64,000 nucleotides of DNA from Rhodothermales bacterium (GTDB lineage Bacteria > Bacteroidota > Rhodothermia > Rhodothermales > Bin80): positions 17,995 through 81,994 of the forward strand of contig JANQES010000094.1 in the NCBI GenBank assembly GCA_028278205.1, given 5' to 3'. Below, in pieces: positions 1-64,000 of this stretch (within the stretch, counting starts at the first letter, position 1; every line of letters starts with the position of its first letter). Below the pieces are notes generated by a model. The model was not told the DNA's origin. It ran no database searches and saw only the letters and a program-made list of their open reading frames with translations. A program made the translations under genes and the position numbers.

Positions 1-1
1 G

Positions 2-1756
2 TTATCGCCTTTTGCCTTCACCTTCTTCCGCCCCTTTCCCGAGGATAAGATTACGCTCCGTCGCCTGCTCGCCTTCGGCCTTCAGGATTGCAAGAAAGAC
101 CTCGTGACCATGCTGGTGATGGGGGTCTTGATCGCGTTGTTGGGCTTGCTCAGCCCCATCGCCACGGGGATGATTTTCAATACCTTCATTCCCGGAGCCC
201 AACGCAGCCAGTTGCTCCAGCTCACGGCCATTCTCATCGTCAGTGCGTTGGCCATCGGTTTTTTTGGACTGGCGCGCAGCCTGGCCATCTTGCGCATTAA
301 CGGGAAGTTGGGCACCAACGTGCAAACGGCGTTGTGGGATCGGCTGCTGCGCCTGCCCGTGTCCTTTTTCAAGGATTACACAGCGGGCGACCTCGCTATG
401 CGGGCCATGGGCATAAGCCAGATCCAGCGCTTGATGTCCGGCGTGGTGATCACCACGATCCTGGCGGCCCTCTTTTCCGTGTTCGACATCACCCTGCTCT
501 TTGTCTACAGCCCGCCGCTGGCGCTGTGGGCCATCCTGCTGGTGGGTATCGCCGTGGCGATTACCTTCGGGCTGACGTATTCCCAACTCCGTTTTCAACG
601 CGCCATTTCGGCGTTACGGACGAGGCTGTCGGGTCTGGTGCTCCAGTTTCTGACGGGCATCTCGAAGCTGCGCGTAGCCGGGGCTGAAGCCAAGGCCTTC
701 AAGCAATGGGCTGAACACTTCAGCAAACAGCGCAGCTTGCAGTATAAAGCCCATGTGACCGGCAACTGGACGATCATCTTCAATAATGTATTTCCCGTCG
801 CCGCGTCGATGCTCATCTATTATCAGGCGCTTATGCAAGTGACCGAGGGCGGCTCTTTGCTCACCGGCGACTTCCTGGCCTTCAATGCCGCCTTTACGAA
901 GTTTCTCTTTGCCATGGTGGCTACCAACGGGGCCTTGCAGGCCATCCTGGTGAGCATCCCCGTTTACGAAAACGCCCGGCCCATCCTGGAGACGCTGCCC
1001 GAAGTAAACCTCTCCAAGGCCAACCCCGGCGTGTTGCGCGGCGAGATAGAAATGCAACACGTGGCCTTCCGGTATACCCCGGACGGCCCGCTGATCCTCA
1101 AAGAGGTATCGATGCATATCGAGCCGGGGGCGTTTGTGGCCTTCGTGGGCACCTCCGGCTCGGGCAAATCCACGACGCTCCGCTTGCTCCTGGGCTTTGA
1201 GACCCCGGAATCCGGCTCCATCTTCTATGACGGGCAGGATCTGGCCGGGCTCGACATCCAGGAGGTGCGCCGGCAAATCGGGGTTGTGCTGCAAGACGGC
1301 AAACTCCTGCCGGGCGACATCTTCACCAACATCATCGGCTCGTCGCTGGCTACGATAGACGATGCCTGGGCGGCAGCCCGCATGGCCGGCTTCGACGAGG
1401 ACATCAAGCAAATGCCCATGGGGATGCACACCGTCATCAGCGCCGGTGGCAGCACCCTTTCGGGCGGGCAGCGCCAGCGCTTGATGATTGCGCGCGCCCT
1501 GGTCAACAAACCCCGTATCCTCTTCTTCGACGAGGCCACCAGCGCGCTCGACAACCGGACCCAGGCCATCGTCAGCGAAAGCCTGGAACGCTTGCAAGCC
1601 ACCCGCATCGTCATTGCCCACCGCCTCAGCACCATCATAAACGCCGATCACATCTTCGTGATGGATGCCGGATACGTCGTTGAGCAGGGGTCTTACGACG
1701 AGTTGATGGCGCTCGACGGGATCTTTGCCGAACTCGCCAAACGACAGATTGCCTAA
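2..1756 (+). CDS. ABC exporter, fused permease/ATPase, 5-prime partial (bacteriocin/NHLM-type exporter candidate)
   Basis: The frame is open from nt 2, so the gene runs off the left edge. Type-1 exporter TM region, then Walker A GTSGSGKST, signature LSGGQRQR, Walker B ILFFDEATSALD, H-loop IAHRL. Confidence 0.9.
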   Translation, partial: LSPFAFTFFRPFPEDKITLRRLLAFGLQDCKKDLVTMLVMGVLIALLGLLSPIATGMIFNTFIPGAQRSQLLQLTAILIVSALAIGFFGLARSLAILRINGKLGTNVQTALWDRLLRLPVSFFKDYTAGDLAMRAMGISQIQRLMSGVVITTILAALFSVFDITLLFVYSPPLALWAILLVGIAVAITFGLTYSQLRFQRAISALRTRLSGLVLQFLTGISKLRVAGAEAKAFKQWAEHFSKQRSLQYKAHVTGNWTIIFNNVFPVAASMLIYYQALMQVTEGGSLLTGDFLAFNAAFTKFLFAMVATNGALQAILVSIPVYENARPILETLPEVNLSKANPGVLRGEIEMQHVAFRYTPDGPLILKEVSMHIEPGAFVAFVGTSGSGKSTTLRLLLGFETPESGSIFYDGQDLAGLDIQEVRRQIGVVLQDGKLLPGDIFTNIIGSSLATIDDAWAAARMAGFDEDIKQMPMGMHTVISAGGSTLSGGQRQRLMIARALVNKPRILFFDEATSALDNRTQAIVSESLERLQATRIVIAHRLSTIINADHIFVMDAGYVVEQGSYDELMALDGIFAELAKRQIA

Positions 1757-1769
1757 CAAGCCATAAAAG

Positions 1770-3011
1770 GTGGATGCTATGCGCCCTGTGTTCTCGAAAA
1801 CCACGTACGCTATAGCAGGGCTGATGCTGTTTGCATTGGCTGCCTGCGAAGCATCGCATGATCCCGCCCAGGCGCGTATCGAGCGGGCCGAAGCCGGCAC
1901 GGGCGAGATCGTCATTGGCGCACCCTGGCCGTGGGAGGCGCGGGGCAGCTCCAGCCTCTATGGCGATGGCATGGACCTGGCCGTCGAAATGATCAACGCC
2001 GACGGAGGAGTGCTCGGACGCAAACTGCGCATCGCGCGGATCGACGACAAAGAATCGGTTAACGAAGGCCGTCTTGTGGCGCAAATCCTGGCCAACGACC
2101 CCGAGGTGGTTGCCGTGATCGGGCACTTGCAGTCCTACGTAACCATCCCCGCCGCCTCGATCTACGATCAAGGGGGTCTGGTGATGATTGCCCCGCTTTC
2201 GTCGAGCCCCAAGCTGACCCTGCAAGGGTTCAAACGGGTCTTTCGCACCACGTTCAACGACAAACAGGTGGGGCGGCAAATGGCGGTGTTTGCACACCGG
2301 CGCGGCTACGAGCGTGTGGCGATCCTCTACATGCGCAATACCTATGGGCGAGATCTGGCCAATGCCTTCGAAGAGCGCGCCCACGAGCTTGGGCTTAACG
2401 TCGTAGAACGGCAATCCTACACAGCCGCTGCCGAGCGCATTAAGACCAGCTTTGGCACGGTGCTCCGAAGCTGGAGAGACGTGGAACTCGACGCCATCTT
2501 TCTGGCTGGTGCCGTGCCCGAGGCTGGAACCTTTATCGTGCAAGCACGGGCCGCCGGCATCGACGTGCCCATTATCGGCGGCGACGCCATGGACGACGCA
2601 AGCCTGATGGAAGTGGGTGGAGAGGCGGCGGAAGGGACCATCATTGCGTCCAACTTTCACGTCGATGATCCCCGTCCGGTGGTGCAGCAATTTGTGCAGG
2701 TCTTCAACGAAAAAACAGGGCAGATGCCCAACCGCGGAGCCGCCGTCAGCTACGATGCCGTGCGGGTGTTGGCGCACGCCATGGAACAGGCCGGCTCGAC
2801 CGTGCCGGAAGAGGTCACCCAGGCGTTGCGCGCGATGGGGCCCTGGGAGGGGGTCACAGGTATCATGGCTTTCGACGAAAAAGGAGACCTCGCCGACGAT
2901 GTTCTCATCGCCAAGGTGGTTCGAAATGGAAAATTCGAGTACCTCGAAGCCCTGGCCGGCAGACTGGAGACGCCCCAAACAAAGGAAGACCTGGCAGCCA
3001 TCACGCCCTGA
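1770..3011 (+). CDS. Periplasmic binding protein type 1 (Leu/Ile/Val-binding-like) lipoprotein
   Basis: GTG start at 1770 (ATG at 1779). Lipobox-like LFALAAC near the N-terminus. LivJ/LivK-like pattern along the whole length (VIGHLQS, LVMIAP, GAVPEAG). Confidence 0.7.
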   Translation: MDAMRPVFSKTTYAIAGLMLFALAACEASHDPAQARIERAEAGTGEIVIGAPWPWEARGSSSLYGDGMDLAVEMINADGGVLGRKLRIARIDDKESVNEGRLVAQILANDPEVVAVIGHLQSYVTIPAASIYDQGGLVMIAPLSSSPKLTLQGFKRVFRTTFNDKQVGRQMAVFAHRRGYERVAILYMRNTYGRDLANAFEERAHELGLNVVERQSYTAAAERIKTSFGTVLRSWRDVELDAIFLAGAVPEAGTFIVQARAAGIDVPIIGGDAMDDASLMEVGGEAAEGTIIASNFHVDDPRPVVQQFVQVFNEKTGQMPNRGAAVSYDAVRVLAHAMEQAGSTVPEEVTQALRAMGPWEGVTGIMAFDEKGDLADDVLIAKVVRNGKFEYLEALAGRLETPQTKEDLAAITP

Positions 3012-3019
3012 ATAGGAGT

Positions 3020-3069
3020 GTCATGAGTCATGGGTCATGAGTGAGAAACCAATGAGCCATGACTCATGA
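3020..3069. repeat. Intergenic word-hairpin (CATGAGTCA/CATGACTCA words)
   Basis: gtcatgagtcatgg at 3020-3033 is the perfect reverse complement of ccatgactcatgac at 3056-3069. Lies directly after the stop of the binding-protein gene. Confidence 0.8.
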
Positions 3070-3129
3070 CCTATGACTGTCCAGTGTGTATCTCCTGAGT
3101 CTCTCAAATAAAAAAATCGAACCTGCCTC

Positions 3130-4299
3130 ATGAACAACCATCAGGCCTTCAGAGCGGACGTGTTGCGCCGATGCGGGGCGACCGAAGCCGAAATCGAAGA
3201 ATTGCTTCGGTATAACCAGAACGTGTTCGACCATAGCCAGGCCTGTCCCGGGTTCCCCCTGGAGGACGAACCGTTTGTTGAAACCTGGGCGCAGTATGCC
3301 GAAGCCTCCGAGCACGACGGCGTCTTCTCCACGCTCAAAGAGCAACTCATCCAACTTCAGTTTCCCATTCAGGAAGGGATCAGCCAGAGCGATGCCTATC
3401 AGACCGCCATTCGCCGGGGGCAGCTTAATGGGCACGCCGGGCAGCATCCGGAGCTGGAACTGGTCGCCCCCGACGCCCTCCGCCTGATGCTCTATCCGAC
3501 ACCAGCCGGGCGCATTCCTGTTTTGATCACCACCGAACGGTCCGATTTTGTGCGCCTCGTGCAGGCCCTCACGCGGCGCAACGAACCCCAGGTCGTTCCG
3601 CCTTCGATGGGGGCGTGCATGGTGGCCGGGTATAACAACTGGGGGCGTATCCGCGCGCTCCGCCTGGCATGGACTGCCAAACATCCCGGAGCAACCGAGG
3701 CGGCCTGGAAGCAGGCTTTCCGGCGTATCATCCCCCAAAAAGCCCTGTACCAGGATCGCTTCATCCTCCTGAGCGACGGCCCCTACAGCGCCGTACCCGC
3801 TGCGTCTCTGGGGCTGACCGACGCCCAGTGGCGCTCCTGCTCGCTGGCGATTCGGCTCGAACACGAGTGTGCCCATTACTTCACCCGGCGGGTGTTGGGA
3901 TCGATGCGCAATGCCTTGTTCGACGAGGTGTTGGCCGATTATATGGGGCTGGTCGTTGCCGTCGGACGTTTCCGTGCCGATTGGTTCTTGCGCTTCATGG
4001 GCCTGGAACGGTTTCCGCACTACCGAGAAGGCGGACGCCTGCAGAACTATCGGGGCAAACCGCCTCTTTCGGATCGCGCCTTTGAGCTTTTGCAAACCCT
4101 CGTATACCACGCTGCCGAAAACCTCGAACGCTTCGACGCGCGCCGAACCCTGGATTTGAGTATGACCCAGCAAAAAGCCTGGCTTCTGTGGGCCATCTCG
4201 CAACTAACCCTGGAACAGTTGGCGGCAGAGAACGGCGCTACCGCCATCGAGCAAACAGTGGCGGACGCGGTCAGGATGTATCAGGACGTTGTCGTGTAA
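3130..4299 (+). CDS. Hypothetical protein with HExxH motif (possible metallopeptidase)
   Basis: 389-aa ORF with normal coding composition. Contains LEHECAHYF (HExxH). I do not recognise the family. Confidence 0.55.
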   Translation: MNNHQAFRADVLRRCGATEAEIEELLRYNQNVFDHSQACPGFPLEDEPFVETWAQYAEASEHDGVFSTLKEQLIQLQFPIQEGISQSDAYQTAIRRGQLNGHAGQHPELELVAPDALRLMLYPTPAGRIPVLITTERSDFVRLVQALTRRNEPQVVPPSMGACMVAGYNNWGRIRALRLAWTAKHPGATEAAWKQAFRRIIPQKALYQDRFILLSDGPYSAVPAASLGLTDAQWRSCSLAIRLEHECAHYFTRRVLGSMRNALFDEVLADYMGLVVAVGRFRADWFLRFMGLERFPHYREGGRLQNYRGKPPLSDRAFELLQTLVYHAAENLERFDARRTLDLSMTQQKAWLLWAISQLTLEQLAAENGATAIEQTVADAVRMYQDVVV

Positions 4300-4319
4300 T
4301 TAATCTTGGGCTGCCAGCC

Positions 4320-5564
4320 ATGTCGGATTTAAACGAAGCGGCTCTGCACAAGTACACGCTCTATGGACCCGCTTACAAAACCGATCCATACACTACCCTT
4401 AGGGCCTTGCGGAGCGAGGGGCCTGTTTGCCCGCTGATGGGTATTACCGGAAAAAAAAAAGTATGGTTCGTCTCGCATTATAAAGAAGCCCGACAGGTGT
4501 TGCGCGATCACAAACGCTTCGTGACGGACATCCGCAATACCTATACACCCGAAGAAAAAGCGGCCCAACGGCCCGTGCCCAGGCTGGAGCGGTATCTGCG
4601 GGGGCACTTGCTCAGGCGCGACTGGGAGGACCACACGCGGCTGCGCAACCTGTTGCAAGCGGCCTTCCACAAACGGGCCGTCGAACAAATGCGACCCCGT
4701 ATTCAGCACCTTGCCGAGGCCTTGCTCGATGCCGTAGAGGATCAGCACGAGATGGACCTCATTGAGGACTTTGCCTTGCCCCTTCCCAGCCAGGTTATCC
4801 TCGAAATCTTAGGCTTTCCTACCGATCATGATCATGTAGCTCGCCTCCGTTCGTGGACAGAAGCCATTACCATTCATCCGCAGGCCGTGATAACACCGCA
4901 AGAACGCCTTGAGACCCAGGCGGGCTTCATCACCTATCTGCGCGCCTGCTTCGACGAGCGCAAGGCCAACCCACAAAACGACTTGATGACGCACCTTGTC
5001 AGGGCGGTGCAAGAAGGACAGCTTCGCAAGGAAGAATTTTTCAGTATGGTCACCATCTTGCTCATGGCCGGGCATGAACCCTCCGTCAGAATGATCGGCA
5101 ACAGCATGTTGGCCTTGCTTCAACATCCCGAGCAACTTGGCATGCTCAAGGCCCACCCTACGATGCTTGATCGAACCATAGAGGAACTGTTACGCTATGA
5201 TGGTTCCGTGGAAAGAGCCACCCCCCGCTTCGCCACCGAGGATCTGGAACTCGGAGGCCAACAGATAAGCCGGGGCGATACCGTGATTGTCATCCTGACC
5301 AGCGCCAATCGCGATGAGCACGTATTTGAAAACCCGGACGTCCTCGATGTTGACCGGCAGGCCCGTTCTCATCATCTAAGCTTCGGCTATGGACCCCACT
5401 TCTGCGTGGGAGCCTCGCTGGCACGCCTCGAGATCAAAATCGCCATCGAAACCTTATTGCGCCGGTTCCCCAGACTACGCCTTGCCGTACCGGTCGCATC
5501 CCTTGAATGGGCCATCCTCCCGGTCGTACGTGTTATAAGCAGCCTGCCGGTTCGGTGGGATTAA
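4320..5564 (+). CDS. Cytochrome P450
   Basis: Heme-thiolate loop FGYGPHFCVGASLA, I-helix LLMAGHEPS, ExxR-like EELLRY. ATG at 4320 (MSDLNEAAL) is preferred over the upstream ORF-track start, which overlaps the previous gene. Confidence 0.9.
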   Translation: MSDLNEAALHKYTLYGPAYKTDPYTTLRALRSEGPVCPLMGITGKKKVWFVSHYKEARQVLRDHKRFVTDIRNTYTPEEKAAQRPVPRLERYLRGHLLRRDWEDHTRLRNLLQAAFHKRAVEQMRPRIQHLAEALLDAVEDQHEMDLIEDFALPLPSQVILEILGFPTDHDHVARLRSWTEAITIHPQAVITPQERLETQAGFITYLRACFDERKANPQNDLMTHLVRAVQEGQLRKEEFFSMVTILLMAGHEPSVRMIGNSMLALLQHPEQLGMLKAHPTMLDRTIEELLRYDGSVERATPRFATEDLELGGQQISRGDTVIVILTSANRDEHVFENPDVLDVDRQARSHHLSFGYGPHFCVGASLARLEIKIAIETLLRRFPRLRLAVPVASLEWAILPVVRVISSLPVRWD

Positions 5565-5951
5565 TCCTATTTGTTTTGGTATAACACACAGATGACCAGG
5601 GGCTTCGGCATGGTCATGAAAAAAACCCTTGAACGCTTTCCTTTGCCGGTAGTATTTTTAGCGCGTCGTAACTATTTAGATACCCGGATAGCGTTTTTTG
5701 CCTCAATCGCTTATTCTGTGTCGCGGCGAGCCCGCCTTTAGGCTGAAAACGACTCTTCTCGTAGTCCCAGGTTCTGTAAATCGTCCAATTTGAACCAGAA
5801 CCGACGTTTTGCTGGCCTAAATAGTTACCCGATGTCAATCAGGAAGTCCCGTATCTCCCACCAACTTGATGCCCTGATTGATAGCTCTCCCTGGTATCCG
5901 TAGAATGGCAGCATGCCCCCTGCCATTGTTTCCCTTGAAGGTCGAATTGTT

Positions 5952-6596
5952 ATGGTACTGTCTCAGGCACAGATACGCATTATCGTGGCCGATGACCACG
6001 CTGTAATCCGGGCCGGCATCTGCCGCTGGCTCGATCAAGAGCCGGACCTTGCCGTGATTGCCCAGGCTGAAAACGGACGCGAAGCCCTCCGTCTGATTCA
6101 GCAGCACCGCCCGGACGTACTCCTGACGGACATTGAGATGCCGGATCTGCTGGGGTTAGAACTGGTGGGGATGATTCGAGAAAAGCATCCCGATATCAGT
6201 GTCGTCTTGATGACGGCCTATAAAGGGTGGTACGTCCGCGAGATTATGGACGTCGGCGGCGTCGGCTATTTGAGCAAGGAGGCAGAGCGCGAGATGTTTG
6301 TCCTGGCTATCCGCTGGGCCGCTCGCGGTAAATGCTGGATCGACCCGGAAGAGCTACGCGAAGAAATAGACCGCGTCCGCGAGCTAGACTATCTGGGGCT
6401 GACCCCTACCGAGCGGCGCATTCTTGCCCTCATCGACCGCCCGAATGCGGGCATTTCGCAGCAACTCGGCATGAAGGAGACGACGCTCCGCAAGACGCAT
6501 CTGTCTAATATCTTTTTCAAGATCGGCGTCAACAAACGGCACGAGGCCATTGCCTGGGCCCGGCGCAAGAAGCTGCTCGGACGCGACCACGCCTGA
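5952..6596 (+). CDS. NarL/FixJ (LuxR-type) response regulator
   Basis: Receiver domain (IIVADDH, DVLLTDIEMPD, MTAYK) plus C-terminal LuxR HTH (LTPTERRILALI...TLRKTHLSNIFFKIGV). Alternative start at 5913. Confidence 0.85.
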   Translation: MVLSQAQIRIIVADDHAVIRAGICRWLDQEPDLAVIAQAENGREALRLIQQHRPDVLLTDIEMPDLLGLELVGMIREKHPDISVVLMTAYKGWYVREIMDVGGVGYLSKEAEREMFVLAIRWAARGKCWIDPEELREEIDRVRELDYLGLTPTERRILALIDRPNAGISQQLGMKETTLRKTHLSNIFFKIGVNKRHEAIAWARRKKLLGRDHA

Positions 6597-6625
6597 CTGT
6601 GCCGGCGCTGCCGGGCCGCTGCCTC

Positions 6626-6697
6626 TCATCCCGCCCCCTCATCCGGCATATCCAACTGGTGATCCTGTCCGGGCCGTTCGACTGAGTATCTGCTCAT
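6626..6697 (-). pseudogene. Truncated duplicate of the RiPP precursor 5-prime end (MSRYSVERPGQDHQ then divergent, stop after 23 codons)
   Basis: The first 14 codons and the upstream sequence are identical to the intact precursor start at 7111. The frame then reads LDMPDEGAG and stops. Confidence 0.5.
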
Positions 6698-6721
6698 GAT
6701 GTACCTCTTCGTTTGCGTGAT
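6656..6721. repeat. Direct repeat copy 2 flanking the precursor gene
   Basis: The 52 nt at 6656-6707 are identical to 7070-7121, with degenerate similarity for about 14 nt more. Confidence 0.85.
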
Positions 6722-6787
6722 GGAGAGGTTATTTCTGGATGCGCCCTCAGCAACCGCGAGAGCCTGGCACCCTCATGATTACAGCGG

Positions 6788-7111
6788 CTAATTGCTCCAA
6801 TCGCCCAGATCGCAGGCATCGCATGCAGGACAAGGTGAGCCGCCTGCGGCCTGCTCCAGGTCTGCCTCGCTCAACTCCTCCCCTGCCGAGACCGGAGCCG
6901 GCAACGCCGCCGCATAATCGTACCCCTGCGCGTCGAAAAACCTGATCGTGAAGCTCTCGGGCACGGCCACGCCCGTCTCCTGGCGGATGGCTGCGTGCGG
7001 ATCCTTCAGCGCCAGGGCGCGGAATTCGGGGTCGCTCGCCGCCCGATGAAGCACTGCTTCGATGGCGGCCTGGTGATCCTGTCCGGGCCGTTCGACTGAG
7101 TATCTGCTCAT
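6788..7111 (-). CDS. RiPP precursor peptide with NHLP-type (nitrile hydratase-like) leader and Cys/Asp-rich core
   Basis: 107 aa. Leader AASDPEFRALALKDPHAAIRQETGVAVPESFTIRFF...EELSEADLEQAAGG, then core SPCPACDACDLGDWSN. AGGAGG lies 7 nt upstream. The ATG overlaps the TGA of the upstream rSAM gene (ATGA). Confidence 0.8.
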   Translation of the reverse strand: MSRYSVERPGQDHQAAIEAVLHRAASDPEFRALALKDPHAAIRQETGVAVPESFTIRFFDAQGYDYAAALPAPVSAGEELSEADLEQAAGGSPCPACDACDLGDWSN

Positions 7112-7135
7112 GATGTACCTCCTTGTTTGAGTGAC
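7070..7135. repeat. Direct repeat copy 1 (rSAM 3-prime end plus precursor 5-prime end)
   Basis: See 6656-6721. The two copies are 414 bp apart. Confidence 0.85.
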
Positions 7136-8622
7136 TGGTGCTTTCGCCAACCGAGGTGATGCCGGTCGAAGTCGTTGAGGTTGTCGTCGATCATGATGCC
7201 GAGTTCCACCGCGCGCCTGAGTTCCTGGCACCAGCGATCATCCGGCTCGTGCATCGATCCGTGCTCTTCTAGGCTCATGTGAAAGCAGCCGCCGCCGCAG
7301 AAATACCGCGCCCAACACGCGCTACACTTGGGATGCGACAGGCCGTAGTTCTCGAAGTAGGGTTGACGCCGGGTCAGGTCGAAGCCTTCGTTGACGTTAC
7401 CGAGCTTCATGTCTTCCTGCCCCACAAAGCGGTGGCACGGATACACATCGCCGGTGTTGGAAATGCTCATGTAGCTTCGACCGGCGCCGCAGAAATACAG
7501 CTTTCTATTCTTCGTCCAAAGCCGCTTCAAAATGTCGTTGAACCGAGAGGAATAGACGGGGCGGCGTGTTTTGATCAGGTTGATCGTCTCCCGGGCTATC
7601 TGCTCCAGGCTGTTTAAGATTTTCTGCAAATGTACCTGCTTGAGATGCGAGTCGGGCTGCTGGAGCATCACTACATCCGCCCGATGATACGTGGGGCGAT
7701 CCGTGAGCACGGGCAGCGCCTGGAACAGGTCGTCCTCCTCCACGACGCCGGCAGCGACAGCCTCATCAGCGGGCACCTCCTCCAGATTAGGCATCGCGAC
7801 GGTGGTCAACTGAACCGCTTTGAAGCCGATCTCAAGCAGCGCGCGTTGCACCTTTTCCAAATCGGCATTGTAGCCGGTGATCGTAGCGCGCCCGCTGGCC
7901 CGTCCGTCTCTTGAGTCAAGAAAACGTTCTACCCTGGCCTTGATATCTTCGTAGGACCCTTTACCTCCTTTGAAGGGCCGGTTTTTATTCTGCATCTCGG
8001 CATCGCCATCATAGCTGACGACGACGCCGAAGTCGTGTTCGTTGAGGTAGTCAATCGTCTCCTCATTAAATCTGGTCCCGTTGGTCGTTATGGTGAAAGC
8101 AATCTTTTTGCCCTTCGTTTCGGCTTTTTCGGTTGCATAGGCCACCACCTCCTTGATCAGTGGGAAATTCAGCAGCGGCTCGCCCCCAAAGAAACAAATC
8201 GTTAACTGCTCAGCGTCTCCTGCATTATCGATCAGGAAGTCAACCGCTTGATAGGCCGTTCCGCCATTCATATACCCTTTGTGGCCGTACTCTCCGCCCA
8301 CGCCGTAGCAGTAAATACAATCGAGGTTGCAAAGCTGCGCCACGTTCAAGGCGATGGTGGCGATGGGCGCCTTTTCAGGATTCGCAAGCTTGACTTGAGG
8401 CAGCGCAGGCGGTGCGTCCAGTCTCAGGTTCAATTGATCGAGCGCCTCCAACAACGCCGGCTCGACCTGCCGGTCATCGAGCACCGGTTGCTCGCCGAGA
8501 TCCCGAACAGCCTTCGCCAACGGCGCACTGATGCGATAGGCCTCCATGTGCTCAACGTGGAACAGATACCACACATCTTCAAGCGCGAAGGTATGATGCT
8601 CGGCCAGATAAAAGACGGACAT
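7108..8622 (-). CDS. Radical SAM / SPASM-domain peptide maturase
   Basis: CNLDCIYCY (CxxxCxxC) near aa 98. C-terminal auxiliary-cluster cysteines CGAG...YPCH...HPKCSACWARYFCGGGCFH. Confidence 0.9.
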   Translation of the reverse strand: MSVFYLAEHHTFALEDVWYLFHVEHMEAYRISAPLAKAVRDLGEQPVLDDRQVEPALLEALDQLNLRLDAPPALPQVKLANPEKAPIATIALNVAQLCNLDCIYCYGVGGEYGHKGYMNGGTAYQAVDFLIDNAGDAEQLTICFFGGEPLLNFPLIKEVVAYATEKAETKGKKIAFTITTNGTRFNEETIDYLNEHDFGVVVSYDGDAEMQNKNRPFKGGKGSYEDIKARVERFLDSRDGRASGRATITGYNADLEKVQRALLEIGFKAVQLTTVAMPNLEEVPADEAVAAGVVEEDDLFQALPVLTDRPTYHRADVVMLQQPDSHLKQVHLQKILNSLEQIARETINLIKTRRPVYSSRFNDILKRLWTKNRKLYFCGAGRSYMSISNTGDVYPCHRFVGQEDMKLGNVNEGFDLTRRQPYFENYGLSHPKCSACWARYFCGGGCFHMSLEEHGSMHEPDDRWCQELRRAVELGIMIDDNLNDFDRHHLGWRKHQSLKQGGTS

Positions 8623-8805
8623 AGGACGTGGGGATACGAACTTCGTGGAGAAAGGAAGCCGGCTACCGTCGTGTCGTCAAGATGTGTGCCAGAGATGATG
8701 CAGCGGCGGTGAGCGGCGCCTCCAGTCCGTCGTAGAGCCCGCTTTTTTAAACAGACGCGCCGGGGAACGATGCCCGGCAACCGAGCCGGCGCCCCCCGGC
8801 ATGCT

Positions 8806-8965
8806 GTTCCCTCCCTTCGTATTCCGCAGGGCTGTTAAGTGCTCTGAAAATGGTCGTTCGGCAACACCAACCAGTTTCCCCTCCTTTCGCAGGAGGGGAA
8901 CTTGAGATACCACGCCGAAGAGAACTTAACAGCCCTGCCCGCAGACGGGAACCAGGAGGGGAACT
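8806..8965. repeat. Nested inverted-repeat structure upstream of the rSAM operon
   Basis: Perfect 15-bp pair 8826-8840 / 8924-8938 encloses a 9-bp hairpin 8876-8884 / 8892-8900. An outer pair lies near 8806-8815 / 8956-8965. A direct repeat of about 49 bp sits at 8891-8939 and 8954-9003. Confidence 0.75.
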
Positions 8966-9117
8966 TGGACCGCTACCTCGAAGAGAACCCCGGCAGCCCT
9001 GCCTCGTAATCCGGATGAATAGAGCGAGACCTCGGAGAAGTAGAGCACGCTTTCGAGCATCGGAACCGGATGTTTATGTGTTCCCTTGAATTCTATTAGG
9101 AAGGTCGATTTTTCAAA

Positions 9118-9162
9118 GTCGGGACGGCGAGATTCGAACTCGCGACTCCTTCAACCCCATTG
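9118..9162 (-). repeat. tRNA-Pro 3-prime half fragment (att-like direct repeat)
   Basis: 45 nt match 25143-25187 (3-prime half of the intact tRNA-Pro) with 1 mismatch, in the same orientation. No 5-prime half or cloverleaf is present. Confidence 0.85.
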
Positions 9163-9254
9163 GTGTGACTATCGTGCTAGCATACGCTACAGGTCGCATT
9201 TCGGCGTCGTTTTGAGGATTTTTCGCCCCCCTATGCTAGCAAACGCAGGAGATA

Positions 9255-9292
9255 GCAGGGGGCGTACGTACACGTTGACGTACACCCCCTGC
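9255..9292 (-). terminator. Hairpin downstream of the caspase gene
   Basis: gcagggggcgtacgt / acgtacaccccctgc form a 15-bp stem (1 mismatch) with an 8-nt loop, 28 nt after the stop. No clear U tract. Confidence 0.4.
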
Positions 9293-9319
9293 CTGCCTCA
9301 AAGACTTGCTTCAGCATGA

Positions 9320-10219
9320 TCAGATCGTAAAAGGCTTCTCGGCGTCGAAGCTTAAATGGTCCGGCCCGATCACGTAGTGGTTGGGCTGTTGCTTTTCAGG
9401 CATCTTCGCGATGATCTCCTGGTAAAACGCCTCATAGTCCCCCTCGAAAGCTCCCTCGCCCCACACCTCTAACAGCGTAGCCGTAAACCGGCCATGGGGG
9501 ATGCTCGGGTGTTCCATGGAGTACTGGTCGTCCTGGCAGCCCGATATCAGCCGCACCCTGGCGTGCAACGACGAGGGGTTCTCCGGCAGGGCTTGCTGGA
9601 TGGCTACGTAGAACGGCGAGTTGTTCGTAAACGTCCGCACCGCTTCGGCGGGGGGCATGAACCGGCCCGCCGGCACTTCGCCTTCCGGCGCGTCGGGGTC
9701 TTTGGTTATCGTGCCGCTGTGGCAGCTGTCCGAGAGCACCAGCACACGCACGCCCTCGGCAAACTCGGCCCATAGCTCGTGCAGTTCGTCGTCGAGGATC
9801 TGGCCGTCGTAGAGGCACCAGGTCTCATCGATGTCGTCCTCCTCGTCGTCGTAGCCCTCTTCGTCGGGCACGGTGCCGCCATGGCCGGCGTAGGTGAGCA
9901 AGAAGCAATCGCCTGTTTTGAGCGAGCGGGCCGCGCTGCGGATGCCCTGGATCACGCCCTCACGCGTGGCAAAGTCGGACAAGAGCACGCTCGACCGGAA
10001 GCCTTGTGCGCTGGCAAGCCCGCGGAGCGCTTCGGCATCGGCATGGCAGTTGGGCAGGTAGCCGTCCCAGCCGCTGTAGTGATCGGGGTCCAACCAGTTG
10101 ACCCCGATGTGGAGGGCCAGGCCTTTGGGCCTGGCATCTGCGGGTTGCGCCTCGGCTTGTGCCGCCGGGGCATCGCTTAATTCCTGGGGCACTTGACGGC
10201 CCGTATCAGGTCCAGCCAT
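9320..10219 (-). CDS. Caspase-fold peptidase (C14 family)
   Basis: His/Cys dyad motifs LTYAGHGG and VLSDSCHSG. 299 aa with a low-complexity N-terminus MAGPDTGRQV. Confidence 0.85.
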   Translation of the reverse strand: MAGPDTGRQVPQELSDAPAAQAEAQPADARPKGLALHIGVNWLDPDHYSGWDGYLPNCHADAEALRGLASAQGFRSSVLLSDFATREGVIQGIRSAARSLKTGDCFLLTYAGHGGTVPDEEGYDDEEDDIDETWCLYDGQILDDELHELWAEFAEGVRVLVLSDSCHSGTITKDPDAPEGEVPAGRFMPPAEAVRTFTNNSPFYVAIQQALPENPSSLHARVRLISGCQDDQYSMEHPSIPHGRFTATLLEVWGEGAFEGDYEAFYQEIIAKMPEKQQPNHYVIGPDHLSFDAEKPFTI

Positions 10220-10286
10220 GAGTCTATTCGTTTTTGGGTGTGAAGGATGGAAGTCATAACGCGTGCGTTGACACCCGGCGCGTCGC

Positions 10287-13200
10287 TCAGGCGGACAGGG
10301 CCGGAGCCCAGGTTACAGGCAGCGCGCCGAGGGTTTGGAGGCCGGCCTCCGAAGAGAAGTAATTCAGGTGATGACACACCACGTCGAGCGTCTGCGGGGC
10401 CGGCTGCCGGACGCCGCCCACAGCCCCGATGCTCCGGCTGCTCACTGCGATGTCGTTGGGCTCGTCGTCGTACACGATACCCCCGACACCCACCGTGGCC
10501 TTTTCCAGCAGCCGCTTAAACCCGCCGCCTTGCACCTCGTAGTCGGTGATGTCTCCGGCGAGGATCGTGTAGGGAATGCCGGGGTCGTCGCTGCTGTTGA
10601 GGGTATTCAAGAACGTAGAGCCGGGGGTCATCTGGCCCAGCGTGACGGTCACCTCTTCGGCCCCTTTCAGGACGTTGAGCACGGTGCCGGCAAAGGGGAT
10701 CTGCTTCGTGATAAAGTTGATCGACAGGTTGAGCGCCGTGGAGACGAACTTCCGGTATTGTTCGATGGTGCCGAACTTGCTGCCGCCGTTGGGCGTGCCG
10801 GCCAGGATCAGGTGATCGACCACCTTGTTGCCCTCCTCCTGCTCGATGAACCAGCGGGAGACCAGCCCGCCCATCGAGTGAGCCAGGATGGTGAGATGCT
10901 TGCCGTCGTCTTCTGTGAGCCCGGCCAGGGCCAGCTCGCGCTTCAACGTCTGGGCGGTCTCTTCGATGGGAGTGTTGAGGTTTTCGTAGTCGTAGGTCAG
11001 CATCAGATCGAAACGGTCTTTGAGGCTCCGGCCCTCGGCGTCGCGGGCGTGGGGCAGTCCGGCGGCTATCGATTCGGTGTCGCCGATGATGCCGTGGATC
11101 GCCAGCAGGATGGTGTCGGCGGCGGCGACCTTTTCGTTCAGGCTCTCGCTGCGGCGTTCGACGCTGCCGTCTTCCTGGAAGTCCGCCCAGCAGAGCTTAT
11201 TGATGCGGTCGGTCTCTTGCTTGAGCGCCACCTTGAAGAAAGCCATCTTGAGCGCCTTGAACAGGCTCCGGTCCTGCGGTTCCTCGCCGAAGGGATTGAC
11301 GGCCTGCCCGCCGTCGGTGAGTACCGGCTCGACGTCGGGCAAGGCGCGGATGCGGACGACGGTTTCACCCTCTTCGACCGCGGAATCGCCGATGACGACG
11401 AAGTTTTGCCCGTCGAAGGCGATGGGCAGCAGCATCGCGTCGTTGTCGTCCGCGCCGGGCAGGACGATTTCGAGCGGGTCGTCGAAGAGCGCCGCCGGAT
11501 CGTCGATCTCCAGGTTGCTGAGTTCCACCACGTTCTGCGCGCCGAGATCGCGGTGGCTGCTGAAGTTCATCATCTGGAAGGCCGGGTCGTCGAAGAGCGC
11601 GAAGCGGTTGGCCGGGTCGGTGCTGCGCGTGCCGGTCTGGGCCGCGCCGAGGTTGACTTTTGCGCGGACGCCGGCGTGCGGCCGGATGCGCAACGCGCCG
11701 CCGGCCAGGCTCACCTCGTTGGCGGCCTGGACCTCATCGACCTGCCGGACCATCGTCACCCGGATCGTCCGGCTGGCCCAGGCATCGAAGACCTTTTGCG
11801 GGGCAAACGCGCCGAACGTCGCCCGCGACCCGCCCAGGCCGTCCTGGAGAAGCTGGATGTAGTCCAACTCTTCGGTCGTGACGAACAGCTTGAAATAGAC
11901 GGTGGCCTCTTGCTCGTCTTCGTTGAGGCCCCACCCCATAATGCCATCCGGCATCCCCTTCATCAGCGGGAATATGGCCTGGCCCTCGTGTTCGCCGGGC
12001 CTGAAGACGATCTCGCCCTCGTCGCACTGGATGCTGTAGTCGTTGTTGAGCAGCAGTAGATAGAAATAAAGCTCCTGCGTGGCGCTGGTCTTGACGACAG
12101 GCTTGAAGCCCATCAAGTCGGCCTTCGCGTCCGCATTCCAGAACGTGTTCTCCTTGGAAGCATACAGCTTGATCTCCGGCCCGGTGAAGGTGCCCTGAGA
12201 CACCGGCCCTCTATCACCTGCCTCGAAAACCTCCACGTCGAAGTCGAACATATTCTCGATCCGCGAATCAGGGTTTTCCAACGCCACCGTCCGCTCCCAG
12301 CGCGCAATGCGGCCCAGGCTTTGGAGGATGAGTTGGGCTAATTTGGCCGTGTACGCACCCTGGTCAGGCCCCTCTTCGAGGTGTTCCTGATGGATTTTCC
12401 GCCTGCTTTCCACGTCGCGGATGATGAACGCGCCGTCTTGCGCTTCTACTTCCACCTCCGGCTGCTCGTCGCCGTCGCGGGTCTCTACGTAGAGGACGTT
12501 TTTCGAGCGGTCCCAGTGTTCTTTGAGCAGGTCCACACCCGCCACGTCGCCGTGAATCCAGACGTATTTGGGCGGTGCGGGTAAATGATGGAGGACGCCT
12601 TGATAGGTCTTCTTGGGTTCCAACGCGGCGTCCGCCGGTAGCGCGAGCGGGCTGCGCTGCGCACCGACACGGGTGATGGTGGCCTGGGCGACGACTTGCT
12701 TGTCGGGTGCCGGCCCCCGGACTTCGACTTCGAGGGGTTTCTCCGCCTGCGTAGGCAGGCCGTGGATGGCGCCGCACTTGACGTACCAGGCGTCGCTGCC
12801 CGCGTCGTGGTAGACCTCGTAGGTGTCCGGGTCGCCCAGGGGCTCGCCGCTCAGGAAGCGGGTGTAGGGGTTGAAGCTGCCGATGGTCTCGAACTGCGGC
12901 GTCTGGTTCTTGCCGATCCGTTTGGCCGAAGCGCGGGTGCGGACGAAGAGGTCGGCGTAGTTGATGGCGCCGTTGGCGCTGCCCAGCGCGCGCATCAGGC
13001 TGCTGGTGAAGATGCCGCCGAAGGGCTTGTCGCCCGCCTTCTGGACGCTCTCGCAGGCCGAAAACAGGACGTGTTTGGACAGGGGGACGTGCAGCGCCTC
13101 GCCCTGCCGGGCATAGTAGCCGTCGAGATACGAAGCCAGGGGCCGCGCGTCGCCGCCACGAGCCGGGACGTTGCGCGTCCGGAACAGCGGATCGTCGCCG

Positions 13201-13682
13201 AGGTCGCGGGTGCCGGAGCCGGAGTGGCAGCAATCCAGCGAGACGACCAGGTGCGGCCCCGACGCCTTCTCGGAACCATCGGGAAACTGCGTCTCCACCT
13301 CGTGCAGCAGGGCGGCCAGTTCTTTGTCGGCCAGGTGGAGGCCGTCGGGGCGGCTGTCGAAGCAAACCAGCGTCTGGTCTTTGCCGTTGGGTTCTAGCTT
13401 GAGGAATTCCTCGGCGGTGGGTTCTTCGGAACCGTGGCCGCTGAAATGAAAGAAGGCCACGTCGTCCGCGCCGGCCCGGCACAGGTGCTCGCGGAAGCCT
13501 TTGACGAGGTTGGCGTAGGTGGCATTTTCGTTTTCGAGCCGGTGGATGAAAAGCTCGCCCTCGCCGAACTGACCGCGGAGGAATTTTTCAACCTTGTCGA
13601 TGTCGAAGATGCAACCGTTGAGCGTAGAGACGGGCGCCGGGTAGGTGTTGATGCCGACGAGGAAAGCGTATAGGCGTTTCAT
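10287..13682 (-). CDS. Caspase-fold peptidase fused to a C-terminal alpha/beta-hydrolase (lipase/esterase-like) domain
   Basis: ATG at 13682 (MKRLYAFLVGINTY). FHFSGHGS and SLDCCHSGSG dyad at the N-terminus. C-terminus has LAIHGIIGD, nucleophile elbow ILAHSMGGLV, and LAGTPNGGS. About 550 aa of unassigned middle region. Confidence 0.85.
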   Translation of the reverse strand: MKRLYAFLVGINTYPAPVSTLNGCIFDIDKVEKFLRGQFGEGELFIHRLENENATYANLVKGFREHLCRAGADDVAFFHFSGHGSEEPTAEEFLKLEPNGKDQTLVCFDSRPDGLHLADKELAALLHEVETQFPDGSEKASGPHLVVSLDCCHSGSGTRDLGDDPLFRTRNVPARGGDARPLASYLDGYYARQGEALHVPLSKHVLFSACESVQKAGDKPFGGIFTSSLMRALGSANGAINYADLFVRTRASAKRIGKNQTPQFETIGSFNPYTRFLSGEPLGDPDTYEVYHDAGSDAWYVKCGAIHGLPTQAEKPLEVEVRGPAPDKQVVAQATITRVGAQRSPLALPADAALEPKKTYQGVLHHLPAPPKYVWIHGDVAGVDLLKEHWDRSKNVLYVETRDGDEQPEVEVEAQDGAFIIRDVESRRKIHQEHLEEGPDQGAYTAKLAQLILQSLGRIARWERTVALENPDSRIENMFDFDVEVFEAGDRGPVSQGTFTGPEIKLYASKENTFWNADAKADLMGFKPVVKTSATQELYFYLLLLNNDYSIQCDEGEIVFRPGEHEGQAIFPLMKGMPDGIMGWGLNEDEQEATVYFKLFVTTEELDYIQLLQDGLGGSRATFGAFAPQKVFDAWASRTIRVTMVRQVDEVQAANEVSLAGGALRIRPHAGVRAKVNLGAAQTGTRSTDPANRFALFDDPAFQMMNFSSHRDLGAQNVVELSNLEIDDPAALFDDPLEIVLPGADDNDAMLLPIAFDGQNFVVIGDSAVEEGETVVRIRALPDVEPVLTDGGQAVNPFGEEPQDRSLFKALKMAFFKVALKQETDRINKLCWADFQEDGSVERRSESLNEKVAAADTILLAIHGIIGDTESIAAGLPHARDAEGRSLKDRFDLMLTYDYENLNTPIEETAQTLKRELALAGLTEDDGKHLTILAHSMGGLVSRWFIEQEEGNKVVDHLILAGTPNGGSKFGTIEQYRKFVSTALNLSINFITKQIPFAGTVLNVLKGAEEVTVTLGQMTPGSTFLNTLNSSDDPGIPYTILAGDITDYEVQGGGFKRLLEKATVGVGGIVYDDEPNDIAVSSRSIGAVGGVRQPAPQTLDVVCHHLNYFSSEAGLQTLGALPVTWAPALSA

Positions 13683-13841
13683 GATAATTCGTTGTAGGTT
13701 GGTTAAAGAATAAATCCCGTCGAGGAAGGGCTGTGCAATGAACACAGGTTGGAGCCGCGCCCGGCCTGTCACAGTCGCGCTTTACCTATCTATGCCTAAA
13801 ACAGCACGGAATTTTTCATACCCTCGAAAAAAAGAGGGCAC
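13683..13841 (-). promoter_or_regulatory. Promoter/5-prime-UTR module copy A (upstream of the caspase-lipase gene)
   Basis: Alignable along its whole length, up to the ATG, with 21509-21670. Conserved core GAGGGYATGAAAAATTCCGYRCTGTTTTAGGCATRGATAGGTAAAG. Possible TTCCGY-N17-TAGGTA promoter. Confidence 0.55.
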
Positions 13842-13878
13842 TTGCATGGAGGTCTTCGTATTGCGTTCAGAAAGGCAC

Positions 13879-15315
13879 CTACGACAACACTTCGACGCCT
13901 GGAAGCAAGTCTTCCAAAATGGCAAACCGTACGCGTGTGCGTTCCTGGCTTTCGTCGTTATTCGAAATCAGGCCGCGCCGTACCTGCTTTTTGACCCTTT
14001 TCAGCGTTGCCTGGTGCGAGGTAACGTCATTATAGAGGTCCTCGTCTCTATCCTTCAGACCGGTTTCAAGCAAGTCGAGCGCCTGTTCGAGTTTATCCGA
14101 GGCGACGAGTTGCCGGATCTCTTCGACGGCGTCCTGCTTTCCAGGGCTGGGCATTGTGCTTGAGGGCCGGCGTGCGGAGGGTTGGGGTGCGCGGGACGGG
14201 GTCAGTTGCGGCGCGAAGAGGGTGCCGTCGGGCGAGCGCATAAACAGCACGGGTGTGGCCCATTCTACGGAGTCGTCCAGGCAGATCGCCACGCGGCCCT
14301 CGGCCACGGCCTCATCCACCGAAACGCCGAGCGCCAGTTGTCTATAGATCTCTCCGGCAAACGTGATCGCGGCGGTGTCGGTGATGGGAAACTGCATCGC
14401 CACCACCGCCGGGATGCCTTCCATCACCAGCGCCGAGGCCACCCCCGCGAACGGGTCGAGGTGGTCGGTTTTGGTGCTCTGGGCCGTCTGACACGCATTC
14501 AAGAAGACCAGGCGCACGCCGGTGCCGCGCAGCGCAACCCGGAGCTGATCCCCGCTCACCTTCAACTGACAACCCTGCTCATCCTCCATCAACAAGACCC
14601 CCTCTCCGGTGTTCGCGTCGAAGGTGCCGTGGCCCGAATAGTGCAAGACGTGAAACGGCTGCGCTTTGAGCCGGGCGCGTAAGGCTTGCAACGTGGTGCC
14701 CTGGACGACCTCGACTGCGACGTGCTGCGTATCCTGCCAGCTCGCTTCGATCTTTTGTCGCTCTGCCTCCAGGTTGAGCGCGTCGGTGCCGGGCGGGTTG
14801 GCCAGCACCACGAGGATGCGCAGTGGCGGCGCGAACGGCGGCGGATCTTCGGGGCGCATCACGTCGAGGTAGCGCACGACCGGGGTCTGGCTGTTGAGGT
14901 TCAGGTATTCGTTCTTCTCCGGGTCGTAGAGGAGTTCCCAGGGGAGGTTCGCCAGGAGAGCATGGTCCGGCTGGTTCAGGTCGAGGTGGAGCTTGATGCG
15001 CAGCCCACCTTTGCCGTAGACCCGGCCTCGGCTCTCGGAGAACGCCGTGCCCACCGGCCCGGTGAACAGCGCCTCGAAGAGCCGGGTGCCTACCGCGCGC
15101 GGCGAGAGATCCTGGGTGAAGATCGGCGCAAACGTGCCGCGATACCGCCCCAGCGCAGCCAGGACGCCCTCGGCTTCGCCGGGCGCGTAGGGAAGCTGGA
15201 GCGGTGAGGTGGACGTTTGGCCGGCGGGAGACTGTATAACCTGGACGGTGAAGCGCCCTTCGGCCTGGGCCTCCATCTGAATGGAGAAGTCTTCGTAGCG
15301 GATCATGGTGTTCAT
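13879..15315 (-). CDS. CHAT-domain protease with C-terminal helical adaptor-like (EAD-like) module
   Basis: LPWELLYD, HVLHYSGHG and LVFLNACQT (CHAT His/Cys). The last 85 aa align with the C-terminus of the SIR2-like protein. Confidence 0.85.
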   Translation of the reverse strand: MNTMIRYEDFSIQMEAQAEGRFTVQVIQSPAGQTSTSPLQLPYAPGEAEGVLAALGRYRGTFAPIFTQDLSPRAVGTRLFEALFTGPVGTAFSESRGRVYGKGGLRIKLHLDLNQPDHALLANLPWELLYDPEKNEYLNLNSQTPVVRYLDVMRPEDPPPFAPPLRILVVLANPPGTDALNLEAERQKIEASWQDTQHVAVEVVQGTTLQALRARLKAQPFHVLHYSGHGTFDANTGEGVLLMEDEQGCQLKVSGDQLRVALRGTGVRLVFLNACQTAQSTKTDHLDPFAGVASALVMEGIPAVVAMQFPITDTAAITFAGEIYRQLALGVSVDEAVAEGRVAICLDDSVEWATPVLFMRSPDGTLFAPQLTPSRAPQPSARRPSSTMPSPGKQDAVEEIRQLVASDKLEQALDLLETGLKDRDEDLYNDVTSHQATLKRVKKQVRRGLISNNDESQERTRVRFAILEDLLPGVEVLS

Positions 15316-15349
15316 GAGGACTGGGGTAAGGGGCTCTTCTATTGGGGAT

Positions 15350-17197
15350 TCACTGGCTGGCCGTTAACTGCTCGGTGGATTGCCCGGAGGCTTCCTTTAG
15401 CACTGAATTGAGGCTATCCTTTATCGAGCGCAAGCGTTCGATTTCTTTCTTCTTAACCTCCACGAGGCTGTCATTCCTGGCTTGCTCATAGATGATAACA
15501 TCTTGTTCTAATCCTTTAATTTTCAGATTTTTTTCTTCAATCTTTAAGGCCATGATACTATCTGCTGCATCCTTAACGAGGCCGCCTTCCTCAGCTTGCC
15601 GATAGATGATGGTGTCTTGTACTAATACGCCAATACTTGTTTTGATTTCGCCAATCTGTGCACCTAAGGATGCCTGCAAATGCTCTCTAGCCATTTGATA
15701 GTTCTCCTCAGCTTCTTGTGTCGCTCGTTTGGCAGAATTGTAATAGAAGCCGACGAACACCAGCGCGATTAAGGCGATGCCAGCTAAGATATAGGCGAGG
15801 CGGCGTCCCTGGACGGCTTTAACCCGAAGCGCAGCTTCCTCCTTCGCTTTGGCCAGGGCCTCCTCGGCCCGTCGCTCAGCTTCGCGGCGTTCAGCTTCCG
15901 CTTGCCTGTGCAGGGCTTCCTGTTCGCGGCGTCGTTCTTCGGCCTGGCGGGCGTGTTTGGCCTCCAGGATGGGCTCCACCAGCGTATCGTGGCTCAACTC
16001 GTAGGTGTAGCCGCCGCTCATGTTGGGCTCGGCCCGCAGCAGGTGGTGTTTGTTGACCAGCAAGCTCAGGATCTCATCGGAGATCCCTTTACCGTGGATG
16101 ATGCCTTCGTAGAGCGAGATCCGCCGCTTGTCCGGCTCGAAGATCAGGTCTTCCTCGATCAGCTTGCGCACGGTGAGGCGTTCCTCATCGGTGGGTATCT
16201 CGTCCAGCATGGCGTCGTAGTAGCGCCGGTAGATCCGGCTGAGGTCGCCCAGGTCGTCGGGGCGAACCTGGGGGATGCCGGCCTGATTTCGCTGCCTGAC
16301 GGCGCCGTCCTCAACCAGGTGTTCGGCGTGCTGGCAGATGATCTGGAGCTGGGTGGTCTCGATGGTAGCCTGGCCGCCGCCGGAGAGAAAATTGAGGATG
16401 AAATCGAGCGCCTCATCGGTGTAGTCGAAGCGCTGGACGGCAAAGTCGGAGTCGTTGTGATAGGCCGGGTTGAGGATGGCGTCTTCGGCTTGAAGACGGG
16501 TCAGCGGTTTGAGTTGATAGGTTTTGTGGAGGATATCCGGCAGGTGGTCTTTGAGTTCGTCGAGGAAGCTCATGCGGTCGGAGCGGATGGCGAAGACCAC
16601 TTTGAGGTTGAGCGGCTGGAAGAGGGCTTCCTGTTCGGCGGCGTCGAGGGTTACGGCCTGGCGTTCGAGCACCGCGCGGACGGGCTTGGGGATCCGTTCG
16701 TAGAGCGCCTGGGCCAGTTGGGCGGCAAAGGCCTTAATCTGAGCCGGAGGGTAGGTGAAGAGCTCTTCGAACTGATCCAGAATCAGCAGCAGGGGCTGAT
16801 CGGGGTGAAGGCCCTGCACCGACTTCAGGGCTTGCCAGAGCGGAACCGCTTCGCCGAAGCGGCCGGTCCAGTCGCCGGCCCGGCCCAGGGCGCGGAGGCG
16901 TTCCAACACGTTTTGCAGGGGCGTGTGTGCATCGCCGGCCTCGGTGTAGCTGCCGAAGCGGAGCGGCACGGCAAAGACCCCGGCGCGCCCGCCTTCACGA
17001 GATTCTTGCAGCCGGGGGACCACAGCGGCATTGAGCAGCGAGCTTTTGCCGAGGCCGGATTTGGCATAGAGTACCACCATCTGCTCCAGCCTGATCTTTT
17101 CGACCAGGCGGCGGGTGTCTTCTTCGCGCCCGTAGAAGATACGGCGGTCGTTCGGGGTAAAGGGCTGGGCGCCGGGATAACGATAAGCTGTGCTCAT
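15350..17197 (-). CDS. STAND-type P-loop NTPase (nSTAND-like) with coiled coil, one TM helix and a C-terminal tail
   Basis: YPGAQPF..IFYGREEDT, Walker A AKSGLGKSS, Walker B LLLILDQFEELF, FAIRSD. Then a charged coiled coil, the TM helix LAYILAGIALIALVFVGFYY, and a 129-aa AT-richer tail. Confidence 0.85.
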   Translation of the reverse strand: MSTAYRYPGAQPFTPNDRRIFYGREEDTRRLVEKIRLEQMVVLYAKSGLGKSSLLNAAVVPRLQESREGGRAGVFAVPLRFGSYTEAGDAHTPLQNVLERLRALGRAGDWTGRFGEAVPLWQALKSVQGLHPDQPLLLILDQFEELFTYPPAQIKAFAAQLAQALYERIPKPVRAVLERQAVTLDAAEQEALFQPLNLKVVFAIRSDRMSFLDELKDHLPDILHKTYQLKPLTRLQAEDAILNPAYHNDSDFAVQRFDYTDEALDFILNFLSGGGQATIETTQLQIICQHAEHLVEDGAVRQRNQAGIPQVRPDDLGDLSRIYRRYYDAMLDEIPTDEERLTVRKLIEEDLIFEPDKRRISLYEGIIHGKGISDEILSLLVNKHHLLRAEPNMSGGYTYELSHDTLVEPILEAKHARQAEERRREQEALHRQAEAERREAERRAEEALAKAKEEAALRVKAVQGRRLAYILAGIALIALVFVGFYYNSAKRATQEAEENYQMAREHLQASLGAQIGEIKTSIGVLVQDTIIYRQAEEGGLVKDAADSIMALKIEEKNLKIKGLEQDVIIYEQARNDSLVEVKKKEIERLRSIKDSLNSVLKEASGQSTEQLTASQ

Positions 17198-18282
17198 ACC
17201 AGTTCCTCGTTAAGACTCAGTAGATTAAATCGTAGCTTGGCGCGTGAGGCAGAAGCTTCCTCTTCCGTGACGATACCCTGCCGCTCCTTACGCTTCTGGC
17301 GCGAGAGCCGGCCACTGAGACTGATCGCCTCGTCGAGGAATTCGTCCTCGCCGATGTCTTCGAAGTGATCGGTCAAGAAGGCCAGCGCATCTTCCAGGCG
17401 ATCCTGCTCCACCATTTGCTTGACCCGCTCGGAGGGTCCGGCTCCCGCTGCCGGGTCGGGCCGGAGCAGGCCGGCGGCGGCGCATTGCGTGTGCAGTTGG
17501 TCTATGAACGCCCGCACGCCTTCCTGGTCGCGGATGATGCGGATGTCGAACTCGCCATCGAGCACATTCATCACCGCCTGGTCTACCTCGGTCTGCTCCG
17601 GCACCCAGGTGTAGGCCACGTGGCTGTCGTTGATGCTCCGGATGAGCCGTAGCAAGAGTTGCACGTACCACTTCTCGAACTGAAAGCCCAGGAAGACAAA
17701 GTAGCGCGCCCGTTGCAACGCAGCCTTGAGACTGGAGCCAAGCTCGCGAGCCCCGAGGATCGATTTGATGTATTCGAAGAGGTCAGCGTGGGTGAGGATC
17801 AGCGATTCCTCGTCTTCGATGCAGCCGAAGAGGTCGTAGAGCAGCGGCCGGTCGGCGGTGGGGGCGTCCATCTCCGCCCCGCAGCGCTTCATATGATAGA
17901 ACCCATAGTTGAACAGATAGGGGATCTCCAGGCGGGGAAAGGTCTGCCTGGGATTGAGGTAGGGAGAGAAGGAAAGCAGCAAGTGCAGTTGTATCGAGGC
18001 CAGCTTACGCAAGAGATCCGGCACGAGGGGATGTTTTTTCAACTGGTCTTTGAGCGTGAAGTAGCTCTCGTTCTGGGCCGAGCGTTTGCCGAAGAGGAAG
18101 AGTTCGTCGTGCTTGTAGTAGGCCAGCAGGTTGCGCTCGTGCTCCTGCCGGATCGTTTCCATCAGGTACGGATGCAGCGGGCGACTCTCGCCGTCTACAT
18201 CGATCTCCAGCATGTTCGGCCCCAGGAGGACAACGCATTTGTCCTCTCGGATGGCTTGAAGAAGGTGGTCCCAGTTAATCAT
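17194..18282 (-). CDS. SIR2_2-like (divergent) domain protein with C-terminal helical adaptor-like module
   Basis: Motif order resembles the SIR2_2 family (VVLLGPNM, LLLSFSPY, LLYDLFGC, LILTHADLFEY, FVFLGFQFEKW), but the expected catalytic positions look substituted. Its TGA overlaps the NTPase ATG. Confidence 0.6.
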   Translation of the reverse strand: MINWDHLLQAIREDKCVVLLGPNMLEIDVDGESRPLHPYLMETIRQEHERNLLAYYKHDELFLFGKRSAQNESYFTLKDQLKKHPLVPDLLRKLASIQLHLLLSFSPYLNPRQTFPRLEIPYLFNYGFYHMKRCGAEMDAPTADRPLLYDLFGCIEDEESLILTHADLFEYIKSILGARELGSSLKAALQRARYFVFLGFQFEKWYVQLLLRLIRSINDSHVAYTWVPEQTEVDQAVMNVLDGEFDIRIIRDQEGVRAFIDQLHTQCAAAGLLRPDPAAGAGPSERVKQMVEQDRLEDALAFLTDHFEDIGEDEFLDEAISLSGRLSRQKRKERQGIVTEEEASASRAKLRFNLLSLNEELV

Positions 18283-18335
18283 CGTAGTTGGGTTTTATTG
18301 AGCGCGCCGGGGCACGGGTTTGAAAAGACAGGAGA

Positions 18336-21218
18336 TTACTGCTTCGGTTCGGGCGGCACGAGCATTTCTCCCCGGTCGTTGATGTAAAACATCAGGTTAT
18401 GCTCGGCCACGTAGACCCGGGCAACCCGCTCGTCGTTCTTGTCATGGAAGGGCGTCACGGCGTCGTAGCGGGCCTCGATGGGGTCATAACTATCGCGGTT
18501 TTTATCCCAGCGCATGAAGCCCCATTTGCCCTTTTGTTTAACCAGGAGCAAGTTGGAACTGGAATCGTTGGAACCGGAATCAGCGGAGATACCGTAACCG
18601 ATCTGCTCATAGTCACAGGGTAGGAAACGGAGGGTATCCGTCTTCGCCCCGTCGGAGCCGTTCGCCGCGAAGGCCACGAAGCCCTTGCGGTTGCCTTGCC
18701 AGGTGAGATACATGCGACTTCCGACGTACGCCAGACTGTCGTACTCCGGTGAAAGGACCACCTCCCCGGCAGCATTGATCAGGCCGACTTTGCCGTTTCT
18801 CTCTACCTGCGCGAGCCCCTCGAAAAAGGGCGCTACCCTATCAAAGAGATACATCGGGTCAACGACTTCGAGGCCGTGCTTGTCGATCACGCCCCATAGA
18901 CCGACAACGAGGCTGTCCTGGTCGTTCACTTCTATGCTGTCTCTCTTCACCCAGGCGAGCCCCTCGGAGAAATCCCTTATCTGATCATACTGCGGTTTGA
19001 CGATGTTAAACGGTTCGGCGACGATGTCGCCCTGATTGTTGATAAAACTCCATTGATCCTCTCCCTTCACCAAAGCGAACCCCTCGGAGAAATCCCTTAC
19101 CTCATCATAGCCATTCGTCGGGTCGACGACGAATTTGCCCTGCTGGTTGATTGCGCCCCATTGGCCGTCTCTCTTCACCCAGGCGAGCCCCTCGGAGAAA
19201 TCCCTTACGTCATCATACCCATTCGTCGGATCGACGACGAGGCTGTTCTTGTTGATAAAGCCGTATTTCTTTGTGCTGTCTTGGTACACCCAGGCGAGCC
19301 CCTCGGAAAAAGGCCCTACCCTATCAAAGCCGTACTGCGGATCGACGACGAATTTGCCCTGCTGGTTGATCACGCCCCATAGGCTGCCCTGGCGCACCCA
19401 GGAGAGCCCCTTGGCACGCCCTACCCTATCAAAGTCATACTTCGGGGCAACGACAATGCCGTCCTGGTTGATGTCGACGACGACGCTGCTGTCCTGGTTG
19501 ATAAAGTCGTATTCTGTGCTGTCTTGGCGCACCCAGGCGAGCACCTCGAAGAAGCGCCCTGCCCTATCAAACTCAAGTTCCAGATTGACGACGAGGCTGC
19601 CCCGCTGGTTGATCACACCCCATTGGCCGTCTCTCTTCACCCAGGCGAGACCCTCGGAGAACGCCCTTACCTCATCATACCCATTCGTCGGATCGACGAC
19701 GAGGCTGCCCTGCTGATTGATCACGCCCCATTGGCCGTCTCTCTCCACCCAGGCGAGCTCTTTGGAGAAGCGCTCTACCCTATCAAACGCATGATCCAGT
19801 TTGACGACTTCGACGCCCAGCGTGTCGATCACGCCCCATAGGCCGGCCCTCTGCACCCAGGCGAGACCCTCGGAAAAGGGTTCTACCTCATCAAACGCAT
19901 GATCCAGTTTGACGACTTCGACGCCCAGCGTGTCGATCACGCCCCATAGGCCGGCCCTCTGCACCCAGGCAAGCCCTGAGGAGAACTCTCTTACCTCATC
20001 AAACTCATGTTTCAGATTGACGACGAGGCTGCCCTGCTGGTTGATCACGCCCCATCGGCCGGCCCTCTGCACCCAGGCAAGCCCTGAGGAGAAGCGCCTT
20101 GCCCTATCAAAGTCATGCTTCGGGTCGACGACGAATTTGCCCTGCTGATTGATCACGCCCCATAGACCGACGTTGAGGCTGACCTGGTTGATCACTTTTT
20201 TGCTGTTTTTGCGCACCCAGGCAAGCCCCTCGGAAAAGGACCCTACGTAACTAATATGTTCCAGTTTGACGATGAGGCTGTCCTGCTGGTTGATCACGCC
20301 CCATTGGCCGTCTCTCTTCACCCAGGCAAGCCCCTCGGAGAACGCCCTTTCATGTTTCAGATTGACGACGGGGCTATCCTGCTGGGAGAAGTGCTCTTCT
20401 TTATCAAACAGCGGTTTGACGATGCGGACACTCTGCTGGCGGTACGGTTTGCGCGACACGAAATCAGGCCTATCCACTTCATTCTTTTTGCATCCCTTTG
20501 CGTCGAATGCGGAAACTACAGGCTCTTTGGCCTTGTCTGGAATCCCCCCATAGTAGTTGAATGTATCTGTAACATTGCTATCCGATAATACTGCGGAGTG
20601 CAGCCAATTGTAGCTTTCGCTTTTTTGCTGCTCTTCACAGTCACACGCGCGTCCTTGTGTACACACCAACCAGTACTTATCCTCACTTTGTGCAATGGCT
20701 ATGCCCTTCCAGAAGCCTTTGGGGTCTTCCCAAAGAAAATCTCCATAACGCTGCCCCGCTGTGTCTATCACCGCAAACTTTTTATTCTTAATACTATACG
20801 CCCACGAGAAATTTTCCTCGCTGCCTTCTTCAAAAAAATATTCTTTCATATCAGCGAGGAGCCTGGCGATTTCTTTCTTTTTTTTTCTGAGTTCTTCGGA
20901 AAGGTCAGCTTGATGCATCTCATATTTGATTCCACCGAAAAGATGATCATTCATCCTTTCAGCGACCGCCTTTGCGCTGTCCGGTCTATACCGCGCTGCC
21001 GCCTGATACTTGTGGATCGCTTGCTCGTATTTCCGTCTCTCCACTAAGTTATCGGCATCGGACATCAGGCGCTTGTAGGTCGTGCCTTCTTCGGTCGTCT
21101 CTGCGTACTGCGTGTCAGCCTGAGCAACGATATCCGATTGTGCCCGTGTGACCTGGGGGTAACTGCCGGCCAGGATTAACGCAGCGAGGAGCGCGATGGG
21201 GTAGCGGCGTGCGTTCAT
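18336..21218 (-). CDS. Secreted WG-repeat (KWG-type) protein, about 17-19 repeats
   Basis: Signal peptide MNARRYPIALLAALILAGSYPQVTRAQS. Repeated unit F(S/D)EGLAWV.RDGQWGVINQQG..VV with a period of about 36 aa. The N-terminal region of about 230 aa is AT-richer. Confidence 0.85.
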   Translation of the reverse strand: MNARRYPIALLAALILAGSYPQVTRAQSDIVAQADTQYAETTEEGTTYKRLMSDADNLVERRKYEQAIHKYQAAARYRPDSAKAVAERMNDHLFGGIKYEMHQADLSEELRKKKKEIARLLADMKEYFFEEGSEENFSWAYSIKNKKFAVIDTAGQRYGDFLWEDPKGFWKGIAIAQSEDKYWLVCTQGRACDCEEQQKSESYNWLHSAVLSDSNVTDTFNYYGGIPDKAKEPVVSAFDAKGCKKNEVDRPDFVSRKPYRQQSVRIVKPLFDKEEHFSQQDSPVVNLKHERAFSEGLAWVKRDGQWGVINQQDSLIVKLEHISYVGSFSEGLAWVRKNSKKVINQVSLNVGLWGVINQQGKFVVDPKHDFDRARRFSSGLAWVQRAGRWGVINQQGSLVVNLKHEFDEVREFSSGLAWVQRAGLWGVIDTLGVEVVKLDHAFDEVEPFSEGLAWVQRAGLWGVIDTLGVEVVKLDHAFDRVERFSKELAWVERDGQWGVINQQGSLVVDPTNGYDEVRAFSEGLAWVKRDGQWGVINQRGSLVVNLELEFDRAGRFFEVLAWVRQDSTEYDFINQDSSVVVDINQDGIVVAPKYDFDRVGRAKGLSWVRQGSLWGVINQQGKFVVDPQYGFDRVGPFSEGLAWVYQDSTKKYGFINKNSLVVDPTNGYDDVRDFSEGLAWVKRDGQWGAINQQGKFVVDPTNGYDEVRDFSEGFALVKGEDQWSFINNQGDIVAEPFNIVKPQYDQIRDFSEGLAWVKRDSIEVNDQDSLVVGLWGVIDKHGLEVVDPMYLFDRVAPFFEGLAQVERNGKVGLINAAGEVVLSPEYDSLAYVGSRMYLTWQGNRKGFVAFAANGSDGAKTDTLRFLPCDYEQIGYGISADSGSNDSSSNLLLVKQKGKWGFMRWDKNRDSYDPIEARYDAVTPFHDKNDERVARVYVAEHNLMFYINDRGEMLVPPEPKQ
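19784..19970. repeat. Recent tandem duplication inside the WG-repeat gene
   Basis: The 79 bp at 19784-19862 are identical to 19892-19970 (period 108 bp, or 36 codons). Confidence 0.9.
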
Positions 21219-21403
21219 GATCTCACCTGTCGTATTAATGCATTCAAGAAAAGACTACCGCATGGTTTGATTGAAAAGAGAGGAAGCCCGGTGTCTTGGC
21301 CCACACCCCCGACGCAAGCGAATACCTCGCGTCAGGGCTGCGGGCCGTACACACCTGTCAGAAACCCCAGGTCCTACTTAAGCCGGCGCCAGTGTTTCTG
21401 CCG

Positions 21404-21508
21404 TTACGAGGGGGGCGCAGCGCGTCCGCGGTCAGGGCCTGCGCGTCCGTGGTCGGGGCCTGCGCGTCCGTGGTCGGGGCCTGCGCGTCCGTGGTCGGGT
21501 CCAGCCAT
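21404..21508 (-). CDS. Possible small ORF, 34 aa, heptad-repeat peptide MAGPDHGRA(GPDHGRA)x2 GPDRGRAAPPS
   Basis: ATG at 21508 with GGAGGT 7 nt upstream. Coding is uncertain and this may be a gene remnant. The first codons and upstream bases resemble the caspase gene start at 10219. Confidence 0.3.
   Translation of the reverse strand: MAGPDHGRAGPDHGRAGPDHGRAGPDRGRAAPPS
21420..21502. repeat. 21-bp tandem repeat, about 4 copies
   Basis: The unit gcgcgtccg(c/t)ggtc(a/g)gggcct repeats at 21420, 21441, 21462 and 21483. Confidence 0.9.
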
Positions 21509-21670
21509 GATTGATACCTCCTTTTGGATTGTTTAAGGAAAGATCCCTTCGAGAAAGGGCGCTGAGATGAAAACAGATTGAGGCCACACACGGCCTGCCA
21601 CAGTCACCCTTTACCTATCCATGCCTAAAACAGTGCGGAATTTTTCATGCCCTCGCAAAAAAGTGGGCGA
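21509..21670 (-). promoter_or_regulatory. Promoter/5-prime-UTR module copy B (upstream of the small ORF and WG operon)
   Basis: Paralog of 13683-13841, with the same spacing to the downstream ATG. Confidence 0.55.
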
Positions 21671-21862
21671 AAGACTTTTAACTCTAACGGGTGTTCGGGA
21701 AAAGAAGAAGCCCTTAAATCATTAAAAATATTAATCGGGTAGGAGACGGGGATGACTTGAAAAGAGGATGGCTGCCCTGTCTTCCAAGATTTATATCCCG
21801 AACTCCTGTTAACGCTATCACGAAGGGCGTCAAAAGCCCCGCCGGTTGCCTGTTTTTTGGAG

Positions 21863-24721
<2,859 letters not shown>

Positions 24722-25082
24722 GGCAGGCAAGGGCTGCCGGTGTGCGTCGAGGTCAATGGGGACACGGCCTGAGCACTTCAGCGCATTGGGGGGGTGCGGC
24801 TCTACTGGTAAACAATAAAACGAGCAAACTCTTAGAAAACAAGATCAAATGAGAAAAAACCCAAAAAACGAGACCACCCGCTACAGCATACCTTGTTTTT
24901 CCTCAGCGGCAGGCCGGGGCGCAGCCTCCGGCGTGTCCATCGCGGCGAAGTGTTCGAGCCCGTTTCCAGCTCGAATGCTTCCTGGCCATCAACCTGATGG
25001 GACATGATGTGCGGGTGCGTATCAGGTGCATTTTCCTGGACAGATCTGGACTGAGCCCTCAAAATTCACTATTTCAACAACA

Positions 25083-25128
25083 AAACCCCCTCAAAAGGCC
25101 ACTAATGACCTTTTTAAGGGGGTTTTTG
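25083..25128 (-). terminator. Hairpin terminator downstream of tRNA-Pro
   Basis: aaaaccccct...agggggtttt outer stem with inner aaaagg/cctttt pairing. Followed by a T-rich run on the minus strand. Confidence 0.5.
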
Positions 25129-25143
25129 GCCTTGAAAGCCCTG

Positions 25144-25217
25144 TCGGGACGGCGAGATTCGAACTCGCGACCCCTTCAACCCCATTGAAGTGCGCTACCT
25201 GGCTGCGCTACGTCCCG
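25144..25217 (-). tRNA. tRNA-Pro (anticodon GGG)
   Basis: Manual cloverleaf: acceptor CGGGACG/CGTCCCG, D arm GCGC-AGCCAGGTA-GCGC, anticodon arm CTTCA-ATGGGGT-TGAAG, T arm GCGAG-TTCGAAT-CTCGC, discriminator A. 74 nt, CCA not encoded. Confidence 0.9.
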
Positions 25218-25243
25218 AACCCGGTGTTATACTTAAAAAGAAT

Positions 25244-25576
25244 CTAAGGGATTCGCTTTAAAAGGTTCTCTAAAAAACCGCGAAGCTCTAGAAGTTCCCT
25301 CCGCTGCTCGGTGAGCGGGATGCGTTGCCCGTCGCTGCGGTCCAGCACTTGTTTGGCGCCCTCAATGGTGTATTTATCCACCCGCAGCAGGTGCTGTATC
25401 CGCTCGACCACGGCGATGTCTTCGACCGTGTAAATGCGCCGGCCTGCCCGGTTTTTGCGGGGTTTGAGGTGTTCGAACTCGGTCTCCCAGTAGCGCAGCA
25501 CGTGCGCTTCCAGGCCCATCATCTCGCTGACCTCGCCGATTGAGTAATAGAGTTTTTTGATGCCTTCGGCAGCCAT
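25244..25576 (-). CDS. MerR-family transcriptional regulator
   Basis: N-terminal HTH YSIGEVSEMMGLEAHVLRYWETEF..RKNRAGRRIYT. Confidence 0.85.
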   Translation of the reverse strand: MAAEGIKKLYYSIGEVSEMMGLEAHVLRYWETEFEHLKPRKNRAGRRIYTVEDIAVVERIQHLLRVDKYTIEGAKQVLDRSDGQRIPLTEQRRELLELRGFLENLLKRIP

Positions 25577-25694
25577 CGAACCGGGGTGGGCTCATGCGAA
25601 TTGCTTCGGAATTGGGGGGAAACTACGAAAAGCTGAGTGAAACGTGAAATCGAAATGGAAAGGGGGACACGAGCCGAAGGCGACTGACGCCAGT

Positions 25695-25751
25695 AAAGGG
25701 AGAGAGGGGGAAAGGGGGATAAATGAATTTTTCTCCCTTTCCCCCTCTCTC
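25695..25751. repeat. Intergenic word-hairpin (GGGAGAGAGGGGG words)
   Basis: aaagggagagagggggaaaggggga pairs with tctccctttccccctctctc. Lies between the divergent MerR and EamA genes. Confidence 0.8.
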
Positions 25752-25833
25752 GCTCTCGCCCTCTCCCAATAGAAAGCCTACATACCTAAAAACGCTCTAT
25801 ATTGGCCCCTCATTCGCCCAGAGCCACCCGCCC

Positions 25834-26754
25834 ATGCCCCGCTCGTCCGACATCAAAAACGATCTCGCGCTGCTGTTCGTCATCCTGGTGTGGGGCTTTA
25901 ATTTTCCCATCATCAAGGCGGTGCTGGCGCTGATGCATCCGCACGCGATGAACGTCTTCCGGCTGTGGGCGGCGGCGCTGGCCCTCGGCGCGCTGCATTA
26001 CGTGTATCAGAAAAGAGCTGGCGAAGCGTTCTTTGCACCGCTGCGCACGCACGGATGGCGCCTCTTCGGCCTGGGGCTCATCGGGTATCTGTTCTACCAG
26101 TTCTGCTTCATCGTCGGCGTAGACAACACGACGGCGGGCAGCGCGGCACTGATCATGGCAAGCGCGCCGCTGTGGACAGCCGTCTTCGGGCACTTCCTCC
26201 GGTTCGACACGCTTCGCCCGCTGGCCTGGATCGGGCTGCTGATCACGTTCGCAGGCGCCGTCGTCATCGTCGTCGGCGGCACGAAAGCCATCGACTTCGG
26301 CGACACGACCTTCTTCGGCAACGTGGTGATGACGGTGGCCGCCGTCTTCTGGGGCGCCTACACCGTCCTCAGCAAACCCTTGACGCGCCAGCTCAGCCCC
26401 GTCGCCATCACCTTTCTGGGCCTGCTCTTCGCCCTGCCTTTCCTGACAATGCTTGCCATCCCCTACTTCGACTCTGTGGAATGGAACCGCCTCAACGGAT
26501 GGATCTGGGTGGCGATTATCTTTTCGGGCAGCCTCTCTACCGGGCTCACCGTCGTCATCTGGAACAACTCCGTCAAAAACGTCGGGCCGTCGCACACGGC
26601 GGTTTACGGCAACCTCGTGCCCTTCGTGGCGCTCTTCAGCGGCGCCTGGCTGCTCGCCGAGCCGATCCTGCTGGCCCAACTCGCCGGCGGCGTGCTGATC
26701 CTCGGCGGCCTCTTCGTGATGCGACGTACGCGGCAGAAGGTGCTGAGTGGGTAG
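25834..26754 (+). CDS. EamA/DMT-family transporter
   Basis: Ten hydrophobic helices and two EamA-like halves (FVILVWGFNFPIIK, AVFWGAYTVLSK). ATG at 25834. Confidence 0.85.
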   Translation: MPRSSDIKNDLALLFVILVWGFNFPIIKAVLALMHPHAMNVFRLWAAALALGALHYVYQKRAGEAFFAPLRTHGWRLFGLGLIGYLFYQFCFIVGVDNTTAGSAALIMASAPLWTAVFGHFLRFDTLRPLAWIGLLITFAGAVVIVVGGTKAIDFGDTTFFGNVVMTVAAVFWGAYTVLSKPLTRQLSPVAITFLGLLFALPFLTMLAIPYFDSVEWNRLNGWIWVAIIFSGSLSTGLTVVIWNNSVKNVGPSHTAVYGNLVPFVALFSGAWLLAEPILLAQLAGGVLILGGLFVMRRTRQKVLSG

Positions 26755-26801
26755 GACGTGAGTATTCCTGAGCGTCGATACGTTGATGAGGTGTCGGCGC
26801 A

Positions 26802-26898
26802 GGTCACTGGTCATTGGTCACTGGTCACTGGTGAGGTTTTTTCCAAGAACCAGTGACCAGTGACAGCGAGCGCCAGCGAGCGTAATGACCAGTGACCC
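26802..26898. repeat. Intergenic word-hairpin (CACTGGTCA words)
   Basis: ggtcactggtcattggtcactggtcactggtg faces aaccagtgaccagtgac and aatgaccagtgaccc. Same word family as 63507-63570. Confidence 0.8.
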
Positions 26899-26961
26899 AC
26901 GCCAAGTCCTCTACGAAGCGCAACGCCGAGAAACACCTACTCCGGCGCGATAGCCGAACCC

Positions 26962-29900
26962 TCACACTCCGATTACCTCAAAATTAGACCCGGCGGCGGG
27001 GTCTTTTTCGATTTCGATGCGGACGGGGAAGACTTCTTTGAGTTCGGGCAGGTGGGTGATGACGAGGATCTTGTCGAAGTCGTCCTGGATGATCTGGATG
27101 GCTTCGACGAGGTTCTGGACGCCCTGCTGATCTTGCGTGCCGAAGCCTTCGTCGATGACGAGCGTGCGGACGCGGACGCCGCTGCGTTCGGCCAGTAACT
27201 GAGCCAGGGCGATACGCAGGGCAAAGTTGACCCGGAAGGCTTCGCCCCCGGAAAACGTCTCATAAGGCCGCGAGACGCCCTGCTCATCGGTGATTTTGAT
27301 CTCCAGCGTCTCTTTGGTGCCGCCCGTCTTCTTGTCTTTCAACGTCTCCAGGCGGACGTGCATCTTGCCTTCGGTGAGGCGTTCGAGCAGGTCGTTGGTG
27401 CGGTTTTCGATCTCCGGCAGCGTCTGCTCGATGATCAGTGAGGGAATGCCGTGTTTGCCGAAAGCGGCCTTGAGATGCTTGTACAGGTTCTGCTGATCCT
27501 GGTTCTTGGTTTGTTGCTGCCGGCGTTGTTTTAGCTGATCGCGGTCGCGCCCGGCTTTTTCCAGCTTTTCCGAGAGTTGACCCAGTTGCACCTGCAACGT
27601 ATGCAACGCGGTTTCGACGACGCGGCAGGCCCCGGTTTTTTCTTGCCGCTGCGTCTCTAACACGGCTCTTTCGCCGAGTTGACCTTCGAGCGCGACGAGC
27701 CGTTCGGCCTGCTGTTCGCGTTCGAGGCGCTCCGCTTGCGCGCGCTCCTGCACGTCGGCCAGGCGTTGTTTCCATTCGGCGTGGTTTTGCTGCGCGTTGA
27801 CCAGATCGTTCATGCGCTCGCCGGCGCCGCTGAGTTCGTCCAGGGCTTGCTTGACGGCGTGGAAATGCTGCGCGTCGAAGCCGATGCCGGTCAGTTGCTC
27901 ATCGAGCCGGTGGATCTGTTCCTGAAGCGGTCCGAGGGCCGAGCCGTCGTCGAGCGACGCGCGCAGGGTCTGGGCTTCGGTTTCGGCGCGTTCGATGGTG
28001 CGTTCGAGTTGTTCTTTGCGCCCGGCGGTGGTTTCTAGCTGCCGGAGCCGGTCTTCGAATCGGGCTACCTGCGCCGCCTCGTGACGGATGCGCTCGTACG
28101 CCTCGTCGTCGAAGGCGAGCGTTTCGCGTTGTTGTTTGAGGTCGCGTTGGCGCTGCCGGAGGGCCTCGCCGTAGGCCTCGGTTTCGAGGGCGTGGCGAAG
28201 CTGCCGGGCCTCGGCTTCCTGCTCGGCCAGCACGGCTTTGGCCTCACGCACGCTGCGGATCTGTTCATCCACCTTGGCGAGTTGCTCAGCCACACCGTCC
28301 AACGCCGTGATCTGATGCTGGCGGTTTCGGTATTCGCTGAGCAGGCGCTCGCGTTCCTTTTTGCGTTCGTTGATCAGGCGTTCGTCCTGCGCCAGCGCCT
28401 GCTCCAACGTGGCGATGCCCTCTTGCAGCGCAGCAGCCACCTCGTCGCGATGCGCCGGGGTGAGGTCGGTGCCGCAGGTGGGGCAGGTGCCGCTGGCCTC
28501 GGTGCGCAGAAAAGCGGCCTGCTCCTGTTTCTCGCGAAGCTCTTCTTTTCTGGCCGATAGCTTGCCCGTCCGCGCATGCAGATCTTCGGCCACTGCCTGG
28601 CCTTTAACCCGTGTCGTCTCAAGTTCTGCTTGAAGTTCCTCCCGCTGCGCAGCCGATGTCTTAAGGTCGGCCTGTTGGGCTTCGAGCTGGTCGAGATCGG
28701 GCAGCGCGCGGGTGTCGCGTTGGATCTGTTGTTCCAGCGCTTTCAGCCGCCCGCTCAACGCCTCGCGCTCGCCTACCAACGCCCGCTCCGTAGCGCGCAG
28801 GTCTTCGTCGAGCGCCTGCCGTTTTTGCTGGAGGGCCTGCATCGACTCCATCTCCTTCCTGGCCGCCTGCGCCGCTTCAAACTTACGCTGCACCGACGGC
28901 GCTTCGATCAACATCGCCTCGCACTCGGCCAGCGACTGCTTGTGATTTTTCAACTCGAAATGCAGCTTGTCGAGCTGGCGTTCGAGGTCGTTTTTGCGGT
29001 CTTTCAGGTCTCGCTCGGCGCGCTCGCGTTGCTTTTCGATGCCGCGATACAACTCATTTTTGGTGTCGAGTTCGTCGCGTTCTTTTTGGAGCGCCAGATA
29101 CCGCTCGTGGTCGCGCTGGATGGCCTCGCGTTGAGCGATGAGGGCTTCGGCGCGCTCGATGCGTTGTTGCAGGTCGAGGGCGTCTTGTTCGTGCCGGGCC
29201 AGGCGGGCGTCGAGGGCGTCGAGGGCCTGGCGCAGGGCAGCGGCTTCGCGGGCGCGGGCGTCGAGCGCAGCCAGCCGTTCGGTGAGGTCTTTTTCCTCGG
29301 CCCGGAGCGCGTCGAGCCGGGCGCGTTCCCCGGCGATCTGCTCTTCGGTCTGGGTGTGCTGGCCCTTCCATTCAGGCTCCGGCTCCAGCGATTTGATCAG
29401 CCGCTGGACGTCCATCTCGGCCTGTTCGATGGCTTTGCGGGCGTCGCGTTCGCGCCCGGACGCCAGGTCGTAGAGAGCCTCATAGCGGCTCAGGTTGAGG
29501 ATGCGCGAGAGGATCTCCTTGCGCTCGCCGGGCTTCTTTTTGGTGAACTCGTCGGAGCGCCCCTGCAACAGAAACGCCGAGTTGATGAACGTGTCGTAAT
29601 CGAGCCCGACGACGTTGTCGATGTGGTGCTGCGTCTCGCGCATCGAGGCGCCGGTGAGCGGGCGATACTCGCCGTTGGCGGCCTCGCGCAGGTGCAGTTC
29701 CAGGTTGGGCCGCGTGGTCTTGCCCGACGCGCTGCGGTTGTAGCTGCGCACGACCCGATAGCGCTCGCCCTCGATGTCGAAGACAAAATCGACTTGCATC
29801 TCGCGCTGGCCGATGCGGACGAGTTCGTCGTCGGGTTTATGGCCGCCGCTGGATTTGCGCGCCTCGCCCCAGAGCGCCCACGTGATGGCATCCAACAGGG

Positions 29901-30021
29901 CCGACTTGCCCTGGCCGTTGCGTCCGGAGAGGCAGGCTACCTGGAACTGTTCGAAGTCGAGCACCGGCGCGGCCTCGCCGTAGCTCATAAAGTTTTTCAG
30001 CCGTAGCGAAACGGGGATCAT
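26962..30021 (-). CDS. sbcC: SbcC/Rad50-like SMC-family ATPase
   Basis: N-terminal LKNFMSYG..LSGRNGQGKSALLDAI. Long coiled coil with zinc hook CPTCG. C-terminal signature FSGGEAFR and Walker B LVIDEGFG. Confidence 0.85.
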   Translation of the reverse strand: MIPVSLRLKNFMSYGEAAPVLDFEQFQVACLSGRNGQGKSALLDAITWALWGEARKSSGGHKPDDELVRIGQREMQVDFVFDIEGERYRVVRSYNRSASGKTTRPNLELHLREAANGEYRPLTGASMRETQHHIDNVVGLDYDTFINSAFLLQGRSDEFTKKKPGERKEILSRILNLSRYEALYDLASGRERDARKAIEQAEMDVQRLIKSLEPEPEWKGQHTQTEEQIAGERARLDALRAEEKDLTERLAALDARAREAAALRQALDALDARLARHEQDALDLQQRIERAEALIAQREAIQRDHERYLALQKERDELDTKNELYRGIEKQRERAERDLKDRKNDLERQLDKLHFELKNHKQSLAECEAMLIEAPSVQRKFEAAQAARKEMESMQALQQKRQALDEDLRATERALVGEREALSGRLKALEQQIQRDTRALPDLDQLEAQQADLKTSAAQREELQAELETTRVKGQAVAEDLHARTGKLSARKEELREKQEQAAFLRTEASGTCPTCGTDLTPAHRDEVAAALQEGIATLEQALAQDERLINERKKERERLLSEYRNRQHQITALDGVAEQLAKVDEQIRSVREAKAVLAEQEAEARQLRHALETEAYGEALRQRQRDLKQQRETLAFDDEAYERIRHEAAQVARFEDRLRQLETTAGRKEQLERTIERAETEAQTLRASLDDGSALGPLQEQIHRLDEQLTGIGFDAQHFHAVKQALDELSGAGERMNDLVNAQQNHAEWKQRLADVQERAQAERLEREQQAERLVALEGQLGERAVLETQRQEKTGACRVVETALHTLQVQLGQLSEKLEKAGRDRDQLKQRRQQQTKNQDQQNLYKHLKAAFGKHGIPSLIIEQTLPEIENRTNDLLERLTEGKMHVRLETLKDKKTGGTKETLEIKITDEQGVSRPYETFSGGEAFRVNFALRIALAQLLAERSGVRVRTLVIDEGFGTQDQQGVQNLVEAIQIIQDDFDKILVITHLPELKEVFPVRIEIEKDPAAGSNFEVIGV

Positions 30022-30030
30022 GCGGTTTTT

Positions 30031-30125
30031 TAGTGCTTTGTGCTTAGCTCTTTGTTCTTGGTTTTGGCGGGCGCTGGTTTCAGACGATCACATCAAACAA
30101 AGTACGAAGAACAAAGAACGAAGTA
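30031..30125. repeat. Intergenic word-hairpin (CTTTGTTCTT words)
   Basis: tagtgctttgtgcttagctctttgttcttggttttg is an imperfect inverse of caaacaaagtacgaagaacaaagaacgaagtac. Confidence 0.7.
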
Positions 30126-30707
30126 CTACTCCTCTCCTGTCGAATCAGGCGGCGCGACCTGCGGCAGCGGATTCACGTTTTCTATCTCTTCCCCAACTTT
30201 CTTACCGAACTGTTCAGAGACTTTGGCGACTTGCGGGAAGGTGTCGGAGACATAGCCCCAGGCGGCGGGCAGCACCGTCGAGACCGGCTCGTAAAACGAC
30301 GAGTTCTCGCGGGTTTGCTCCGACGGCATGCTCACGTAGCCCAGCACCAGAAACAACACGCTCAGCACGAGGCACGCCTTGAACGCGCCGACGCCCCCGC
30401 CCAGCAGCCGGTTGGCCCACGAAAGCTTTACGGCAGCGACGACTTTTTCGAGCACCTTCGTCAGGGCGAAGACGATGGCTTGCACGGCCAGAAACACCAC
30501 CACAAAACCAACGAGCGGCGCAATGCCTTCGGAGACTCCCAGGCTGCCGGAAACCATTTCGCCCACGGGTGTCATCAAATGCAACGAAAGCACGAAGGCT
30601 ACCAACATCCCGACAAAGCTCAACGCCTGCTTGATCAGCCCCGACTTAAGCCCGATGACCAGCCCAACAGCCAACCCACCGAGGATGAAGAAGTCTAAGG
30701 TGTTCAT
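30126..30707 (-). CDS. CvpA-family membrane protein
   Basis: MNTLDFFILGGLAVGLVIGLKSGLIKQ and four TM helices typical of CvpA. Confidence 0.8.
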   Translation of the reverse strand: MNTLDFFILGGLAVGLVIGLKSGLIKQALSFVGMLVAFVLSLHLMTPVGEMVSGSLGVSEGIAPLVGFVVVFLAVQAIVFALTKVLEKVVAAVKLSWANRLLGGGVGAFKACLVLSVLFLVLGYVSMPSEQTRENSSFYEPVSTVLPAAWGYVSDTFPQVAKVSEQFGKKVGEEIENVNPLPQVAPPDSTGEE

Positions 30708-30720
30708 GGATGGTTTCGTT

Positions 30721-30810
30721 GTTATGGTGTTTTAGTGTTATGGTTTTATAGTGTTTAAGTTCTTTTATATCAAACAACTAAAACACTATAACACTTGAAC
30801 ACTCAAACAC
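30721..30810. repeat. Dispersed hairpin element, GTGTTTTAG family, copy 1
   Basis: Alignable over about 85 nt with 38000-38079 and 40397-40475. The arm gtgttttagtgtt... pairs with ...aacactataacac. Confidence 0.85.
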
Positions 30811-30852
30811 AAAAGGCCCGTGTCTGTTCGCCTCAGGCATATCGTCAACCCC

Positions 30853-31308
30853 TCACCCCAACAACTCCCGCGCGATCTCGTTAATGCGGCGGCCATCGGC
30901 GCGGCCTTTTAGTTGTTGCATGGCCGCGCCCATCACTTTGCCCATGTCGCGCATCGACGAGGCGCCCGTGGCGGCGACGATCTCTTCGACTACGCTACGG
31001 ATCTCGTCGTCGCCAAGTTGCTGGGGCAAGTAGGATTCGATGATCGCCAGTTCTTCGCGCTCTGCCGAGGCGAGGTCTTCGCGACCTGCCTGTTCGAACT
31101 GTTCGATGGCGTCGCGGCGTTGCTTGGCCTGTTTCTGGAGAACGGCCATATACGCCTCTTCGGAGAGCGTCGCTTCGCCGCCGTGGCGCTCGGCAATTTC
31201 TTTGTCTTTGATAGCAGCGCGTAGCGAACGGATGGTGCGCAGGCGAACGGCATCTTTGGCCTTCATCGCCCGCTTCATGTCTTCGGTGAGTTGATCGGTG
31301 AGGCTCAT
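30853..31308 (-). CDS. GatB/YqeY-domain protein
   Basis: MSLTDQLTEDMKRAMKAKD..RLRTIRSLRAAIKDKEI. ATG at 31308. Confidence 0.85.
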   Translation of the reverse strand: MSLTDQLTEDMKRAMKAKDAVRLRTIRSLRAAIKDKEIAERHGGEATLSEEAYMAVLQKQAKQRRDAIEQFEQAGREDLASAEREELAIIESYLPQQLGDDEIRSVVEEIVAATGASSMRDMGKVMGAAMQQLKGRADGRRINEIARELLG

Positions 31309-31312
31309 AAGG

Positions 31313-31445
31313 GCAACCGCAGATGTATGGGGATAATGCAACCGCAGATGGACGCGGATGGACGCAGATAGGGCAACGTTCTGCGCAGATCATCCGCGTT
31401 TATCTGCGTTCATCTGCGGTTGCAGGGATGGACGCAGATTTGATC
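31313..31445. repeat. Intergenic word-hairpin (CGCAGATG words)
   Basis: gcaaccgcagatg...gcaaccgcagatggacgcggatggacgcagat faces ctgcgcagatcatccgcgtttatctgcgttcatctgcggttgc. Confidence 0.8.
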
Positions 31446-31496
31446 TAATTTACCACTGCCAACGAATGAAGGGGTTTCGGCTTCGTAGAATTTACA

Positions 31497-32288
31497 TCAC
31501 TTCAAAATAAACCGAATCGCCAGCACGCCCAGGCCTACTTGCATCACGCCGAGCGAGACGGCGGCGCGGGTGTCTAAACTATTGATTTCCGGGCGTAATT
31601 CCGGATCGCCGGTCTGTTGATAGCGGTCGTTGAACCGGTCAGCTTTGAATTTGTAATGGATCGAGAGCGCTCCGGCGGCCACGGCCACGGCCCCGGCGGT
31701 ATAATCGATCCACCGGCGGCGTTTCGGCGGGGGCTTCCAGGCCATTTCGGGCGACTCCACTTCATCAACACGCAGCGGCCTCAACGTCACCAGATACCGA
31801 TTCCAGACTTCGTTGCCGGGCGTCAGCTCTTCGGTCATATAGCCCTGCCGCTCCACGATAAACATACCGTCAACCACGTCGGGCGATTTGTAGAGCACCG
31901 GCGTCGTGCCGAGCGCCGCGCGCCCGTCGAGGGTTTCGAGATAAGCCGTCGCGCCGAAAGGAATGGTTTCGATCTGATAGTGATAGGGAAACGCCAGATG
32001 TACGTCTACCGTGTCGCCGGCTTCGGCCTGCAGCGGCGTTTCGATGGGCGCGATAGACCAGGCGTCGCCGCCGAGCGGGACCAGACGCAGGCGGCGCGTG
32101 TGGGCCGGCACCACAAACGTACCCAGCGCTGCCGCGCCGAGACGCGTCGAGTCGGCGTAGAGCGTCGCTGCCGGATAATTGGTCTCGACCAGGATGATGA
32201 CGCGTTCCTGCGCCCGGCACACCCCGGCGCTCACCCACAGTATCACGATCAAAAATCCTACGGTACGGAGCAGATTCCTTCTGTACAT
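31497..32288 (-). CDS. PEGA-domain-like exported/membrane protein (hypothetical)
   Basis: ATG at 32288 (MYRRNLLRTVGFLIVILWVSAGVCRAQ signal). Two PEGA-like segments. C-terminal TM helices. Confidence 0.55.
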   Translation of the reverse strand: MYRRNLLRTVGFLIVILWVSAGVCRAQERVIILVETNYPAATLYADSTRLGAAALGTFVVPAHTRRLRLVPLGGDAWSIAPIETPLQAEAGDTVDVHLAFPYHYQIETIPFGATAYLETLDGRAALGTTPVLYKSPDVVDGMFIVERQGYMTEELTPGNEVWNRYLVTLRPLRVDEVESPEMAWKPPPKRRRWIDYTAGAVAVAAGALSIHYKFKADRFNDRYQQTGDPELRPEINSLDTRAAVSLGVMQVGLGVLAIRFILK

Positions 32289-32344
32289 CCCGTTCACCAC
32301 ACGAGCCGAAGGCGATTGACGAAGTAAACGGGATCGAGCGGTAT

Positions 32345-32372
32345 GGGTCCCGTTCGGCGAACGGGACGTACT
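32345..32372. repeat. 28-nt palindromic element gggtcccgttcgScgaacgggacgtact
   Basis: Same sequence at 45014-45041. The 10-bp arms gtcccgttcg/cgaacgggac are perfect. Confidence 0.85.
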
Positions 32373-32403
32373 CGGACAACACGCAAATTCAGATCTGCTC
32401 AAC

Positions 32404-33591
32404 CTATGGAGAAACCACATCGGCAGCCGAAGCTGATTTGAACAAAAAGACATAACGCGGCTCGGCAAGCACCACCAGATACCCGTCGCGCGCCGCAAAC
32501 GCAGACTTGACGCGACCCCTGAGTTGCTGTTCCCACTTCTTTTCGCCGGTGGCCCGGTCGATGGCGAAGACCGAACGCCTCATGCTGCCGGCGTACACGG
32601 TGTTGGGCGTCAGCAGCGGCGTGGCCGTCAGGGCGGCGTCGTTGTGGAAGATCCATTGTTGATCGCCGGTGGCCTTGTCGAAGGCGCGCAGCGAGCCGTC
32701 GGACGCCCCCACCACCACGAGCGAGCCATCGACGGCGGGCGCGCTGAAGCGGACCGTCGTGTCGGGCAGTTCAACCTTCCAAAGGACTCGGCCTTGCGTT
32801 GCATCTAGCGCGAAGAACCGCCCGCGTGTCGTCGGTACGTAGAGTGATGCCTCATCGGCCGCTATCGACGTATAGACGGGCGAGCCGAGATCCTGCCCCC
32901 ACTGCGCCGTGCCTTCCGAAGGATCGAGCGCCACCACCCGCCCCCGGTCGTCGGCCACGACGATGTTGTTCCGGGCCAGCACCGGCGTCGTGTGGATGGT
33001 AACGCGTTCGCCGAGGGGCTGCTCCCACACCACCGCACCGTCGTCGGCGTTATACTTACGCACCCAGGCCTCGGCATCGACGGCGATGAAAGCCTCGTCG
33101 AGGGCTAACAGCCCTGTTTCGATGGGCACGCCTTTGAGCTTCCAGCGCGTCTCGCCGCGCCCCAGGTCATAGGCATAAAGCGCCTGCCGGCCCCATCCGA
33201 CCGGGATAAAAATAATACCGTTCTGGATGACCGGTGTGCCTTCGACCACGTCGCCGAAGCCCTCGATGCCCATCCGTTTGCCCGTCTCGAAGTTGATGGC
33301 ATGCACCTCGCCTTTTCGCGTGCCCACGATGACGGCCTCGCCCAGCAGCAACGGCGAGCCCGGCCCAAACCCGGCGCCGGCATTATACGCCCACACCTCT
33401 TCCAGCGGCGGATCGAGCACCTCGCCCGTCGCATGCCGCCGCTCGCCCGAATCCCCCTCGGTCAACCAATCGCCCTCCGAGACCATGTTAGCCTTCTCAA
33501 CCTTCAACGCCTTACATCCCGCAAAAAGAAGCAAGGCCGCACCGAAGGCGACGAGGGTCAGCTTTGAAGTTGATACCACCATTTTGCCCAT
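32404..33591 (-). CDS. PQQ-like beta-propeller lipoprotein (BamB/YfgL-like)
   Basis: Lipobox LLFAGC. Repeated propeller blades with ...G.V.A.D..TG...W motifs. Confidence 0.7.
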   Translation of the reverse strand: MGKMVVSTSKLTLVAFGAALLLFAGCKALKVEKANMVSEGDWLTEGDSGERRHATGEVLDPPLEEVWAYNAGAGFGPGSPLLLGEAVIVGTRKGEVHAINFETGKRMGIEGFGDVVEGTPVIQNGIIFIPVGWGRQALYAYDLGRGETRWKLKGVPIETGLLALDEAFIAVDAEAWVRKYNADDGAVVWEQPLGERVTIHTTPVLARNNIVVADDRGRVVALDPSEGTAQWGQDLGSPVYTSIAADEASLYVPTTRGRFFALDATQGRVLWKVELPDTTVRFSAPAVDGSLVVVGASDGSLRAFDKATGDQQWIFHNDAALTATPLLTPNTVYAGSMRRSVFAIDRATGEKKWEQQLRGRVKSAFAARDGYLVVLAEPRYVFLFKSASAADVVSP

Positions 33592-33655
33592 AATTCAGGC
33601 GTGAAACGTAAAACGTGAGGGAGCTTCGCCCCAACCTTTCCAACACCCCCCCATT

Positions 33656-33693
33656 TTTTGATTTTTAGACCGGCCACGGTCTAAAAATCAAAA
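33656..33693. terminator. Perfect 17-bp hairpin overlapping the stop codon of the upstream gene
   Basis: ttttgatttttagaccg-gcca-cggtctaaaaatcaaaa. No canonical U tract after the stem on the minus strand. Confidence 0.35.
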
Positions 33694-36674
33694 CCGAAGA
33701 AGAATTGCTTGAACCGCTTGTCGTGGCGGCTGAAGCCGTCGCGGAAGCGATAGCCGATGTCGTAGCGCAGGACGAAGCCGCCGAAGAGATTCATCCGTAG
33801 GCCGATGCCGGTGGCGCCCAGCGTCTCACCGGCAAAGATCTGGGGGATTTTCTCGTTATAGCTCTCATTCCAGGCGTGGGCCGCGTCGAAGAAAAGCGCA
33901 CCGCGCAGGTTGGCGATGCCGAAGGGGGCCAGCACCGGGATGTAGAGCGAGGGCGCCCGGAGAATCGGGAAACGCAGTTCGTGCGAGGTGAACCACATCT
34001 TCTTACCGCGCACGTCGAAGAGTGGGAAGCCGCGCAGATCCCAACTGCCGCCCATAAACCACAGCCGCGCCTCCCGCCCATCGTTGACCCGCGCCGTCAC
34101 CCGCGAGGCGAACGTCACGTCGCGATGAATCCGGAGGTAATGCCGGATGTCGGCGGCGAGGGTGACGTAGTTGACGTTTGAGTAGAGAACATCCGTCGTA
34201 TAGGCCGCCGTCAGCCGGCCCCGCCATCCGACCACCGGGCCGTTCTGGCCGTAGAGCGCGTTATCGTGCGTCAACGATACCGCGTTCGAGAGCAACAACG
34301 CCTGCCGGTCGATCTGACGCACCGGGATCTGCTTGTCGTCCCAGCTAAGCGAGGTGCTCACTTCGATGCGGCGGAACATCGAAATGGGATAACTCACCGA
34401 GCCGAAGCCGCCCCAGATCTCTTCCCAGAAACGCGGAAATTCGGTCGAGGCGTCGGGGTCGGTGATGTCGTAGCGGAAACCGCCGAAGCGATAGAGGCCG
34501 TAGCCGATGTTGGCGCGGCGATGCAGTTGCACCCGCGAGACGGCCACGTTAAGGCTCCGCAGAAAATCGCCGGAGTTCTGCGACGTATTGTAGAGCGTGA
34601 CGAAAAGCCGGTCGTTGCCCATCAAGTCGGAGAACGCCAGCATCGCCCCGCCGGTGGTGCCCCAGATGGCGTTGTTGCTCAACTGCCCCTGCGCGATGTC
34701 GAGCGAATACCGGCGGCGATACGGCAGCCGCTCGACCCCGCTATCGGTGCCGAGACGCTCGAACTTCCAGTGTTGATTGCCCGCATCGGCGAGGTTGACG
34801 ACCTCCCGCTTTTTGGGCGCCGACATCAACGAATCGACTTCGGGAAGCTGGCGGATGGTGAAGCGGAAGTTTTCGAAGCTGGCGAAGACCATGTGGCCGT
34901 CGCGGGTCCAGACCGGATCGAAGGCGGCGGTCGTCAGGCGGGTCAGTTGCCGGAGACCGCGCTCGGCAGGCTCTTCGATGTAGGGTTCTTCGACGAGAGC
35001 AGCGGGGGCCGTGTCGCTGTCGCCATCGCCGTCGCCGGCTACCACGGGCGTGGGCACGCTGGGCCGCGTCGCCATGTCGATCACGTAGATGTCTTGCCCA
35101 CCGTAGCGCCCGGTGGAGTCGCGCCGCGAACTGGTGAAGACGAGGTGGTTGCCGTCCGGGCTCCAGCGCGGCGAAAGGTCGTGATGCTTGCCGAAGGTGA
35201 CGTATTCGACGCCGCCGGTTTCGAGATCGTACGTGAACAGATTGTACGCATTCTCCTGGCCTACCGACGTGCGATCCGACGAGAACGCCAGATAGCGCCC
35301 GTCCGGGCTCCAGGCCGGGTCGCGCTCGTCGTAACTATCGTTGGTCAGCTTGCGGAGGGCTCGCGCTTCCGTGTCGTAGATGTACAGATCGATAAAGCCG
35401 CTCTGGTCGATCGACGAAAAGGCGATCTGCCTGCCGTCGGGGCTCCACGAGGGCGAATAAACGGCGATCAGGTCGTCGAAGCTGTAGGTGGGGCCGAGTT
35501 GCCCGGCTTCGAGGTCGTAGGTGTGGATGACGTCTTTCTCGCCGCTCTTCGTGACGAAGGCCAGCTTGCCGTCGAGCGAGACGCTCAGGCGGCTTTCGAA
35601 GAGGTGGAACGCCTCGAAACGGTCGCCCCGCTCACCCCGGACGAGCACCTTCGGCTTGGTCAGCGGGCGATAGAGCGAATCGACTTCGACGTAAAAAACG
35701 TTGCCGTAGCCGTCGTGATTGCCGACGAAATAAACCTGCCGCCGCCCGTCTTCAAACTGATAAAAAACCGGCTTCGAGTTGAATCCTTCGACAGACAATC
35801 CCCCGGCGATAGCCGTCGGAAACTCGGCGTCTTCGAGCTTGGGATAGTACTGCTCTTTGAGCCACGTCTGCCACCGATCACTGATCACCAGAAAATCCTC
35901 ACGCAGCGTCCGGGCCAGCACCTTGCGGAAATCCCGATCCATCCACGCCTTATCGATCAACTCCAACAGCTTCTCCTCGCCATACGTCTCTGCGATGAAC
36001 CGGCAGAGGGCCTCTCCCTCTTTGTACATCACAAACGAGCCGTTAATCCGGTAGATGTTTTCGAGCGGGACGAGGTAGTTCGAGTAGATGGCGTCGCGCA
36101 TGACCATCTCGTGCTGGTAGTCCTGCTCGCCAGACCAGTACTCGGCCAGCCCTTCGGTAAACCACAGCGGCAGGAAACGATCGGGCGGGATGCGATGGTC
36201 GCGCAGCACGCGGAGAATTTTGTTGAAGGTGAAGACATGCACCATCTCGTGCCGCACCACGCGCCGGAACCGGTGCAGGTTGCCGTTAGCCGGTATCACG
36301 ACGCGCCCTTTGAGAAACTCGAAGAACCCCCCTACCCCATCGGGAATAAAGCCGGGCGTGATGTTGGTCTGTTTGAAATGCAGGTTGGACGAATAAAAGA
36401 TGATGGGCGTGCGGTTGTTGAGCGAGAAATTGAATTTGTTTTCGAGTTCTTGATAGATTTCTTCGGCAAAGGCCGCGCCGTGCTCGGCCAGCTCTTGCAT
36501 CTCGGTGTAGAAGTAGATGTCGAAGTGCTCGGTCTTGAGCACGTGCCAGTCGAAATTCTCGTACTGAATCTTATTGCGTCCGAAGTGAAAGCCATACTGC
36601 GCGTAGACCGGCGCCACCAGGAGCCCGACGCACAAAAAGGTAAGAAGGGAGGATACACGTCGTAGCAGCACCAT
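33681..36674 (-). CDS. Large exported protein: HExxH peptidase-like N-domain, TolB-type beta-propeller repeats, C-terminal Omp85-like beta-barrel
   Basis: Signal LLTFLCVGLLVAPVYAQ. VVRHEMVHVF. Repeats PSWSPDGRQIAFSS, PAWSPDGRYLAFSSDR, PRWSPDGNHLVFTSSR. C-terminal aromatic-rich end ...FFFGFDF. Confidence 0.7.
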   Translation of the reverse strand: MVLLRRVSSLLTFLCVGLLVAPVYAQYGFHFGRNKIQYENFDWHVLKTEHFDIYFYTEMQELAEHGAAFAEEIYQELENKFNFSLNNRTPIIFYSSNLHFKQTNITPGFIPDGVGGFFEFLKGRVVIPANGNLHRFRRVVRHEMVHVFTFNKILRVLRDHRIPPDRFLPLWFTEGLAEYWSGEQDYQHEMVMRDAIYSNYLVPLENIYRINGSFVMYKEGEALCRFIAETYGEEKLLELIDKAWMDRDFRKVLARTLREDFLVISDRWQTWLKEQYYPKLEDAEFPTAIAGGLSVEGFNSKPVFYQFEDGRRQVYFVGNHDGYGNVFYVEVDSLYRPLTKPKVLVRGERGDRFEAFHLFESRLSVSLDGKLAFVTKSGEKDVIHTYDLEAGQLGPTYSFDDLIAVYSPSWSPDGRQIAFSSIDQSGFIDLYIYDTEARALRKLTNDSYDERDPAWSPDGRYLAFSSDRTSVGQENAYNLFTYDLETGGVEYVTFGKHHDLSPRWSPDGNHLVFTSSRRDSTGRYGGQDIYVIDMATRPSVPTPVVAGDGDGDSDTAPAALVEEPYIEEPAERGLRQLTRLTTAAFDPVWTRDGHMVFASFENFRFTIRQLPEVDSLMSAPKKREVVNLADAGNQHWKFERLGTDSGVERLPYRRRYSLDIAQGQLSNNAIWGTTGGAMLAFSDLMGNDRLFVTLYNTSQNSGDFLRSLNVAVSRVQLHRRANIGYGLYRFGGFRYDITDPDASTEFPRFWEEIWGGFGSVSYPISMFRRIEVSTSLSWDDKQIPVRQIDRQALLLSNAVSLTHDNALYGQNGPVVGWRGRLTAAYTTDVLYSNVNYVTLAADIRHYLRIHRDVTFASRVTARVNDGREARLWFMGGSWDLRGFPLFDVRGKKMWFTSHELRFPILRAPSLYIPVLAPFGIANLRGALFFDAAHAWNESYNEKIPQIFAGETLGATGIGLRMNLFGGFVLRYDIGYRFRDGFSRHDKRFKQFFFGFDF

Positions 36675-36913
36675 AGGGCAAGACCCGACTAAATGAGTGG
36701 GTTGGGGCTTTATACAACGAGGGGGAGTGGAGCTTATTAAAAACTTCACACCATGGCAACGCAAAAAAACCGCCCCCCGTTCCCCCTACTTCCGGTATCG
36801 GAGGCCCTCGGAATGAAACTAAAGAGTGAAATCATACAATCACAAAAAAAAGTAAGCACCCAGGACGATGAAACCACCGCCTGAGCCGCTTCAGAACGAG
36901 GGCGAACGGTTAT

Positions 36914-36938
36914 TTGAAAATCGATTATCGATTTTCAA
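36914..36938. terminator. AT-rich perfect palindrome overlapping the PGI/PMI stop codon
   Basis: ttgaaaatcgat-t-atcgattttcaa (12-bp arms). Confidence 0.35.
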
Positions 36939-37984
36939 TCGGCCAGGGCTTCTTTGAGCTGGTTGATCAAGCCGATGGGCGTGGGATCGACTTTGTGGAG
37001 GATGGCCAGGTAGAGGCTTACCCAGTCGCCCAGGTAGATGAGCGACATGAGGCGGGCGAGCTTGCTCGTGCCCCGGCTATGCACCTCCGTCCAGAAGCCG
37101 GCGAGGTCGGTCAGCAGGTCGCGGGTGACGTCCATGCGGCGTTGCACGCGCGGGTGGTCGTCGCGGTCGCGCAGGACGATGACGCCGATGCCCTTGAGCC
37201 TGTCCGTCCGGCGTGCCCAGCCCATGATCTCGTTGTGATTGAGTTCGGGGAAGACGTTGCCCACAGCGTGGGTCTTGCTGTTTTCGTGCATCTGGTTGCG
37301 CCAGCGCAAGTTGACGGCCTCCAGCAAACCGCCGCTGCTGTAGACCACCGGCAGCCTGCCGTTGAGCGCCGCGGCAAGGTCCAAAGCCCGGTTCTGCGGC
37401 GCCTCCGGATCGGCCAGTGCGGCGACTTGCTCTTCGAGGAGCGCCTGCGTCTCGGCCCAGGCGGCGGCATCCGGCCTGAGCAGGCCGATGTGTTCGGCCA
37501 CCGTCAAGAGCGCCGTGAGCGAATAGCCGAGGGCAGCGCGTGGTTGAAGGCCGCCGGTCATCGGCACGAAAGGCCAGCCTTCGGCTTCGGCCCGCGCCCT
37601 CAACGTCCCGCCCGTGGAGATGCAAACCACCGAGGCCTGCCGCTGCAGCGCCTCGTCCAGCGCCGCCAACGTTTCTTCGGTATTGCCGGAATAACTCGAC
37701 GCGATGACGATGGTCTCCGGGCCGACCCACGCCGGCAGCCGGTAACTGCGCGAGACGATCACCGGCACCGTCGCTTCGTCGAGCGCCAGCGTGCGCAACA
37801 GGTCGCCCCCGATGGCCGAGCCGCCCATCCCCACCACGACCACCTGCCGGTAGCCGTCTCGACGGACGCCGCTGAGATCCGCCTTCAGCGCACCTTCCCG
37901 CCCGCTTCCCCATTGCTCAGGAAAACTTCGAACGGCGTCGTACATCCCGCTGCTATCTACACTGCGAATATCGTCGAGGGTCAT
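36935..37984 (-). CDS. Bifunctional phosphoglucose/phosphomannose isomerase (SIS domain)
   Basis: MYDAVRSFPEQW, VVVGMGGSAIGGD, SYSGNTEETL, VFPELNHNEIMGW. Confidence 0.8.
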   Translation of the reverse strand: MTLDDIRSVDSSGMYDAVRSFPEQWGSGREGALKADLSGVRRDGYRQVVVVGMGGSAIGGDLLRTLALDEATVPVIVSRSYRLPAWVGPETIVIASSYSGNTEETLAALDEALQRQASVVCISTGGTLRARAEAEGWPFVPMTGGLQPRAALGYSLTALLTVAEHIGLLRPDAAAWAETQALLEEQVAALADPEAPQNRALDLAAALNGRLPVVYSSGGLLEAVNLRWRNQMHENSKTHAVGNVFPELNHNEIMGWARRTDRLKGIGVIVLRDRDDHPRVQRRMDVTRDLLTDLAGFWTEVHSRGTSKLARLMSLIYLGDWVSLYLAILHKVDPTPIGLINQLKEALAD

Positions 37985-37999
37985 GGTTTGGAAGGTTTT

Positions 38000-38079
38000 G
38001 GGAGTGTTTTAGTGTTTCAGTTTTATAGTGTTATAGTTCTTTTAGCTCAACCAACTAAAACACCAAAACACTACAACAC
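38000..38079. repeat. Dispersed hairpin element, GTGTTTTAG family, copy 2
   Basis: See 30721-30810. Abuts the PGI start and the ptsI stop. Confidence 0.85.
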
Positions 38080-39897
38080 TCAAAGAAACTGATCGAGTTT
38101 ACAGCCGTGGTCGCCGAGCCAGTGGTCTAGCAGGATGCTGACTTCCTCGGCGTCTTTGGCCAGCAGCGCCCGCGTGGCCAGTTCGACGGCCTCCGAGCGG
38201 TTGATGGCGCGGATGACCCGCTTGACCTCCGGCAGATACGACGGCGAAGCACTCAGTTCGTGAATGCCGAGCCCTACCAGGATGGGCGCCACGCGCGGGT
38301 CGCCGCCCATCTCGCCGCACAGGCTCACCGGAATGCCATGCTTTTCTCCGGCGTCGATGGTGCGTTTGATGAGCCGCAACACGGCGGGATGGATTTCGCG
38401 ATAAAGCCCGGCCACGAGGTCGTTGCCCCGGTCTACGGCGAGGGTGTACTGCGTCAGATCGTTGGTGCCGAGCGAGAAAAAATCGACTTCTTTGGCGAAC
38501 AGATCCGTCATGAGCGCCACCGCCGGCACCTCCACCATGATACCCAGCGGCACGTCGGCGGCAGAGGCGTGGCCTTCCTTCGTCAGGTCGTCCTTGACCT
38601 GTTCGATGATCTCCCGGAAGCGGCGCAATTCCTCGATGTTGGTCACCATCGGGATCAGGATGCGCGCCGGGCCGAAGGCGCTGGCCCTGAGGATGGCGCG
38701 CACCTGTGGCACCAGCATCTCCGGCCTGTCGAGCAACACCCGCGCGCCGCGCCAGCCCAGGAACGGGTTGTGTTCGCGGTGCGCCACGGGCAACATCTTA
38801 TCGCCGCCGAGGTCGAGCAGGCGGAACGTAGCCGGTTCCGGCGTCACGGTCTGAACCACCAGTTTGTAGCTCTCGAACTGCTTCTCCTCCTCCAGCTTCA
38901 TCTCTTCGCCTTTCATCAACAACAGCACCTCGGTACGCATCAGCCCGATGCCTTCCGAGCCATAATCCTTCAACACGTTCAACTCTTCTAAAAACTCGAC
39001 GTTGGCGCGCAGGTGAACGCGGACGTGGTCGAGCGTCTCGGCGGGCAGCGGCGCCAGTTGTTTGTGCTCCTGAAGCAGACGCCGGTAGCGTTCCTGGCGG
39101 GTTCGGTAGGCCGCCAGCGTTTCTTCGTCGGGGTTGATGATAACGTTGCCGTCGATGCCGTCGACGATGAGCAGGTCGTCGGGCTGGACGACGTCGGTGA
39201 TGCCGTGGAGGCTCACGACCGACGGGATGCCGAGGGCGCGCGCCATGATCGAGACGTGCGAGGTGGCGCCGCCGCGGTCGAGCGCGCAACCAAGGATGCC
39301 GCGCTTGCTGAAGATCAAAAGATCGGCTGCCGTCAGGTTTTCAGAGACGACGATCGTAGCCGGATCGATCTGCGAGAAGTGCTTGCCCCGGCGCAGGTGC
39401 ATGATCAGGCGTTCCTGGACGTCTTGCAGGTCGTGGGCGCGGTCGCGCAGGTATTCGCTGGCGCTGGCTTCCATGCGCTGCCGGTGCTGCGTCATCACTT
39501 TCATGACGGCATAATCGGCATTGCACCGCTTGTTGCGAATCCGATGGACGACCTCCTGATAGAGCGCCTCATCGCGCAGCATCATCGACTGGGCTTCGAA
39601 GATCTGCACGCTCTCGTCGCCGAGTTTTTCGCGCGCCAGCGCCAGGATCTTTTCCAGCCCGTGCTCGGCGCTTTGGACAGCCCACTCGAAGCGGTCGACT
39701 TCATCCTCGATCTCGTCCGGGGCCAGTTCGCGATGCTCGACGGTGAAGGCGGCGCGGGCATAGAGATAGACCGGCCCGATAGCGATACCGGGCGAGACGC
39801 CAAGCCCCTGAAGCCGGTCGGAGGCGCCGGCATCCTGCACAGCCGCCGGCGGCTCCTCGTCTCCTGGGTCGATCTTTATGTCTCGCGCGTTGCTCAT
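38080..39897 (-). CDS. ptsI: PTS enzyme I (phosphoenolpyruvate-protein phosphotransferase)
   Basis: GGATSHVSIMARALGIPSV (active His), GLMRTE, FFSLGTNDLTQY, CGEMGGDP. Confidence 0.92.
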   Translation of the reverse strand: MSNARDIKIDPGDEEPPAAVQDAGASDRLQGLGVSPGIAIGPVYLYARAAFTVEHRELAPDEIEDEVDRFEWAVQSAEHGLEKILALAREKLGDESVQIFEAQSMMLRDEALYQEVVHRIRNKRCNADYAVMKVMTQHRQRMEASASEYLRDRAHDLQDVQERLIMHLRRGKHFSQIDPATIVVSENLTAADLLIFSKRGILGCALDRGGATSHVSIMARALGIPSVVSLHGITDVVQPDDLLIVDGIDGNVIINPDEETLAAYRTRQERYRRLLQEHKQLAPLPAETLDHVRVHLRANVEFLEELNVLKDYGSEGIGLMRTEVLLLMKGEEMKLEEEKQFESYKLVVQTVTPEPATFRLLDLGGDKMLPVAHREHNPFLGWRGARVLLDRPEMLVPQVRAILRASAFGPARILIPMVTNIEELRRFREIIEQVKDDLTKEGHASAADVPLGIMVEVPAVALMTDLFAKEVDFFSLGTNDLTQYTLAVDRGNDLVAGLYREIHPAVLRLIKRTIDAGEKHGIPVSLCGEMGGDPRVAPILVGLGIHELSASPSYLPEVKRVIRAINRSEAVELATRALLAKDAEEVSILLDHWLGDHGCKLDQFL

Positions 39898-39968
39898 AGT
39901 TGCTTTTCGCTACCGGTGCCCGGTGAATATGCGTAAGATAAGGCAAAAAACGAGGATTTGGCTTTCAG

Positions 39969-40048
39969 ACGTACTGCGTACTGCGTATTGCGTATTGCGT
40001 ATCGCATATGAGCAAGCCTCCTTACGCAGTACGAAGTACGCAATACGG
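39969..40048. repeat. Word-hairpin, GTACTGCGTA family, copy 1
   Basis: acgtactgcgtactgcgtattgcgtattgcgtatcgcat faces cttacgcagtacgaagtacgcaatacgg. Confidence 0.8.
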
Positions 40049-40118
40049 ATCCTCAGAATCGCTCCACTCATTATACTGACCAGCGGTCCTTGTAGCTTCA
40101 CACCTGATGGGCTCGTGA

Positions 40119-40388
40119 TCATTTCACCTCGCCAAAGCCGCCGGCGAAGAGTTGCTCCATCGCGTCGGCGGCGTCTTCTTCATCGGCGCCGTTGAAGAGA
40201 AGCGTCAGGGTGGCGCCTTGCTCAGCCGCCAGCGTCATCACCCCGATGATGCTCTTGCCGTTGATCTCATATCCGTCTTTCTGAATCCAGAAATCGGCCT
40301 TGAATTTGGCGGCGGTGCGCACAATCATCGAAGCCGGGCGCGTATGGACGCCAGCCTGGTTCGTCACCATCACTTCCCGCTTGATCAT
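40119..40388 (-). CDS. ptsH: Phosphocarrier protein HPr
   Basis: 89 aa with GVHTRPA (His-15 site) and GKSIIGVMTL (Ser-46 region). Confidence 0.9.
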   Translation of the reverse strand: MIKREVMVTNQAGVHTRPASMIVRTAAKFKADFWIQKDGYEINGKSIIGVMTLAAEQGATLTLLFNGADEEDAADAMEQLFAGGFGEVK

Positions 40389-40396
40389 GATTACAT

Positions 40397-40475
40397 CAGT
40401 GTTTTGGTGTTTTAGTGTTTTGGTGTTTTAGGGGGATTAACGCAAACACTATAACACGAGAACACTATAACACCC
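40397..40475. repeat. Dispersed hairpin element, GTGTTTTAG family, copy 3
   Basis: cagtgttttggtgttttagtgttttggtgttttaggg faces caaacactataacacgagaacactataacaccc. Confidence 0.85.
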
Positions 40476-40530
40476 GCTGCGCCGGGGATGCACAACGGCT
40501 CCATCGCGCAACAGACCGCTTTAAGCAATC

Positions 40531-41529
40531 CTAATGCATCCGCGCTTGCATACGCTGGATAAGCCAGCGCAGGGTGTCCAGGGCCTCGCCCTGCGGCAGG
40601 GCCTCCAGGTGTTCGATGGCAGCGGCGGTGTGGCGTAAGACCGCTGTGCGCGCTTCGTCGAGCACCCCGAGGCGTTGCATCCGCGCCCGCGCCTCATCGA
40701 CCTCTCCGGCAGGCAACCCGTCGTTGTGATGAATGCGAGCGAACCACGCGTATTCGTCGCCCTCGGCGCGTTCGAGCGCTTCGAGGAGCAAGAGCGTCTT
40801 CTTGCCTTCCATCAGGTCGCCGCCGATGGTTTTGCCCCAGCGGTCGTCTTCGGCCACCAGATCGAGCAGATCGTCCTGGATTTGAAAAGCGCGGCCCGCT
40901 TCTTCGCCGAACGCCCGCAACGTAGCCCGCTGCGCCTCAGACGCCCCGCCGATGACACCGCCTAGCTCGACGACGGCACGCAGCAAGGCGCCGGTTTTGC
41001 CGTCGATCATGTCGAGATAATCGGCTACAGAAACCGTATCGCGTTTCTCGAACTCTTTGTCGAGCGATTGCCCTTCGCACAGGCGGGTCATCATCTCAGA
41101 AAAGACCTGCATCAGGTCCGGCAGATGCGGCGTATCGGTGCGGGCCAGGAGTTCGTAGGAGAGGCCCATCAAATAATCGCCGCACAAGATGGCGGTGTCG
41201 GTGCCCCAGGTCACGTGTACGGTGGGGCGCCCCCGGCGCGTGTCGGCTTTGTCTACGATGTCGTCGTGGACGAGGGTGAAGTTGTGAAAGACTTCGACGG
41301 CGAGGGCTGCCGGCAACGCGCGCCGGGCTTCGACGCCGAAGACTTCTGCCGCCAACAACAACAAGACAGGACGCAGGCGTTTGCCCTGGCCGGCCAGGAC
41401 GTAACGCACCGGCTCGTAGAGACTGGCTGGCTCTTTCTGGAGCACGAGCCCCGGCACCGCCTCGTTGACGAGGGCGCGCAGCCGGCCTACGTGCTCGGCG
41501 CAGCGTGACGTTTCAACCGTTATCTCCAT
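40531..41529 (-). CDS. Polyprenyl diphosphate synthase
   Basis: First DDxxD motif LVHDDIVDKADTRRGRPT and second motif FQIQDDLLD. ATG at 41529. Confidence 0.9.
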   Translation of the reverse strand: MEITVETSRCAEHVGRLRALVNEAVPGLVLQKEPASLYEPVRYVLAGQGKRLRPVLLLLAAEVFGVEARRALPAALAVEVFHNFTLVHDDIVDKADTRRGRPTVHVTWGTDTAILCGDYLMGLSYELLARTDTPHLPDLMQVFSEMMTRLCEGQSLDKEFEKRDTVSVADYLDMIDGKTGALLRAVVELGGVIGGASEAQRATLRAFGEEAGRAFQIQDDLLDLVAEDDRWGKTIGGDLMEGKKTLLLLEALERAEGDEYAWFARIHHNDGLPAGEVDEARARMQRLGVLDEARTAVLRHTAAAIEHLEALPQGEALDTLRWLIQRMQARMH

Positions 41530-41603
41530 CAAGACCGGGGCTACACAGGCACGATTCTGTTGTGCGGTATGAATAACGTCGCCACGCTGCACCGCCGTTG
41601 GCA

Positions 41604-41696
41604 TGGGTCATCGGTCAACAGGCATCGGTCAACAGGGAGAATTTTGCTGGCGTCAGTCGCTACGCTCGTGTCCCGATGACTGCTGGCTGATGACCC
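41604..41696. repeat. Intergenic word-hairpin (GGTCATCGGTCAAC words) with conserved loop core
   Basis: gggtcatcggtcaacaggcatcggtcaacaggg faces cccgatgactgctggctgatgaccc. The loop holds ctggcgtcagtcgc..ctcgtgtccc, which is also found at 25664-25693 (reverse complement). Confidence 0.8.
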
Positions 41697-41756
41697 ACGC
41701 CCTGTTTGGTGCGAAGCGTGGCGTTTGGGCTTACTCCCTACCTTGTGCTCGCTTAC

Positions 41757-42407
41757 TCAGCAAGGCACGGTATCCGTGTGGGCTTTCAACACCTCCTCAA
41801 TCCGCGCAGCGATCTCCTCGAAACCGCCAACGGCATCCACTTCAACCAGGGCGCCCTGCCGGCGATAGTAGTCTTCCACCGGCTGCGTCTCGATCTTATA
41901 CACCTGGATGCGCTTCCGGATCGCATCGGGTTGATCGTCGGGCCGTTGGATGATCAGGCTCGGATCGATGTCGGGCGGTGGTGGCTTGTGGTCGAGGTGA
42001 TAATTTTCGCCGGTTTCCTTATGAACGCGGCGTTTCGAGAGACGGTCTATGATGACCTCGTCGGGCAGGACGAAGAAAATGACGGCGCAGAGCGGGGTGT
42101 TGCGAGCCACCAGAAACGTGTTGAGCCACTCCGCTTGCTGCACGGTGCGCGGGTAGCCATCGAGGATATACTGATCGCAGTCTTCCGCGATGATAGCGTC
42201 CTCGGCCAGCGTACGCACGACCTCGTCGGGCACGAGTTGCCCGGCGTCGATATACTTTTTGGCTTCGAGCCCAACCGGCGTGCCGGCTTTTATGGCGGCC
42301 CGAAGGATGTTACCGGTGGAGATGTGGCACAGGCCGTGACGTTCGGCCAGGAGCGTCGCCTGCGTCCCCTTGCCTGCGCCCGGTGGTCCGAATAACGCGA
42401 TACGCAT
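41757..42407 (-). CDS. adk: Adenylate kinase
   Basis: MRIALFGPPGAGKGTQA, ISTGNILR, GYPRTVQQAE. ATG at 42407. Confidence 0.92.
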   Translation of the reverse strand: MRIALFGPPGAGKGTQATLLAERHGLCHISTGNILRAAIKAGTPVGLEAKKYIDAGQLVPDEVVRTLAEDAIIAEDCDQYILDGYPRTVQQAEWLNTFLVARNTPLCAVIFFVLPDEVIIDRLSKRRVHKETGENYHLDHKPPPPDIDPSLIIQRPDDQPDAIRKRIQVYKIETQPVEDYYRRQGALVEVDAVGGFEEIAARIEEVLKAHTDTVPC

Positions 42408-42549
42408 ACTGATTGTCCTCAAAGATGAAACGGCCTTCGAAGGTGCGCTACCGGGGGCGTATGCGCCCATTTTCGCTAAAGTTATGAATCGGACAGCCAC
42501 GTTGCCAACCGATCCTTCACCTGCACTGTATTTCTTTGATGAAGAATCC

Positions 42550-42594
42550 GATTGCGTACTGCTTACTGCGTATTGCGTTACGTAGTACGCAGGA
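42550..42594. repeat. Word-hairpin, GTACTGCGTA family, copy 2
   Basis: gattgcgtactgcttactgcgtattgcgttacgtagtacgcagg. Confidence 0.7.
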
Positions 42595-42598
42595 TGAA

Positions 42599-43132
42599 TC
42601 ATGTGCTACCGGAGGCGTCGCTGGTCTCCTCACCCGTGTCTTCCATCAAATAATCCAACCCCATCTGAATACCCATCGGCACGAGTTGACGCAGCGCGAG
42701 GTTCATCAAGGTACCGGTCAGGCTCGATTTGGAAGACGTTTCGGGGACTTCGTAGACGATCAGCGGCACGCGCTCGTGCAAGGCCGCGCGGACGGCCTCC
42801 TCGGCGTCTTCGCCTTCGGCCATACGGTGGCGGGCTTCCTCGACAATCGCTCCGACGTAATGATCGACCAGGGCGCGGTGGTTGGCGCCGGCGCCGAAGG
42901 TGTCTTTCCGGCGCTTCTTGCCGCCGAAGAGCAAGCCCACCACCAGCCCGGCCAGCAACGCCCCGCCGACACTGACCAGCGGGTGGTTGAAGACCGCATC
43001 GCGAATCGAAGGAGCGACCGTAGAAACCTCTTCCTGCAACGCCGCCAGCCGCTGCTCGATTTGGTTCTTCTTTGCATTCAGCGCCTGCTCTACCTCTTCT
43101 TTCGTGCGCGTGTCTTTGGTTTCTGTCTCCAT
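42599..43132 (-). CDS. Hypothetical membrane protein (coiled-coil N-terminus, one TM)
   Basis: 177-aa ORF with normal coding composition. TM helix LVSVGGALLAGLVVGLLFGG. Confidence 0.5.
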   Translation of the reverse strand: METETKDTRTKEEVEQALNAKKNQIEQRLAALQEEVSTVAPSIRDAVFNHPLVSVGGALLAGLVVGLLFGGKKRRKDTFGAGANHRALVDHYVGAIVEEARHRMAEGEDAEEAVRAALHERVPLIVYEVPETSSKSSLTGTLMNLALRQLVPMGIQMGLDYLMEDTGEETSDASGST

Positions 43133-43187
43133 GGATGATAAATGGCTAATGGCTAATGGCTAATCGAAGCTTTAACGCTCCTTTGCC

Positions 43188-43679
43188 TTAGTTGCCTGTT
43201 TGCTCCGATGCCTCTTCAGAGGATCCGGGCGGCAGCTTTTTCTGATCCGAAGACGCGGCCAGTTTCTTCTGTTCAGGATCCGGCTTCCCGGCTTTTTTCT
43301 TCCCCCGTGAAGAATGCGCCCCATACAAAATACCGCCGGTGCTGAGCAAAATCCCGGTGACGATCAAAAAGCCCCAGGCCGGATGCCCGAGCCACGCGCC
43401 CAGCCCCAGCGCCAGGGTGACGAGTAAAAAAACGAGCGCCAGCACACCGATAAAACCAATCGCGGCAAACATAATGACATCGTCTTGCCGCGCTTTGATC
43501 TTCTCCTTGATCTCCAGTTCGGCGAGCTTGATCTTCAGGTCGATCCACTCTTTGACATCGTCGAAGAGCCCCTTCGATTGCTGGGCGATGCGTTCGACTT
43601 TTTTAGCGCCTTTCGGAATCGGCTCCTCCGGCGAGCGCGCCTCGGCGACGACCTCCGGATGCTCGTTGGTTTGCTCCAT
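43188..43679 (-). CDS. Hypothetical membrane protein (two TM helices, DUF1469/holin-X-like by eye)
   Basis: VIMFAAIGFIGVLALVFLLVTLALGLGAWLGHPAWGFLIVTGILL. Confidence 0.5.
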   Translation of the reverse strand: MEQTNEHPEVVAEARSPEEPIPKGAKKVERIAQQSKGLFDDVKEWIDLKIKLAELEIKEKIKARQDDVIMFAAIGFIGVLALVFLLVTLALGLGAWLGHPAWGFLIVTGILLSTGGILYGAHSSRGKKKAGKPDPEQKKLAASSDQKKLPPGSSEEASEQTGN

Positions 43680-43831
43680 GCCTGTGTGCCGGCCTGTTCG
43701 AGAATTCGCGCCTGTTTGCCGCGCGATGTAGCTAATTTAAGCGAGATTCGGGTTTCGGGTTTCGGGATTGGGGTTTTTTGTTTCAAGTTTCGCGGGAGGG
43801 GTTTCGAATAACCCTTTACAACCAGAAACTT

Positions 43832-44893
43832 TCAAAGCGAAGCCAGAAACGCCAGGGTATCCACCCCGTCGGGGCACCAGTCGAGTGGGGGGCGTTGCGC
43901 CTCGCCGAAGGGTTCGACGGGCAGCGCGGCGGGCAGGCGTTGGGCAACGGCGGGACGGGCCAGGATGAGTTGAAGCTCGTCGCGATGGCGGGTGAGCCAG
44001 GCCGCTACGTCGTCGAGCGTTGCATATTCGACCCAGCGCAGGTGCCCCGGTCCCTGCACCTCGGCCTCGCCTTTGCTGAGCAAGAATTCGAGGCCGTCGC
44101 CGTACGCGTGGGGCAGATCGAGCGCTGCCAGAAAAGCCTGTTGCATCGAGAGCACGCCGGGGGTTTCGGGATGCGGCGGGAAGACGGCTCGGAAGGCGGC
44201 AAAATGATCGAGATAGGCATCCGGCGCCATGCCCTCCGGCGCCCAGATCAGCGCGGCGTTGCGGCATCCCAGGCCCTCGTGCAGCAGCGCATCCTCGGCC
44301 AGACCGTCACGCTCGGCCTCTGTTTCGAGCCCGTCGATGACGGCGACGGCGTAGCGATGCCCGCGCAGCAGGCAGCGCTCTGCCGGGATGCCGTGCTGCG
44401 CGCTCTGCGCCTCGGCCCAGGCCCGCGTCTCGTCCGAGCCGGTAGCGATGACCGCCTCCGCCCCGGCCCACACGTCCTCAACCGGCGCAAACGAAGCCGC
44501 CAGCGACGGCACCTCTCGGCGGAGGGCTTCGACGAACGCAGGCAGCAACACGGGCGACTTCGAGGAGACGCTTCCCAGGTAGCGATGCCCCATCAACACG
44601 ACGGCCAGAAAATCCTGAAGTCCTACCATCGGGATATTGCCGGCATTGAGCACCCCGACGACACGCGACGCGGCAGCGCGCTGCGCGCCGACCCACGTCG
44701 TCAGGGCCTCCGGCGTGAACAGGCTCATCTGCTGATTGACGGCAAAAGCCAGCGCTTCTTCGGTGAACCGATTGGGCGCCGCCAGCGTCTGCGCCGCCGC
44801 CTCGGCACGCGGCGGATGATCCGGATCGAGCCAGACCTCGGCCACATGAGCAATGGCAATGATCAAGTCGTGAAGAGACGACGCCGGGGTCAT
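43832..44893 (-). CDS. LuxC-family acyl-CoA reductase-like protein
   Basis: VLNAGNIPMVGLQDFLAVVLMGH, VIATGSDETR, HEGLGCRNAALIWAPEG. ATG at 44893. Confidence 0.7.
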   Translation of the reverse strand: MTPASSLHDLIIAIAHVAEVWLDPDHPPRAEAAAQTLAAPNRFTEEALAFAVNQQMSLFTPEALTTWVGAQRAAASRVVGVLNAGNIPMVGLQDFLAVVLMGHRYLGSVSSKSPVLLPAFVEALRREVPSLAASFAPVEDVWAGAEAVIATGSDETRAWAEAQSAQHGIPAERCLLRGHRYAVAVIDGLETEAERDGLAEDALLHEGLGCRNAALIWAPEGMAPDAYLDHFAAFRAVFPPHPETPGVLSMQQAFLAALDLPHAYGDGLEFLLSKGEAEVQGPGHLRWVEYATLDDVAAWLTRHRDELQLILARPAVAQRLPAALPVEPFGEAQRPPLDWCPDGVDTLAFLASL

Positions 44894-45162
44894 GGATGCG
44901 GGATGTGGGATGCGAGATACGGGATGCGGGATGCGAGATGTGGGATGATAACAAATCCAGTAAAAAGTGGCACAAAAGTACATCTCGTTCGGCGAATGGG
45001 ATCTGCAACGTTCGGGTCCCGTTCGCCGAACGGGACGTACTGGGGCCTCAGCTTATGAGACAACTGATCAACCAGATTCAGTATGATTCACACAGTGAAG
45101 ATCTGATCATGATCACCCATAGATCAATATCCCACATCCCGCATCTCGAATCCCGCATCCCG
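44894..45162. repeat. Split word-hairpin (GGGATGCG words) with a 180-bp AT-richer insert
   Basis: Left arm at 44894-44947 and right arm at 45129-45162. The insert carries the palindrome at 45014-45041. Confidence 0.8.
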
Positions 45163-45271
45163 AAACCAAAAAACGAAAACCACACACCCTCCTCCAACAC
45201 CGAATTGCCCCTAACTCAGGCTGGAAGAAGGTGCATGGTTCTCGCGCGGTGCACCGCGACTTTCAAAGACG

Positions 45272-45748
45272 CTATGGCACGTTCGCCGGCAGCGGCGCGC
45301 TTCGAAGCAACTCCTCAGAAGCCCTCACCGGACGCCGTTGCCGGTATTGCGACGGCGAGGTACCAAAAAATCGTTTGAACGCGCGACAAAAGGTTTCATA
45401 ATGTTTGTATCCCACGCTCGACGCGATCAGGTACAGATCCAGGTCGTCGTACTGGAGAAGCTGCTGCGCCCCCGTCAGGCGGGCCTGCTCGATGTACCGG
45501 CGCATCGTGATCCGGCCCCGGCCGGCCGCTTTCATCTGATGTTTGAAGCGGCCACTAAAGCCGTGCGACCGAATGTTGCAACGCGCCAGGATGACATCCA
45601 CGTTCAACGACTCGTCGAATAGATGCGCCCGTATGAAATCCAGCACTCGCTGAACCTCATAACAGGCCTCGTGACGGTCGCGTCTCAGGGATTGCTTAAA
45701 GGCGTGAAGTTCCCGCTCGACAAGGTGTTCTTGTTCGATGTCATTCAT
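45272..45748 (-). CDS. AraC-family transcriptional regulator
   Basis: C-terminal HTH LIASSVGYKHYETFCRAFKRFFGTSPSQYR. Confidence 0.8.
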   Translation of the reverse strand: MNDIEQEHLVERELHAFKQSLRRDRHEACYEVQRVLDFIRAHLFDESLNVDVILARCNIRSHGFSGRFKHQMKAAGRGRITMRRYIEQARLTGAQQLLQYDDLDLYLIASSVGYKHYETFCRAFKRFFGTSPSQYRQRRPVRASEELLRSAPLPANVP

Positions 45749-45820
45749 AAGAATGCACTCCTTTCGAAAACAGCGGCTTCTACCTACAGAAACGTAAAAA
45801 CGCGCCGAAGTAAGACATCC

Positions 45821-45975
45821 GAATTTTGGATTTTAGATTTTGGATTGGGTGCTTCCTGCCCCGAATTCAACAATCGAAAAAGCCGCGCCGGTCAATGCCA
45901 GCGCGGCTTTTTCGGTTTTTGAAAGGGGATCGACCATCTGCCAATCCAAAATCTAAAATCCAAAATCCAAAATTC
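45821..45975. repeat. Composite element: GGATTTT-word arms around a GC-rich bidirectional terminator hairpin (45875-45914)
   Basis: gaattttggattttagattttggattggg ... cgaaaaagccgcgc-N-gcgcggctttttcg ... ccaatccaaaatctaaaatccaaaatccaaaattc. A second copy lies at 49938-50097. Confidence 0.85.
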
Positions 45976-45986
45976 TCTGACCTTGT

Positions 45987-46961
45987 TTACAGACTTTGTT
46001 CGAGCAAGAAATTGCAGCCGCGTAGTTCGGCTTGCGAGAGGCGGCCCAGGACTTCGAAGCCGGCGCCGCGTTGCACCGCGCGGTCTTCGGTGAGCAGGGC
46101 CGAGACGGAATAACAATTGGCCAGATCGACGACGGCCAGCACACCGGGCCGGCCTTCCGGCATGACACGGTCGGGGTGTTCGGGATCGACGATGCGGGCG
46201 CGCATCCACGGGGGTGGGAAAAAGACGGGGCCGCCTCGCGTGTAGGCCTGGCTCATCAACTCGCACATGCCGTATTCGCTCCAGATCTGCGCCTCCGGCA
46301 AGGCAAAGCCCTCGGCCAGGCGTCGATGCAGGTCGGCCCGGCTTATCTCGCGGCGATAGGTCTTCATCCCCCCGGTCTCGACGACACGCGCCGTCTCAGG
46401 AAGAACAAAGGCGGCTTCTTCGATCAGATCCAACAACCCGAACGCCGCTCCGAAGAGCAGCAGCGGTGTGCCCTCGGCCCGGCTGTGCGCAACGGCCCGC
46501 TCCAGAACCGTTCGATCCTCCAAAAAAAAGCCGCTGAAATCGTCGCCGTAGCGTCGAATCAAATAATCGACCATGTAGAGCAGCGACGACCGTGTGCCTT
46601 TCTCGGCATAATGCGGCAGATGCGCCACCAGCGTAAAAGGCCCCGGGCCGAAGACCGCCTCGAAATGCGCTCCGACAGACCGCTCGTAGATGGAAAGATG
46701 CCGGACGTAATGTTTGCTCGGCGTCGTACGCCCGGTGCCGCTGCTCTCGAAGACGTGCTCGGCCTCTTGCGCCGGGAAACTGGTCACCGCTGCATGTTTA
46801 AACGCCGCCACCGGCAAGTGTCTTTGATTCTTGCAATAACGTCCATAAACCGGGTTATGTGCCTCCTGAAACGCATAAACCGCCTCGGCCATCGCGTCGA
46901 AACGATCCGGGCGATCTGCGGTGAGCGTCGAGAATTGCCGGGCTACGTCCTCTATCGTCAC
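45987..46961 (-). CDS. LuxE-family acyl-protein synthetase-like protein
   Basis: VFESSGTGRTTPSKHYV, LPHYAEKGTRSSLLYM, VVETGGMKT. Start is uncertain. GTG at 46961 was chosen because upstream codons lie inside the hairpin element. Confidence 0.65.
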   Translation of the reverse strand: MTIEDVARQFSTLTADRPDRFDAMAEAVYAFQEAHNPVYGRYCKNQRHLPVAAFKHAAVTSFPAQEAEHVFESSGTGRTTPSKHYVRHLSIYERSVGAHFEAVFGPGPFTLVAHLPHYAEKGTRSSLLYMVDYLIRRYGDDFSGFFLEDRTVLERAVAHSRAEGTPLLLFGAAFGLLDLIEEAAFVLPETARVVETGGMKTYRREISRADLHRRLAEGFALPEAQIWSEYGMCELMSQAYTRGGPVFFPPPWMRARIVDPEHPDRVMPEGRPGVLAVVDLANCYSVSALLTEDRAVQRGAGFEVLGRLSQAELRGCNFLLEQSL

Positions 46962-46989
46962 GGCGCGTCGGGAGAAAGGGCGTTCCACT

Positions 46990-47069
46990 GGCGAATGGCG
47001 AATAGGAAATGGCGAACAGGGTATCAGAAAATCAATTCCCCATTCGCCATTCGCCACTCGCTATTCGCC
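46990..47069. repeat. Intergenic word-hairpin (GGCGAATG words)
   Basis: ggcgaatggcgaataggaaatggcgaacaggg faces ccccattcgccattcgccactcgctattcgcc. Confidence 0.8.
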
Positions 47070-47076
47070 CTTAAAA

Positions 47077-47691
47077 TCACCCACCAGGATTATTAAACTT
47101 GATGCGGCAGCCGAAGGCTCTCGTCGGCGTCACGTCGGGGGTTTCGCCGTTGGCGAGCATCTCGGCTACCTCGCGCAGGTAGGATCGCTGCACGTTAGCC
47201 GGATCGCCGGGGCTGTCGTCGATGCCGCCGGTGTAGACGAGCGTGTTGGTGCCGTCGAAGACGAAGACGTCGGGCGTGCGAAAGGCCCTGACGGCCCGCG
47301 CAAACTGCGACCCGGCATCGATGACGTAGGGCATGGGATAGTTCTGTTCCAGCCCCACCGAAGCCGCCTCTTGCGGAAACGCCTCCGGATCGTTGGCATT
47401 GACCAGGACGAAGGCGATATCGAGCCCCGCAAACTCCTCGTGCAACGCCAGCACGCGCTCTTCATACCTTTCGGTCCACTGGCAGTTGTTGCTCCAGAAA
47501 ATGAAGATCGTGCCGCTGGCTCCGGCCAGCGCGCCGATGGTCGTTTGCGAGCCGTCGACGTTTTGCACCGTGTGCTCCTGCATGGGCAACGTGGTGCCGA
47601 GCGGTAGAGGCTGGGGTTGCGCCGCAGCCAGCGATACACTCATCAGGAGCAGCACCGCGCTGAGGCTCAACGATCTATAGGTTCTAAACAT
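47077..47691 (-). CDS. Exported thioredoxin-fold (redoxin-like) protein
   Basis: Signal SAVLLLMSVSLAAAQ. Redoxin-like IFIFWSNNCQWTERY. No CxxC pair. Confidence 0.55.
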   Translation of the reverse strand: MFRTYRSLSLSAVLLLMSVSLAAAQPQPLPLGTTLPMQEHTVQNVDGSQTTIGALAGASGTIFIFWSNNCQWTERYEERVLALHEEFAGLDIAFVLVNANDPEAFPQEAASVGLEQNYPMPYVIDAGSQFARAVRAFRTPDVFVFDGTNTLVYTGGIDDSPGDPANVQRSYLREVAEMLANGETPDVTPTRAFGCRIKFNNPGG

Positions 47692-47710
47692 GGTTTCGAC
47701 CTTGTTCAGG

Positions 47711-48217
47711 TTAAGGGTGAAGGGCGTTTAAGACCCTTTCTTTAAGTGCTTCGTAATCGACGGGCGTTCCCTGCCAGAAGTCGGCCAGGGTGCCATTTTG
47801 GCTGTACACAAACGTAGCCGGTAGCACGCCGGTCCAGTCCTGGTGGATGCCGAGGATGAACTCATGATCCTTTCCGGTTCGCAGAAAGGACGCGTCAGAA
47901 TAGCCCTGTTCGGCTAAAAACGCTTCAACAGCGGGCTTTTCCTCCTCAAAATCCATCGATACAAAGAACACTTTCACCCCTTGATCGGCAAGATCCTTGC
48001 CAAGTTGGACGAAGTAGGGGAATTCTTCGATGCAGGGCGCGCACCACGTGGCCCAGAAGTTCACCACGGTCAAGGTTGCGTCATTTTCGTCCAGAAACTG
48101 CTTGAATTGCGTGATGGTCACCTCTTCGACGGCGGATTCCTGCGCCATCGCCAGAGGCGCCGGCAGGACGAGGCTGAGCAAAATGATACAGTTGGTGATG
48201 ATGCGTTTCATGAGCAT
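47711..48217 (-). CDS. TlpA-like thiol-disulfide oxidoreductase
   Basis: Signal peptide and VVNFWATWCAPCIEEFP (CxxC). Confidence 0.8.
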   Translation of the reverse strand: MLMKRIITNCIILLSLVLPAPLAMAQESAVEEVTITQFKQFLDENDATLTVVNFWATWCAPCIEEFPYFVQLGKDLADQGVKVFFVSMDFEEEKPAVEAFLAEQGYSDASFLRTGKDHEFILGIHQDWTGVLPATFVYSQNGTLADFWQGTPVDYEALKERVLNALHP

Positions 48218-48246
48218 TCGGGAGCAGGGTCAACGAAATCTGGGGA

Positions 48247-48310
48247 AGTACTGCGTAGTGCGTCCTGCGTAGGATTGCCACGATCACGCAATACGAAGTA
48301 CGCAAATCCG
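48247..48310. repeat. Word-hairpin, GTACTGCGTA family, copy 3
   Basis: agtactgcgtagtgcgtcctgcgtagg...cgcaatacgaagtacgcaaatccg. Confidence 0.75.
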
Positions 48311-48351
48311 AAGCATGTACCCCGACGTCACAATCAGGGTTTCGCCTCACT

Positions 48352-49935
48352 CTACCGGCTCGCCGGGATTCGAAGGATGGGATACGCGGTCTTTTCGGAC
48401 GCCTCGATCAGGCTCCAGGCGGCCAGGCCGTCGTCGGAGCGGGGTTCGAGCAGGGAGAACGCCAGGCGTCCGAGCGGCTGATCGACCGGGGCGACGAGGG
48501 TGCCTGCGGGCAGGGTCAGACGCGCCGTTTCGTAGGCGCCGAAGAGCGTCTGTGCGCGGTGCCCCTGGTATTCACGCCCGGCCACCTGCACCGAATCGAT
48601 CCGGAACCGCTCGGCCTCAAGCGTCGAGTCGGTTTGCAGCGTCCGGTAGCGGATGCCGTGGACGTCGAGCCGGTCTATCGTCGCCCTCAGGTCCGGGGGA
48701 ATGAGGTAGGCGCGGGGTGCCGTGGACGTCTCGGTAGGCTCGAAGCGACCGTATTCGTGCATCGTCTCGGCCTCGCGCACGTCGAGGCGTTGCCGCAACG
48801 TCGCGCCAGAATAGGGATGTTTGACCTCTTCGACGGCCCCCATCAAGATCTCGACGGGCTCTTCAGAGCGCGCGTGCCGCGCCCGGAGCGCCAGCGCCTG
48901 CCCGGCCACACTCCAGGCATCAGCCCGCCGCGTCATCGCCCGGATACGCCCGGCGTTTTGATGCGCAAACGACAGAACCTCCTCGACGAAATACAACGTC
49001 GCCAGCACCCGCTCTTCGAACGTGGCATAGGCATACGCCTCGCTCAAAATCCCGAAACGGTTGCGCAGGCCCGCATAATTGTTGTTGAAACGCGGGCGAT
49101 GATCGAAGGTGTACCAGCCCCGCTCGGCGGTCGAGTTGCGCCACGGGAGGTTGCCGTAGTAATAATAATCCCACCCGTACATCTCCTTGATGCGCTTCGT
49201 GACGGCGGGCAACCAGTTTTGCCGCAGAAACGCGTCGATGGACGCGGGCGTGTTGGGATGAAGCGGCGGCGAGTACGTCAGATGATAAGCGTGCCGGGTG
49301 CCGTTGGTCGTGTGCAGATCGACGATGACGTGGGGGTCGTAGTCGTTGAACAGGCGGACGAGCGACCGGGCTTCGGGCGAGTCGAGCTTCATGTGGTCGC
49401 GGTTGAGGTCGAGGCCTTGCGCGTTGGGGCGTTGGCCCATGCCGCCGAGCGGCCCGTTCTGGCCGGGCCGGTTGGTCAGGCTGATGCGTTCGTTGCCGTC
49501 GGCGTTGTAGATGGGCGCGGCCAGCAGCACCAGCGAGTCGGCCCAGGCGGCGTGTTGGCCGGCGGCCAGCGCCCGGAGCACCATCAACAAGGCCTCCTTG
49601 CCGCACACCTCGCCCGCGTGGATGTTGGCCTGAATAAACACCCGCGTCTTGCCTGAAGCGCGGACGGCTTCAGGACTGGCACCGGCCACATCGCCATAGA
49701 CCACCAGCGGCAGCGCCCGCCCTTCGCTCGAATACCCGAAGACGGACGTATGAATCTGCTCCGAAGCCAGCCCCAGCACGTCGGTAAAAGCCACCACCTC
49801 GTCATACCGGGAGGTCTCTCGAAAGTCCGTAGCCTCGGCCCGCGTCTCCAGAAACGCCAGATCGATAGACTGCGCAAGGGCTGGTTCTAACAAGAAGAAG
49901 AGCAATCCCGATACGATGAGCCAGGGGACCTTCAT
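48352..49935 (-). CDS. M14-family zinc carboxypeptidase
   Basis: Signal peptide. FIQANIHAGEVCGKEA (HxxE), NRDH, VDLHTTNG. Confidence 0.8.
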   Translation of the reverse strand: MKVPWLIVSGLLFFLLEPALAQSIDLAFLETRAEATDFRETSRYDEVVAFTDVLGLASEQIHTSVFGYSSEGRALPLVVYGDVAGASPEAVRASGKTRVFIQANIHAGEVCGKEALLMVLRALAAGQHAAWADSLVLLAAPIYNADGNERISLTNRPGQNGPLGGMGQRPNAQGLDLNRDHMKLDSPEARSLVRLFNDYDPHVIVDLHTTNGTRHAYHLTYSPPLHPNTPASIDAFLRQNWLPAVTKRIKEMYGWDYYYYGNLPWRNSTAERGWYTFDHRPRFNNNYAGLRNRFGILSEAYAYATFEERVLATLYFVEEVLSFAHQNAGRIRAMTRRADAWSVAGQALALRARHARSEEPVEILMGAVEEVKHPYSGATLRQRLDVREAETMHEYGRFEPTETSTAPRAYLIPPDLRATIDRLDVHGIRYRTLQTDSTLEAERFRIDSVQVAGREYQGHRAQTLFGAYETARLTLPAGTLVAPVDQPLGRLAFSLLEPRSDDGLAAWSLIEASEKTAYPILRIPASR

Positions 49936-49937
49936 GA

Positions 49938-50097
49938 GGATTTTAGATTTTGGATTTTGGATTTTGGATTGGGTGCATTCGAGACGATCCTTAATAAACG
50001 AAAAAGCCGCGACGGTCTAAACCGTTGCGGCTTTTTTCATCAAGCAAATCGGACCGGATCAGATCAATCCAAAATCTAAAATCCGAAATCCAAAATC
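49938..50097. repeat. Composite element copy 2: GGATTTT-word arms around a terminator hairpin (50000-50037)
   Basis: ggattttagattttggattttggattttggattggg ... gaaaaagccgcgacgg-N-ccgttgcggctttttt ... caatccaaaatctaaaatccgaaatccaaaatc. Confidence 0.85.
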
Positions 50098-50100
50098 GTC

Positions 50101-52260
50101 TCAGGCTCGCATCGTGCGGCGTTTGCGTTTTTTGTAGAGCACGTGACCCATCGTTTCGAGCAGCAGGCGTTTGTCGAGGGGCTTTTGCAGGCACTCGTCG
50201 TAGCCGACGGCCATGTAGTGCACCTCGCCGCCGTGGACGGCGTGCGGATCGAGCGCCACGACGGGCACCTGCTCGTAGCCGTTCACCTGGCGGAACGGCG
50301 CCAGCGTCTCCGCCGCCGACTGCGCGTCGCTCAACTCGGTGTCGAGCAAGACCACGTCGTACTGGACTTCCTGAGCACGTTGCAGGGCCGAGACAAAGTC
50401 TGAGGCGTATTCGACGTCGAAGTAAGGCGCCAGGACGTATTCGACGAGGGTGTGGACTTCCTCGCTCTCGTCGGCTACCAGGATGCGGTTGCGCGAGCCG
50501 GCGCGCGGGTGCGGGAAAGCCGCCGGGAACGTCAGCGTAAAGACACTGCCCTCGCCCTTCTCGCTGTCTACGCTGATCTCGCCTTCCATCAGATCGATCA
50601 ACCGCTTGACGACCGACAGGCCGATGCCGGTGCCTTCGAAGTTGCGCGAGAGGCCGCTGCTTTCCTGGTTGAATTCTTCGAACAGGAACGGCAGGAACTC
50701 GTTGCGGATGCCCACGCCCGAATCCATCACGCGCACGTGGACGAACTCCGGATCGCCGTGGACTTCGACGATCACGCCGCCGTCGTTGGTAAACTTGATG
50801 GCGTTGCCGATGAGGTGTTCCAGCACGCGGAACAGGTGCCCCCGGTCGAGCCGCACGAGCACTTCCGGACGCGTGGCCCGCAGGCGTAAGTACAGCTCTT
50901 TGTCCTGCGCCATCGTCGAGAGCGACTGTGCCACCTGCTTGACTTCGTCGACCAGGTTGAAGACCTCGACGTTCATCTCCAGATAGTTCGAATGGAGCTT
51001 CGAGAGATCGACCATCGAGTTGAGCGTGGCCATCAGGCGGCGTCCGTTGCGCAGGATGATATCGACAAACTCGCGCTGTTCGATATCGACATCTTCTTGC
51101 AGAAGCTGGGCGAAGCCGAGGATGCCCGTCAGCGGCGTCCTGAACTCGTGGCTGATGTTGGCCAGGAAAGATTCTTTGAGTTCGACGAGCCGCTCAGCCT
51201 CGGCCTTGACCTCGGCCATCTGGTCTTGATACGCCTTCAACTCGGTCATATCGACGCCGTAAACGATCACCGCCGAGACATCGCCGCGCCGGTCGAGCAC
51301 TGGGTTGAGAATACGCGTGACCGAGCGCATCGCGCCCTCGGCATCGGGAATGATCTCTTCGTAGCTGACCGTGGCCTTGCTGCTGACGGCCCGGCGCCGG
51401 TGCGAACGCCGCCGCAACGCCACTTCGGGATGATACCCCATCTCCTGGCAATATTCGACGGCGGTCTCGCCGACCATGAATTCGCGCAGATCTTTGTCCG
51501 GGATCGCCTTCGGGTTGACGTAGAGGTACTGGCCCTGCGGCGCCATAACGACGACCTCGATGGGCAAGTCTTCGACGAGTTGACGGTGGAATGTTTTAAA
51601 GATCCGCTGCTCGTCTTTGTGCCGGGTAATTTCGTGAAAGGCCGTCAGCAAAAACGGCTCGCCGGCCAGGCTCACCTGCCGCGTCGTCGCCGCCAGGTCG
51701 ATGGGTTCGCTTTCGTCGTGATGAACCGACGCTTCGAATGTGAGCACTTTGCCGGCGGCAATCGTCTCTTTGATGACGTTCGGCTCCAGTTCGGTCTTCG
51801 TCTCGACCAGCGTGTTGAGCGAATAGGCGGTGATTTGATCGCGCGCATAGCCGAACAGGTCGCAGGCGGCGCGGTTGGCGTCGGAAATTTTCCAGCGCAG
51901 GTCCGTCATCACGACGGGTTCGGGGCTTTCTTCGTAGAGGGCGCGTTCTCGGCGGGCCGCCTGCCGGATACGCAAGGCCCAGATCAGCCCGATCAAGGCG
52001 AAGACCAGGGCAAAGCCGGCAAGACCGAGGAGCAACGTCGCCGAGGAGGCGTCCTGAGCCACCGGAGCATCGTCGGCTTCCTGCGGGGTGTCGTCGAGGA
52101 GATTATCGCCGGGTGCAGCAACCACGGAGAGGCTCGCGCCTGGGGTGGCCGGAGCAAGCGAGGCTGCCTCGCCGCGCGCTTGCACGGGCAACATCGCAAT
52201 TGATAAAACCATGAGCAGACCGACCGTGACCCCTAACTGTGCGGCAATCTTACGCTTCAT
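50101..52260 (-). CDS. Hybrid sensor histidine kinase / response regulator
   Basis: TM and PAS regions, H-box ISHEFRTPLTGI, HATPase motifs (GNAIKFT, DSGVGI, GTGIGLSV), C-terminal receiver (ILVADESEE, VVLLDTEL). ATG at 52260. Confidence 0.9.
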   Translation of the reverse strand: MKRKIAAQLGVTVGLLMVLSIAMLPVQARGEAASLAPATPGASLSVVAAPGDNLLDDTPQEADDAPVAQDASSATLLLGLAGFALVFALIGLIWALRIRQAARRERALYEESPEPVVMTDLRWKISDANRAACDLFGYARDQITAYSLNTLVETKTELEPNVIKETIAAGKVLTFEASVHHDESEPIDLAATTRQVSLAGEPFLLTAFHEITRHKDEQRIFKTFHRQLVEDLPIEVVVMAPQGQYLYVNPKAIPDKDLREFMVGETAVEYCQEMGYHPEVALRRRSHRRRAVSSKATVSYEEIIPDAEGAMRSVTRILNPVLDRRGDVSAVIVYGVDMTELKAYQDQMAEVKAEAERLVELKESFLANISHEFRTPLTGILGFAQLLQEDVDIEQREFVDIILRNGRRLMATLNSMVDLSKLHSNYLEMNVEVFNLVDEVKQVAQSLSTMAQDKELYLRLRATRPEVLVRLDRGHLFRVLEHLIGNAIKFTNDGGVIVEVHGDPEFVHVRVMDSGVGIRNEFLPFLFEEFNQESSGLSRNFEGTGIGLSVVKRLIDLMEGEISVDSEKGEGSVFTLTFPAAFPHPRAGSRNRILVADESEEVHTLVEYVLAPYFDVEYASDFVSALQRAQEVQYDVVLLDTELSDAQSAAETLAPFRQVNGYEQVPVVALDPHAVHGGEVHYMAVGYDECLQKPLDKRLLLETMGHVLYKKRKRRTMRA

Positions 52261-52540
52261 GATCGTGGCTGGCTGAGTGTGAAAAGCTCCCGTTAAAGCC
52301 CGTCTCCCCGCACGCCCGAACGACAGGAAGGCAGTTCTAGCTTTCATAGCATCGGCAGAAACGAGCAGGTCTTAAACGGATTTTTTTCCTGTTTTTGGGA
52401 TGCGAGAAGGGGTTGGATGGGCCGTTTGAAAACGTGCACGATGTGTTAGAAAAACGGGGGCGTAGAGACGTTACATGTAACGTCTCTACAACGGTCATTA
52501 CCATTATCTATCTTATTAACAAACAATCACCAAAAACCAG

Positions 52541-54112
52541 CTATTTACCCCTCAGATCCGATTGCAGCGTACGCCGGCTCATCCATCGATTCAACACGAC
52601 AAAGATGCCCATCGCCACGCCCCATTGCACCAGGCACGACATCACACTGAAAGGATCCGTCGGATCGTACCACGTATCGGGGGCATAGACGGTGGCCGAG
52701 AGCCAGAGCCACCAGACCAGGAGCACCACGGCCAGCGCCGGAATCACGTAGGTCATCACCAGATCCCACGGGCGTTTGGCGTTCCAGTCATCGGGCAGCC
52801 CGTCGATGTTTTCCTCACGGAAGCGCGTGGCGCCGTATCGAATCACCGCGAAAGCGACGAACGCGCCCGAAATCATCAACGCCACACCCCAGACGAAATC
52901 CTGGTTTTCAAAAAAGCCGAGGTTGATGGCCGACGGGATGCCCAGCACAAAGCCGGTCGTACACACGCCGACGATGGCGTAGCGACGCACCACGCCGAGG
53001 TCTTCGACGATGCGCGTAACCAGCTTGATCATCGAGATGAGCGAGCTGAAGGCGGCAAAAGAGAGGCCCAGGAAGAAAAGCACGGCAAAGAGCTTGCCGC
53101 CGGTCATCTTGGCAAAGAGTTGCGGCATCCACCAGAACGTCAACCCGGTAGCAGCGGGGCCGCTGGCTTGCATGACGTCGAGTGTACATTCTTGCCAGGT
53201 GGCGGCGTCTGGCTCGCATTGCTCGGTGGTCTTCATCTGTTCCAGTGCGCCGGGCTGCGTCAACTCGGTGCCGAGGATGGCGAACACCGTCCCGAAGATG
53301 ATGATGGCTGCCAGGATCGACACGGTGTTGTTGCCTACGCCCGTGATGAGCGCGTTTTTGACGACGCCGTGCTTGCTCTGCATGTAGGCGCCGTACGTGA
53401 GGATGAGGCCCCAGCCGGCGCCGGTGTCCCAGGCATTTTGCGTGAGTGCTTCCAACCAGATTCTCGGCTGCTTGAGCGTGGCCCAGTCCGGCGTAAAGAG
53501 AAACGCGATGCCTTCCCCCGCCCCCTCAAGCGTCAGGGTCTTTCCCAGCGCGATGAGCACGATCAACAACAGCGTGGGAATAAGCACTTTGTTGACCTTT
53601 TCAATCGACGTGATGCCCTTCCATACGGCCAGTGCGCCCAGGCCCATCGCCAGCGCGTGGAACAGAACCGGGAAGCCGCCGCCCTGAAAATCGCTCCATA
53701 TCGTTTTCGACGTCTCCAGGTCGGAGGGCAGCGCGCCGGCAAGCATTTCGATGAAATAATACACACACCAGCCTGCAACGACGGAGTAGTAGAACATGAT
53801 AGCTGCCGCCACAAACCCGACGAAAGCGCCCATCCAGGCAAATTTCTGCCCGGCGATTTTAATGAACGTGCCCACGACGCCCATCCGCCCTTTACGCCCC
53901 AACGCATACTCGGCGATGATCAGCGGCACGCTCCAGAGCAACAAGAAGATGACCCAGGCGATGAGAAACGCCCCGGCCCCGCCGTCGCCGCTGTTGGTGG
54001 CGGCGATGCGGGGGAAACGCCAGATGTTGCCCGTGCCCACGGCAATGCCGAGCACGCTCAAAAGCAGCCCGAGCCGAGAGGAGAAGTGTTGATCGTTGTT
54101 GTTGGTAGCCAT
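52541..54112 (-). CDS. Sodium-dependent transporter, SNF/NSS family
   Basis: GIAVGTGNIWRFPRIA and about 12 TM helices. ATG at 54112. Confidence 0.9.
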   Translation of the reverse strand: MATNNNDQHFSSRLGLLLSVLGIAVGTGNIWRFPRIAATNSGDGGAGAFLIAWVIFLLLWSVPLIIAEYALGRKGRMGVVGTFIKIAGQKFAWMGAFVGFVAAAIMFYYSVVAGWCVYYFIEMLAGALPSDLETSKTIWSDFQGGGFPVLFHALAMGLGALAVWKGITSIEKVNKVLIPTLLLIVLIALGKTLTLEGAGEGIAFLFTPDWATLKQPRIWLEALTQNAWDTGAGWGLILTYGAYMQSKHGVVKNALITGVGNNTVSILAAIIIFGTVFAILGTELTQPGALEQMKTTEQCEPDAATWQECTLDVMQASGPAATGLTFWWMPQLFAKMTGGKLFAVLFFLGLSFAAFSSLISMIKLVTRIVEDLGVVRRYAIVGVCTTGFVLGIPSAINLGFFENQDFVWGVALMISGAFVAFAVIRYGATRFREENIDGLPDDWNAKRPWDLVMTYVIPALAVVLLVWWLWLSATVYAPDTWYDPTDPFSVMSCLVQWGVAMGIFVVLNRWMSRRTLQSDLRGK

Positions 54113-54143
54113 GGGGGCTGGGGGTTGTTGACGGCTGATGAGT

Positions 54144-54500
54144 GCAACCGCAGATGGACACGGATAAACGCAGATGGTTGGGATGCGGGATTGGGGATGC
54201 GGGATACGAAATGCTGGATACGGGATACGAGTTTTTAGGACACTTCCGCAAGTCCCGTAGGGACGACCTGTTTGTAGAAAAAAGCTCCCCCTCAAGATGA
54301 ACCCCGTAGGGGTGACCTGTTTTTTTACAGGCCGCTCCTACGGAGCTATCTTTTAGAGGGAAACGGGTATACTACAAACAGGTCGCCCCTACGGGGCTGC
54401 TCTTTAGCATCCCTAATCCCGCATTCCAAATCCCCAATCCCGCACCTCAAATCCCACATCTCAAATCCCGTATCTCGTATCCCAAATCCCGTATCCCGCA
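54144..54500. repeat. Nested repeat complex: word arms (CGCAGATG, GGGATRCG) enclosing a MITE-like unit with 24-nt inverted termini
   Basis: Left arms at 54144-54232 and right arm at 54405-54500. Inner termini are cccgtagggacgacctgtttgtag (54254-54277) and ctacaaacaggtcgcccctacgggg (54372-54396), with a third related copy at 54302-54327. Confidence 0.8.
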
Positions 54501-56969
54501 TCACTCCGGGCTCAGCATCAACCGCGATGACACCTCCGCCGCATCGAGCGCCTCCGGCGTGGCGGGCTTGAGCAGGTCGTAGTGGGTAAACTGCACGTAG
54601 GCCGGCACGTGCAGGTCGTAGAAGGCGCTGAACGGGTTGCCGCTCTGACCGCCCGGATAGACGCCGTAGCCCACCGGCGGCTGCTGCGAAAAATCGACCA
54701 CGACGCGCCAGCTTGCGCTATGCGTGGTGGGCCGCCCGCTCGCCGGCGAGAGCGTCGAGGCAAAACCCGGATATTCGAGCGGGCCGCGCCAGAGGGCCCG
54801 GAGCGCCGCCGTCTGCGTCAGATGGCGGATCTCTACTTTGTGATGATCGCCCCAGCGCCAGGCGGCGGTGTCCCAGCCGTAGCGAGCCTCCATCGTGTCG
54901 GCGGTGGCTTCGAGGACGAGGCGGAGCAGCCCGGCGGCGTCTTCGCGGCCTTCGGTGGCCTGCACGTCCAGCCAATCGGCGTCGGGGTCGTTGCGCAGGA
55001 GGATGTAGAGGGTCGTCTCGGAGGGCAGGCGCGCGTCGTCGAAGACCGGCTCGTCCCAGGTGAGGGCCTCCAAGATGTCGAGCAATTCATCGAGCACGAG
55101 CGGTTCGGGACGGTCGAGGGTAGTCTCGCCGGGCCAGGAGGCGAGCAGGCGGCGCAGCGTGTCGGCGTGGGCCGAGAGGCCGCCGAGGGTGTCGAGCAGC
55201 GGCACGAACAGGTCGCGCTGCACCGCGTGGACGTCGGCCTGATAGCGTTTGAGATCGTCGACGGAATGCTTCGGCTGGCCGCGCAAGAGCGTGTCGATGC
55301 GCAGCGACCGATAGGTCGAGCGCCAGTTGTGGCCGAGGTAGTGCGGATAGGTCGAATCGGCAGGCTGCTGGTTGGTCGAGGTGAGGAAACCCTGAGCCGG
55401 ATTGAGCGAATGCGGGAGTTCATCGAACGGCACACGGCCCGTCCATTCGAAAGCATCCGTCGAGCCGTCGAGCAGGCCGACGCCGTGGCCGGCTTTGCGC
55501 AGCGGCAGATAGCCCGTCGAGCGGATCGCAATGTTACCCTCAACATCCGCATAAACAATATTTTGTGCAGGCGCATCCCAGTATTCAAGCGCGGTCTTGA
55601 AGTCGTCGAGCGATCGGGCGTGGTTCATCCCCCAGAGCGCCAGCAGCGTATGGCTCTCCTCGTGCGCCACCCAGCGCGTCGCCACAGCCCCATCATCCCC
55701 CAAAACGACCGGCCCCCAGTGGGCATAATAGAGCGTGTCGATCACCGGCGGGCGGCCTTTGACGGGGATCGTGTCGAGGACCGCCTCCAGGTCGCGCCAG
55801 CCGTCTTCGAAGCGATAGCGGAGACCGCCCTCGTCGAGGTCGAGGGCGTAATGGTCGATGACGTCGGCGCCGGTGTTGGTGAAGGCCCAGCCGACGTGGT
55901 CGTTGAAGGCTTCGACGGGCAGCGGCGTGCCGGGCGCCATCACGCCGTACGTGTTCATCGTGGGCGTGACCAGATGCGCCTCGTACCAGATAGCCGGCAT
56001 CGTCAGGCGCAGGTGCATGTCGCCCGCCAGGATGGGCGCGCCCGTGGTCGAACGCGCGCCGCTGACGACCCAGTTGTTGGATCCTTTTCCGGGGATAAAC
56101 CCTTCGGCCACTGTGCCCATAAAACGCTCTTGCATCGCCGCCAGCCGCGCCATCGCCGCGCGTCCCGCCTCCGGCGCCTCTGCCATCGAAGGTTGCGCCG
56201 CCGCGCCGGGGGCGATGCCGCCGGGCTCCGGGATGATGGGCACCGAGAGCGCGTTGTGGCGCGGATAGAGTTGGGCATAGGCCGCCGCGCCGAGCCGTTC
56301 TTGCAACGTGCTGTAATCGGCGGCATCGGTGCGGAAGGTCAGGTCGTAGGCGAAGTACTGCATCAGCCGCGCGGCGTGCAGCGCCGAATAGCGTCCGGGC
56401 CGGTAGCCGAAGAGCCGAAATTCGAAAGGGAAATCCTCGTCGTCGAGCGCGTCGATGTAGGCGTTGGCGCCGGTGGCGAACCAGTGCGAGAGGTCCTTCT
56501 CAAGTCCCCCCTCCGCCTCTATTTTGGCGGCTATTTTTTGGGCGGCCCAGTCCATCCCCGTCCGTCGCAAGAACCGATCCGCCCCCAGCGAGGCCGGGCC
56601 GAAGACCTCGGCGAGGCGCCCGGAGGCTACGCGGGGAATAAAATCGAGTTGAAAGAGCCGGTCTTGCGCCACCACGTAGCCGAGGGCGATGACCACGTCG
56701 CGGTCGCTCTGAGCAAAGATATGGGGCACGCCCCGGACGTCGCGGGCCACCGTGACGGGGGCGTCGAGGGCGTCGAGGCGCAGAGTTTGTTCGGGAGGAT
56801 GCTCGGCCAAACGAGCGGTTCGGTAGAGCCCGTCGAGGGGGTCGAAGAGCACGCCCAGCGGCGCCAGACCGGCAAAAGATCCGTTCAACACAATCAGGAG
56901 AAGAATCGCCGCGCCCGCCCAGAGCCCAAGCGAAAAAAGCCGCTTGCCGGCGTGGAACGAGGGGGTCAT
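54501..56969 (-). CDS. Penicillin/AHL acylase family (Ntn hydrolase, S45)
   Basis: N-terminal TM/signal segment. Nucleophile context GKGSNNWVVSG. Typical length and a family-like pattern throughout. Confidence 0.85.
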   Translation of the reverse strand: MTPSFHAGKRLFSLGLWAGAAILLLIVLNGSFAGLAPLGVLFDPLDGLYRTARLAEHPPEQTLRLDALDAPVTVARDVRGVPHIFAQSDRDVVIALGYVVAQDRLFQLDFIPRVASGRLAEVFGPASLGADRFLRRTGMDWAAQKIAAKIEAEGGLEKDLSHWFATGANAYIDALDDEDFPFEFRLFGYRPGRYSALHAARLMQYFAYDLTFRTDAADYSTLQERLGAAAYAQLYPRHNALSVPIIPEPGGIAPGAAAQPSMAEAPEAGRAAMARLAAMQERFMGTVAEGFIPGKGSNNWVVSGARSTTGAPILAGDMHLRLTMPAIWYEAHLVTPTMNTYGVMAPGTPLPVEAFNDHVGWAFTNTGADVIDHYALDLDEGGLRYRFEDGWRDLEAVLDTIPVKGRPPVIDTLYYAHWGPVVLGDDGAVATRWVAHEESHTLLALWGMNHARSLDDFKTALEYWDAPAQNIVYADVEGNIAIRSTGYLPLRKAGHGVGLLDGSTDAFEWTGRVPFDELPHSLNPAQGFLTSTNQQPADSTYPHYLGHNWRSTYRSLRIDTLLRGQPKHSVDDLKRYQADVHAVQRDLFVPLLDTLGGLSAHADTLRRLLASWPGETTLDRPEPLVLDELLDILEALTWDEPVFDDARLPSETTLYILLRNDPDADWLDVQATEGREDAAGLLRLVLEATADTMEARYGWDTAAWRWGDHHKVEIRHLTQTAALRALWRGPLEYPGFASTLSPASGRPTTHSASWRVVVDFSQQPPVGYGVYPGGQSGNPFSAFYDLHVPAYVQFTHYDLLKPATPEALDAAEVSSRLMLSPE

Positions 56970-57799
56970 GGCTGCATCGGTTGGATCGAAGACCGTTCGG
57001 GGGCTACGCCGTCGGTGGAGGCTGTCTGCGGCGGCTTCTGATTGGCGATGCCGAGCACGCGAATCAACTCGTCGGTGGCGTTGGCATAATCGCGGGCGCC
57101 GCGCGAATACGGGTTGTTTTCGAAGACTGTCGTGCCGTCGGAATAGGACGTGGCGAGCGCAGCGCTGGTACGAATCACATTTTTTATGACCCGGTCGCTA
57201 TAACGTTTTCGCAAATACTGCCGATACCTGTGGTGCGCGCGCTTGCGGGCGTCTACCTGCGTGAACAAAAAAAGCGGTAGATCAAGCTCCGGATTGAGTC
57301 TGGTACGCACCATCGAAGCTGTTTTATAAGTCTGCTCGGCGCCGACGATGGGCTGGTATTCAGGCGTCACTGGAATGATCACATACCGGGCAGCCACGAG
57401 GGCATTGAGGCTGTAGACGGTGATCGCGGCGGCGGTATCCAACAGGACCACGTCGTAGCTATCAGCGTTTTCGAGGACCTCTTTGACCCACAGCACGTCG
57501 GTCGGTTTATTGAGCCGCCGCATTTGCTTGGTCAACACGCTCGACGCCGGGATGACATCGAAGCCGTGCAACTGCACCGCATCGATGTCACCAAGGGCGA
57601 CTTCGTGTTGAAAGAGGGCTAACGACGAGGCGGTTTCGGGGGGTTCTGCAATCCCCAACGTCCGCGTCAGGAAGCTCTGGGGGTCGAGGTCGATGACCAG
57701 GACCCGATAGCCGCTCAGACCAAGCGCTGCTGCCAGGTGAATCGCTGAAGTTGTTTTACCAGTACCGCCTTTGTGGTTACAAAGCGCGAGGACAGTCAT
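56966..57799 (-). CDS. ParA/MinD-family ATPase (orphan)
   Basis: MTVLALCNHKGGTGKTTSAIHLA (deviant Walker A), VLVIDLDPQ, VLLDTAA. Only the last 277 codons of the 546-aa ORF are used. The TGA overlaps the acylase ATG. Confidence 0.85.
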   Translation of the reverse strand: MTVLALCNHKGGTGKTTSAIHLAAALGLSGYRVLVIDLDPQSFLTRTLGIAEPPETASSLALFQHEVALGDIDAVQLHGFDVIPASSVLTKQMRRLNKPTDVLWVKEVLENADSYDVVLLDTAAAITVYSLNALVAARYVIIPVTPEYQPIVGAEQTYKTASMVRTRLNPELDLPLFLFTQVDARKRAHHRYRQYLRKRYSDRVIKNVIRTSAALATSYSDGTTVFENNPYSRGARDYANATDELIRVLGIANQKPPQTASTDGVAPERSSIQPMQP

Positions 57800-57865
57800 A
57801 GACCTTATCGACGGTGGGACGTACGGCGACGGGTCCAAGTTAGGTTGTGAATCAGCCGGTGTCAA

Positions 57866-59500
57866 ATGAAAGCGAAGCTCATCACTCGCAAACGCGTACC
57901 GAGCAGGGAAGCGAAACATCAGATCTTCATTTCTTCCATGCTGGTCTTGCTGGGCGGCCTGGGTCTGGGGCTGAGCCACATTCCGCTGCCGCTCTGGGTG
58001 CTGGCCTGGATCGCGCTGGCCCCGCTGCTCATGCTCTGGGATCGCACCGAATCGCTCAGCCCCAAGTCGCTCATTCAATTTGCGGCTGAGATTTACACGG
58101 CCTTCCTGATCGCCTACGCCGTGGCGTTTTTCTGGCCGTTGTTGCACACGTTTTCGAAGCTCCACATGCTCAGCAGAACGACGGTGCTTTCGTTCGGGAG
58201 CCTGCTGCTGGTGCCGGCCATCTTCACGATCCCGTTTGTGGCGTCGCTGCCCTACCGCCGGCTTCGGGGCCGCTGGTTCGGCTTCGCGGTGCTGGTCCTG
58301 TTTTACCTGGCCATCGAATTGCTCTTTACCTTCACCGGCTTTCCGTGGCCGATGTTGGGGCATTCGCAGAGCGGTGTGGCGCCGCTGATCCAGTTTGCCG
58401 AAGTCACCGGGGTTTCGGGTATTTCGCTGTGGGTCTTGCTGCTTAACGGCCTGGCCTTCGGCTATTTCATCGCGGCCCGCCGCAAACAACGCGTCAAAGT
58501 GGCCCTCGCCGCGGTGGTGATGCTGACAGCCACGCTGGGCTTCGGCCTCTGGCGCGGGGGGCAAGTGAGCGATACCAACGAGTACGTCACCGTGGGCCTG
58601 GTGCAACCGGCGATGGATGAAAACACGTGGACCGAACGCTTCGGCGCCTCACGCGTGGGGCGCCTGATTGCGCTGTCCGACTCGCTCATCGATGCCATGA
58701 ACGCGCCGCCGATCTTCATGATCTGGCCCGAAATGGCGATCCCGGCGCCGGCCACGACCTCCCGGCATCAATTCGTCCAGGAGCAGTTGCAGGCCTGGAC
58801 CGACCGCCGCGAGGTAGCCTTGCTCAGCGGCGCGCTCGTGCCAGCACAGATGATGGGCCGCCCGTCCCGGTTCTATAACCGGGCGTTGCTCTACCGGCCC
58901 TATTCCGCGCCGCTGCACTACGACCAGGTGCATGCGCTGCCCTACAAGCCGCACGTCCCGATTTCCACGCAATCGCCCTGGTTTCCGCCGGCCAAACATT
59001 CGAGCTTCCTGATGGGCGCGGCGCAAGGCACCCTGCTCTTCGACGATATCCGCATCGGGGTGCTGCTGGGCTTCGAAGTGTTGCTGGGCGAGTATGCCCG
59101 GGGCTATCCCCGCCAGCAGGCCGACTTCCTGGCCGTGCTGACGCAAGACGGATGGTGGGGCGACACGCCGGGCTACCGGCAACATCTCAATTACTTACGC
59201 CTGCGCTCTATCGAGACGCGGCGGAGCATCGTGCAGGTCGCTGCGTCGGGCAGCACAGCCCTCCTGGCGCCGGACGGCTCGGTGATCTTTCGCGCCGACT
59301 CTCGCCAATCGACCGCGCGCCTGGCGGCGGTGCCCATCCAAAAAGGCCTGACGATCTACGCCCGCTTCGGCAACTGGCTGGGCCTCACCGCGCTGATCCT
59401 CTCGGTCGTGCTCGTGCTCTGGAGCTTCCTCGTCACCGGCTGGCGCTCGTGGCAATCGCTCGACAGCACCGGCCACCACGTCGAAGCGCTGCCGGGATGA
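57866..59500 (+). CDS. lnt: Apolipoprotein N-acyltransferase
   Basis: N-terminal multi-TM region, then a CN-hydrolase domain (VGLVQP, IWPEMA, GVLLGFEVL). Confidence 0.8.
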   Translation: MKAKLITRKRVPSREAKHQIFISSMLVLLGGLGLGLSHIPLPLWVLAWIALAPLLMLWDRTESLSPKSLIQFAAEIYTAFLIAYAVAFFWPLLHTFSKLHMLSRTTVLSFGSLLLVPAIFTIPFVASLPYRRLRGRWFGFAVLVLFYLAIELLFTFTGFPWPMLGHSQSGVAPLIQFAEVTGVSGISLWVLLLNGLAFGYFIAARRKQRVKVALAAVVMLTATLGFGLWRGGQVSDTNEYVTVGLVQPAMDENTWTERFGASRVGRLIALSDSLIDAMNAPPIFMIWPEMAIPAPATTSRHQFVQEQLQAWTDRREVALLSGALVPAQMMGRPSRFYNRALLYRPYSAPLHYDQVHALPYKPHVPISTQSPWFPPAKHSSFLMGAAQGTLLFDDIRIGVLLGFEVLLGEYARGYPRQQADFLAVLTQDGWWGDTPGYRQHLNYLRLRSIETRRSIVQVAASGSTALLAPDGSVIFRADSRQSTARLAAVPIQKGLTIYARFGNWLGLTALILSVVLVLWSFLVTGWRSWQSLDSTGHHVEALPG

Positions 59501-59554
59501 TTTTTTTGAGCCGGAGAGTCGGGGAGTCGGAGAATCGGGGATTTTTTCTCCGAC
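59501..59554. repeat. Word-repeat arm (GAGTCGG/GAGCCGG words), left partner
   Basis: tttttttgagccggagagtcggggagtcggagaatcgggga is the inverse of 60317-60356. Also forms a local 9-bp hairpin gtcggagaa/ttctccgac. Confidence 0.8.
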
Positions 59555-59587
59555 CACCTCGCTCTTCAACTTCCAGCTTCTTTCGAA

Positions 59588-60244
59588 ATGGAAGAGTACT
59601 ACAAGATACTGGGAGTTCCGATAGACGCAGAGTTGCATCAAGTAAAAAATGCGTACAGAGATTTAGCCAAGGTATGGCATCCTGACCGATTTGAAAACGA
59701 CCCGCGATTAAAAGAGAAAGCAACGGAAAAGTTAAAGGAGATTAACAAAGCTTACAAAGAAATTCGTGCGCATGTATCTGCAAATACTAAAGTTATATCA
59801 GAAATTCAATGCTCAGAGAGTGAGGTTCGAAAAAGCCCCGATCCAACTACTTTCAGGACAGGACAAAAAAGAGCATATGGGCGCTATAATAGAGAACGGG
59901 TATTTTGGCGTAACCCAGAACCTACACTGGAAGAGTATGGCCTCACAGAAGAAGAATATTTTGAGTACAAACGGCGGTTTGATTTTGAATTATTGAGAGT
60001 CTTTATGCCAGGGTCAGCGTTTTTGGGAACCCTATGGCTTTATCCGACAACACCTGACGGCGGATTGATCGCTTTTCTCATTACTGTAGGGTGGGCTATA
60101 GGTCTCGCAGTCATTGTGTACATCCCACTGAAAATATTAGATGTCAAGCTCGCAGAGCGCTACCCACAACATGAAAGAGTTCGAAAATATGAAAGGGCTA
60201 GAAAAGAGTATTTTGACATCTATTCTCTGATTCGGAAAATTTAA
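59588..60244 (+). CDS. J-domain (DnaJ-like) membrane protein, low-GC gene
   Basis: YYKILGV...AYRDLAKVWHPDRF (HPD motif). C-terminal TM pair FLGTLWLY...LIAFLITVGWAIGLAVIVYIPL. Visibly AT-richer than its neighbours. Confidence 0.8.
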   Translation: MEEYYKILGVPIDAELHQVKNAYRDLAKVWHPDRFENDPRLKEKATEKLKEINKAYKEIRAHVSANTKVISEIQCSESEVRKSPDPTTFRTGQKRAYGRYNRERVFWRNPEPTLEEYGLTEEEYFEYKRRFDFELLRVFMPGSAFLGTLWLYPTTPDGGLIAFLITVGWAIGLAVIVYIPLKILDVKLAERYPQHERVRKYERARKEYFDIYSLIRKI

Positions 60245-60277
60245 CGTTCGTTACTTTGACCAACTCACATTTTAGAT

Positions 60278-60356
60278 CCTCGACTCCCCACGCCTCCGAT
60301 TCTCCATCCCTTCCCCTCCCCGACTCTCCGGCTCTCCGGCTCTCCGACTCAAAAAA
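60278..60356. repeat. Word-repeat arm (CCGACTC/CCGGCTC words), right partner
   Basis: cctcgactccccacgcctccgattctcc ... tccccgactctccggctctccggctctccgactcaaaaaa. Confidence 0.8.
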
Positions 60357-60440
60357 TCTTAACGCCCCCGCCCGAAACCGAGACGCCGGTGCGTGGTTCT
60401 GCCTACTTTGCGACAACGCCACACAGCAGACCCCGCCGGC

Positions 60441-61034
60441 ATGAACCTTCAGACCGACTTGATCCTGGCTTCCCAGTCGCCGCGCCGGCGGATGCTCCTC
60501 GGGCAGATCGGGCTGGCTTTTCGGGTCGAACCCAGTCCGTTCGAAGAAGTCATTCCGGACGAAGGCCATCCCGCCGACATCGTGAAACATCTGTCGCTGG
60601 AAAAAGCCGCTCCCGTCAGCGAACGCTTTCCCTCGGCCTTGACGCTGGCCGCCGACACCATCGTCGTGCATGAAGGCACGGTGCTGGGCAAGCCCGTCGA
60701 TGAGGCCGACGCCCGCGCCATGCTCCGGCGGCTCAGCGGCGTCAGCCACACCGTCTTCACCGGCCTGGCCCTGCTCCACGCCGACACCAACCGCCGCATC
60801 ACCGCCTGCGAAGCCACCCGCGTCACCTTCGACACGCTCACCGACGAAGAAATCGACACCTACGTCGCCTCGGGCGCGCCGATGGATAAAGCCGGGGCCT
60901 ACGGCATCCAGGGCGACCTCGGCGCCGTCTTCGTAGCCCGGATCGAAGGGGATTTCTATACGGTGATGGGCCTGCCGCTTCACCGGCTCTATCGCCTGCT
61001 GCGTGAGCATTTCTCAGACTTACTTTCGCTTTGA
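60441..61034 (+). CDS. maf: Maf-like nucleotide pyrophosphatase
   Basis: LILASQSPRRRMLL, ADTIV, DKAGAYGIQG. ATG at 60441. Confidence 0.9.
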   Translation: MNLQTDLILASQSPRRRMLLGQIGLAFRVEPSPFEEVIPDEGHPADIVKHLSLEKAAPVSERFPSALTLAADTIVVHEGTVLGKPVDEADARAMLRRLSGVSHTVFTGLALLHADTNRRITACEATRVTFDTLTDEEIDTYVASGAPMDKAGAYGIQGDLGAVFVARIEGDFYTVMGLPLHRLYRLLREHFSDLLSL

Positions 61035-61055
61035 GCGACCTCCGACGGCAAGACC

Positions 61056-61823
61056 ATGCAGTCTCCCTCCAAAAAACCGCTCTCCGAGATCCGCGTGCTC
61101 CTGATACAGGCACGCAACACGCTGACGATGGAACAGCAGGAACAGCAATGTTTCGTCGAACGCTGCCGGATCCGGCTGAACCAGTTCGTCCCGGTCAACC
61201 TCACCCACACAGCCCTCTCGCTCGACACACTCGACGACATCGATGCGATGATGATCGGGGGATCGGGCGAATATTCGGCGCGCAAGGACTATCCGTGGAT
61301 GCAAGACCTGCTCGATCTCTGCCGCGCCGCCTACGACCGCCAACTGCCCGTCTTCGGGTCGTGCTGGGGCCATCAGGTGCTCGCCCGCGCCTTCGGCGGC
61401 ACGGTGATCAACGACAGCGAACGCGCCGAATTCGGCTGCGGCGACATCGAACTGACGCAGGCCGGGCAGGAAGATTTGCTCTTGTGTGATTTCCCCATCC
61501 GCTTCAAAGCCAACCTGGGCCACCACGACCGCGTGACCGTCTTGCCGCCGGGCGCTGTCGAGCTGGCCTTCAACGAATCGCAACGCAACCAGGCTTTTCG
61601 CATCGGCGAGACGATCTACGGCACCCAGTTCCACAGCGAACTCGACGCCCGCCGCGAACGCGAACGCCTCGAAGCCTACTGGCATCTCTACGAAAAAGAA
61701 CTCGGCAGCGACGAAGCCTTCCAACGCGTCCTCGACAGCCTCGCCGACACCACCGACGCCGACCACCTGCTCTACGACTTCCTCGTCAAACTCGTCGCCA
61801 ACGACATCGGTGCGGCGGTGTGA
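61056..61823 (+). CDS. Class I glutamine amidotransferase-like protein
   Basis: FGSCWGHQVLA (nucleophile elbow) and YGTQFHSE (His/Glu). Confidence 0.8.
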   Translation: MQSPSKKPLSEIRVLLIQARNTLTMEQQEQQCFVERCRIRLNQFVPVNLTHTALSLDTLDDIDAMMIGGSGEYSARKDYPWMQDLLDLCRAAYDRQLPVFGSCWGHQVLARAFGGTVINDSERAEFGCGDIELTQAGQEDLLLCDFPIRFKANLGHHDRVTVLPPGAVELAFNESQRNQAFRIGETIYGTQFHSELDARRERERLEAYWHLYEKELGSDEAFQRVLDSLADTTDADHLLYDFLVKLVANDIGAAV

Positions 61824-61893
61824 TCAGGCACAGCTTCACAAGAATCGATTGCTTTTCACTGAGGGTGTCGCGTTTGCGCCGAAACGGTGCGTT

Positions 61894-61961
61894 GAAGGGC
61901 GAAAGGCGACGAGTGAGGGGCGAAAGGAAAATCGTTCTTCGCCCCTCACTCTTCGCCCTTC
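61894..61961. repeat. Intergenic word-hairpin (GGGCGAAAGG words)
   Basis: gaagggcgaaaggcgacgagtgaggggcgaaagg faces cttcgcccctcactcttcgcccttc. Confidence 0.8.
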
Positions 61962-62163
61962 AAATGCACCGTAATCCAGAGATGTATAGCCTTGAGATCC
62001 AGGGAGACGTCGCCAGAGCCTTGTGGGAGTAATCACTACTTCATCATCAGCCTTTTCCCCGCACGTCCTCTGGGAACTACCATGTCATCACGTCTGCTCT
62101 GGTTTACCCAGAATGACCTTTGAAGCCATATCTGGAGTGCGATCATCCGTGGAGGGAAAAACC

Positions 62164-62556
62164 ATGATGGTACAATTTAATTGCCCGCGCTGTAGCGAAC
62201 CCAACCATTTCATCGACGAAGCGGCGCAGGCCGGCGCGCGCGAAGTGACCTGCGACGTGTGCGCGGCCACGCTGGCCGTTACCTACACCTCCACCGGCGA
62301 CATCGAGGGCATCTCGGTCGAAGCCACCGAACCGGGCAGGCAGGAATGCCCGGTCTGCATGGAAACGCTGACCTTCGACATCGCCACGAAAGACGGCGAG
62401 GTGGACCTCAAGTGCCCGGCCTGCGGCGAAACCATCGGCGTGTACTGGTCGGACTGGGGCTTTTACGTCCACCTCGATTTCTTCACCCACGAGGGTCTGA
62501 TTATTGAAAATGATGACATCGACGAACCCCGCGACGTTGTCAATCAGACACCTTGA
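62164..62556 (+). CDS. Hypothetical protein with duplicated zinc-ribbon (4 CxxC pairs)
   Basis: GGAGGG lies 7 nt before the ATG at 62164. CPRC..CDVC and CPVC..CPAC form two similar halves. Confidence 0.45.
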   Translation: MMVQFNCPRCSEPNHFIDEAAQAGAREVTCDVCAATLAVTYTSTGDIEGISVEATEPGRQECPVCMETLTFDIATKDGEVDLKCPACGETIGVYWSDWGFYVHLDFFTHEGLIIENDDIDEPRDVVNQTP

Positions 62557-62680
62557 CCTTACCTCAGGCCGAGGGGCGCTCTTTTTCTACCGGAAACGGC
62601 GTTGCAATAGAGGCCGAAATGTCGGACCTTAGCCCACACGACTCCGTTCCCATGAACCCCAATCCTTCTTTGAGACAACC

Positions 62681-63001
62681 ATGGCAAACTGGTCCGTCAA
62701 ATTTGTCGATTTCTCGCTCGGCACCACCTACACTGCCCAACTCACCATGACCGATCACGGCAACGGCACCGCCTCCGGAGAACTAAGCGACCTGACGGGT
62801 CCGGTGCCCGCTGCCATGATTGATTTGAGCGGATCGGTCACCGGCGGCACGTTCGTCCTCGGCGGCAGCGACGAAGCCCTCAACGTCGATATCGACGTAA
62901 CCTTTAAGCCGTTTGTGGACGGTTTCGTTGGCAGTGCCCGCCTCGAAGAGCGCACCTCCGGCAATGTCACCAATCTTTACCTGTTGACGGAACAGGGCTG
63001 A
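62681..63001 (+). CDS. Hypothetical protein
   Basis: 106-aa ORF with a beta-rich sequence and no recognisable motif. Confidence 0.35.
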   Translation: MANWSVKFVDFSLGTTYTAQLTMTDHGNGTASGELSDLTGPVPAAMIDLSGSVTGGTFVLGGSDEALNVDIDVTFKPFVDGFVGSARLEERTSGNVTNLYLLTEQG

Positions 63002-63007
63002 TAAAAG

Positions 63008-63074
63008 GGTGCAAATGGACAAATGAGCATTCAAGCCTTTATTTGCCATTTGCCCCATTTGCCCTTTGCCATTT
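63008..63074. repeat. Intergenic word-hairpin (CATTTGCC words)
   Basis: ggtgcaaatggacaaatgagc faces atttgccatttgccccatttgccctttgccattt. Confidence 0.7.
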
Positions 63075-63078
63075 TTCC

Positions 63079-63444
63079 TCAACGCCGGGTGCGATAGACG
63101 GCCTCGGCGCTGTCGCTCGTGCCGCCGACGGGCGGATTCGGCTTACGCACTGTCACTTCGATGGCCTCTACGAAGTCGTAGACTTCCAACACCCTCCGCG
63201 CAATCAAATAAGCCAGCCGCTCGATCAGATAAAAGCGGTTGCTGGTGACGAGTTCTTGCACCAGCCGATAGACCAGTTCGTAATCGACGGTCTTGGTCAA
63301 ATCGTCTTCGCGAGCGGCTTCTTCGAAGTCGAGGTCCATCGCCACATCCACCTCATACCGCCCGCCGAGGCGATGCTCTTCTTTCATCACGCCGTGATGG
63401 GCGTAAAAGACCGCATTGACCAGTCGTACGGTGCTCAGGGGCAT
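63079..63444 (-). CDS. folB: Dihydroneopterin aldolase
   Basis: FYAHHGVMKEEHRLGGRYEVDV, TVDYELVY, LIERLA. ATG at 63444. Confidence 0.85.
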   Translation of the reverse strand: MPLSTVRLVNAVFYAHHGVMKEEHRLGGRYEVDVAMDLDFEEAAREDDLTKTVDYELVYRLVQELVTSNRFYLIERLAYLIARRVLEVYDFVEAIEVTVRKPNPPVGGTSDSAEAVYRTRR

Positions 63445-63506
63445 GGCGGGGGTTTCGAGATTGAGCGTGAAAGGATTCCTGAAGGTAGTGCCGGATGTTG
63501 AAAGAG

Positions 63507-63570
63507 TCATTGGTCATTAGTCACTGGTGTCTCACTAAACCAGTGACCAGTGACCAATGACCAGTGACCC
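63507..63570. repeat. Intergenic word-hairpin (CACTGGTCA words), second member
   Basis: gtcattggtcattagtcactggtg faces aaccagtgaccagtgaccaatgaccagtgaccc. Confidence 0.8.
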
Positions 63571-63651
63571 AACGCCCACGTTGGTCGAGCGGGAAAACGT
63601 CCAGGCCTGCTCAGTGCTTCATCGACGGGCAGAAAGATAGACCATCTTCCC

Positions 63652-64000
63652 CTAGAGTCCAAGGCTTTCGAGGAGGCGGGTGTCGTCGTCGGAGAGGCGT
63701 CCGGCGCGGCGGTCTGTGCGGAGACGGGCTACGAATAAGGTGTTGTAGATGCCGAGGATGGTGTCGCTGCGTTTGCTATGCTCGTCGAAGAAGACGACGA
63801 CGTCGCGGTCGCGGAGGGCTTCGTCTACGTAGAAGGCGCGGGGACCGTGCGGGCCGTCCGGCGCCGCGCCGGGGAAGCTGCGCTCCGGCTCGAAAAGTTT
63901 GACGCCGAAGTGGCAGCCCACGCACTGCGTCGGCGTCTTGAGCGAGCGCGGCAACGCCTGCGTCCGCGCGGCCAGCGCGCCGTCAGGGCCGTAGGTGAAG
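63652..64000 (-). CDS. C-terminal part of a c-type cytochrome protein (cytochrome c peroxidase-like), 5-prime partial
   Basis: The frame is open to the right edge of the window. Heme motif CVGCH. C-terminal LSDDDTRLLESL resembles CCP/MauG family ends. Confidence 0.5.
   Translation of the reverse strand, partial: FTYGPDGALAARTQALPRSLKTPTQCVGCHFGVKLFEPERSFPGAAPDGPHGPRAFYVDEALRDRDVVVFFDEHSKRSDTILGIYNTLFVARLRTDRRAGRLSDDDTRLLESLGL

Follow-up and report, generated by a model that had tools for sequence, protein, structure and literature searches.

The window is the whole stretch of DNA that was analysed, 64,000 nucleotides in length. Its first 9 kb carry a radical SAM/SPASM enzyme gene, an adjoining precursor peptide gene and the following features.

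2..1756, + strand: NHLP-type bacteriocin export ABC transporter, permease/ATPase (ABC2); TIGR03797, 802.9 (cut-off 709.4)
4320..5564, + strand: cytochrome P450; PF00067, 114 bits
5913..6596, + strand: LuxR/NarL-type response regulator; Response_reg and GerE domains; convergent with the precursor
6656..6720, - strand: tandem second precursor gene, now a relic; repeats 7070-7134 in direct orientation over 65 nt (95%)
7111..6788, - strand: precursor ORF, 107 aa; MSRYSVERPGQDHQAAIEAVLHRAASDPEFRALALKDPHAAIRQETGVAVPESFTIRFFDAQGYDYAAALPAPVSAGEELSEADLEQAAGG followed by SPCPACDACDLGDWSN, i.e., a 91-aa leader and a 16-aa core
6839..7111, - strand: precursor leader, residues 1-91; NHLP-type, with the double-glycine motif ELSEADLEQAAGG at its end
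6791..6838, - strand: core peptide SPCPACDACDLGDWSN; three overlapping Cys-x3-Asp pairs; stop codon at 6788-6790
7118..7123, - strand: precursor Shine-Dalgarno sequence AGGAGG, within the enzyme gene at its 3' end; direct sequence reading
7108..8622, - strand: radical SAM/SPASM peptide maturase gene, 504 aa; ORF reading, Pfam/NCBIfam

The two genes overlap by stop and start in ATGA (7111-7108), formed by the enzyme TGA (7110-7108) and the precursor ATG (7111-7109). Six bases separate AGGAGG (7123-7118) from the precursor ATG. Both the overlap and the AGGAGG before the precursor start had been reported in the first-pass annotation and are confirmed by direct reading of the sequence. The overlap is not general, as a gap of 81 nt lies between the enzyme and the first precursor in the sister locus L001. 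GC content is 0.53-0.66 over 1-20 kb of the window, and base composition over this range gives no sign of recent transfer.

The maturase and related systems

From its N-terminal RRE-like domain (residues 1-65) the enzyme runs through a radical SAM core and a disordered insert (about 280-320) to a SPASM domain with seven Cys. The radical SAM cluster motif CNLDCIYC corresponds to C98-x3-C102-x2-C105. The SPASM Cys are C378-x12-G-x4-C396, CSACWARYFCGGGC (C433/436/442/446, in the arrangement C433-x2-C-x5-C-x3-C446) and C465. All ten Cys are invariant among 15 homologues. Radical_SAM PF04055 (53.8, cut-off 29.5), SPASM PF13186 (29.0, cut-off 21.5) and TIGR04085 for SPASM (65.9, cut-off 27) are all above cut-off, in agreement with the earlier assignment of CNLDCIYC and SPASM Cys to this gene.

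The best NCBIfam matches, in bits, are rSAM_nif11 TIGR04064 (380.6, cut-off 518.7), PapB NF047865 (306.8, cut-off 340), QhpD (281.9, cut-off 453) and the SCIFF maturase TIGR03974 (277.2, cut-off 425). No equivalog cut-off is reached, and the function of the enzyme is therefore carried over across about 31% identity, its identity to a PapB-family enzyme. Positive controls for the PapB family (L015 of Paenibacillus ottowii, 434.2 against 340 on NF047865) and for TIGR04064 (L009, 565.6; L018, 615.1; cut-off 518.7) are above threshold, and L013 (500.1) is just under that of TIGR04064. After the four families, other chemistries drop steeply to ≤120 bits. Grouping with anaerobic sulfatase maturases, named earlier as a finding that would speak against a peptide maturase, is not observed (TIGR03942, 102.5 against a cut-off of 349.45). 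The epimerase and the sactionine-type synthase, both offered as alternatives in the first-pass annotation, fare no better. Sactisynthase models stay below 100 bits (RumMC-type, best 96.9), and no epimerase model is present among the 25 best of 68 NCBIfam matches. Epimerase, anaerobic sulfatase maturase and sactisynthase identities are rejected on these family scores.

Sequence search of the PDB gives CteB (5wgg) as the best match, at E 1e-55. The AF2 model of the enzyme has a pLDDT of 80.7, falling below 50 in the insert of roughly 40-50 residues at about 280-320. The top Foldseek match is again CteB 5wgg (E 2e-29, TM 0.81) and spans the whole protein, N-terminal domain included; SkfB is at TM 0.43 and the epimerase EpeE at rank 44 or lower. 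By family scores and modelled fold, the maturase is grouped with QhpD, PapB and CteB, apart from the sactisynthases. In the tree it is placed in a small unnamed clade, sister to TIGR04064, at 34-39% identity. Relatives found in genome contigs by profile search with the enzyme alignment are ≤36% identical among the matches listed. In the searchable literature, no characterised member of this clade or of TIGR04064 was found.

TIGR04064 systems are predicted 'nif11-like peptide radical SAM maturase' systems, defined by Haft 2011 (PMC3023750). They share with the window system a sole rSAM/SPASM maturase, here the best HMM match, beside precursors with NHLP or Nif11 leaders and GG sites. They also share C-x2-3-D in the core: the Nif11-leader precursor beside the enzyme of L009 carries CLFAD/CLLD, and the near-cut-off L013 encodes CFID. 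The window enzyme differs by its score below cut-off and its position in a separate clade.

PapA/PapB of Paenibacillus polymyxa gives freyrasin, a ranthipeptide with six Cys-S to Asp-Cβ links. Common to both systems are an rSAM/SPASM enzyme as the sole core-modifying enzyme, Cys-x3-Asp with Cys N-terminal to Asp, and overlapping CxxCDxxD. In the window core, three motifs are chained in 11 residues, compared with six motifs in PapA. The window enzyme differs from the PapB family in its score, its low identity and its disordered insert. PapB substrates in vitro have a short 18-residue leader segment, whereas the window precursor has 91 aa of NHLP leader ending in a GG site. The first-pass annotation contrasted the core with freyrasin as interlocked rather than serial. 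This contrast does not hold: PapA has in-line and 'nested' CX3D links (PMC9413430), and the PapB-family locus L015 encodes CVLCDTHDRCVNCDATD, with overlapping CxxCDxxD motifs. These two sources are the basis for the PapA topology. Overlapping rings would in any case be fused, not mechanically interlocked.

CteB/thermocellin and SCIFF maturases (5wgg) share the RRE-like N-terminal domain, the radical SAM barrel and the 7-Cys SPASM, and differ in joining Cys to Thr Cγ on SCIFF precursors and in the TIGR03974 score (277 against 425). QhpD/QhpC has in common thioethers from Cys-S to Asp Cβ or Glu Cγ, made by a related rSAM/SPASM enzyme. It differs in its substrate, an enzyme subunit (quinohemoprotein amine dehydrogenase maturation) in place of a peptide that bears a leader and is secreted, and the window enzyme scores below its cut-off. 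Proteusins (PoyA/PoyD, polytheonamides) have an NHLP-leader precursor as well, but the partner is an rSAM epimerase, and such a model is missing from the 25 best matches of the window enzyme.

Leader and core of the precursor

The leader is homologous to solved NHLP peptides and to nitrile hydratase alpha, as judged by profile comparison and despite a TIGR03793 score under the cut-off. TIGR03793 (NHLP leader) matches at E 6.4e-11 over profile positions 6-77 of 77, so that the NHLP match proposed earlier stands, but at 42.0 bits it is below the 50.9 cut-off. TIGR01323 gives E 2.9e-4 and PF02979 25.0 bits (cut-off 27.2). The subfamily profile matches PDB 9cjx at E 3e-24 (entry 'NHLP leader peptide family natural product'), PDB 8tb1 at E 1e-13 and, at E 4.5e-11, alpha chains of nitrile hydratase. 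The AF2 model of the precursor is poor (pLDDT 57.6), and its top fold match, again the NHLP peptide 9cjx (E 0.09), is therefore only suggestive. The leader/core junction ELSEADLEQAAGG/SPC is a double-glycine site, with Leu at -7 and -12 and Ala at -4. As first annotated, the 107-aa precursor has an NHLP-type leader with GG at its end, which the ORF reading and the match to 9cjx uphold. Scanning metagenomes for precursor patterns gave no related match, and no contig carries the exact precursor sequence in the look-up that was made.

The 16-aa core was earlier described as bearing three overlapping Cys-X3-Asp motifs, C3-D7, C6-D10 and C9-D13. Reading of the sequence agrees: Asp is at +4 of all three Cys (3/3). 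When the 16 residues are shuffled (20,000 trials), 3/3 is reached in 0.08% (mean 0.45; p about 0.0008). The sister-locus core NSCPACDTCDLGDVGNIS retains all six Cys/Asp residues, and the i/i+4 pattern is retained in the sister core NSCPACDTCDLGD.

The clade set comprises 15 cores, from the window and seven independent loci (L001, L003, L004, L005, L086, L087, L088), whose enzymes are 40-91% identical to the window enzyme and each adjoin precursors. Asp is found at +3 or +4 of 30/32 Cys; the shuffle mean is 9.0, and 30 is reached in 0/20,000 shuffles. With the window and its sister locus left out, the count is 20/22 Cys. The pattern is directional. One further core brings the set to 34 Cys, with Asp at +3 for 19 and at +4 for 15; in the opposite direction the counts are 4/27 at -3 and 3/25 at -4. 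Cys never outnumber Asp in any of these cores. The motif is present with NHLP leaders and with short leaders (L087, L088) alike. This clade-wide Cys/Asp conservation supports putative Cys-S to Asp-Cβ thioethers (ranthipeptide) over epimerisation or sactionine formation. Spacing is variable: most of the distant members have C-x2-D, and the sister core FDCGACDMDVSL combines one x3 pair with one x2 pair. Because spacing is not fixed in the clade, which Cys is joined to which Asp in the compact CxxCDxCDxxD core is a prediction.

Neighbourhood and export

The window start cuts the ABC2 gene, whose frame stays open as far as base 2. Identity is only 50% to its counterpart in the sister metagenomic locus L090, where ABC2 directly precedes the enzyme and the gene order is outer-membrane-like protein, HlyD, C39-ABC, ABC2, enzyme and three precursors. 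C39 ABC and HlyD were not identified in the window by a family-library scan that covered the genes up to 10 kb and, further along, ten large ORFs. The export type of the window system appears to be PCAT-type, and the window ABC2 is a candidate exporter partner.

The response regulator is kept next to the precursors in L001 at 89% nucleotide identity, and the P450 beside it at 83%. The former possibly regulates the peptide locus. The latter is a possible tailoring enzyme, a candidate by position that might add an unpredicted modification. DUF7005, with an invariant HECxH, is a recurrent neighbour in the enzyme clade, and a sequence-profile search of the PDB gave no relative for it. At other loci DUF7005 is preceded by a short GG peptide, which the window lacks.

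The window holds one intact precursor and the relic; L001 and L090 each hold three intact tandem precursors. The relic spans the ribosome-binding site and the first 14 codons (MSRYSVERPGQDHQ), after which similarity ends and a stop follows. It shows some erosion of the locus.

Proposed chemistry and alternatives

The gene pair is a rare relative of a known bacterial cyclic peptide class, not a new kind of system. Most likely, the enzyme staples three Cys to three Asp of the adjoining precursor. By analogy with characterised systems, it is on balance probable that the pair is a two-gene RiPP module in which the enzyme staples C3-D7, C6-D10 and C9-D13 as S-Cβ thioethers and the peptide is exported. 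The S-Cβ bond type and the i/i+4 connectivity are predicted, as is the exporter serving the peptide in this genome.

The 107-aa precursor would be made bearing a structured NHLP-type leader, which the enzyme would bind, presumably via its N-terminal RRE-like domain. SAM would be cleaved at the C98/C102/C105 cluster, giving a 5'-deoxyadenosyl radical that would take a Cβ hydrogen of a core Asp. The Asp Cβ would then be bonded to the S of the Cys four residues upstream; if CteB and PapB are a guide, the 7-Cys SPASM domain would hold this Cys on its first auxiliary Fe-S cluster. Three rounds would yield C3-D7, C6-D10 and C9-D13 as three overlapping five-residue rings within 11 residues, in a product 6.05 Da below the linear core. 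A C39-peptidase ABC exporter would cut the leader after GG, and the 16-mer would be secreted.

The CX3D thioether proposed in the first-pass annotation stands in part. The nearest characterised families are thioether-forming and Cys-x2-3-Asp is conserved; membership of the PapB family by threshold does not stand (306.8 against 340). According to the literature, the Cys thioethers formed by PapB, QhpD and CteB are all non-alpha, and for PapB and QhpD the partner of Cys is Asp.

If the prediction holds, the product is a tricyclic peptide scaffold that is very compact, genetically encoded and free of disulfides, and the clade is a second natural Cys-to-Asp stapling lineage besides PapB, acting on large structured NHLP leaders. 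Peptide engineering, which already makes use of PapB, would benefit from it, as would the annotation of many rSAM_nif11-like loci. The understanding of RiPP biosynthesis would stay unchanged even so. A bolder reading, of somewhat less than even probability, would make the product the first NHLP-led ranthipeptide to be characterised, a 16-mer rigid tricyclic 'ladder' of three overlapping Cys-Asp rings within 11 residues, from a clade distinct from PapB and TIGR04064; the NHLP-specific insert could be a new leader-recognition element and DUF7005 a new RiPP peptidase.

Thioethers of other connectivity or number, such as C6-D7 with C9-D10, C3-D10 or C6-D13, or one or two links as a result of ring hindrance, are unlikely. 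PapB accepts CX0D to CX6D in vitro (PMC9413430), C-x2-D prevails among clade members, and there is no characterised example with three consecutively overlapping motifs. In nested CxxCDxxD substrates, however, PapB favours CX3D links over CX0D and CX6D (PMC9413430), and the exact +4 position of Asp for every Cys of the core recurs in the sister core.

Sactionine links from Cys-S to Cα of Asp or neighbouring residues, which would make the product a sactipeptide and not a ranthipeptide, are quite unlikely. The SPASM architecture is common to both classes, S-Cβ and S-Cα regiochemistry is not readable from sequence, and CteB/SCIFF maturases were originally assigned as sactisynthases (PDB 5wgg title). 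Against this, the re-examined members of the CteB/PapB/QhpD group are all non-alpha, per the literature; the strict fixed-offset Asp fits what PapB and QhpD prefer as acceptor; and the enzyme is far from RumMC in score (96.9 against 306.8 bits for PapB) and from SkfB in fold.

An equally improbable account is that of a decaying or silent remnant, parted from its dedicated exporter and giving no product in this organism. The second precursor is truncated, the HlyD/C39-ABC/ABC2 block of the sister genome is replaced beyond base 8826 by a caspase/CHAT/STAND island, and a search for a sigma-70-like promoter detected none. On the other hand, both ORFs are intact, the ribosome-binding site is strong and every catalytic Cys is present; conservation with the sister locus is 89% over the 204 nt that precede the enzyme gene; an NHLP-type ABC2 gene is located 5 kb away; and the exact enzyme sequence recurs in an independent sequencing run (1.8-kb Logan contig).

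Non-thioether chemistry (proteusin-type epimerisation, or C-C or C-O cross-links, with the Cys then acting as metal ligands or forming disulfides) is very improbable: many enzyme classes use NHLP leaders and the core has CxxC-like spacing, but epimerase, cyclophane and ether-forming models are all far below the thioether families, EpeE is low in the fold search, and such chemistries leave the Cys/Asp co-conservation unexplained.

Gene pair and precursor family

The enzyme and its precursor are encoded on the minus strand, with the following elements:
8622..7108 (-), radical SAM/SPASM enzyme ORF, 504 aa
7123-7118 (-), AGGAGG, six bases ahead of the precursor ATG
7111..6788 (-), precursor ORF, 107 aa
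6656-6720 (-), 65-nt direct repeat, 95% identical to 7070-7134, relic of a tandem precursor copy

The enzyme TGA and the precursor ATG overlap. The precursor terminates in ...ELSEADLEQAAGG followed by SPCPACDACDLGDWSN, with Asp at +4 from 3/3 core Cys, a result reached in 0.08% of shuffles of the 16 core residues. The enzyme carries the cluster motif CNLDCIYC (C98/C102/C105) and seven more Cys in the canonical SPASM layout (C378-x12-G-x4-C396, C433-x2-C-x5-C-x3-C446, C465); these 10 cluster-binding Cys are invariant across 15 homologues. The ORFs, overlap, AGGAGG, core and Cys motifs described in the first-pass annotation match the sequence. As a RiPP gene pair it is genuine, intact and rare. 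The 65-nt repeat copies the ribosome-binding site plus the 14 opening codons of the precursor (MSRYSVERPGQDHQ), beyond which its frame diverges and runs into a stop; it is what is left of a second tandem precursor, now truncated. One intact precursor is present in the window, three in the sister loci.

The NHLP-type leader proposed earlier stands as homology, but not by curated score: the NCBIfam NHLP leader model matches the precursor over its full length with E 6e-11 and 42 bits, under the cut-off of 50.9. A profile of the precursor and its nearest relatives matches the solved NHLP peptide 9cjx at 3e-24 and nitrile hydratase alpha chains at 5e-11. With these matches, homology to the NHLP family is secure, though the precursor is a sequence outlier. 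The subfamily is rare: a word-indexed search across 5.8 billion proteins returned 4 sequences. HMMER, run exhaustively against 1.84 billion cluster representatives, gave 1 representative at E ≤ 1e-30, 147 at ≤ 1e-10 and 1669 at ≤ 1e-3, the larger counts taking in the wider NHLP family. Beyond the Cys/Asp group, the nearest NHLP leaders (P0139, P0143, P0172) have Cys-free cores rich in x-Tyr-Gly (e.g. DDTYGGGGG), recalling the Xaa-Tyr-Gly motif of spliceotide substrates. These cores show that the same NHLP leader subtype serves other enzymes too.

Enzyme family and fold

Pfam domains of the enzyme are Radical_SAM, Fer4_12 and SPASM.

NCBIfam scores of the enzyme, all below cut-off
rSAM_nif11 (TIGR04064), top match: 380.6 bits, cut-off 518.7
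PapB family: 306.8 bits, cut-off 340
QhpD: 281.9 bits, cut-off 453
SCIFF maturase: 277.2 bits, cut-off 425

The next matches are not_ScfB (228.8) and CcpM (189.7), followed by a steep fall to ≤120 bits for all other families, including RumMC sactisynthase (97). Grouping with anaerobic sulfatase maturases, named earlier as a refuting case, is not seen; that family scores only 102 bits, below the thioether families. By curated thresholds the enzyme is outside the PapB and TIGR04064 equivalog families. In a neighbour-joining tree, homologues 40-91% identical to it form one clade, all from metagenomes or MAGs and none with an informative name. The sister group contains bona fide TIGR04064 members (L009, 565.6 bits; L018, 615.1 bits) and other NHLP-linked enzymes; the PapB-family control L015 (434.2 bits) and the SCIFF control L034 (590.3 bits) fall outside. 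Scores of members of the enzyme's clade lie consistently at 370-395 bits for TIGR04064 and 270-322 bits for PapB. On this placement, the enzyme represents an unnamed lineage within the thioether-forming CteB/PapB/QhpD/rSAM_nif11 group.

The closest solved relative is CteB (5wgg), E 1e-55. The AlphaFold model (pLDDT 80.7) gives a full-length match to CteB (E 2e-29, TM 0.81), including the N-terminal beta-strands-plus-helices domain of RRE type. In the model, residues 280-320 form a disordered insert (pLDDT <50). Clade enzymes with an NHLP precursor as partner (window, P0005, P0006-P0008, P0013) have a variable insert, roughly 40-90 residues long, that separates the radical SAM core from the SPASM domain (window residues about 277-330); P0015 and P0017, which have short-leader partners, lack it. 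P0010 and P0012, which lie outside the loci read, also have it. The insert may be related to recognition of a large leader, a correlation confounded by phylogeny.

Cys/Asp pattern and predicted cross-links

Small genes adjoining clade enzymes were read at seven other loci.

Cores beside clade enzymes
L001: NSCPACDTCDLGDVGNIS; CALCDLGDIGSKY; FDCGACDMDVSL
L003: ...DCTVDDNCGQDN...; ...FCSIDFD...NCGVDIN...
L004: AASWCGIDCGVADIGVAE
L005 (n=5): e.g. ...QCNGDNNCISDK..., ...VCAVDGVCGYDT...
L086: ...VCGNDVCVGDN...
L087 (short leader): CAPDTCTLVDYSDNCGLTADTCGIDY
L088 (short leader): CTYIDYSSSCEEVDRCGVDFT

With the window included, Asp stands at +3 or +4 from 30/32 Cys (mean of within-core shuffles 9.0; 0/20,000 reach 30). 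Without the window and its near-identical sister locus, the count is 20/22, with 6.1 expected. Adding one more core brings the total to 34 Cys; Asp is then the most frequent residue at +3 (19/34) and +4 (15/34), but not upstream (4/27 at -3, 3/25 at -4); the relation is directional, with Asp on the C-terminal side. The Nif11-leader core adjoining the true TIGR04064 enzyme of L009 carries CLFAD/CLLD, and that of L013 (500.1 bits, slightly below the TIGR04064 cut-off) has CFID. More distant members with the same pattern are L006 (Bacteroidales), L053 (Thermococcus) and L014 (deltaproteobacterial). Cores of several NHLP precursors of the clade (L005 8451-10124; L086 10435-10764) open with a conserved (D/E)AW(I/L)(D/E), absent from the window core, before C-x2-D pairs.

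The pattern is the one expected of a cross-link with Cys as donor and Asp as acceptor. It agrees with the chemistry reported for PapB, which joins Cys-S to Asp C-beta in CX3D and tolerates CX0-6D, and for QhpD. Most probably the enzyme works like PapB and makes three Cys-Asp thioethers. A link to C-alpha and other connectivities are less likely alternatives. Neither family scores nor fold search favour epimerisation and sactionine formation, the alternatives raised by the first-pass annotation, or sulfatase maturation.

Overlapping motifs had been held to set the peptide apart from freyrasin. This is contradicted by PapA, which has both in-line and nested links (PMC9413430), and by the PapB-family locus of Paenibacillus ottowii (L015), which encodes CVLCDTHDRCVNCDATD... 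On nested substrates PapB prefers CX3D over CX0D and CX6D pairings (PMC9413430), exactly the alternatives available in CxxCDxxD. Particular to the window core are three chained motifs (CxxCDxCDxxD), so that ring 2 overlaps rings 1 and 3, all within 11 residues. The predicted rings would overlap or be fused, without the mechanical interlocking that the earlier wording implied.

The prediction that radical SAM enzymes can be the only maturases acting on NHLP/Nif11 precursors dates from 2011 (PMC3023750). A search of non-subscription literature turned up no NHLP- or Nif11-led Cys-Asp ranthipeptide that has been characterised. The pair is a good target for heterologous expression and would not surprise a specialist.

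Neighbourhood and sister locus

Neighbouring features in the window:
2-1756 (+), NHLP-type ABC2 exporter gene, inside which the window opens (TIGR03797, 802.9 bits vs 709.4)
3130-4299 (+), DUF7005 protein (Pfam, 516 bits)
9320-18282 (-), conflict-system-type gene run: caspase (299 aa), caspase + DUF7379 (1161 aa), CHAT-EAD11, nSTAND1 NTPase, SIR2-EAD11

The ABC2 gene is followed by genes for a periplasmic binding protein, the DUF7005 protein, a P450 and a LuxR-type response regulator convergent with the precursor. The sister contig L090 has the order cNMP-binding protein, outer-membrane-like protein, HlyD, C39-peptidase ABC, ABC2, enzyme and three precursors; in the overlapping contig L001 the response regulator and P450 come next. 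Nucleotide identity to the sister is 83% for the P450, 89% for the regulator, 79% for the precursors and 89% for the enzyme with 204 nt upstream. Homology ends at base 8826, past which the window has the caspase / CHAT-EAD11 / nSTAND1 / SIR2-EAD11 island where the sister has its exporter. The window ABC2 protein shares only 50% identity with that of L090 (6429-9353, adjoining the sister enzyme), against 89% for the enzyme. Possible explanations are that the window ABC2 is a paralogue or that the enzyme-precursor block has moved. With the island in place of the sister exporter and the window ABC2 so divergent, both the leader peptidase and the dedicated exporter of the window peptide are inferred instead of observed.

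The DUF7005 family, for which no mention was found in the literature and no PDB relative by sequence, has an invariant HECxH with a conserved D/E downstream, resembling a zincin-type metalloprotease signature. DUF7005 lies near clade enzymes at three other loci (L004 1550-2752, L005 12132-13352, L086 11218-12429), directly after a 64-68-aa GG-leader peptide that is absent from the window. DUF4135 (LanM N-terminal) genes are close to it in 2/3 of these loci (L004, L005).

Follow-up and report, generated by a model that had tools for sequence, protein, structure and literature searches.

Is a stretch of DNA that is bracketed by a tRNA gene and a direct repeat of its 3' half, and that has no integrase, the remainder of an integrated element, and if so, of one element or of several? 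The question arises from a window of 64,000 nucleotides (the whole stretch of DNA analysed here) in which a first-pass annotation had noticed a tRNA-Pro(GGG) gene and, 16 kb away, a partial copy of it. We propose that the 16 kb between both copies are very probably the relic of one or more tyrosine-integrase integrations into tRNA-Pro(GGG), and that the integrase module has since been lost. The features on which this reading is built are collected in Table 1.

The tRNA gene had been placed at 25144–25217 on the minus strand, and two programs agree with this. ARAGORN calls it at 25143–25217 (−), as the sole tRNA in the window, and Rfam places it at 25144–25217 (−) with 61.3 bits (RF00005). Its sequence is identical to the tRNA-Pro of the relatives L016, L019 and L023. 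The repeat was likewise found as described, in the same orientation and with one mismatch: positions 9118–9162 and 25143–25187 are identical in 44 of 45 nucleotides on the same strand, a similarity that occurred 0 times in 100 dinucleotide shuffles (chance expectation 0), and the lone mismatch (GACTCC versus GACCCC) lies in the variable loop. The reported end of similarity at the tRNA 3' boundary is sharp, since identity begins one base past the discriminator and only 4 of the 30 nucleotides beyond are shared. At the inner boundary the identity takes in 2 nt of the 5' strand of the anticodon stem and stops there; the following 34 nt have no likeness to the tRNA 5' half (P = 0.17). This 5' half occurs a single time in the window, no further partial copies of tRNA-Pro were found there, and the fragment itself was called as a tRNA neither by ARAGORN nor by Rfam.

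Could such a copy arise without an integrase, from a decayed duplicate of the tRNA gene or by a chance segmental duplication? The absence of an integrase and the host-like composition of the interval, both described below, would be in agreement with this, but the copy is 98% identical over 45 nt, and similarity then falls to random level on either side, at one end precisely with the tRNA 3' terminus and at the other within the anticodon stem. Uniform decay would not lead to identity that is lost abruptly at both ends. As Rfam detects no full-length remnant at 9.1 kb and the 5' half is absent there, a decayed full-length tRNA was ruled out. The native flank and the arm words discussed below fit integration, and we regard an origin without an integrase as very improbable. 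An assembly chimera was rejected by reasoning, because a misjoin at the shared 45-mer leaves one copy, and here two copies lie 16 kb apart, each with flanks of its own.

Table 1. Features of the island and its borders, with positions in the 64-kb window; strand (.) marks non-coding intervals.
Feature	Position	Strand	Remarks
Terminator stub from downstream of the ancestral tRNA-Pro	9094–9117	−	tRNA-proximal arm only; just outside the fragment
Displaced tRNA-Pro 3' fragment	9118–9162	−	anticodon loop to 1 base past the discriminator; attR-side core copy
Island arm beside the fragment	9163–9319	.	two direct ACGTACAC words, 12 nt apart, at 9266–9285
Caspase-domain protein, 299 aa	9320–10219	−	Peptidase_C14 E = 1.9e-21; PADLOC caspase
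Caspase + DUF7379 (alpha/beta-hydrolase-like) protein, 1161 aa	10287–13772	−	Pfam
CHAT protease + EAD11 adaptor, 478 aa	13879–15315	−	CHAT E = 9.7e-36; EAD11 E = 1.3e-15
nSTAND1 NTPase, 615 aa, core of the predicted conflict system	15350–17197	−	nSTAND1 E = 5e-29
SIR2-like + EAD11 effector, 362 aa	17194–18282	−	Pfam; 4-nt overlap with the nSTAND1 start
WG-repeat protein, 960 aa	18336–21218	−	WG_beta_rep x11, E = 1.9e-114
Non-coding gap, 644 nt	21219–21862	.	21-nt tandem repeats at 21413–21496; no Pfam match in six frames
Ser/Thr kinase + TM + TPR protein, 955 aa	21863–24730	−	Pkinase E = 2.6e-47; TPR
Island arm beside the intact tRNA	24731–25142	.	no coding capacity; six-frame Pfam scan empty
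GGTGC x2, 11-nt spacing	25014–25035		in the tRNA-side arm
CTGGAC x2, 10-nt spacing	25036–25051		in the tRNA-side arm
TTTCAACAACAAAA	25072–25085		in the tRNA-side arm
Terminator hairpin	about 25086–25122		in the tRNA-side arm
Intact tRNA-Pro(GGG)	25143–25217	−	ARAGORN; attL-side core copy (45 nt) in its 3' part, 25143–25187

If the fragment was displaced by an insertion, it should adjoin the ancestral downstream DNA and the regenerated tRNA gene should adjoin DNA of the element. Both were found. The 24 nt directly outside the fragment were aligned to the tRNA-downstream flank of five relatives, with at most one point per matching base, and scored 18 (L023 and L026), 16 (L019), 15 (L002) and 13.5 (L008), corresponding to P values between less than 0.00025 and 0.003. 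For the flank beside the intact tRNA gene no match to the native terminators of these five relatives was seen (P > 0.1 for all). The fragment has thus kept the native terminator and the intact tRNA has not, which argues that the ancestral 3' end came to lie 16 kb away and that the boundary at 9118 is a real ancestral junction.

The right flank (MerR-EamA-SbcC-CvpA-YqeY and onwards) is syntenic in every relative found, and from MerR to a Tricorn-like gene it is collinear with the relatives at 60–85% amino-acid identity. Left of the tRNA gene the window has no gene in common with any relative, and the neighbour differs in each of them. A comparison with related genomes had been proposed in search of an empty site. 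Of eight lineages that share the synteny of the right flank (L004, L022 and L024 end before passing the tRNA gene), none has the 16 kb island. The closest relative available shares 80–82% EamA identity, and the left flanks of the relatives differ as well, so that at this distance neither a true empty site nor a second copy of the island was seen. A same-species genome with an empty site was not found, an exact DNA search of metagenomes for the junction of flank and fragment gave 0 matches, and an EamA query of the genome collection returned only two distant MAGs.

What some of the relatives do carry at this position are integrases. In L016, L017 and L018 (80% EamA identity) a Xer-like tyrosine integrase and orf99 adjoin the tRNA gene, and L023 and L025 have a second type of tyrosine integrase there, which is 27% identical to the first. 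In L023 a D5-type primase and a PIN toxin-antitoxin pair come after the integrase, and in L019 the integrase is reduced to its last 43 codons at the tRNA gene; the remaining relatives have no integrase within the available sequence. A homologue of the L016 integrase (52%) occupies the same geometry beside a tRNA-Ala. In L023 a search over 9.3 kb for a repeat of half the tRNA found none, which counts against the integration reading. Homologues of the L016-type integrase are rare and lie on contigs of at most 16 kb, from which no complete element was recovered, and both types had no relatives in the viral collection. The tRNA-Pro(GGG) gene beside MerR-EamA-SbcC is a recurrent integration hotspot that has been used by at least two tyrosine-integrase families. 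Together with the terminator stub (P ≤ 0.003 against five relatives) these integrases beside the same tRNA gene uphold the earlier reading of the two repeats as attL and attR.

The statement of the first-pass annotation that no integrase open reading frame is present holds for the whole window, where neither an integrase nor a remnant of one was detected. The seven open reading frames of the island all carry other domains according to Pfam, six-frame translations of its three non-coding gaps gave no Pfam match, and the other large open reading frames of the window are housekeeping genes only. A tblastn search of the window with both integrase types of the relatives gave no match at E ≤ 0.01, the best value being 0.44, and with five more homologues of the first type there was no match at E ≤ 1e-3. 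Recombinase, relaxase and type IV secretion domains are also absent from the island.

The content between the repeats had been described as accessory-looking, a conflict locus plus a TPR Ser/Thr kinase, and the Pfam domains agree with this and add the WG-repeat protein. The seven genes are all co-oriented, and among them are those of a predicted conflict system of the nSTAND1/EAD11 type, whose effectors are caspase, CHAT and SIR2 proteins. Besides the window's own protein the best match of the nSTAND1 NTPase is 55% identical, and the named sources among its matches are mostly Saprospiraceae and other Bacteroidota. The gene pair of SIR2-EAD11 and nSTAND1 was also found in L012 and L013. The system in the window rides in a tRNA-anchored island, whereas a check of the called genes around its nearest homologues in other genomes showed no integrase within about 10 kb, a point against the integration reading. 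The kinase was considered as a native orthologue of the MerR-adjacent kinase of L003 and rejected, because its identity to the latter is 29–35%, compared to 53–63% for the flanking genes, which points to a paralogue.

This arrangement is related to the STAND-NTPase/EAD conflict systems reported by Kaur, Burroughs, Iyer and Aravind in 2020 (PMC7159879) and by Kaur et al. in 2021 (PMC8195603). As in those systems, an NTPase of the STAND clade stands beside effector genes, here flanked by the CHAT and SIR2 genes and accompanied by caspases, and the CHAT and SIR2 proteins share an effector-associated domain, EAD11, whose two copies match each other with E = 4e-10. The pair of SIR2-EAD11 and nSTAND1 recurs in Bacteroidota. 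The window differs in that no EAD11 for homotypic coupling was detected on the NTPase by Pfam or BLASTP (E = 0.19), although residues 409–615, to which no domain is assigned, could hide a divergent copy.

Whether one element or more than one gave rise to the island may be read from its two arms. Lambda-type integrases serve as the model for interpreting short repeated words beside a core as integrase binding sites. Both island ends keep direct word pairs at helical spacing, which may represent arm-type integrase binding sites, and the type of word differs between the ends. In the arm beside the fragment the ACGTACAC pair sits in a hairpin at about 9255–9290, and these words are confined to this arm. 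The sequence TACGTACACGTTGACGTACACC, with one occurrence in the window (0 expected), is identical in 21 of 22 positions to a sequence of L019 (z = 10.3) and in 17 of 22 to one of L023; it lies just past the integrase stop codon in L023 and just past the integrase remnant in L019, and a sequence of this type is present in L025 too. A search of the viral collection with the ACGTACAC pair led to five unrelated matches with neither a tRNA nor an integrase. The arm beside the intact tRNA has an L016-like layout at the place where L023 and L019 carry ACGTACAC. It is collinear with the L016 spacer that separates the tRNA gene from orf99, which lies directly downstream of the integrase (29 of 37 positions identical, z = 3.7), and the GGTGC and CTGGAC pairs have the same order and a similar distance to the tRNA in both. 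The score of this alignment, 25, is below the maximum of 27 among 300 shuffles, a weak similarity, so the notion of hybrid arms draws mainly on the one strong match at the other end.

That arm words of two integrase types are present makes a composite relic likelier than a single element that lost its integrase. Most likely, the island is the leftover of two elements that integrated in tandem and then lost internal DNA. It is possible, although clearly less probable, that the island goes back to one integration of one element, from which only the integrase and adjacent genes were later deleted, in which case differing arm words would be normal for the element and could bind different proteins, e.g. 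integrase and excisionase. Such a history is the simplest one, and the tight packing of seven co-oriented genes, the near identity of the cores (44 of 45) and the weakness of the likeness between arm and L016 are all compatible with it. What it does not explain well is the restriction of ACGTACAC to the fragment-side arm, the L016-like layout of the other arm where L023 and L019 have this word, the range of GC from 0.548 to 0.637 between the island genes (lowest in the WG-repeat gene) and the repeat-bearing 644-nt gap within the island. This gap may be an internal junction or, as one might conjecture, the scar of a deletion.

For the composite relic we envisage the following course of events. 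One or more tyrosine-integrase elements would have entered tRNA-Pro(GGG) by a crossover placed in or near the anticodon loop, and would have left what is now 9163 to 25142. The incoming DNA would have brought along its own copy of the tRNA 3' part, today the 3' end of the functional gene, and pushed the original 3' part with the native terminator stub 16 kb away. The integrase module, normally located beside the regenerated tRNA, would later have been deleted, and the remainder would be a non-autonomous, CIME-like island that kept both att cores and their flanking arms.

Composition provides no sign of foreignness. The GC3 of the island is 0.77 compared to 0.756 ± 0.064 in the core flank, and GC is equal. 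The tetranucleotide correlation to the right flank is slightly lower for the island (0.70–0.87 versus 0.87–0.93), and it is lowered as much in the left flank from 1 to 9 kb. The compositional check that had been recommended therefore speaks for host-like DNA, and neither GC, GC3 nor tetranucleotide usage singles out 9.1–25.1 kb. The intergenic word-hairpins, which had been noted as missing between 3.1 and 25.6 kb, are indeed absent there and frequent from 25.7 kb onward. Their absence is not a marker of this island, because the hairpin-free zone is wider and reaches 6 kb past the left border.

These observations lead to a further explanation. The fragment could be a scar left by an old integration, with or without later excision or replacement, and no longer mark the limit of a coherent element; the whole region left of the tRNA, at least 3.1–25.1 kb, would then be a hypervariable zone that was filled piecemeal by several unrelated events. 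The hairpin-free zone beyond the island, the equally atypical tetranucleotides of the left flank, and the fact that every relative has a different neighbour, with nothing left of the tRNA shared with the window, all suit such a zone. Two observations argue against it, namely the native terminator stub that abuts the fragment, by which 9118 is not a random point, and the arm-type words at both ends at the expected distances. We give this explanation somewhat less credit than the single element, as a tentative alternative to the composite relic.

The composite relic can be compared to known integrated islands. The Islander survey (Hudson, Lau and Williams 2015, PMC4383910; Williams 2002 cited there) collected tDNA-integrated islands and applied an integrase filter. 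It counted 2083 anticodon-centred and 1836 T-stem sites, and a 3' fragment in 3760 of 3919 islands (PMC4383910). As in those islands, one end is marked by an intact, regenerated tRNA gene and the other by a 3' fragment of this tRNA that lies displaced on the same replicon in direct orientation. The fragment starts at one of the canonical crossover positions, the anticodon loop (the other being the T-stem), and with its anticodon-centred identity block belongs to the commoner of the two crossover classes (PMC4383910). Size (16 kb) and accessory cargo are typical. The island differs from those of the survey in arms that appear drawn from two integrase types, and in that no integrase gene was found inside it, neither in open reading frames and gaps nor by tblastn of seven relatives' integrases, so it would fail the integrase filter.

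The cis-mobilizable elements (CIMEs) of streptococci and other Firmicutes (Guédon et al. 2017, PMC5704250) are a further point of reference. As in CIMEs, attL and attR are retained, here as two 45-nt cores with word pairs in both arms, and genes for integration and transfer are lacking. The island occupies a tRNA 3' end that is also used by other elements, and a history of tandem accretion is plausible for it. Its arm words match those beside the integrases of L016 and L023 or beside the integrase remnant of L019, and no protein remnant of an ancestor was detected in the window. Unlike CIMEs, the island has a Rhodothermales bacterium as its host, shows no sign of a conjugative ancestor and has no resident neighbouring element, and its apparently mismatched arms argue against mobilisation. 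With the elements of L016–L018, L023 and L025 the island shares the target tRNA-Pro(GGG), the MerR-EamA-SbcC neighbourhood and paired words about 100–150 nt from the tRNA end. Those elements encode tyrosine integrases and none of them has nSTAND1 cargo; the window, in turn, holds no remnant of their proteins.

The first-pass annotation had left a choice between an immobilised island and one mobilised in trans. The two arms, which resemble those of two different integrase types, favour the former over the latter, and the island is probably immobile today. It is improbable that it still moves, in trans through an integrase elsewhere in the genome or in cis beside a new element in the manner of CIMEs, although the cores are nearly intact with word pairs in both arms, integrase-bearing elements that target this tRNA are in circulation among related populations, and CIME accretion with cis-mobilisation has been documented in streptococci (PMC5704250). 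Arms of different integrase types, as the two appear to be, would hinder one integrase in forming the excision complex, and no integrase is present within 64 kb. Slightly less probable still is the specific case of excision in trans by the two distantly related integrase families that target this tRNA-Pro(GGG) core, or in cis after accretion. If the island does move, its immune cargo would travel among Rhodothermales genomes as a hitch-hiker of the CIME type, and the mixed arms would record an exchange of arms between elements at the common core.

Relics of genomic islands of this kind, at a tRNA gene and without an integrase, are common and well understood, and the finding leaves the current understanding of island biology as it was. 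Its value lies in a hotspot documented for a poorly studied lineage, the Rhodothermales. As automated island finders that require an integrase would miss this island, it is also a useful example for those who annotate defence islands of metagenome-assembled genomes. The finding shows, too, that a predicted immune system of the NLR-like (STAND NTPase) kind, with effectors of the caspase, CHAT and SIR2 types, can outlast at this site the decay of its vehicle.

The first-pass annotation had described a tRNA-Pro(GGG) gene and a direct repeat of its 3' half, and both were confirmed as written. Rfam agrees with ARAGORN and places the tRNA at 25144-25217 with 61.3 bits. The displaced fragment is identical to positions 25143-25187 in 44 of 45 bases and in direct orientation, a match found in 0 of 100 dinucleotide-preserving shuffles. 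On the tRNA the repeat starts with the first two bases in the 5' strand of the anticodon stem, spans the anticodon loop, the variable loop (with the sole mismatch), the T arm and the 3' strand of the acceptor, and ends one base after the discriminator. Both boundaries are sharp: beyond the 3' end the copies agree in 4 of 30 bases, and inwards the following 34 bases at the fragment are unlike the 5' half of the tRNA (P=0.17), which occurs once in the window. No further partial copies of tRNA-Pro were found in the window, and at 9.1 kb Rfam gives no sign of a full-length tRNA that has decayed. An origin of the repeat without an integrase is regarded as very unlikely.

A further argument arises from the sequence outside both copies. 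After integration into a tRNA gene, element DNA follows the regenerated tRNA and the old chromosomal flank follows the displaced fragment (PMC4383910). The 24 bases outside the fragment (9094-9117) resemble the DNA directly downstream of tRNA-Pro in relatives, namely the tRNA-proximal arm of its terminator. With a matching base worth one point at most, they score 18 of 24 with contigs L023 and L026 (P<0.00025), 16 with L019 (P=0.0003), 15 with L002 (P=0.0015) and 13.5 with L008 (P=0.003). No match to any of these five is seen for the 24 bases beyond the intact tRNA (25119-25142; P>0.1). Integration into the tRNA would be expected to leave just this pattern, and the sequence comparison is evidence that the fragment is the displaced ancestral 3' end. 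The 500-nt stretch directly outside the fragment is non-coding and contains an imperfect direct and an inverted repeat.

The earlier statement that an integrase, excisionase or transposase ORF is missing from the island holds for ORF domains as well as for six-frame translations of 24731-25142, 21219-21862 and 8623-9319, which gave no Pfam match even at E=1. Outside the island the window contains ordinary genes, and no remnants of the relatives' integrases (L016 and L023 types, including that of L028) were found in it.

Homologues of the EamA transporter next to the tRNA show that the DNA comes from a Rhodothermales bacterium. The gene order tRNA-Pro(GGG), MerR, EamA, SbcC, CvpA, YqeY is kept in every relative recovered, with 60-85% amino-acid identity, and was followed past YqeY wherever the contig allows. 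Exceptions are L003, with a MerR-EamA-SbcC locus without the tRNA, and L006, where about 6 kb separate the tRNA from EamA. Left of the tRNA no gene is common to the window and any relative, so that at the tRNA a stable core block meets a hypervariable zone. Directly left of the island lies a RiPP-like cluster whose 65-nt repeat suggests duplicated upstream regions of the precursor, and the DUF7005/cytochrome P450 pair, in the part of the left flank without hairpins, is possibly a further accessory module.

The tRNA-Pro(GGG) site is an integration hotspot. The closest relatives extending past the tRNA (L016, L017, L018; 80% EamA identity) have a Xer-like tyrosine integrase beside it. In L023 and L025 (68% identity) this position is taken by a different one, which shares 27% identity with the L016 type. 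In L023 a D5-type primase-helicase and a PIN toxin-antitoxin pair follow; the L025 contig is too short to show these genes. In the marine contig L028 a 52% homologue of the L016-type integrase lies beside tRNA-Ala with the same arrangement. In L008, L020 and L021 no integrase adjoins the tRNA and housekeeping genes (RlmL, LigA) take this place; none is seen in L002 and L005 either, whose contigs stop before 1 kb beyond the tRNA. In L019 (74% identity) the last 43 codons of an L023-type integrase are left, with 91% identity, and this locus thereby offers a direct case of an integrase being lost. The L016 integrase is without the N-terminal roughly 90-100 residues of its five nearest homologues. 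Stub and deficit both represent decay of integrases that relatives carry at this hotspot.

Just downstream of integrase genes beside tRNAs the relatives carry short words in direct orientation, paired or in arrays and spaced 10-12 nt apart. These words lie about 100-150 nt away from the end of the tRNA, in L016 beyond the intervening orf99. Each integrase lineage has its own word, and by analogy to lambda-type integrases we infer putative arm-type binding sites. The end of contig L027 is near-identical to the L005 DNA downstream of tRNA-Pro. The window carries such words at both island ends. The fragment-side 22-mer, of which the window has a single copy against an expectation of none, is identical to L019 in 21 of 22 bases (z=10.3). 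The tRNA-side arm shares word order and a similar distance with L016, and its likeness (29 of 37 bases, z=3.7) is only suggestive. The two ends thus look like arms of two different integrase types.

Coordinates of features in the window and in compared contigs (L numbers)
Sequence	Feature	Position	Strand	Remark
Window	DUF7005 protein overlapping cytochrome P450 gene	3130-5564		E=3e-155 (DUF7005)
Window	RiPP-like cluster	6656-8622		
Window	65-nt repeat	6656-6720, 7070-7134		95% identical
Window	NHLP/Frankia-peptide-like precursor ORF	6788-7231	minus	
Window	Radical SAM/SPASM maturase	7108-8622	minus	
Window	Non-coding stretch	8623-9117		
Window	Inverted repeat	8826-8938		20-nt arms
Window	36-nt imperfect direct repeat	8890-8925, 8953-8988		
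Window	tRNA fragment	9118-9162		
Window	Fragment-side arm words	9266-9285		ACGTACAC-GTTG-ACGTACAC
Window	Caspase-domain protein	9320-10219	minus	
Window	Caspase + DUF7379 protein	10287-13772	minus	
Window	CHAT + EAD11 protein	13879-15315	minus	
Window	nSTAND1 NTPase	15350-17197	minus	
Window	SIR2 + EAD11 protein	17194-18282	minus	
Window	WG-repeat protein	18336-21218	minus	
Window	Gap between WG-repeat and kinase genes	21219-21862		non-coding
Window	Four 21-nt tandem repeats in gap	21413-21496		G+C-rich, GGGCCTGCGCGTCCGTGGTC-like
Window	Ser/Thr kinase with TPR repeats	21863-24730	minus	
Window	tRNA-side arm words	25014-25035		GGTGC x2
Window	tRNA-side arm words	25036-51		CTGGAC x2, then TTTCAACAACAAAA and terminator
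Window	tRNA-Pro(GGG)	25143-25217	minus	ARAGORN; sole tRNA in window
Window	Word-hairpins	3015-3075, 25697-25754, 26788-26911, 30040-30126, 30704-30818, 31313-31424, 37997-38095, 39970-40047, 40392-40481, 45823-45978, 46989-47056, 49933-50101, 54251-54407, 61892-61963, 63506-63561		
L016	Integrase	267-1244		
L016	Words	1553-1604		GTGTGC x2, then TCTGGATA x2
L028	Words	2002-2022		GCGTGCA x2
L023	Words	9287-9305		(A)CGTACAC x2
L019	Integrase stub	2951-3079		
L019	Words	3097-3118		(A)CGTACAC x2
L027	Words	8595-8695		GGGGACA, seven or more copies
L005	Words beside tRNA-Pro	575-636		four CGTAGCAC; no integrase within the 733 nt

We consider it probable that an integrase-mediated insertion into tRNA-Pro was followed by loss of the integrase, leaving a relic like a CIME (cis-mobilizable element). 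The simplest history for the mismatched arms would be that two elements integrated in tandem into the same tRNA and that both integrases and the internal junction were then lost, a sequence of accretion and loss described for CIMEs (PMC5704250). Within the insertion reading such a composite has not quite an even chance; a mosaic origin fits, and is not proven by, the 644-nt repeat-bearing gap and the spread in gene GC inside the island (0.548 to 0.637). A single element is rather unlikely. That the island still moves, in trans or in cis, is conceivable because cores and arms survive and related populations have integrase-bearing elements using the same site, but the arms are apparently mismatched and we regard it as improbable.

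Composition, proposed in the first-pass annotation as a check, gives no support for a foreign origin. GC is about 0.60 across the whole window, mean GC3 is 0.77 in island genes versus 0.756 +/- 0.064 in core genes, and tetranucleotide usage of the island is mildly atypical, equally so in the left flank (1-9 kb). Either the island is old and has drifted to the host, or the donor was compositionally similar. Word-hairpins, in which tandem words of 7-10 nt between genes precede their own reverse complement (differing by locus, e.g. GTCATGA, TGTTTTAG, ATTTTGG, CGTACTG, TGGCGAA), are common from 25.7 kb on. Their reported absence between 3.1 and 25.6 kb stands; as this gap exceeds the island by 6 kb, it is unusable as an island marker.

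The 16 kb between the repeats contain seven ORFs, all on the minus strand. The EAD11 domains of the CHAT and SIR2 proteins align with each other (E=4e-10), and none was found on the nSTAND1 NTPase. The cargo is a STAND-NTPase/effector-associated-domain conflict system as in Kaur et al. (PMC7159879), with nSTAND1 named in PMC8195603. Leaving out the protein of the window itself, the closest homologues of nSTAND1 reach only 55% and 50% identity, and the few matches carrying a source name are mostly from Saprospiraceae or other Bacteroidota. The SIR2-EAD11/nSTAND1 gene pair recurs among these homologues, and no integrase is called there within about 10 kb of it.

The structure is of a kind well known from Islander, a tool for tDNA-integrated islands, and would fail only at its integrase filter (PMC4383910); the cargo type is likewise previously described. 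New are this specific Rhodothermales hotspot, used by two integrase families, and the presence of an nSTAND1/EAD11 system on a decayed island.

Follow-up and report, generated by a model that had tools for sequence, protein, structure and literature searches.

A tRNA-Pro-bounded island in a Rhodothermales genome that may combine a trans-envelope nSTAND1/EAD11 signalling module with a caspase-lipase module

In this work we analysed a 64,000-nt stretch of a Rhodothermales bacterium genome (hereafter the window) and describe in it an island that we read, with a probability of roughly 55%, as a pair of neighbouring modules of conflict type (immune or programmed-death) accompanied by co-cargo genes. 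Module A, made of a WG-repeat protein, a SIR2-like-EAD11 protein, an nSTAND1 NTPase with a transmembrane (TM) helix and a CHAT-EAD11 protease, would be a trans-envelope STAND signalling system, and module B is an autonomous caspase-lipase fusion. A sequence-only reading of the same DNA had proposed a single six-gene system, which our neighbourhood survey does not support, since it keeps only the SIR2-like and nSTAND1 pair, plus a secreted sensor gene in loci whose NTPase has a short tail.

The island (9163-25142, about 16 kb) is bounded by a 45-nt direct repeat of a tRNA-Pro 3' end. One copy (25143-25187) forms the 3' end of a tRNA-Pro(GGG) gene (25143-25217), the sole tRNA found by ARAGORN at default settings; the other (9118-9162), identical at 44/45 positions and in direct orientation (blastn and alignment), forms the 3' end of a degenerate tRNA-Pro remnant (9118-9191) at the distal end of the island. 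ARAGORN with relaxed settings calls a tRNA-Pro(ggg) at this remnant, where Rfam gives a weak tmRNA match. The proposal of a tRNA-flanked island was therefore right. All genes and features given here lie on the minus strand, and this shared strand, together with the att-like boundaries of the 16-kb block, indicates that the island genes are mobilised together. The six consecutive ORFs were correctly placed by the sequence-only reading, with every motif it quoted in the NTPase, both caspases and the CHAT protein, and Pfam supports all of its domain calls. From the WG gene to the lone caspase they are separated by 53 nt, a 4-nt ATGA overlap, 34 nt, 196 nt and 67 nt. The EAD11 domains of the SIR2-like and CHAT proteins, the loss of SIR2 catalytic residues and a kinase gene within the island were absent from that reading. 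The kinase gene (21863-24730; Pfam Pkinase E = 3e-47, plus TPR families) encodes one TM helix, ARWMIAGGIGAFGVLLLITAFLVGQI, followed by a TPR-rich extracytoplasmic region; it is found near the SIR2-like and nSTAND1 pair in only 2 of 80 species-representative loci and is island co-cargo without conserved partnership to the conflict system.

The core of module A was defined by a survey of about 90 related loci, with counts of the core pair made on the 80 species-representative ones. A same-strand SIR2-like gene abuts or overlaps the nSTAND1 gene in 64 of these 80 loci, from at least six phyla, and the arrangement is present in every close homolog examined; no homologs were found in phage records. 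Nearly all SIR2-like partners (70/72) match Pfam SIR2_2, and the modules fused to them are EAD11 (26), TIR (23), cyclase (3), CHAT (2), EAD7 (1) or none. Across the roughly 90 loci, a SIR2-like gene overlapping the gene of an nSTAND1 NTPase with one TM helix is the invariant core.

In the NTPase (15350-17197; Pfam nSTAND1 E = 5e-29), the nSTAND1 module (aa 7-408) is followed by a coiled coil rich in charged residues (aa ~412-466), by the only TM helix (aa 467-486, nt 15740-15799) and by a helical tail of 129 aa. Its motifs are YPGAQPF..FYGREEDT, Walker A AKSGLGKSS (aa 45), Walker B LLLILDQFEELF (aa 136) and FAIRSD; both Walker motifs are intact. Homologs number more than 1600, and GKS and DQFEE are invariant across 30 of them that were compared. 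In 68/74 loci the NTPase module leads straight into a TM helix, and WD40 propellers come after this helix in about 20/72. Membrane anchoring had been recognised from the sequence, but not its precedent: the architecture 'nSTAND1+TM+...' occurs 412 times in the source data of Kaur et al. (2021) and is not a new feature of this locus. The NTPase domain has to lie in the cytoplasm, which with a single TM helix makes the helical tail extracytoplasmic. No EAD11 is detectable in the window NTPase.

The SIR2-like protein (17194-18282; Pfam SIR2_2 E = 5e-11, and EAD11) comprises a SIR2 fold (aa 1-280) and a C-terminal EAD11 (aa 286-361, nt 17200-17427), and through the ATGA stop/start overlap it is translationally coupled to the NTPase as its invariant partner. 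The AlphaFold2 (AF2) model (pLDDT 81) has KomC, ThsA, DSR2 and Avs5 as top Foldseek matches, confirming at the level of the model a defence-type SIR2 fold. In a profile alignment the catalytic Asn and His of KomC map to Ser106 and Phe152, and the Asp conserved in the family is also lost (Tyr108). The inactive KomC and DSR2 structures carry mutations at these same two sites (TTNYD to TTAYD, FHG to FAG, H171A, H146N), both of which are replaced in the window protein. Among partners, the catalytic Asn and His are kept by 8/10 stand-alone proteins versus 0/62 proteins with a fused module (Fisher p = 3.8e-9), and all 26 EAD11-bearing partners lack them. Because both residues are replaced, the effector role that had been supposed for the SIR2 fold does not hold at this locus, and from its sequence the domain is predicted to be catalytically dead. 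In our reading the protein serves as a docking adaptor, and its EAD11 would recruit the EAD11-CHAT protease. A rather unlikely alternative is that the domain keeps its nucleotide pocket, either as a non-canonical NAD+- or nucleotide-processing enzyme or as a regulatory domain that binds a ligand and gates the NTPase. Three Rossmann-type glycines (Gly21, Gly153, Gly199) and Pro146, Asp167 and Trp205 are indeed nearly invariant in the 72 partners despite the loss of Asn and His, what seem to be these very partners were labelled 'DrHyd', a nucleotide-hydrolase-type call, by Kaur et al. (2021), and ThsA and KomC, relatives of solved structure, form filaments when activated by a ligand. However, this alternative has to accommodate the three replaced residues, and Asn and His are missing from every partner that has acquired a further effector or adaptor module.

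The candidate target of this adaptor is the CHAT protein (13879-15315), which combines a caspase-fold protease (Pfam CHAT E = 1e-35; His229/Cys275 in the motifs YSGHG and FLNACQT) with a C-terminal EAD11 (E = 1e-15; aa 397-468, nt 13912-14127). In five loci (the window, L010, L029, L036 and L093) the core pair is accompanied by a second EAD11 gene, which in three of them (the window, L029, L036) is a fusion with CHAT. Only in 3 of the 5 loci is the effector EAD11 most similar to that of its own-locus partner, and identities are low (25-32%). By its domain content, and following the principle that EADs act as homotypic adaptors (PMC7159879, PMC8195603), the CHAT-EAD11 protein is predicted to be a recruitable effector protease.

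On the other side of the membrane, the putative sensor is the WG-repeat protein (18336-21218; Pfam WG_beta_rep E = 2e-114). It is secreted, as first proposed, with a signal peptide (aa 1-26) followed by a TPR-like hairpin (aa 46-90, nt 20949-21083) and at least 11 WG beta-repeats. The window locus belongs to the short-tail forms. In most of these a large gene on the same strand adjoins the stop of the NTPase gene, and most such third-component genes encode a signal peptide and then a conserved 'Y..A..KYNAA....P' hairpin; in about 17 independent loci a neighbouring gene matches the hairpin HMM, the window WG protein included (E = 5e-15). In these forms the N-terminal hairpin is constant and the beta-repeat body varies, being WD40 in about 12/27, or WG, or FGE-sulfatase, which mirrors the fused nSTAND1-TM-propeller forms. 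The similarity of the window NTPase tail to the hairpin module is not significant. The addition of a WG protein is real and conserved in the window's own clade: WG genes abut the core pair in L089/L090 and L091, where the WG proteins are only 25% identical and the SIR2-like partners 58-59% identical. No WG gene was found among the 80 species-representative loci, and the linkage, seen in three related loci, could partly reflect shared ancestry. The sensor gene is upstream of the pair in the window and downstream in most other loci.

These features are consistent with a model in which the WG protein would bind an extracytoplasmic cue, an invader or an envelope-damage signal, and its hairpin might, more speculatively, dock on the extracytoplasmic tail of the NTPase. 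The signal would then pass the membrane and induce NTP-dependent oligomerisation of nSTAND1; the SIR2-like protein, docked on the NTPase, would recruit and concentrate the CHAT protease by homotypic EAD11-EAD11 binding, and the concentrated protease would cleave cellular targets, leading to growth arrest or death. The same components could instead form a non-immune pathway of filamentous Bacteroidota for cell-envelope surveillance, development or kin recognition, in which periplasmic repeat proteins watch the state of the cell wall or of neighbouring cells and CHAT carries out regulatory proteolysis or the sacrifice of damaged filament cells. The sensors are extracytoplasmic, one WG paralog of L089 carries a peptidoglycan-binding LysM domain, and the best NCBIfam match of CHAT, far below cutoff, is HetF, a cyanobacterial cell-division and differentiation protease. 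In addition, the family occurs mainly in filamentous Saprospiria, Haliscomenobacter among them, Kaur et al. found a statistical link of such systems to the multicellular habit, and Doré et al. raised kin recognition as an alternative. We nevertheless consider a non-immune pathway unlikely, as the modules that vary among partners (TIR, cyclase, CHAT, active SIR2) make up the usual effector repertoire of immunity or cell death, sensors diverge rapidly, the locus is carried here by an island acquired horizontally and in H. hydrossis by a plasmid, and in sister systems the FGE-sulfatase sensors are candidate antigen receptors diversified by DGRs.

Module B consists of the 1131-aa fusion (10287-13682), with an N-terminal caspase (Pfam Peptidase_C14 E = 6e-16; His83/Cys152 in FSGHG and DCCHSG), a beta-rich middle (aa ~290-858) and an alpha/beta-hydrolase (DUF7379 E = 9e-17; Ser936/Asp1077/His1105). 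The AF2 model (pLDDT 81) has metacaspase and lipase folds by structure search, and the catalytic residues are conserved among 44 sequences; full-length homologs number more than 600. The start at 13682 was correctly assigned, as the homolog consensus begins MKxLYALLVGIN; a 1161-aa GTG extension was rejected, as it would translate a duplicated non-coding leader. This leader is the second copy (13683-13839) of a 157-nt promoter- or leader-like element that ends at the ATG of the caspase-lipase gene and probably marks a second transcription unit. The first copy (21513-21668; 80% identity by blastn and alignment; RNA fold not significant, z = +0.95) stops 4 nt short of the ATG of a 34-aa ORF, MAGPDHGRAGPDHGRAGPDHGRAGPDRGRAAPPS (21404-21508), which has an AGGAGG ribosome-binding site and consists of a 21-nt x 4.1 tandem repeat (Tandem Repeats Finder, 21412-21499). 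In three other genomes (L094, L095, L096) the fusion is a lone gene amid unrelated neighbours, and it is an autonomous single-gene module beside the nSTAND1 system, which would act as a self-contained protease-gated lipase, a zymogen in cis. The stand-alone caspase (9320-10219; Peptidase_C14 E = 2e-21; His113/Cys166 in YAGHG and DSCHSG) has no counterpart among the related loci, L094-L096 included, and is co-cargo without conserved linkage to other island genes. The idea of one NTPase switch with five death effectors is not supported, given a SIR2 domain that has lost its catalytic Asn and His, an autonomous fusion and a caspase without counterparts. An alternative is a cascade in which nSTAND1 activates CHAT, which cleaves the caspase-lipase zymogen and the lone caspase, so that several effectors of one six- or seven-gene system fire together. 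The common strand and single att-like-bounded block would fit such a system, the duplicated element hints at co-regulation of both units and implies that module B may be less independent than stated, and there is precedent for CHAT activating a caspase, in SAVED-CHAT and PCaspase (bioRxiv 10.1101/2023.06.23.546230), and for caspase-cleaved alpha/beta-hydrolase zymogens (bioRxiv 10.1101/2025.11.14.688446). We judge this improbable, however: besides the solitary occurrence of the fusion elsewhere, L089, the P0125 contig, L003 and L006, which are close relatives of the core, lack both a caspase-lipase gene and a lone caspase downstream, EAD11 is absent from both caspase proteins, and the units are split by the widest spacing between any of the six genes (196 nt), which contains a leader. 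In the two-module reading, cleavage of the module B protein by CHAT may or may not occur.

The view that the locus matches no experimentally characterised system stands: PADLOC returns only generic caspase and CHAT profiles and has no models for the NTPase, the SIR2-like or the WG protein, NCBIfam gives no specific match, and no match was found in the literature. The module probably has an immune or cell-death signalling role, with domain content and island context pointing to the immune part. Its NTPase and adaptors match Pfam nSTAND1 and EAD11, two families that Kaur et al. 2020/2021 defined, in agreement with the initial assignment to Aravind-type NTP-dependent conflict loci, and the locus belongs with the conflict systems of nSTAND1/EAD type that Kaur et al. 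(2021) predicted.

The six minus-strand genes that the sequence-only reading had grouped into one locus are all present as open reading frames at the positions it had proposed: a WG-repeat gene (21218–18336), a SIR2-like gene (18282–17194), a STAND NTPase gene (17197–15350), a CHAT gene (15315–13879), a 1131-aa caspase–lipase fusion (13682–10287) and a lone caspase gene (10219–9320). Taken in this order, the first two genes lie 53 nt apart, the next junction is a 4-nt ATGA overlap, and the remaining gaps measure 34, 196 and 67 nt. Every motif quoted in that reading is found in the translated proteins, and a Pfam profile search agrees with its domain calls: WG_beta_rep (E = 2e-114), SIR2_2 (E = 5e-11), nSTAND1 (PF20703, E = 5e-29, aa 7–408) and CHAT (E = 1e-35), with Peptidase_C14 in both the fusion and the lone caspase, and DUF7379 as the alpha/beta-hydrolase. 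The start chosen for the fusion at 13682 is also right, as its homologs open with MKxLYALLVGIN, and a 30-codon GTG extension would only translate a duplicated non-coding element. One domain had been missed, the 'effector-associated domain' EAD11, which forms the C-terminal part of the SIR2-like protein (E = 7e-14) and likewise of the CHAT protein (E = 1e-15). The proposal that the six genes form a conserved multi-effector system did not hold: what is conserved is a core composed of the SIR2-like and nSTAND1 genes.

The locus lies, as had been proposed, on a tRNA-flanked island. The 3' 45 nt (25143–25187) of a tRNA-Pro(GGG) gene (25143–25217, minus strand), the only tRNA found by ARAGORN with default settings, are repeated in direct orientation at 9118–9162, with 44 of 45 positions identical. 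The second copy belongs to a degenerate tRNA-Pro(GGG) remnant (9118–9191, minus strand), which is missed by default ARAGORN and recovered under relaxed settings. The repeats bound a tRNA-integrated island of about 16 kb (9163–25142), flanked by ordinary chromosomal genes, and its contents are all on the minus strand: a Ser/Thr kinase–TM–TPR gene, a 34-aa repeat ORF and the six locus genes. The intact tRNA and the distal repeat of its 3' end are thus those of a tRNA-integrated island; the usual internal integrase is missing, no integrase or recombinase domain being present in the island, where every ORF is accounted for, or in its immediate flanks. A weak Rfam tmRNA match (9116–9230) was rejected as a real tmRNA, since the tRNA-Pro remnant accounts for it. 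Adjacency to a tRNA was also rejected as a general trait, as related loci in other genomes are generally not beside one. Just outside the island, a gene for a radical-SAM/SPASM peptide maturase (7108–8622, minus strand) has as its best match the nif11-like peptide maturase TIGR04064 (E = 1e-113, below the equivalog cutoff).

The NTPase belongs to the nSTAND1 clade and its Walker A and B motifs are intact; GKS and DQFEE are invariant among 30 homologs. It has more than 1600 homologs, mostly in Bacteroidota (Saprospiraceae, Lewinellaceae), and in many of them an FGE-sulfatase domain stands at the C-terminus. Directly upstream of the NTPase gene, and overlapping it, is a SIR2_2(+EAD11) gene in all the close homologs examined. 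More widely, among 80 loci from species-representative genomes of at least six phyla, a SIR2-like ORF abuts the NTPase gene on the same strand in 64, and 70 of 72 partners match Pfam SIR2_2. The module fused to the partner varies (EAD11 in 26, TIR in 23, cyclase in 3, CHAT in 2, EAD7 in 1, or none) and may stand on either side of the SIR2 domain. In 68 of 74 loci the NTPase module runs straight into a single TM helix, which in the window protein spans aa 467–486 and precedes a 129-aa helical tail without a Pfam match; long-form NTPases frequently have a WD40 propeller beyond the TM helix (about 20 of 72). No EAD11 or other EAD was detected in the window NTPase, which starts directly with the nSTAND1 module, even at E ≤ 10 over its tail; a cryptic EAD11 or hairpin in the tail or the coiled coil was likewise considered and abandoned, nothing significant having been found. 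No phage-borne relative was found in the phage collection searched. The same arrangement occurs in a cultured type strain, Haliscomenobacter hydrossis DSM 1100, on plasmid pHALHY02 (NC_015512.1, 732–7709). There, a 'SIR2 family protein' with EAD11 and the sequence YNLFG, in which the catalytic His is lost, is encoded by a gene that overlaps that of a 550-aa TM-anchored nSTAND1 protein; next come genes for two WD40 proteins, each with a signal peptide. The hypothesis developed here is directly testable in this strain.

Several observations suggest that the SIR2 domain of the window protein has lost its catalytic function. Its AF2 model (pLDDT 81) matches, with a Foldseek probability of 1.00, KomC, ThsA, DSR2, Avs5 and SIR2-HerA. 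We aligned a profile of the 72 partners to KomC, whose catalytic TTNYD and FHG motifs contain the residues altered in the deposited inactive mutants; these motifs fall on S-F-S106-P-Y108 and L-F152-G of the window protein. The catalytic Asn and His are both kept in 8 of 10 stand-alone partners (about 290–305 aa) and in none of the 62 partners that bear EAD11, TIR, cyclase or CHAT (Fisher's exact p = 3.8e-9 over the 72 partners). Judging from these residues, the SIR2 fold of the window protein is catalytically dead. The simplest reading of the pattern is that an ancestral pair of active SIR2 and nSTAND1 repeatedly lost its SIR2 chemistry after another effector or adaptor had joined, and that the fold would have been retained as an NTPase-docking module. 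The loss of residues thus appears as the mark of effector modules swapped on a constant hub, and offers a clean evolutionary example of the passage from enzyme to adaptor.

EAD11 provides a possible connection between this adaptor and an effector. EADs have been described as homotypic adaptors that bridge a core component and effectors (Kaur et al., PMC7159879, PMC8195603), and the presence of EAD11 on both the SIR2-like protein and the CHAT protease would fit this principle. A second EAD11-bearing gene adjoins the pair in the window and in four related loci. In two of them (L029 and L036) it encodes again an EAD11–CHAT protein, and in the other two (L010 and L093) a protein that joins EAD11 to domains without annotation. 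When the EAD11 domains are compared, that of the effector is closest to the one on its locus partner in 3 of 5 loci, with identities of only 25–32%. The L010 (2332–3180) and L093 (8996–9736) genes, which are transcribed divergently from SIR2-EAD11/nSTAND1 pairs, encode an N-terminal EAD11 and about 170 aa without a Pfam match, and these regions are candidates for unrecognised effector domains.

A third component accompanies the pair. In most of the 43 loci with a short NTPase tail, a large gene on the same strand abuts the NTPase stop codon, and its product carries a signal peptide followed by a conserved TPR-like hairpin, Y..A(I/L).KYNAA....P. An HMM of this hairpin matches a gene beside the pair in about 17 independent loci, including a separate FGE-sulfatase gene in L006 and the WG genes of L089 and L091, which belong to the window's own clade; the window WG protein itself matches at aa 46–90 (E = 5e-15), and the TPR-rich kinase of the island does not match. 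The hairpin-bearing proteins have WD40 (about 12 of 27), WG or FGE-sulfatase bodies. The hairpin is found only in split loci with short or medium tails, where it belongs either to the secreted protein or, in L013, L033 and L071, to the tail of the NTPase. From the HMM distribution and the types of bodies, the split form (TM-tail plus secreted hairpin-repeat protein) looks equivalent to the fused form (TM-propeller). The tails beyond the TM helix that contain the KYNAA hairpin belong to genes at 9998–11731 in L013, where the hairpin is also on the downstream secreted protein, at 9992–11854 in L033 and at 9977–12148 in L071. Their existence hints either at homotypic hairpin–hairpin contacts or at gene fission or fusion. 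In the window NTPase, nothing in the tail is significantly similar to the hairpin. L006 contains, near its nSTAND1 locus and adjoining a DNA methylase/Vsr cluster, a gene of unusual architecture (15972–20654), which encodes 1560 aa with class-I aminoacyl-tRNA-synthetase domains (tRNA-synt_1, Anticodon_1) and a protein kinase domain.

In the window's clade the WG genes are immediately upstream of the pair, and one of them carries LysM. The WG proteins are only about 25% identical vs 58–59% for their SIR2-like partners, as would be expected if they were rapidly evolving receptors. The window contains Omp85- and BamB-type genes, a sign of a diderm host, so that a periplasmic location is meaningful. 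No WG or caspase gene was detected in the 80 representative loci by single-sequence phmmer, which is insensitive to divergent caspases, so that the absence of caspases is weakly established. The window WG gene (18336–21218) has a G+C content of 0.53–0.57, compared with 0.60–0.645 in the five downstream genes, and contains 108-nt (36-aa) tandem repeats of 70–80% identity, features consistent with repeat turnover or with a different history. For WG_beta_rep, the literature search found a single paper, on structure modelling, which says nothing of function.

The caspase–lipase fusion has a different distribution. Its full-length homologs number more than 600 and come from many phyla. Among 44 sequences, His83 and Cys152 of the caspase and Asp1077 and His1105 of the hydrolase are invariant and Ser936 is nearly so (at least 90%). 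Its AF2 model (pLDDT 81) comprises a metacaspase-like N-terminus, a beta-rich middle and a family-I-lipase-like C-terminus; nothing was found in the literature on DUF7379. Since the fusion is a lone gene amid unrelated neighbours in three other genomes, we treat it as an autonomous module (Module B), distinct from the four-gene unit of WG, SIR2-like-EAD11, nSTAND1-TM and CHAT-EAD11 (Module A). Beside the homolog in one genome, L095 (12288–19591), are a group-II-intron/DGR-like reverse transcriptase, an FGE-sulfatase protein and a CHAT protein, a context that resembles a defence island. The lone caspase has a counterpart in none of the related loci. The kinase gene (21863–24730, minus strand), whose product combines a single TM helix with an extensive extracytoplasmic region rich in TPRs, was rejected as a component of the system, being near only 2 of 80 pairs; it is strongly matched by PADLOC PD-T4-6 kinase profiles (E = 5e-87), but these are generic kinase matches.

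The two modules may nevertheless be linked, through a cascade in which the CHAT protease acts on a caspase. Such CHAT-to-caspase cascades have precedent, and the same 157-nt element stands before both units. It is present in exactly two copies in the window, 80% identical and both on the minus strand, one (13683–13839) ending at the ATG of the caspase–lipase gene and the other (21513–21668) stopping 4 nt short of the ATG with which a small ORF, upstream of the WG gene, begins. The element is probably a duplicated promoter or operator-leader, so the two units may be co-regulated, although its sharing may instead be a footprint of recombination. A structured RNA or riboswitch can be dismissed, as the fold z-scores are +0.8 and +0.95, no Rfam family matches and related loci have no copy. 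The small ORF (21404–21508, minus strand; MAGPDHGRAGPDHGRAGPDHGRAGPDRGRAAPPS) encodes 34 aa behind a strong AGGAGG ribosome-binding site and consists of 4.1 tandem copies of a 21-nt unit, with 92% matches. At its beginning it is similar to the N-terminal end of the lone caspase (MAGPDTGR; 22 of 30 nt identical). It may represent a leader peptide, what is left of a caspase 5' end, or a small repeat peptide.

We propose a composite model of the two modules, with a probability of roughly 55%. It starts from the domain identities and from a conserved, translationally coupled pair in which SIR2 residues are lost, with a topology constrained by the TM helix, a secreted sensor-like protein that carries the shared hairpin, and EAD11 on both adaptor and CHAT. 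The WG protein would sense an extracytoplasmic cue and would engage the NTPase tail, the NTPase would oligomerise, and the dead-SIR2-EAD11 adaptor would recruit the CHAT-EAD11 protease and activate it by induced proximity; proteolysis would then lead to growth arrest or death. Such a device could serve anti-phage immunity, envelope surveillance or kin and filament control. A broader proposal is more speculative, and we put it forward tentatively as something that may well turn out otherwise: that the locus typifies a large family (the more than 1600 NTPase homologs, mostly of Bacteroidota) of transmembrane NLR-like receptors that would watch the periplasm rather than the cytoplasm, in which a secreted and detachable receptor with a rapidly evolving beta-repeat body (WG, WD40 or FGE-sulfatase) would dock by its hairpin on the outer tail of the NTPase, and a 'killed' SIR2 would serve as a death-adaptor whose EAD11 recruits a caspase-fold protease. 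If true, this would be a bacterial counterpart of the receptor–adaptor–caspase extrinsic death pathway, and a documented case of an immune NADase turned scaffold. To our knowledge, every characterised bacterial STAND/NLR-like immune sensor (Avs, bNACHT) detects its trigger in the cytosol; a family built with the sensor outside the membrane and the executioner inside would differ from these. If the model works, STAND immunity would act before or at genome entry, or would answer envelope damage or neighbouring cells.

In agreement with the sequence-only reading, the locus matches no characterised system: Avs, Avs5, Thoeris, DSR, gasdermin, EACC1 and CRISPR-linked CHAT systems each differ from it in at least one defining feature. 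A PADLOC search gave generic matches for the caspases and CHAT and none for the NTPase, the SIR2-like protein or the WG protein, and NCBIfam behaved likewise. Defence-finding tools have no model for the NTPase, its SIR2-like partner or the sensor, so these loci are invisible to them in Bacteroidota genomes. For a gasdermin–protease system there is no PADLOC gasdermin match among eight island and flank proteins, and for an EACC1–caspase system NCBIfam caspase_w_EACC1 scores 24–29 bits vs a cutoff of 140, with no EACC1-like gene detected. The CHAT gene does stand beside a caspase-family protease, as in the type III-B CRISPR/CBASS hybrids in which SAVED-CHAT, filamenting upon cA3 induction, initiates a cascade through PCaspase (Steens et al., bioRxiv 10.1101/2023.06.23.546230). 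However, PADLOC SAVED_CHAT matches the window protein (E = 3e-17) in its CHAT part alone (profile positions 102–282 of 498), and the island lacks SAVED, cyclase and cas genes, whereas in Craspase and SAVED-CHAT systems the CHAT protease goes with SAVED or TPR-Csx29 and a cOA or gRAMP activator; here, activation would come via EAD11 recruitment to the STAND hub rather than by cA3 filamentation.

ThsA of Thoeris, DSR2 and KomC are the closest solved folds to the SIR2-like protein, which shares the SIR2 fold with them. Yet the defence SIR2 NADases (ThsA, DSR1/2, KomC, SIR2-HerA) need the catalytic Asn and His, which the window protein lacks and which 8 of 72 family members keep. Thoeris pairs a SIR2-SLOG ThsA with a TIR protein, ThsB, whereas the six proteins have no TIR or SLOG and no PADLOC Thoeris match; Pfam and PADLOC found no SLOG, TIR or DSR2-type sensor domain at the locus. 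Avs5 and other SIR2-STAND proteins couple a STAND NTPase to a SIR2-fold module, as here, and the structural neighbours of the window model include Avs5 filaments; by analogy with antiviral STANDs, activation of the NTPase by oligomerisation would be expected. Avs proteins (Avs1–4, Avs5) are, however, cytosolic and made as one polypeptide, in which an active effector is N-terminal and a TPR sensor of phage proteins C-terminal, while in the window the SIR2 domain is a separate gene product without Asn and His, the NTPase spans the membrane with an extracytoplasmic tail, and there is no PADLOC Avs or NLR match.

The caspase–lipase fusion corresponds by its catalytic residues to the caspase plus alpha/beta-hydrolase protease-effector module predicted by Kaur et al. 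2020 (PMC7159879), having both the His/Cys dyad and a Ser-Asp-His lipase-like hydrolase. It differs in that both are in one chain, with about 570 aa of beta-rich domains between them. In the LcCaspase/LcHydrolase pair, caspase cleavage, of the R|G type, activates a hydrolase zymogen (Evans et al., bioRxiv 10.1101/2025.11.14.688446). The fusion would be a cis-fused version of such a pair, and we propose by analogy that its hydrolase is a protease-gated death effector.

For Module A, the logic resembles metazoan extrinsic apoptosis (death receptor, FADD, caspase-8), with an extracellular sensor, a membrane transducer, a non-enzymatic homotypic adaptor and a caspase-fold protease; this would be an analogy only, since the caspase fold is all that the two share by homology. 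By homology, its relatives are the nSTAND1/EAD systems predicted by Kaur et al. (2020, PMC7159879; 2021, PMC8195603), which have the same NTPase clade and TM-anchored architecture, and the same logic of an upstream effector-type gene with EAD pairs bridging core and effector; their beta-propeller and FGE-sulfatase sensors recur in sister loci. The 2021 study reports many operons of the type 'TIR+DrHyd-> nSTAND1(+TM)+BetaPropeller' and 412 'nSTAND1+TM' entries in its source data, so the pairing and the TM anchor are already on record. It records EAD11 only on AP-GTPase proteins, and labels the nSTAND1 partner DrHyd or '?', not SIR2; we infer that DrHyd is the present SIR2-like domain. No experimental work on any nSTAND1/SIR2-like member was found in the literature. 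In the predicted systems the same EAD is on core and effector proteins, as it is here on the SIR2-like and CHAT proteins, but in the window it is carried by a separate dead SIR2-fold partner instead of an N-terminal EAD or effector fusion on the NTPase. The NTPase also lacks the fused C-terminal sensor repeats (FGS, beta-propeller, TPR), whose place is apparently taken by a separately encoded secreted WG protein with its dedicated hairpin. In conclusion, the locus belongs by its domain content to the nSTAND1/EAD conflict systems known from computational prediction, but departs from their description; much of its architecture is already in the data of Kaur et al., and what is new is the EAD on a separate dead-SIR2 partner, the trans-encoded sensor with its hairpin, and EAD11 in a new context.
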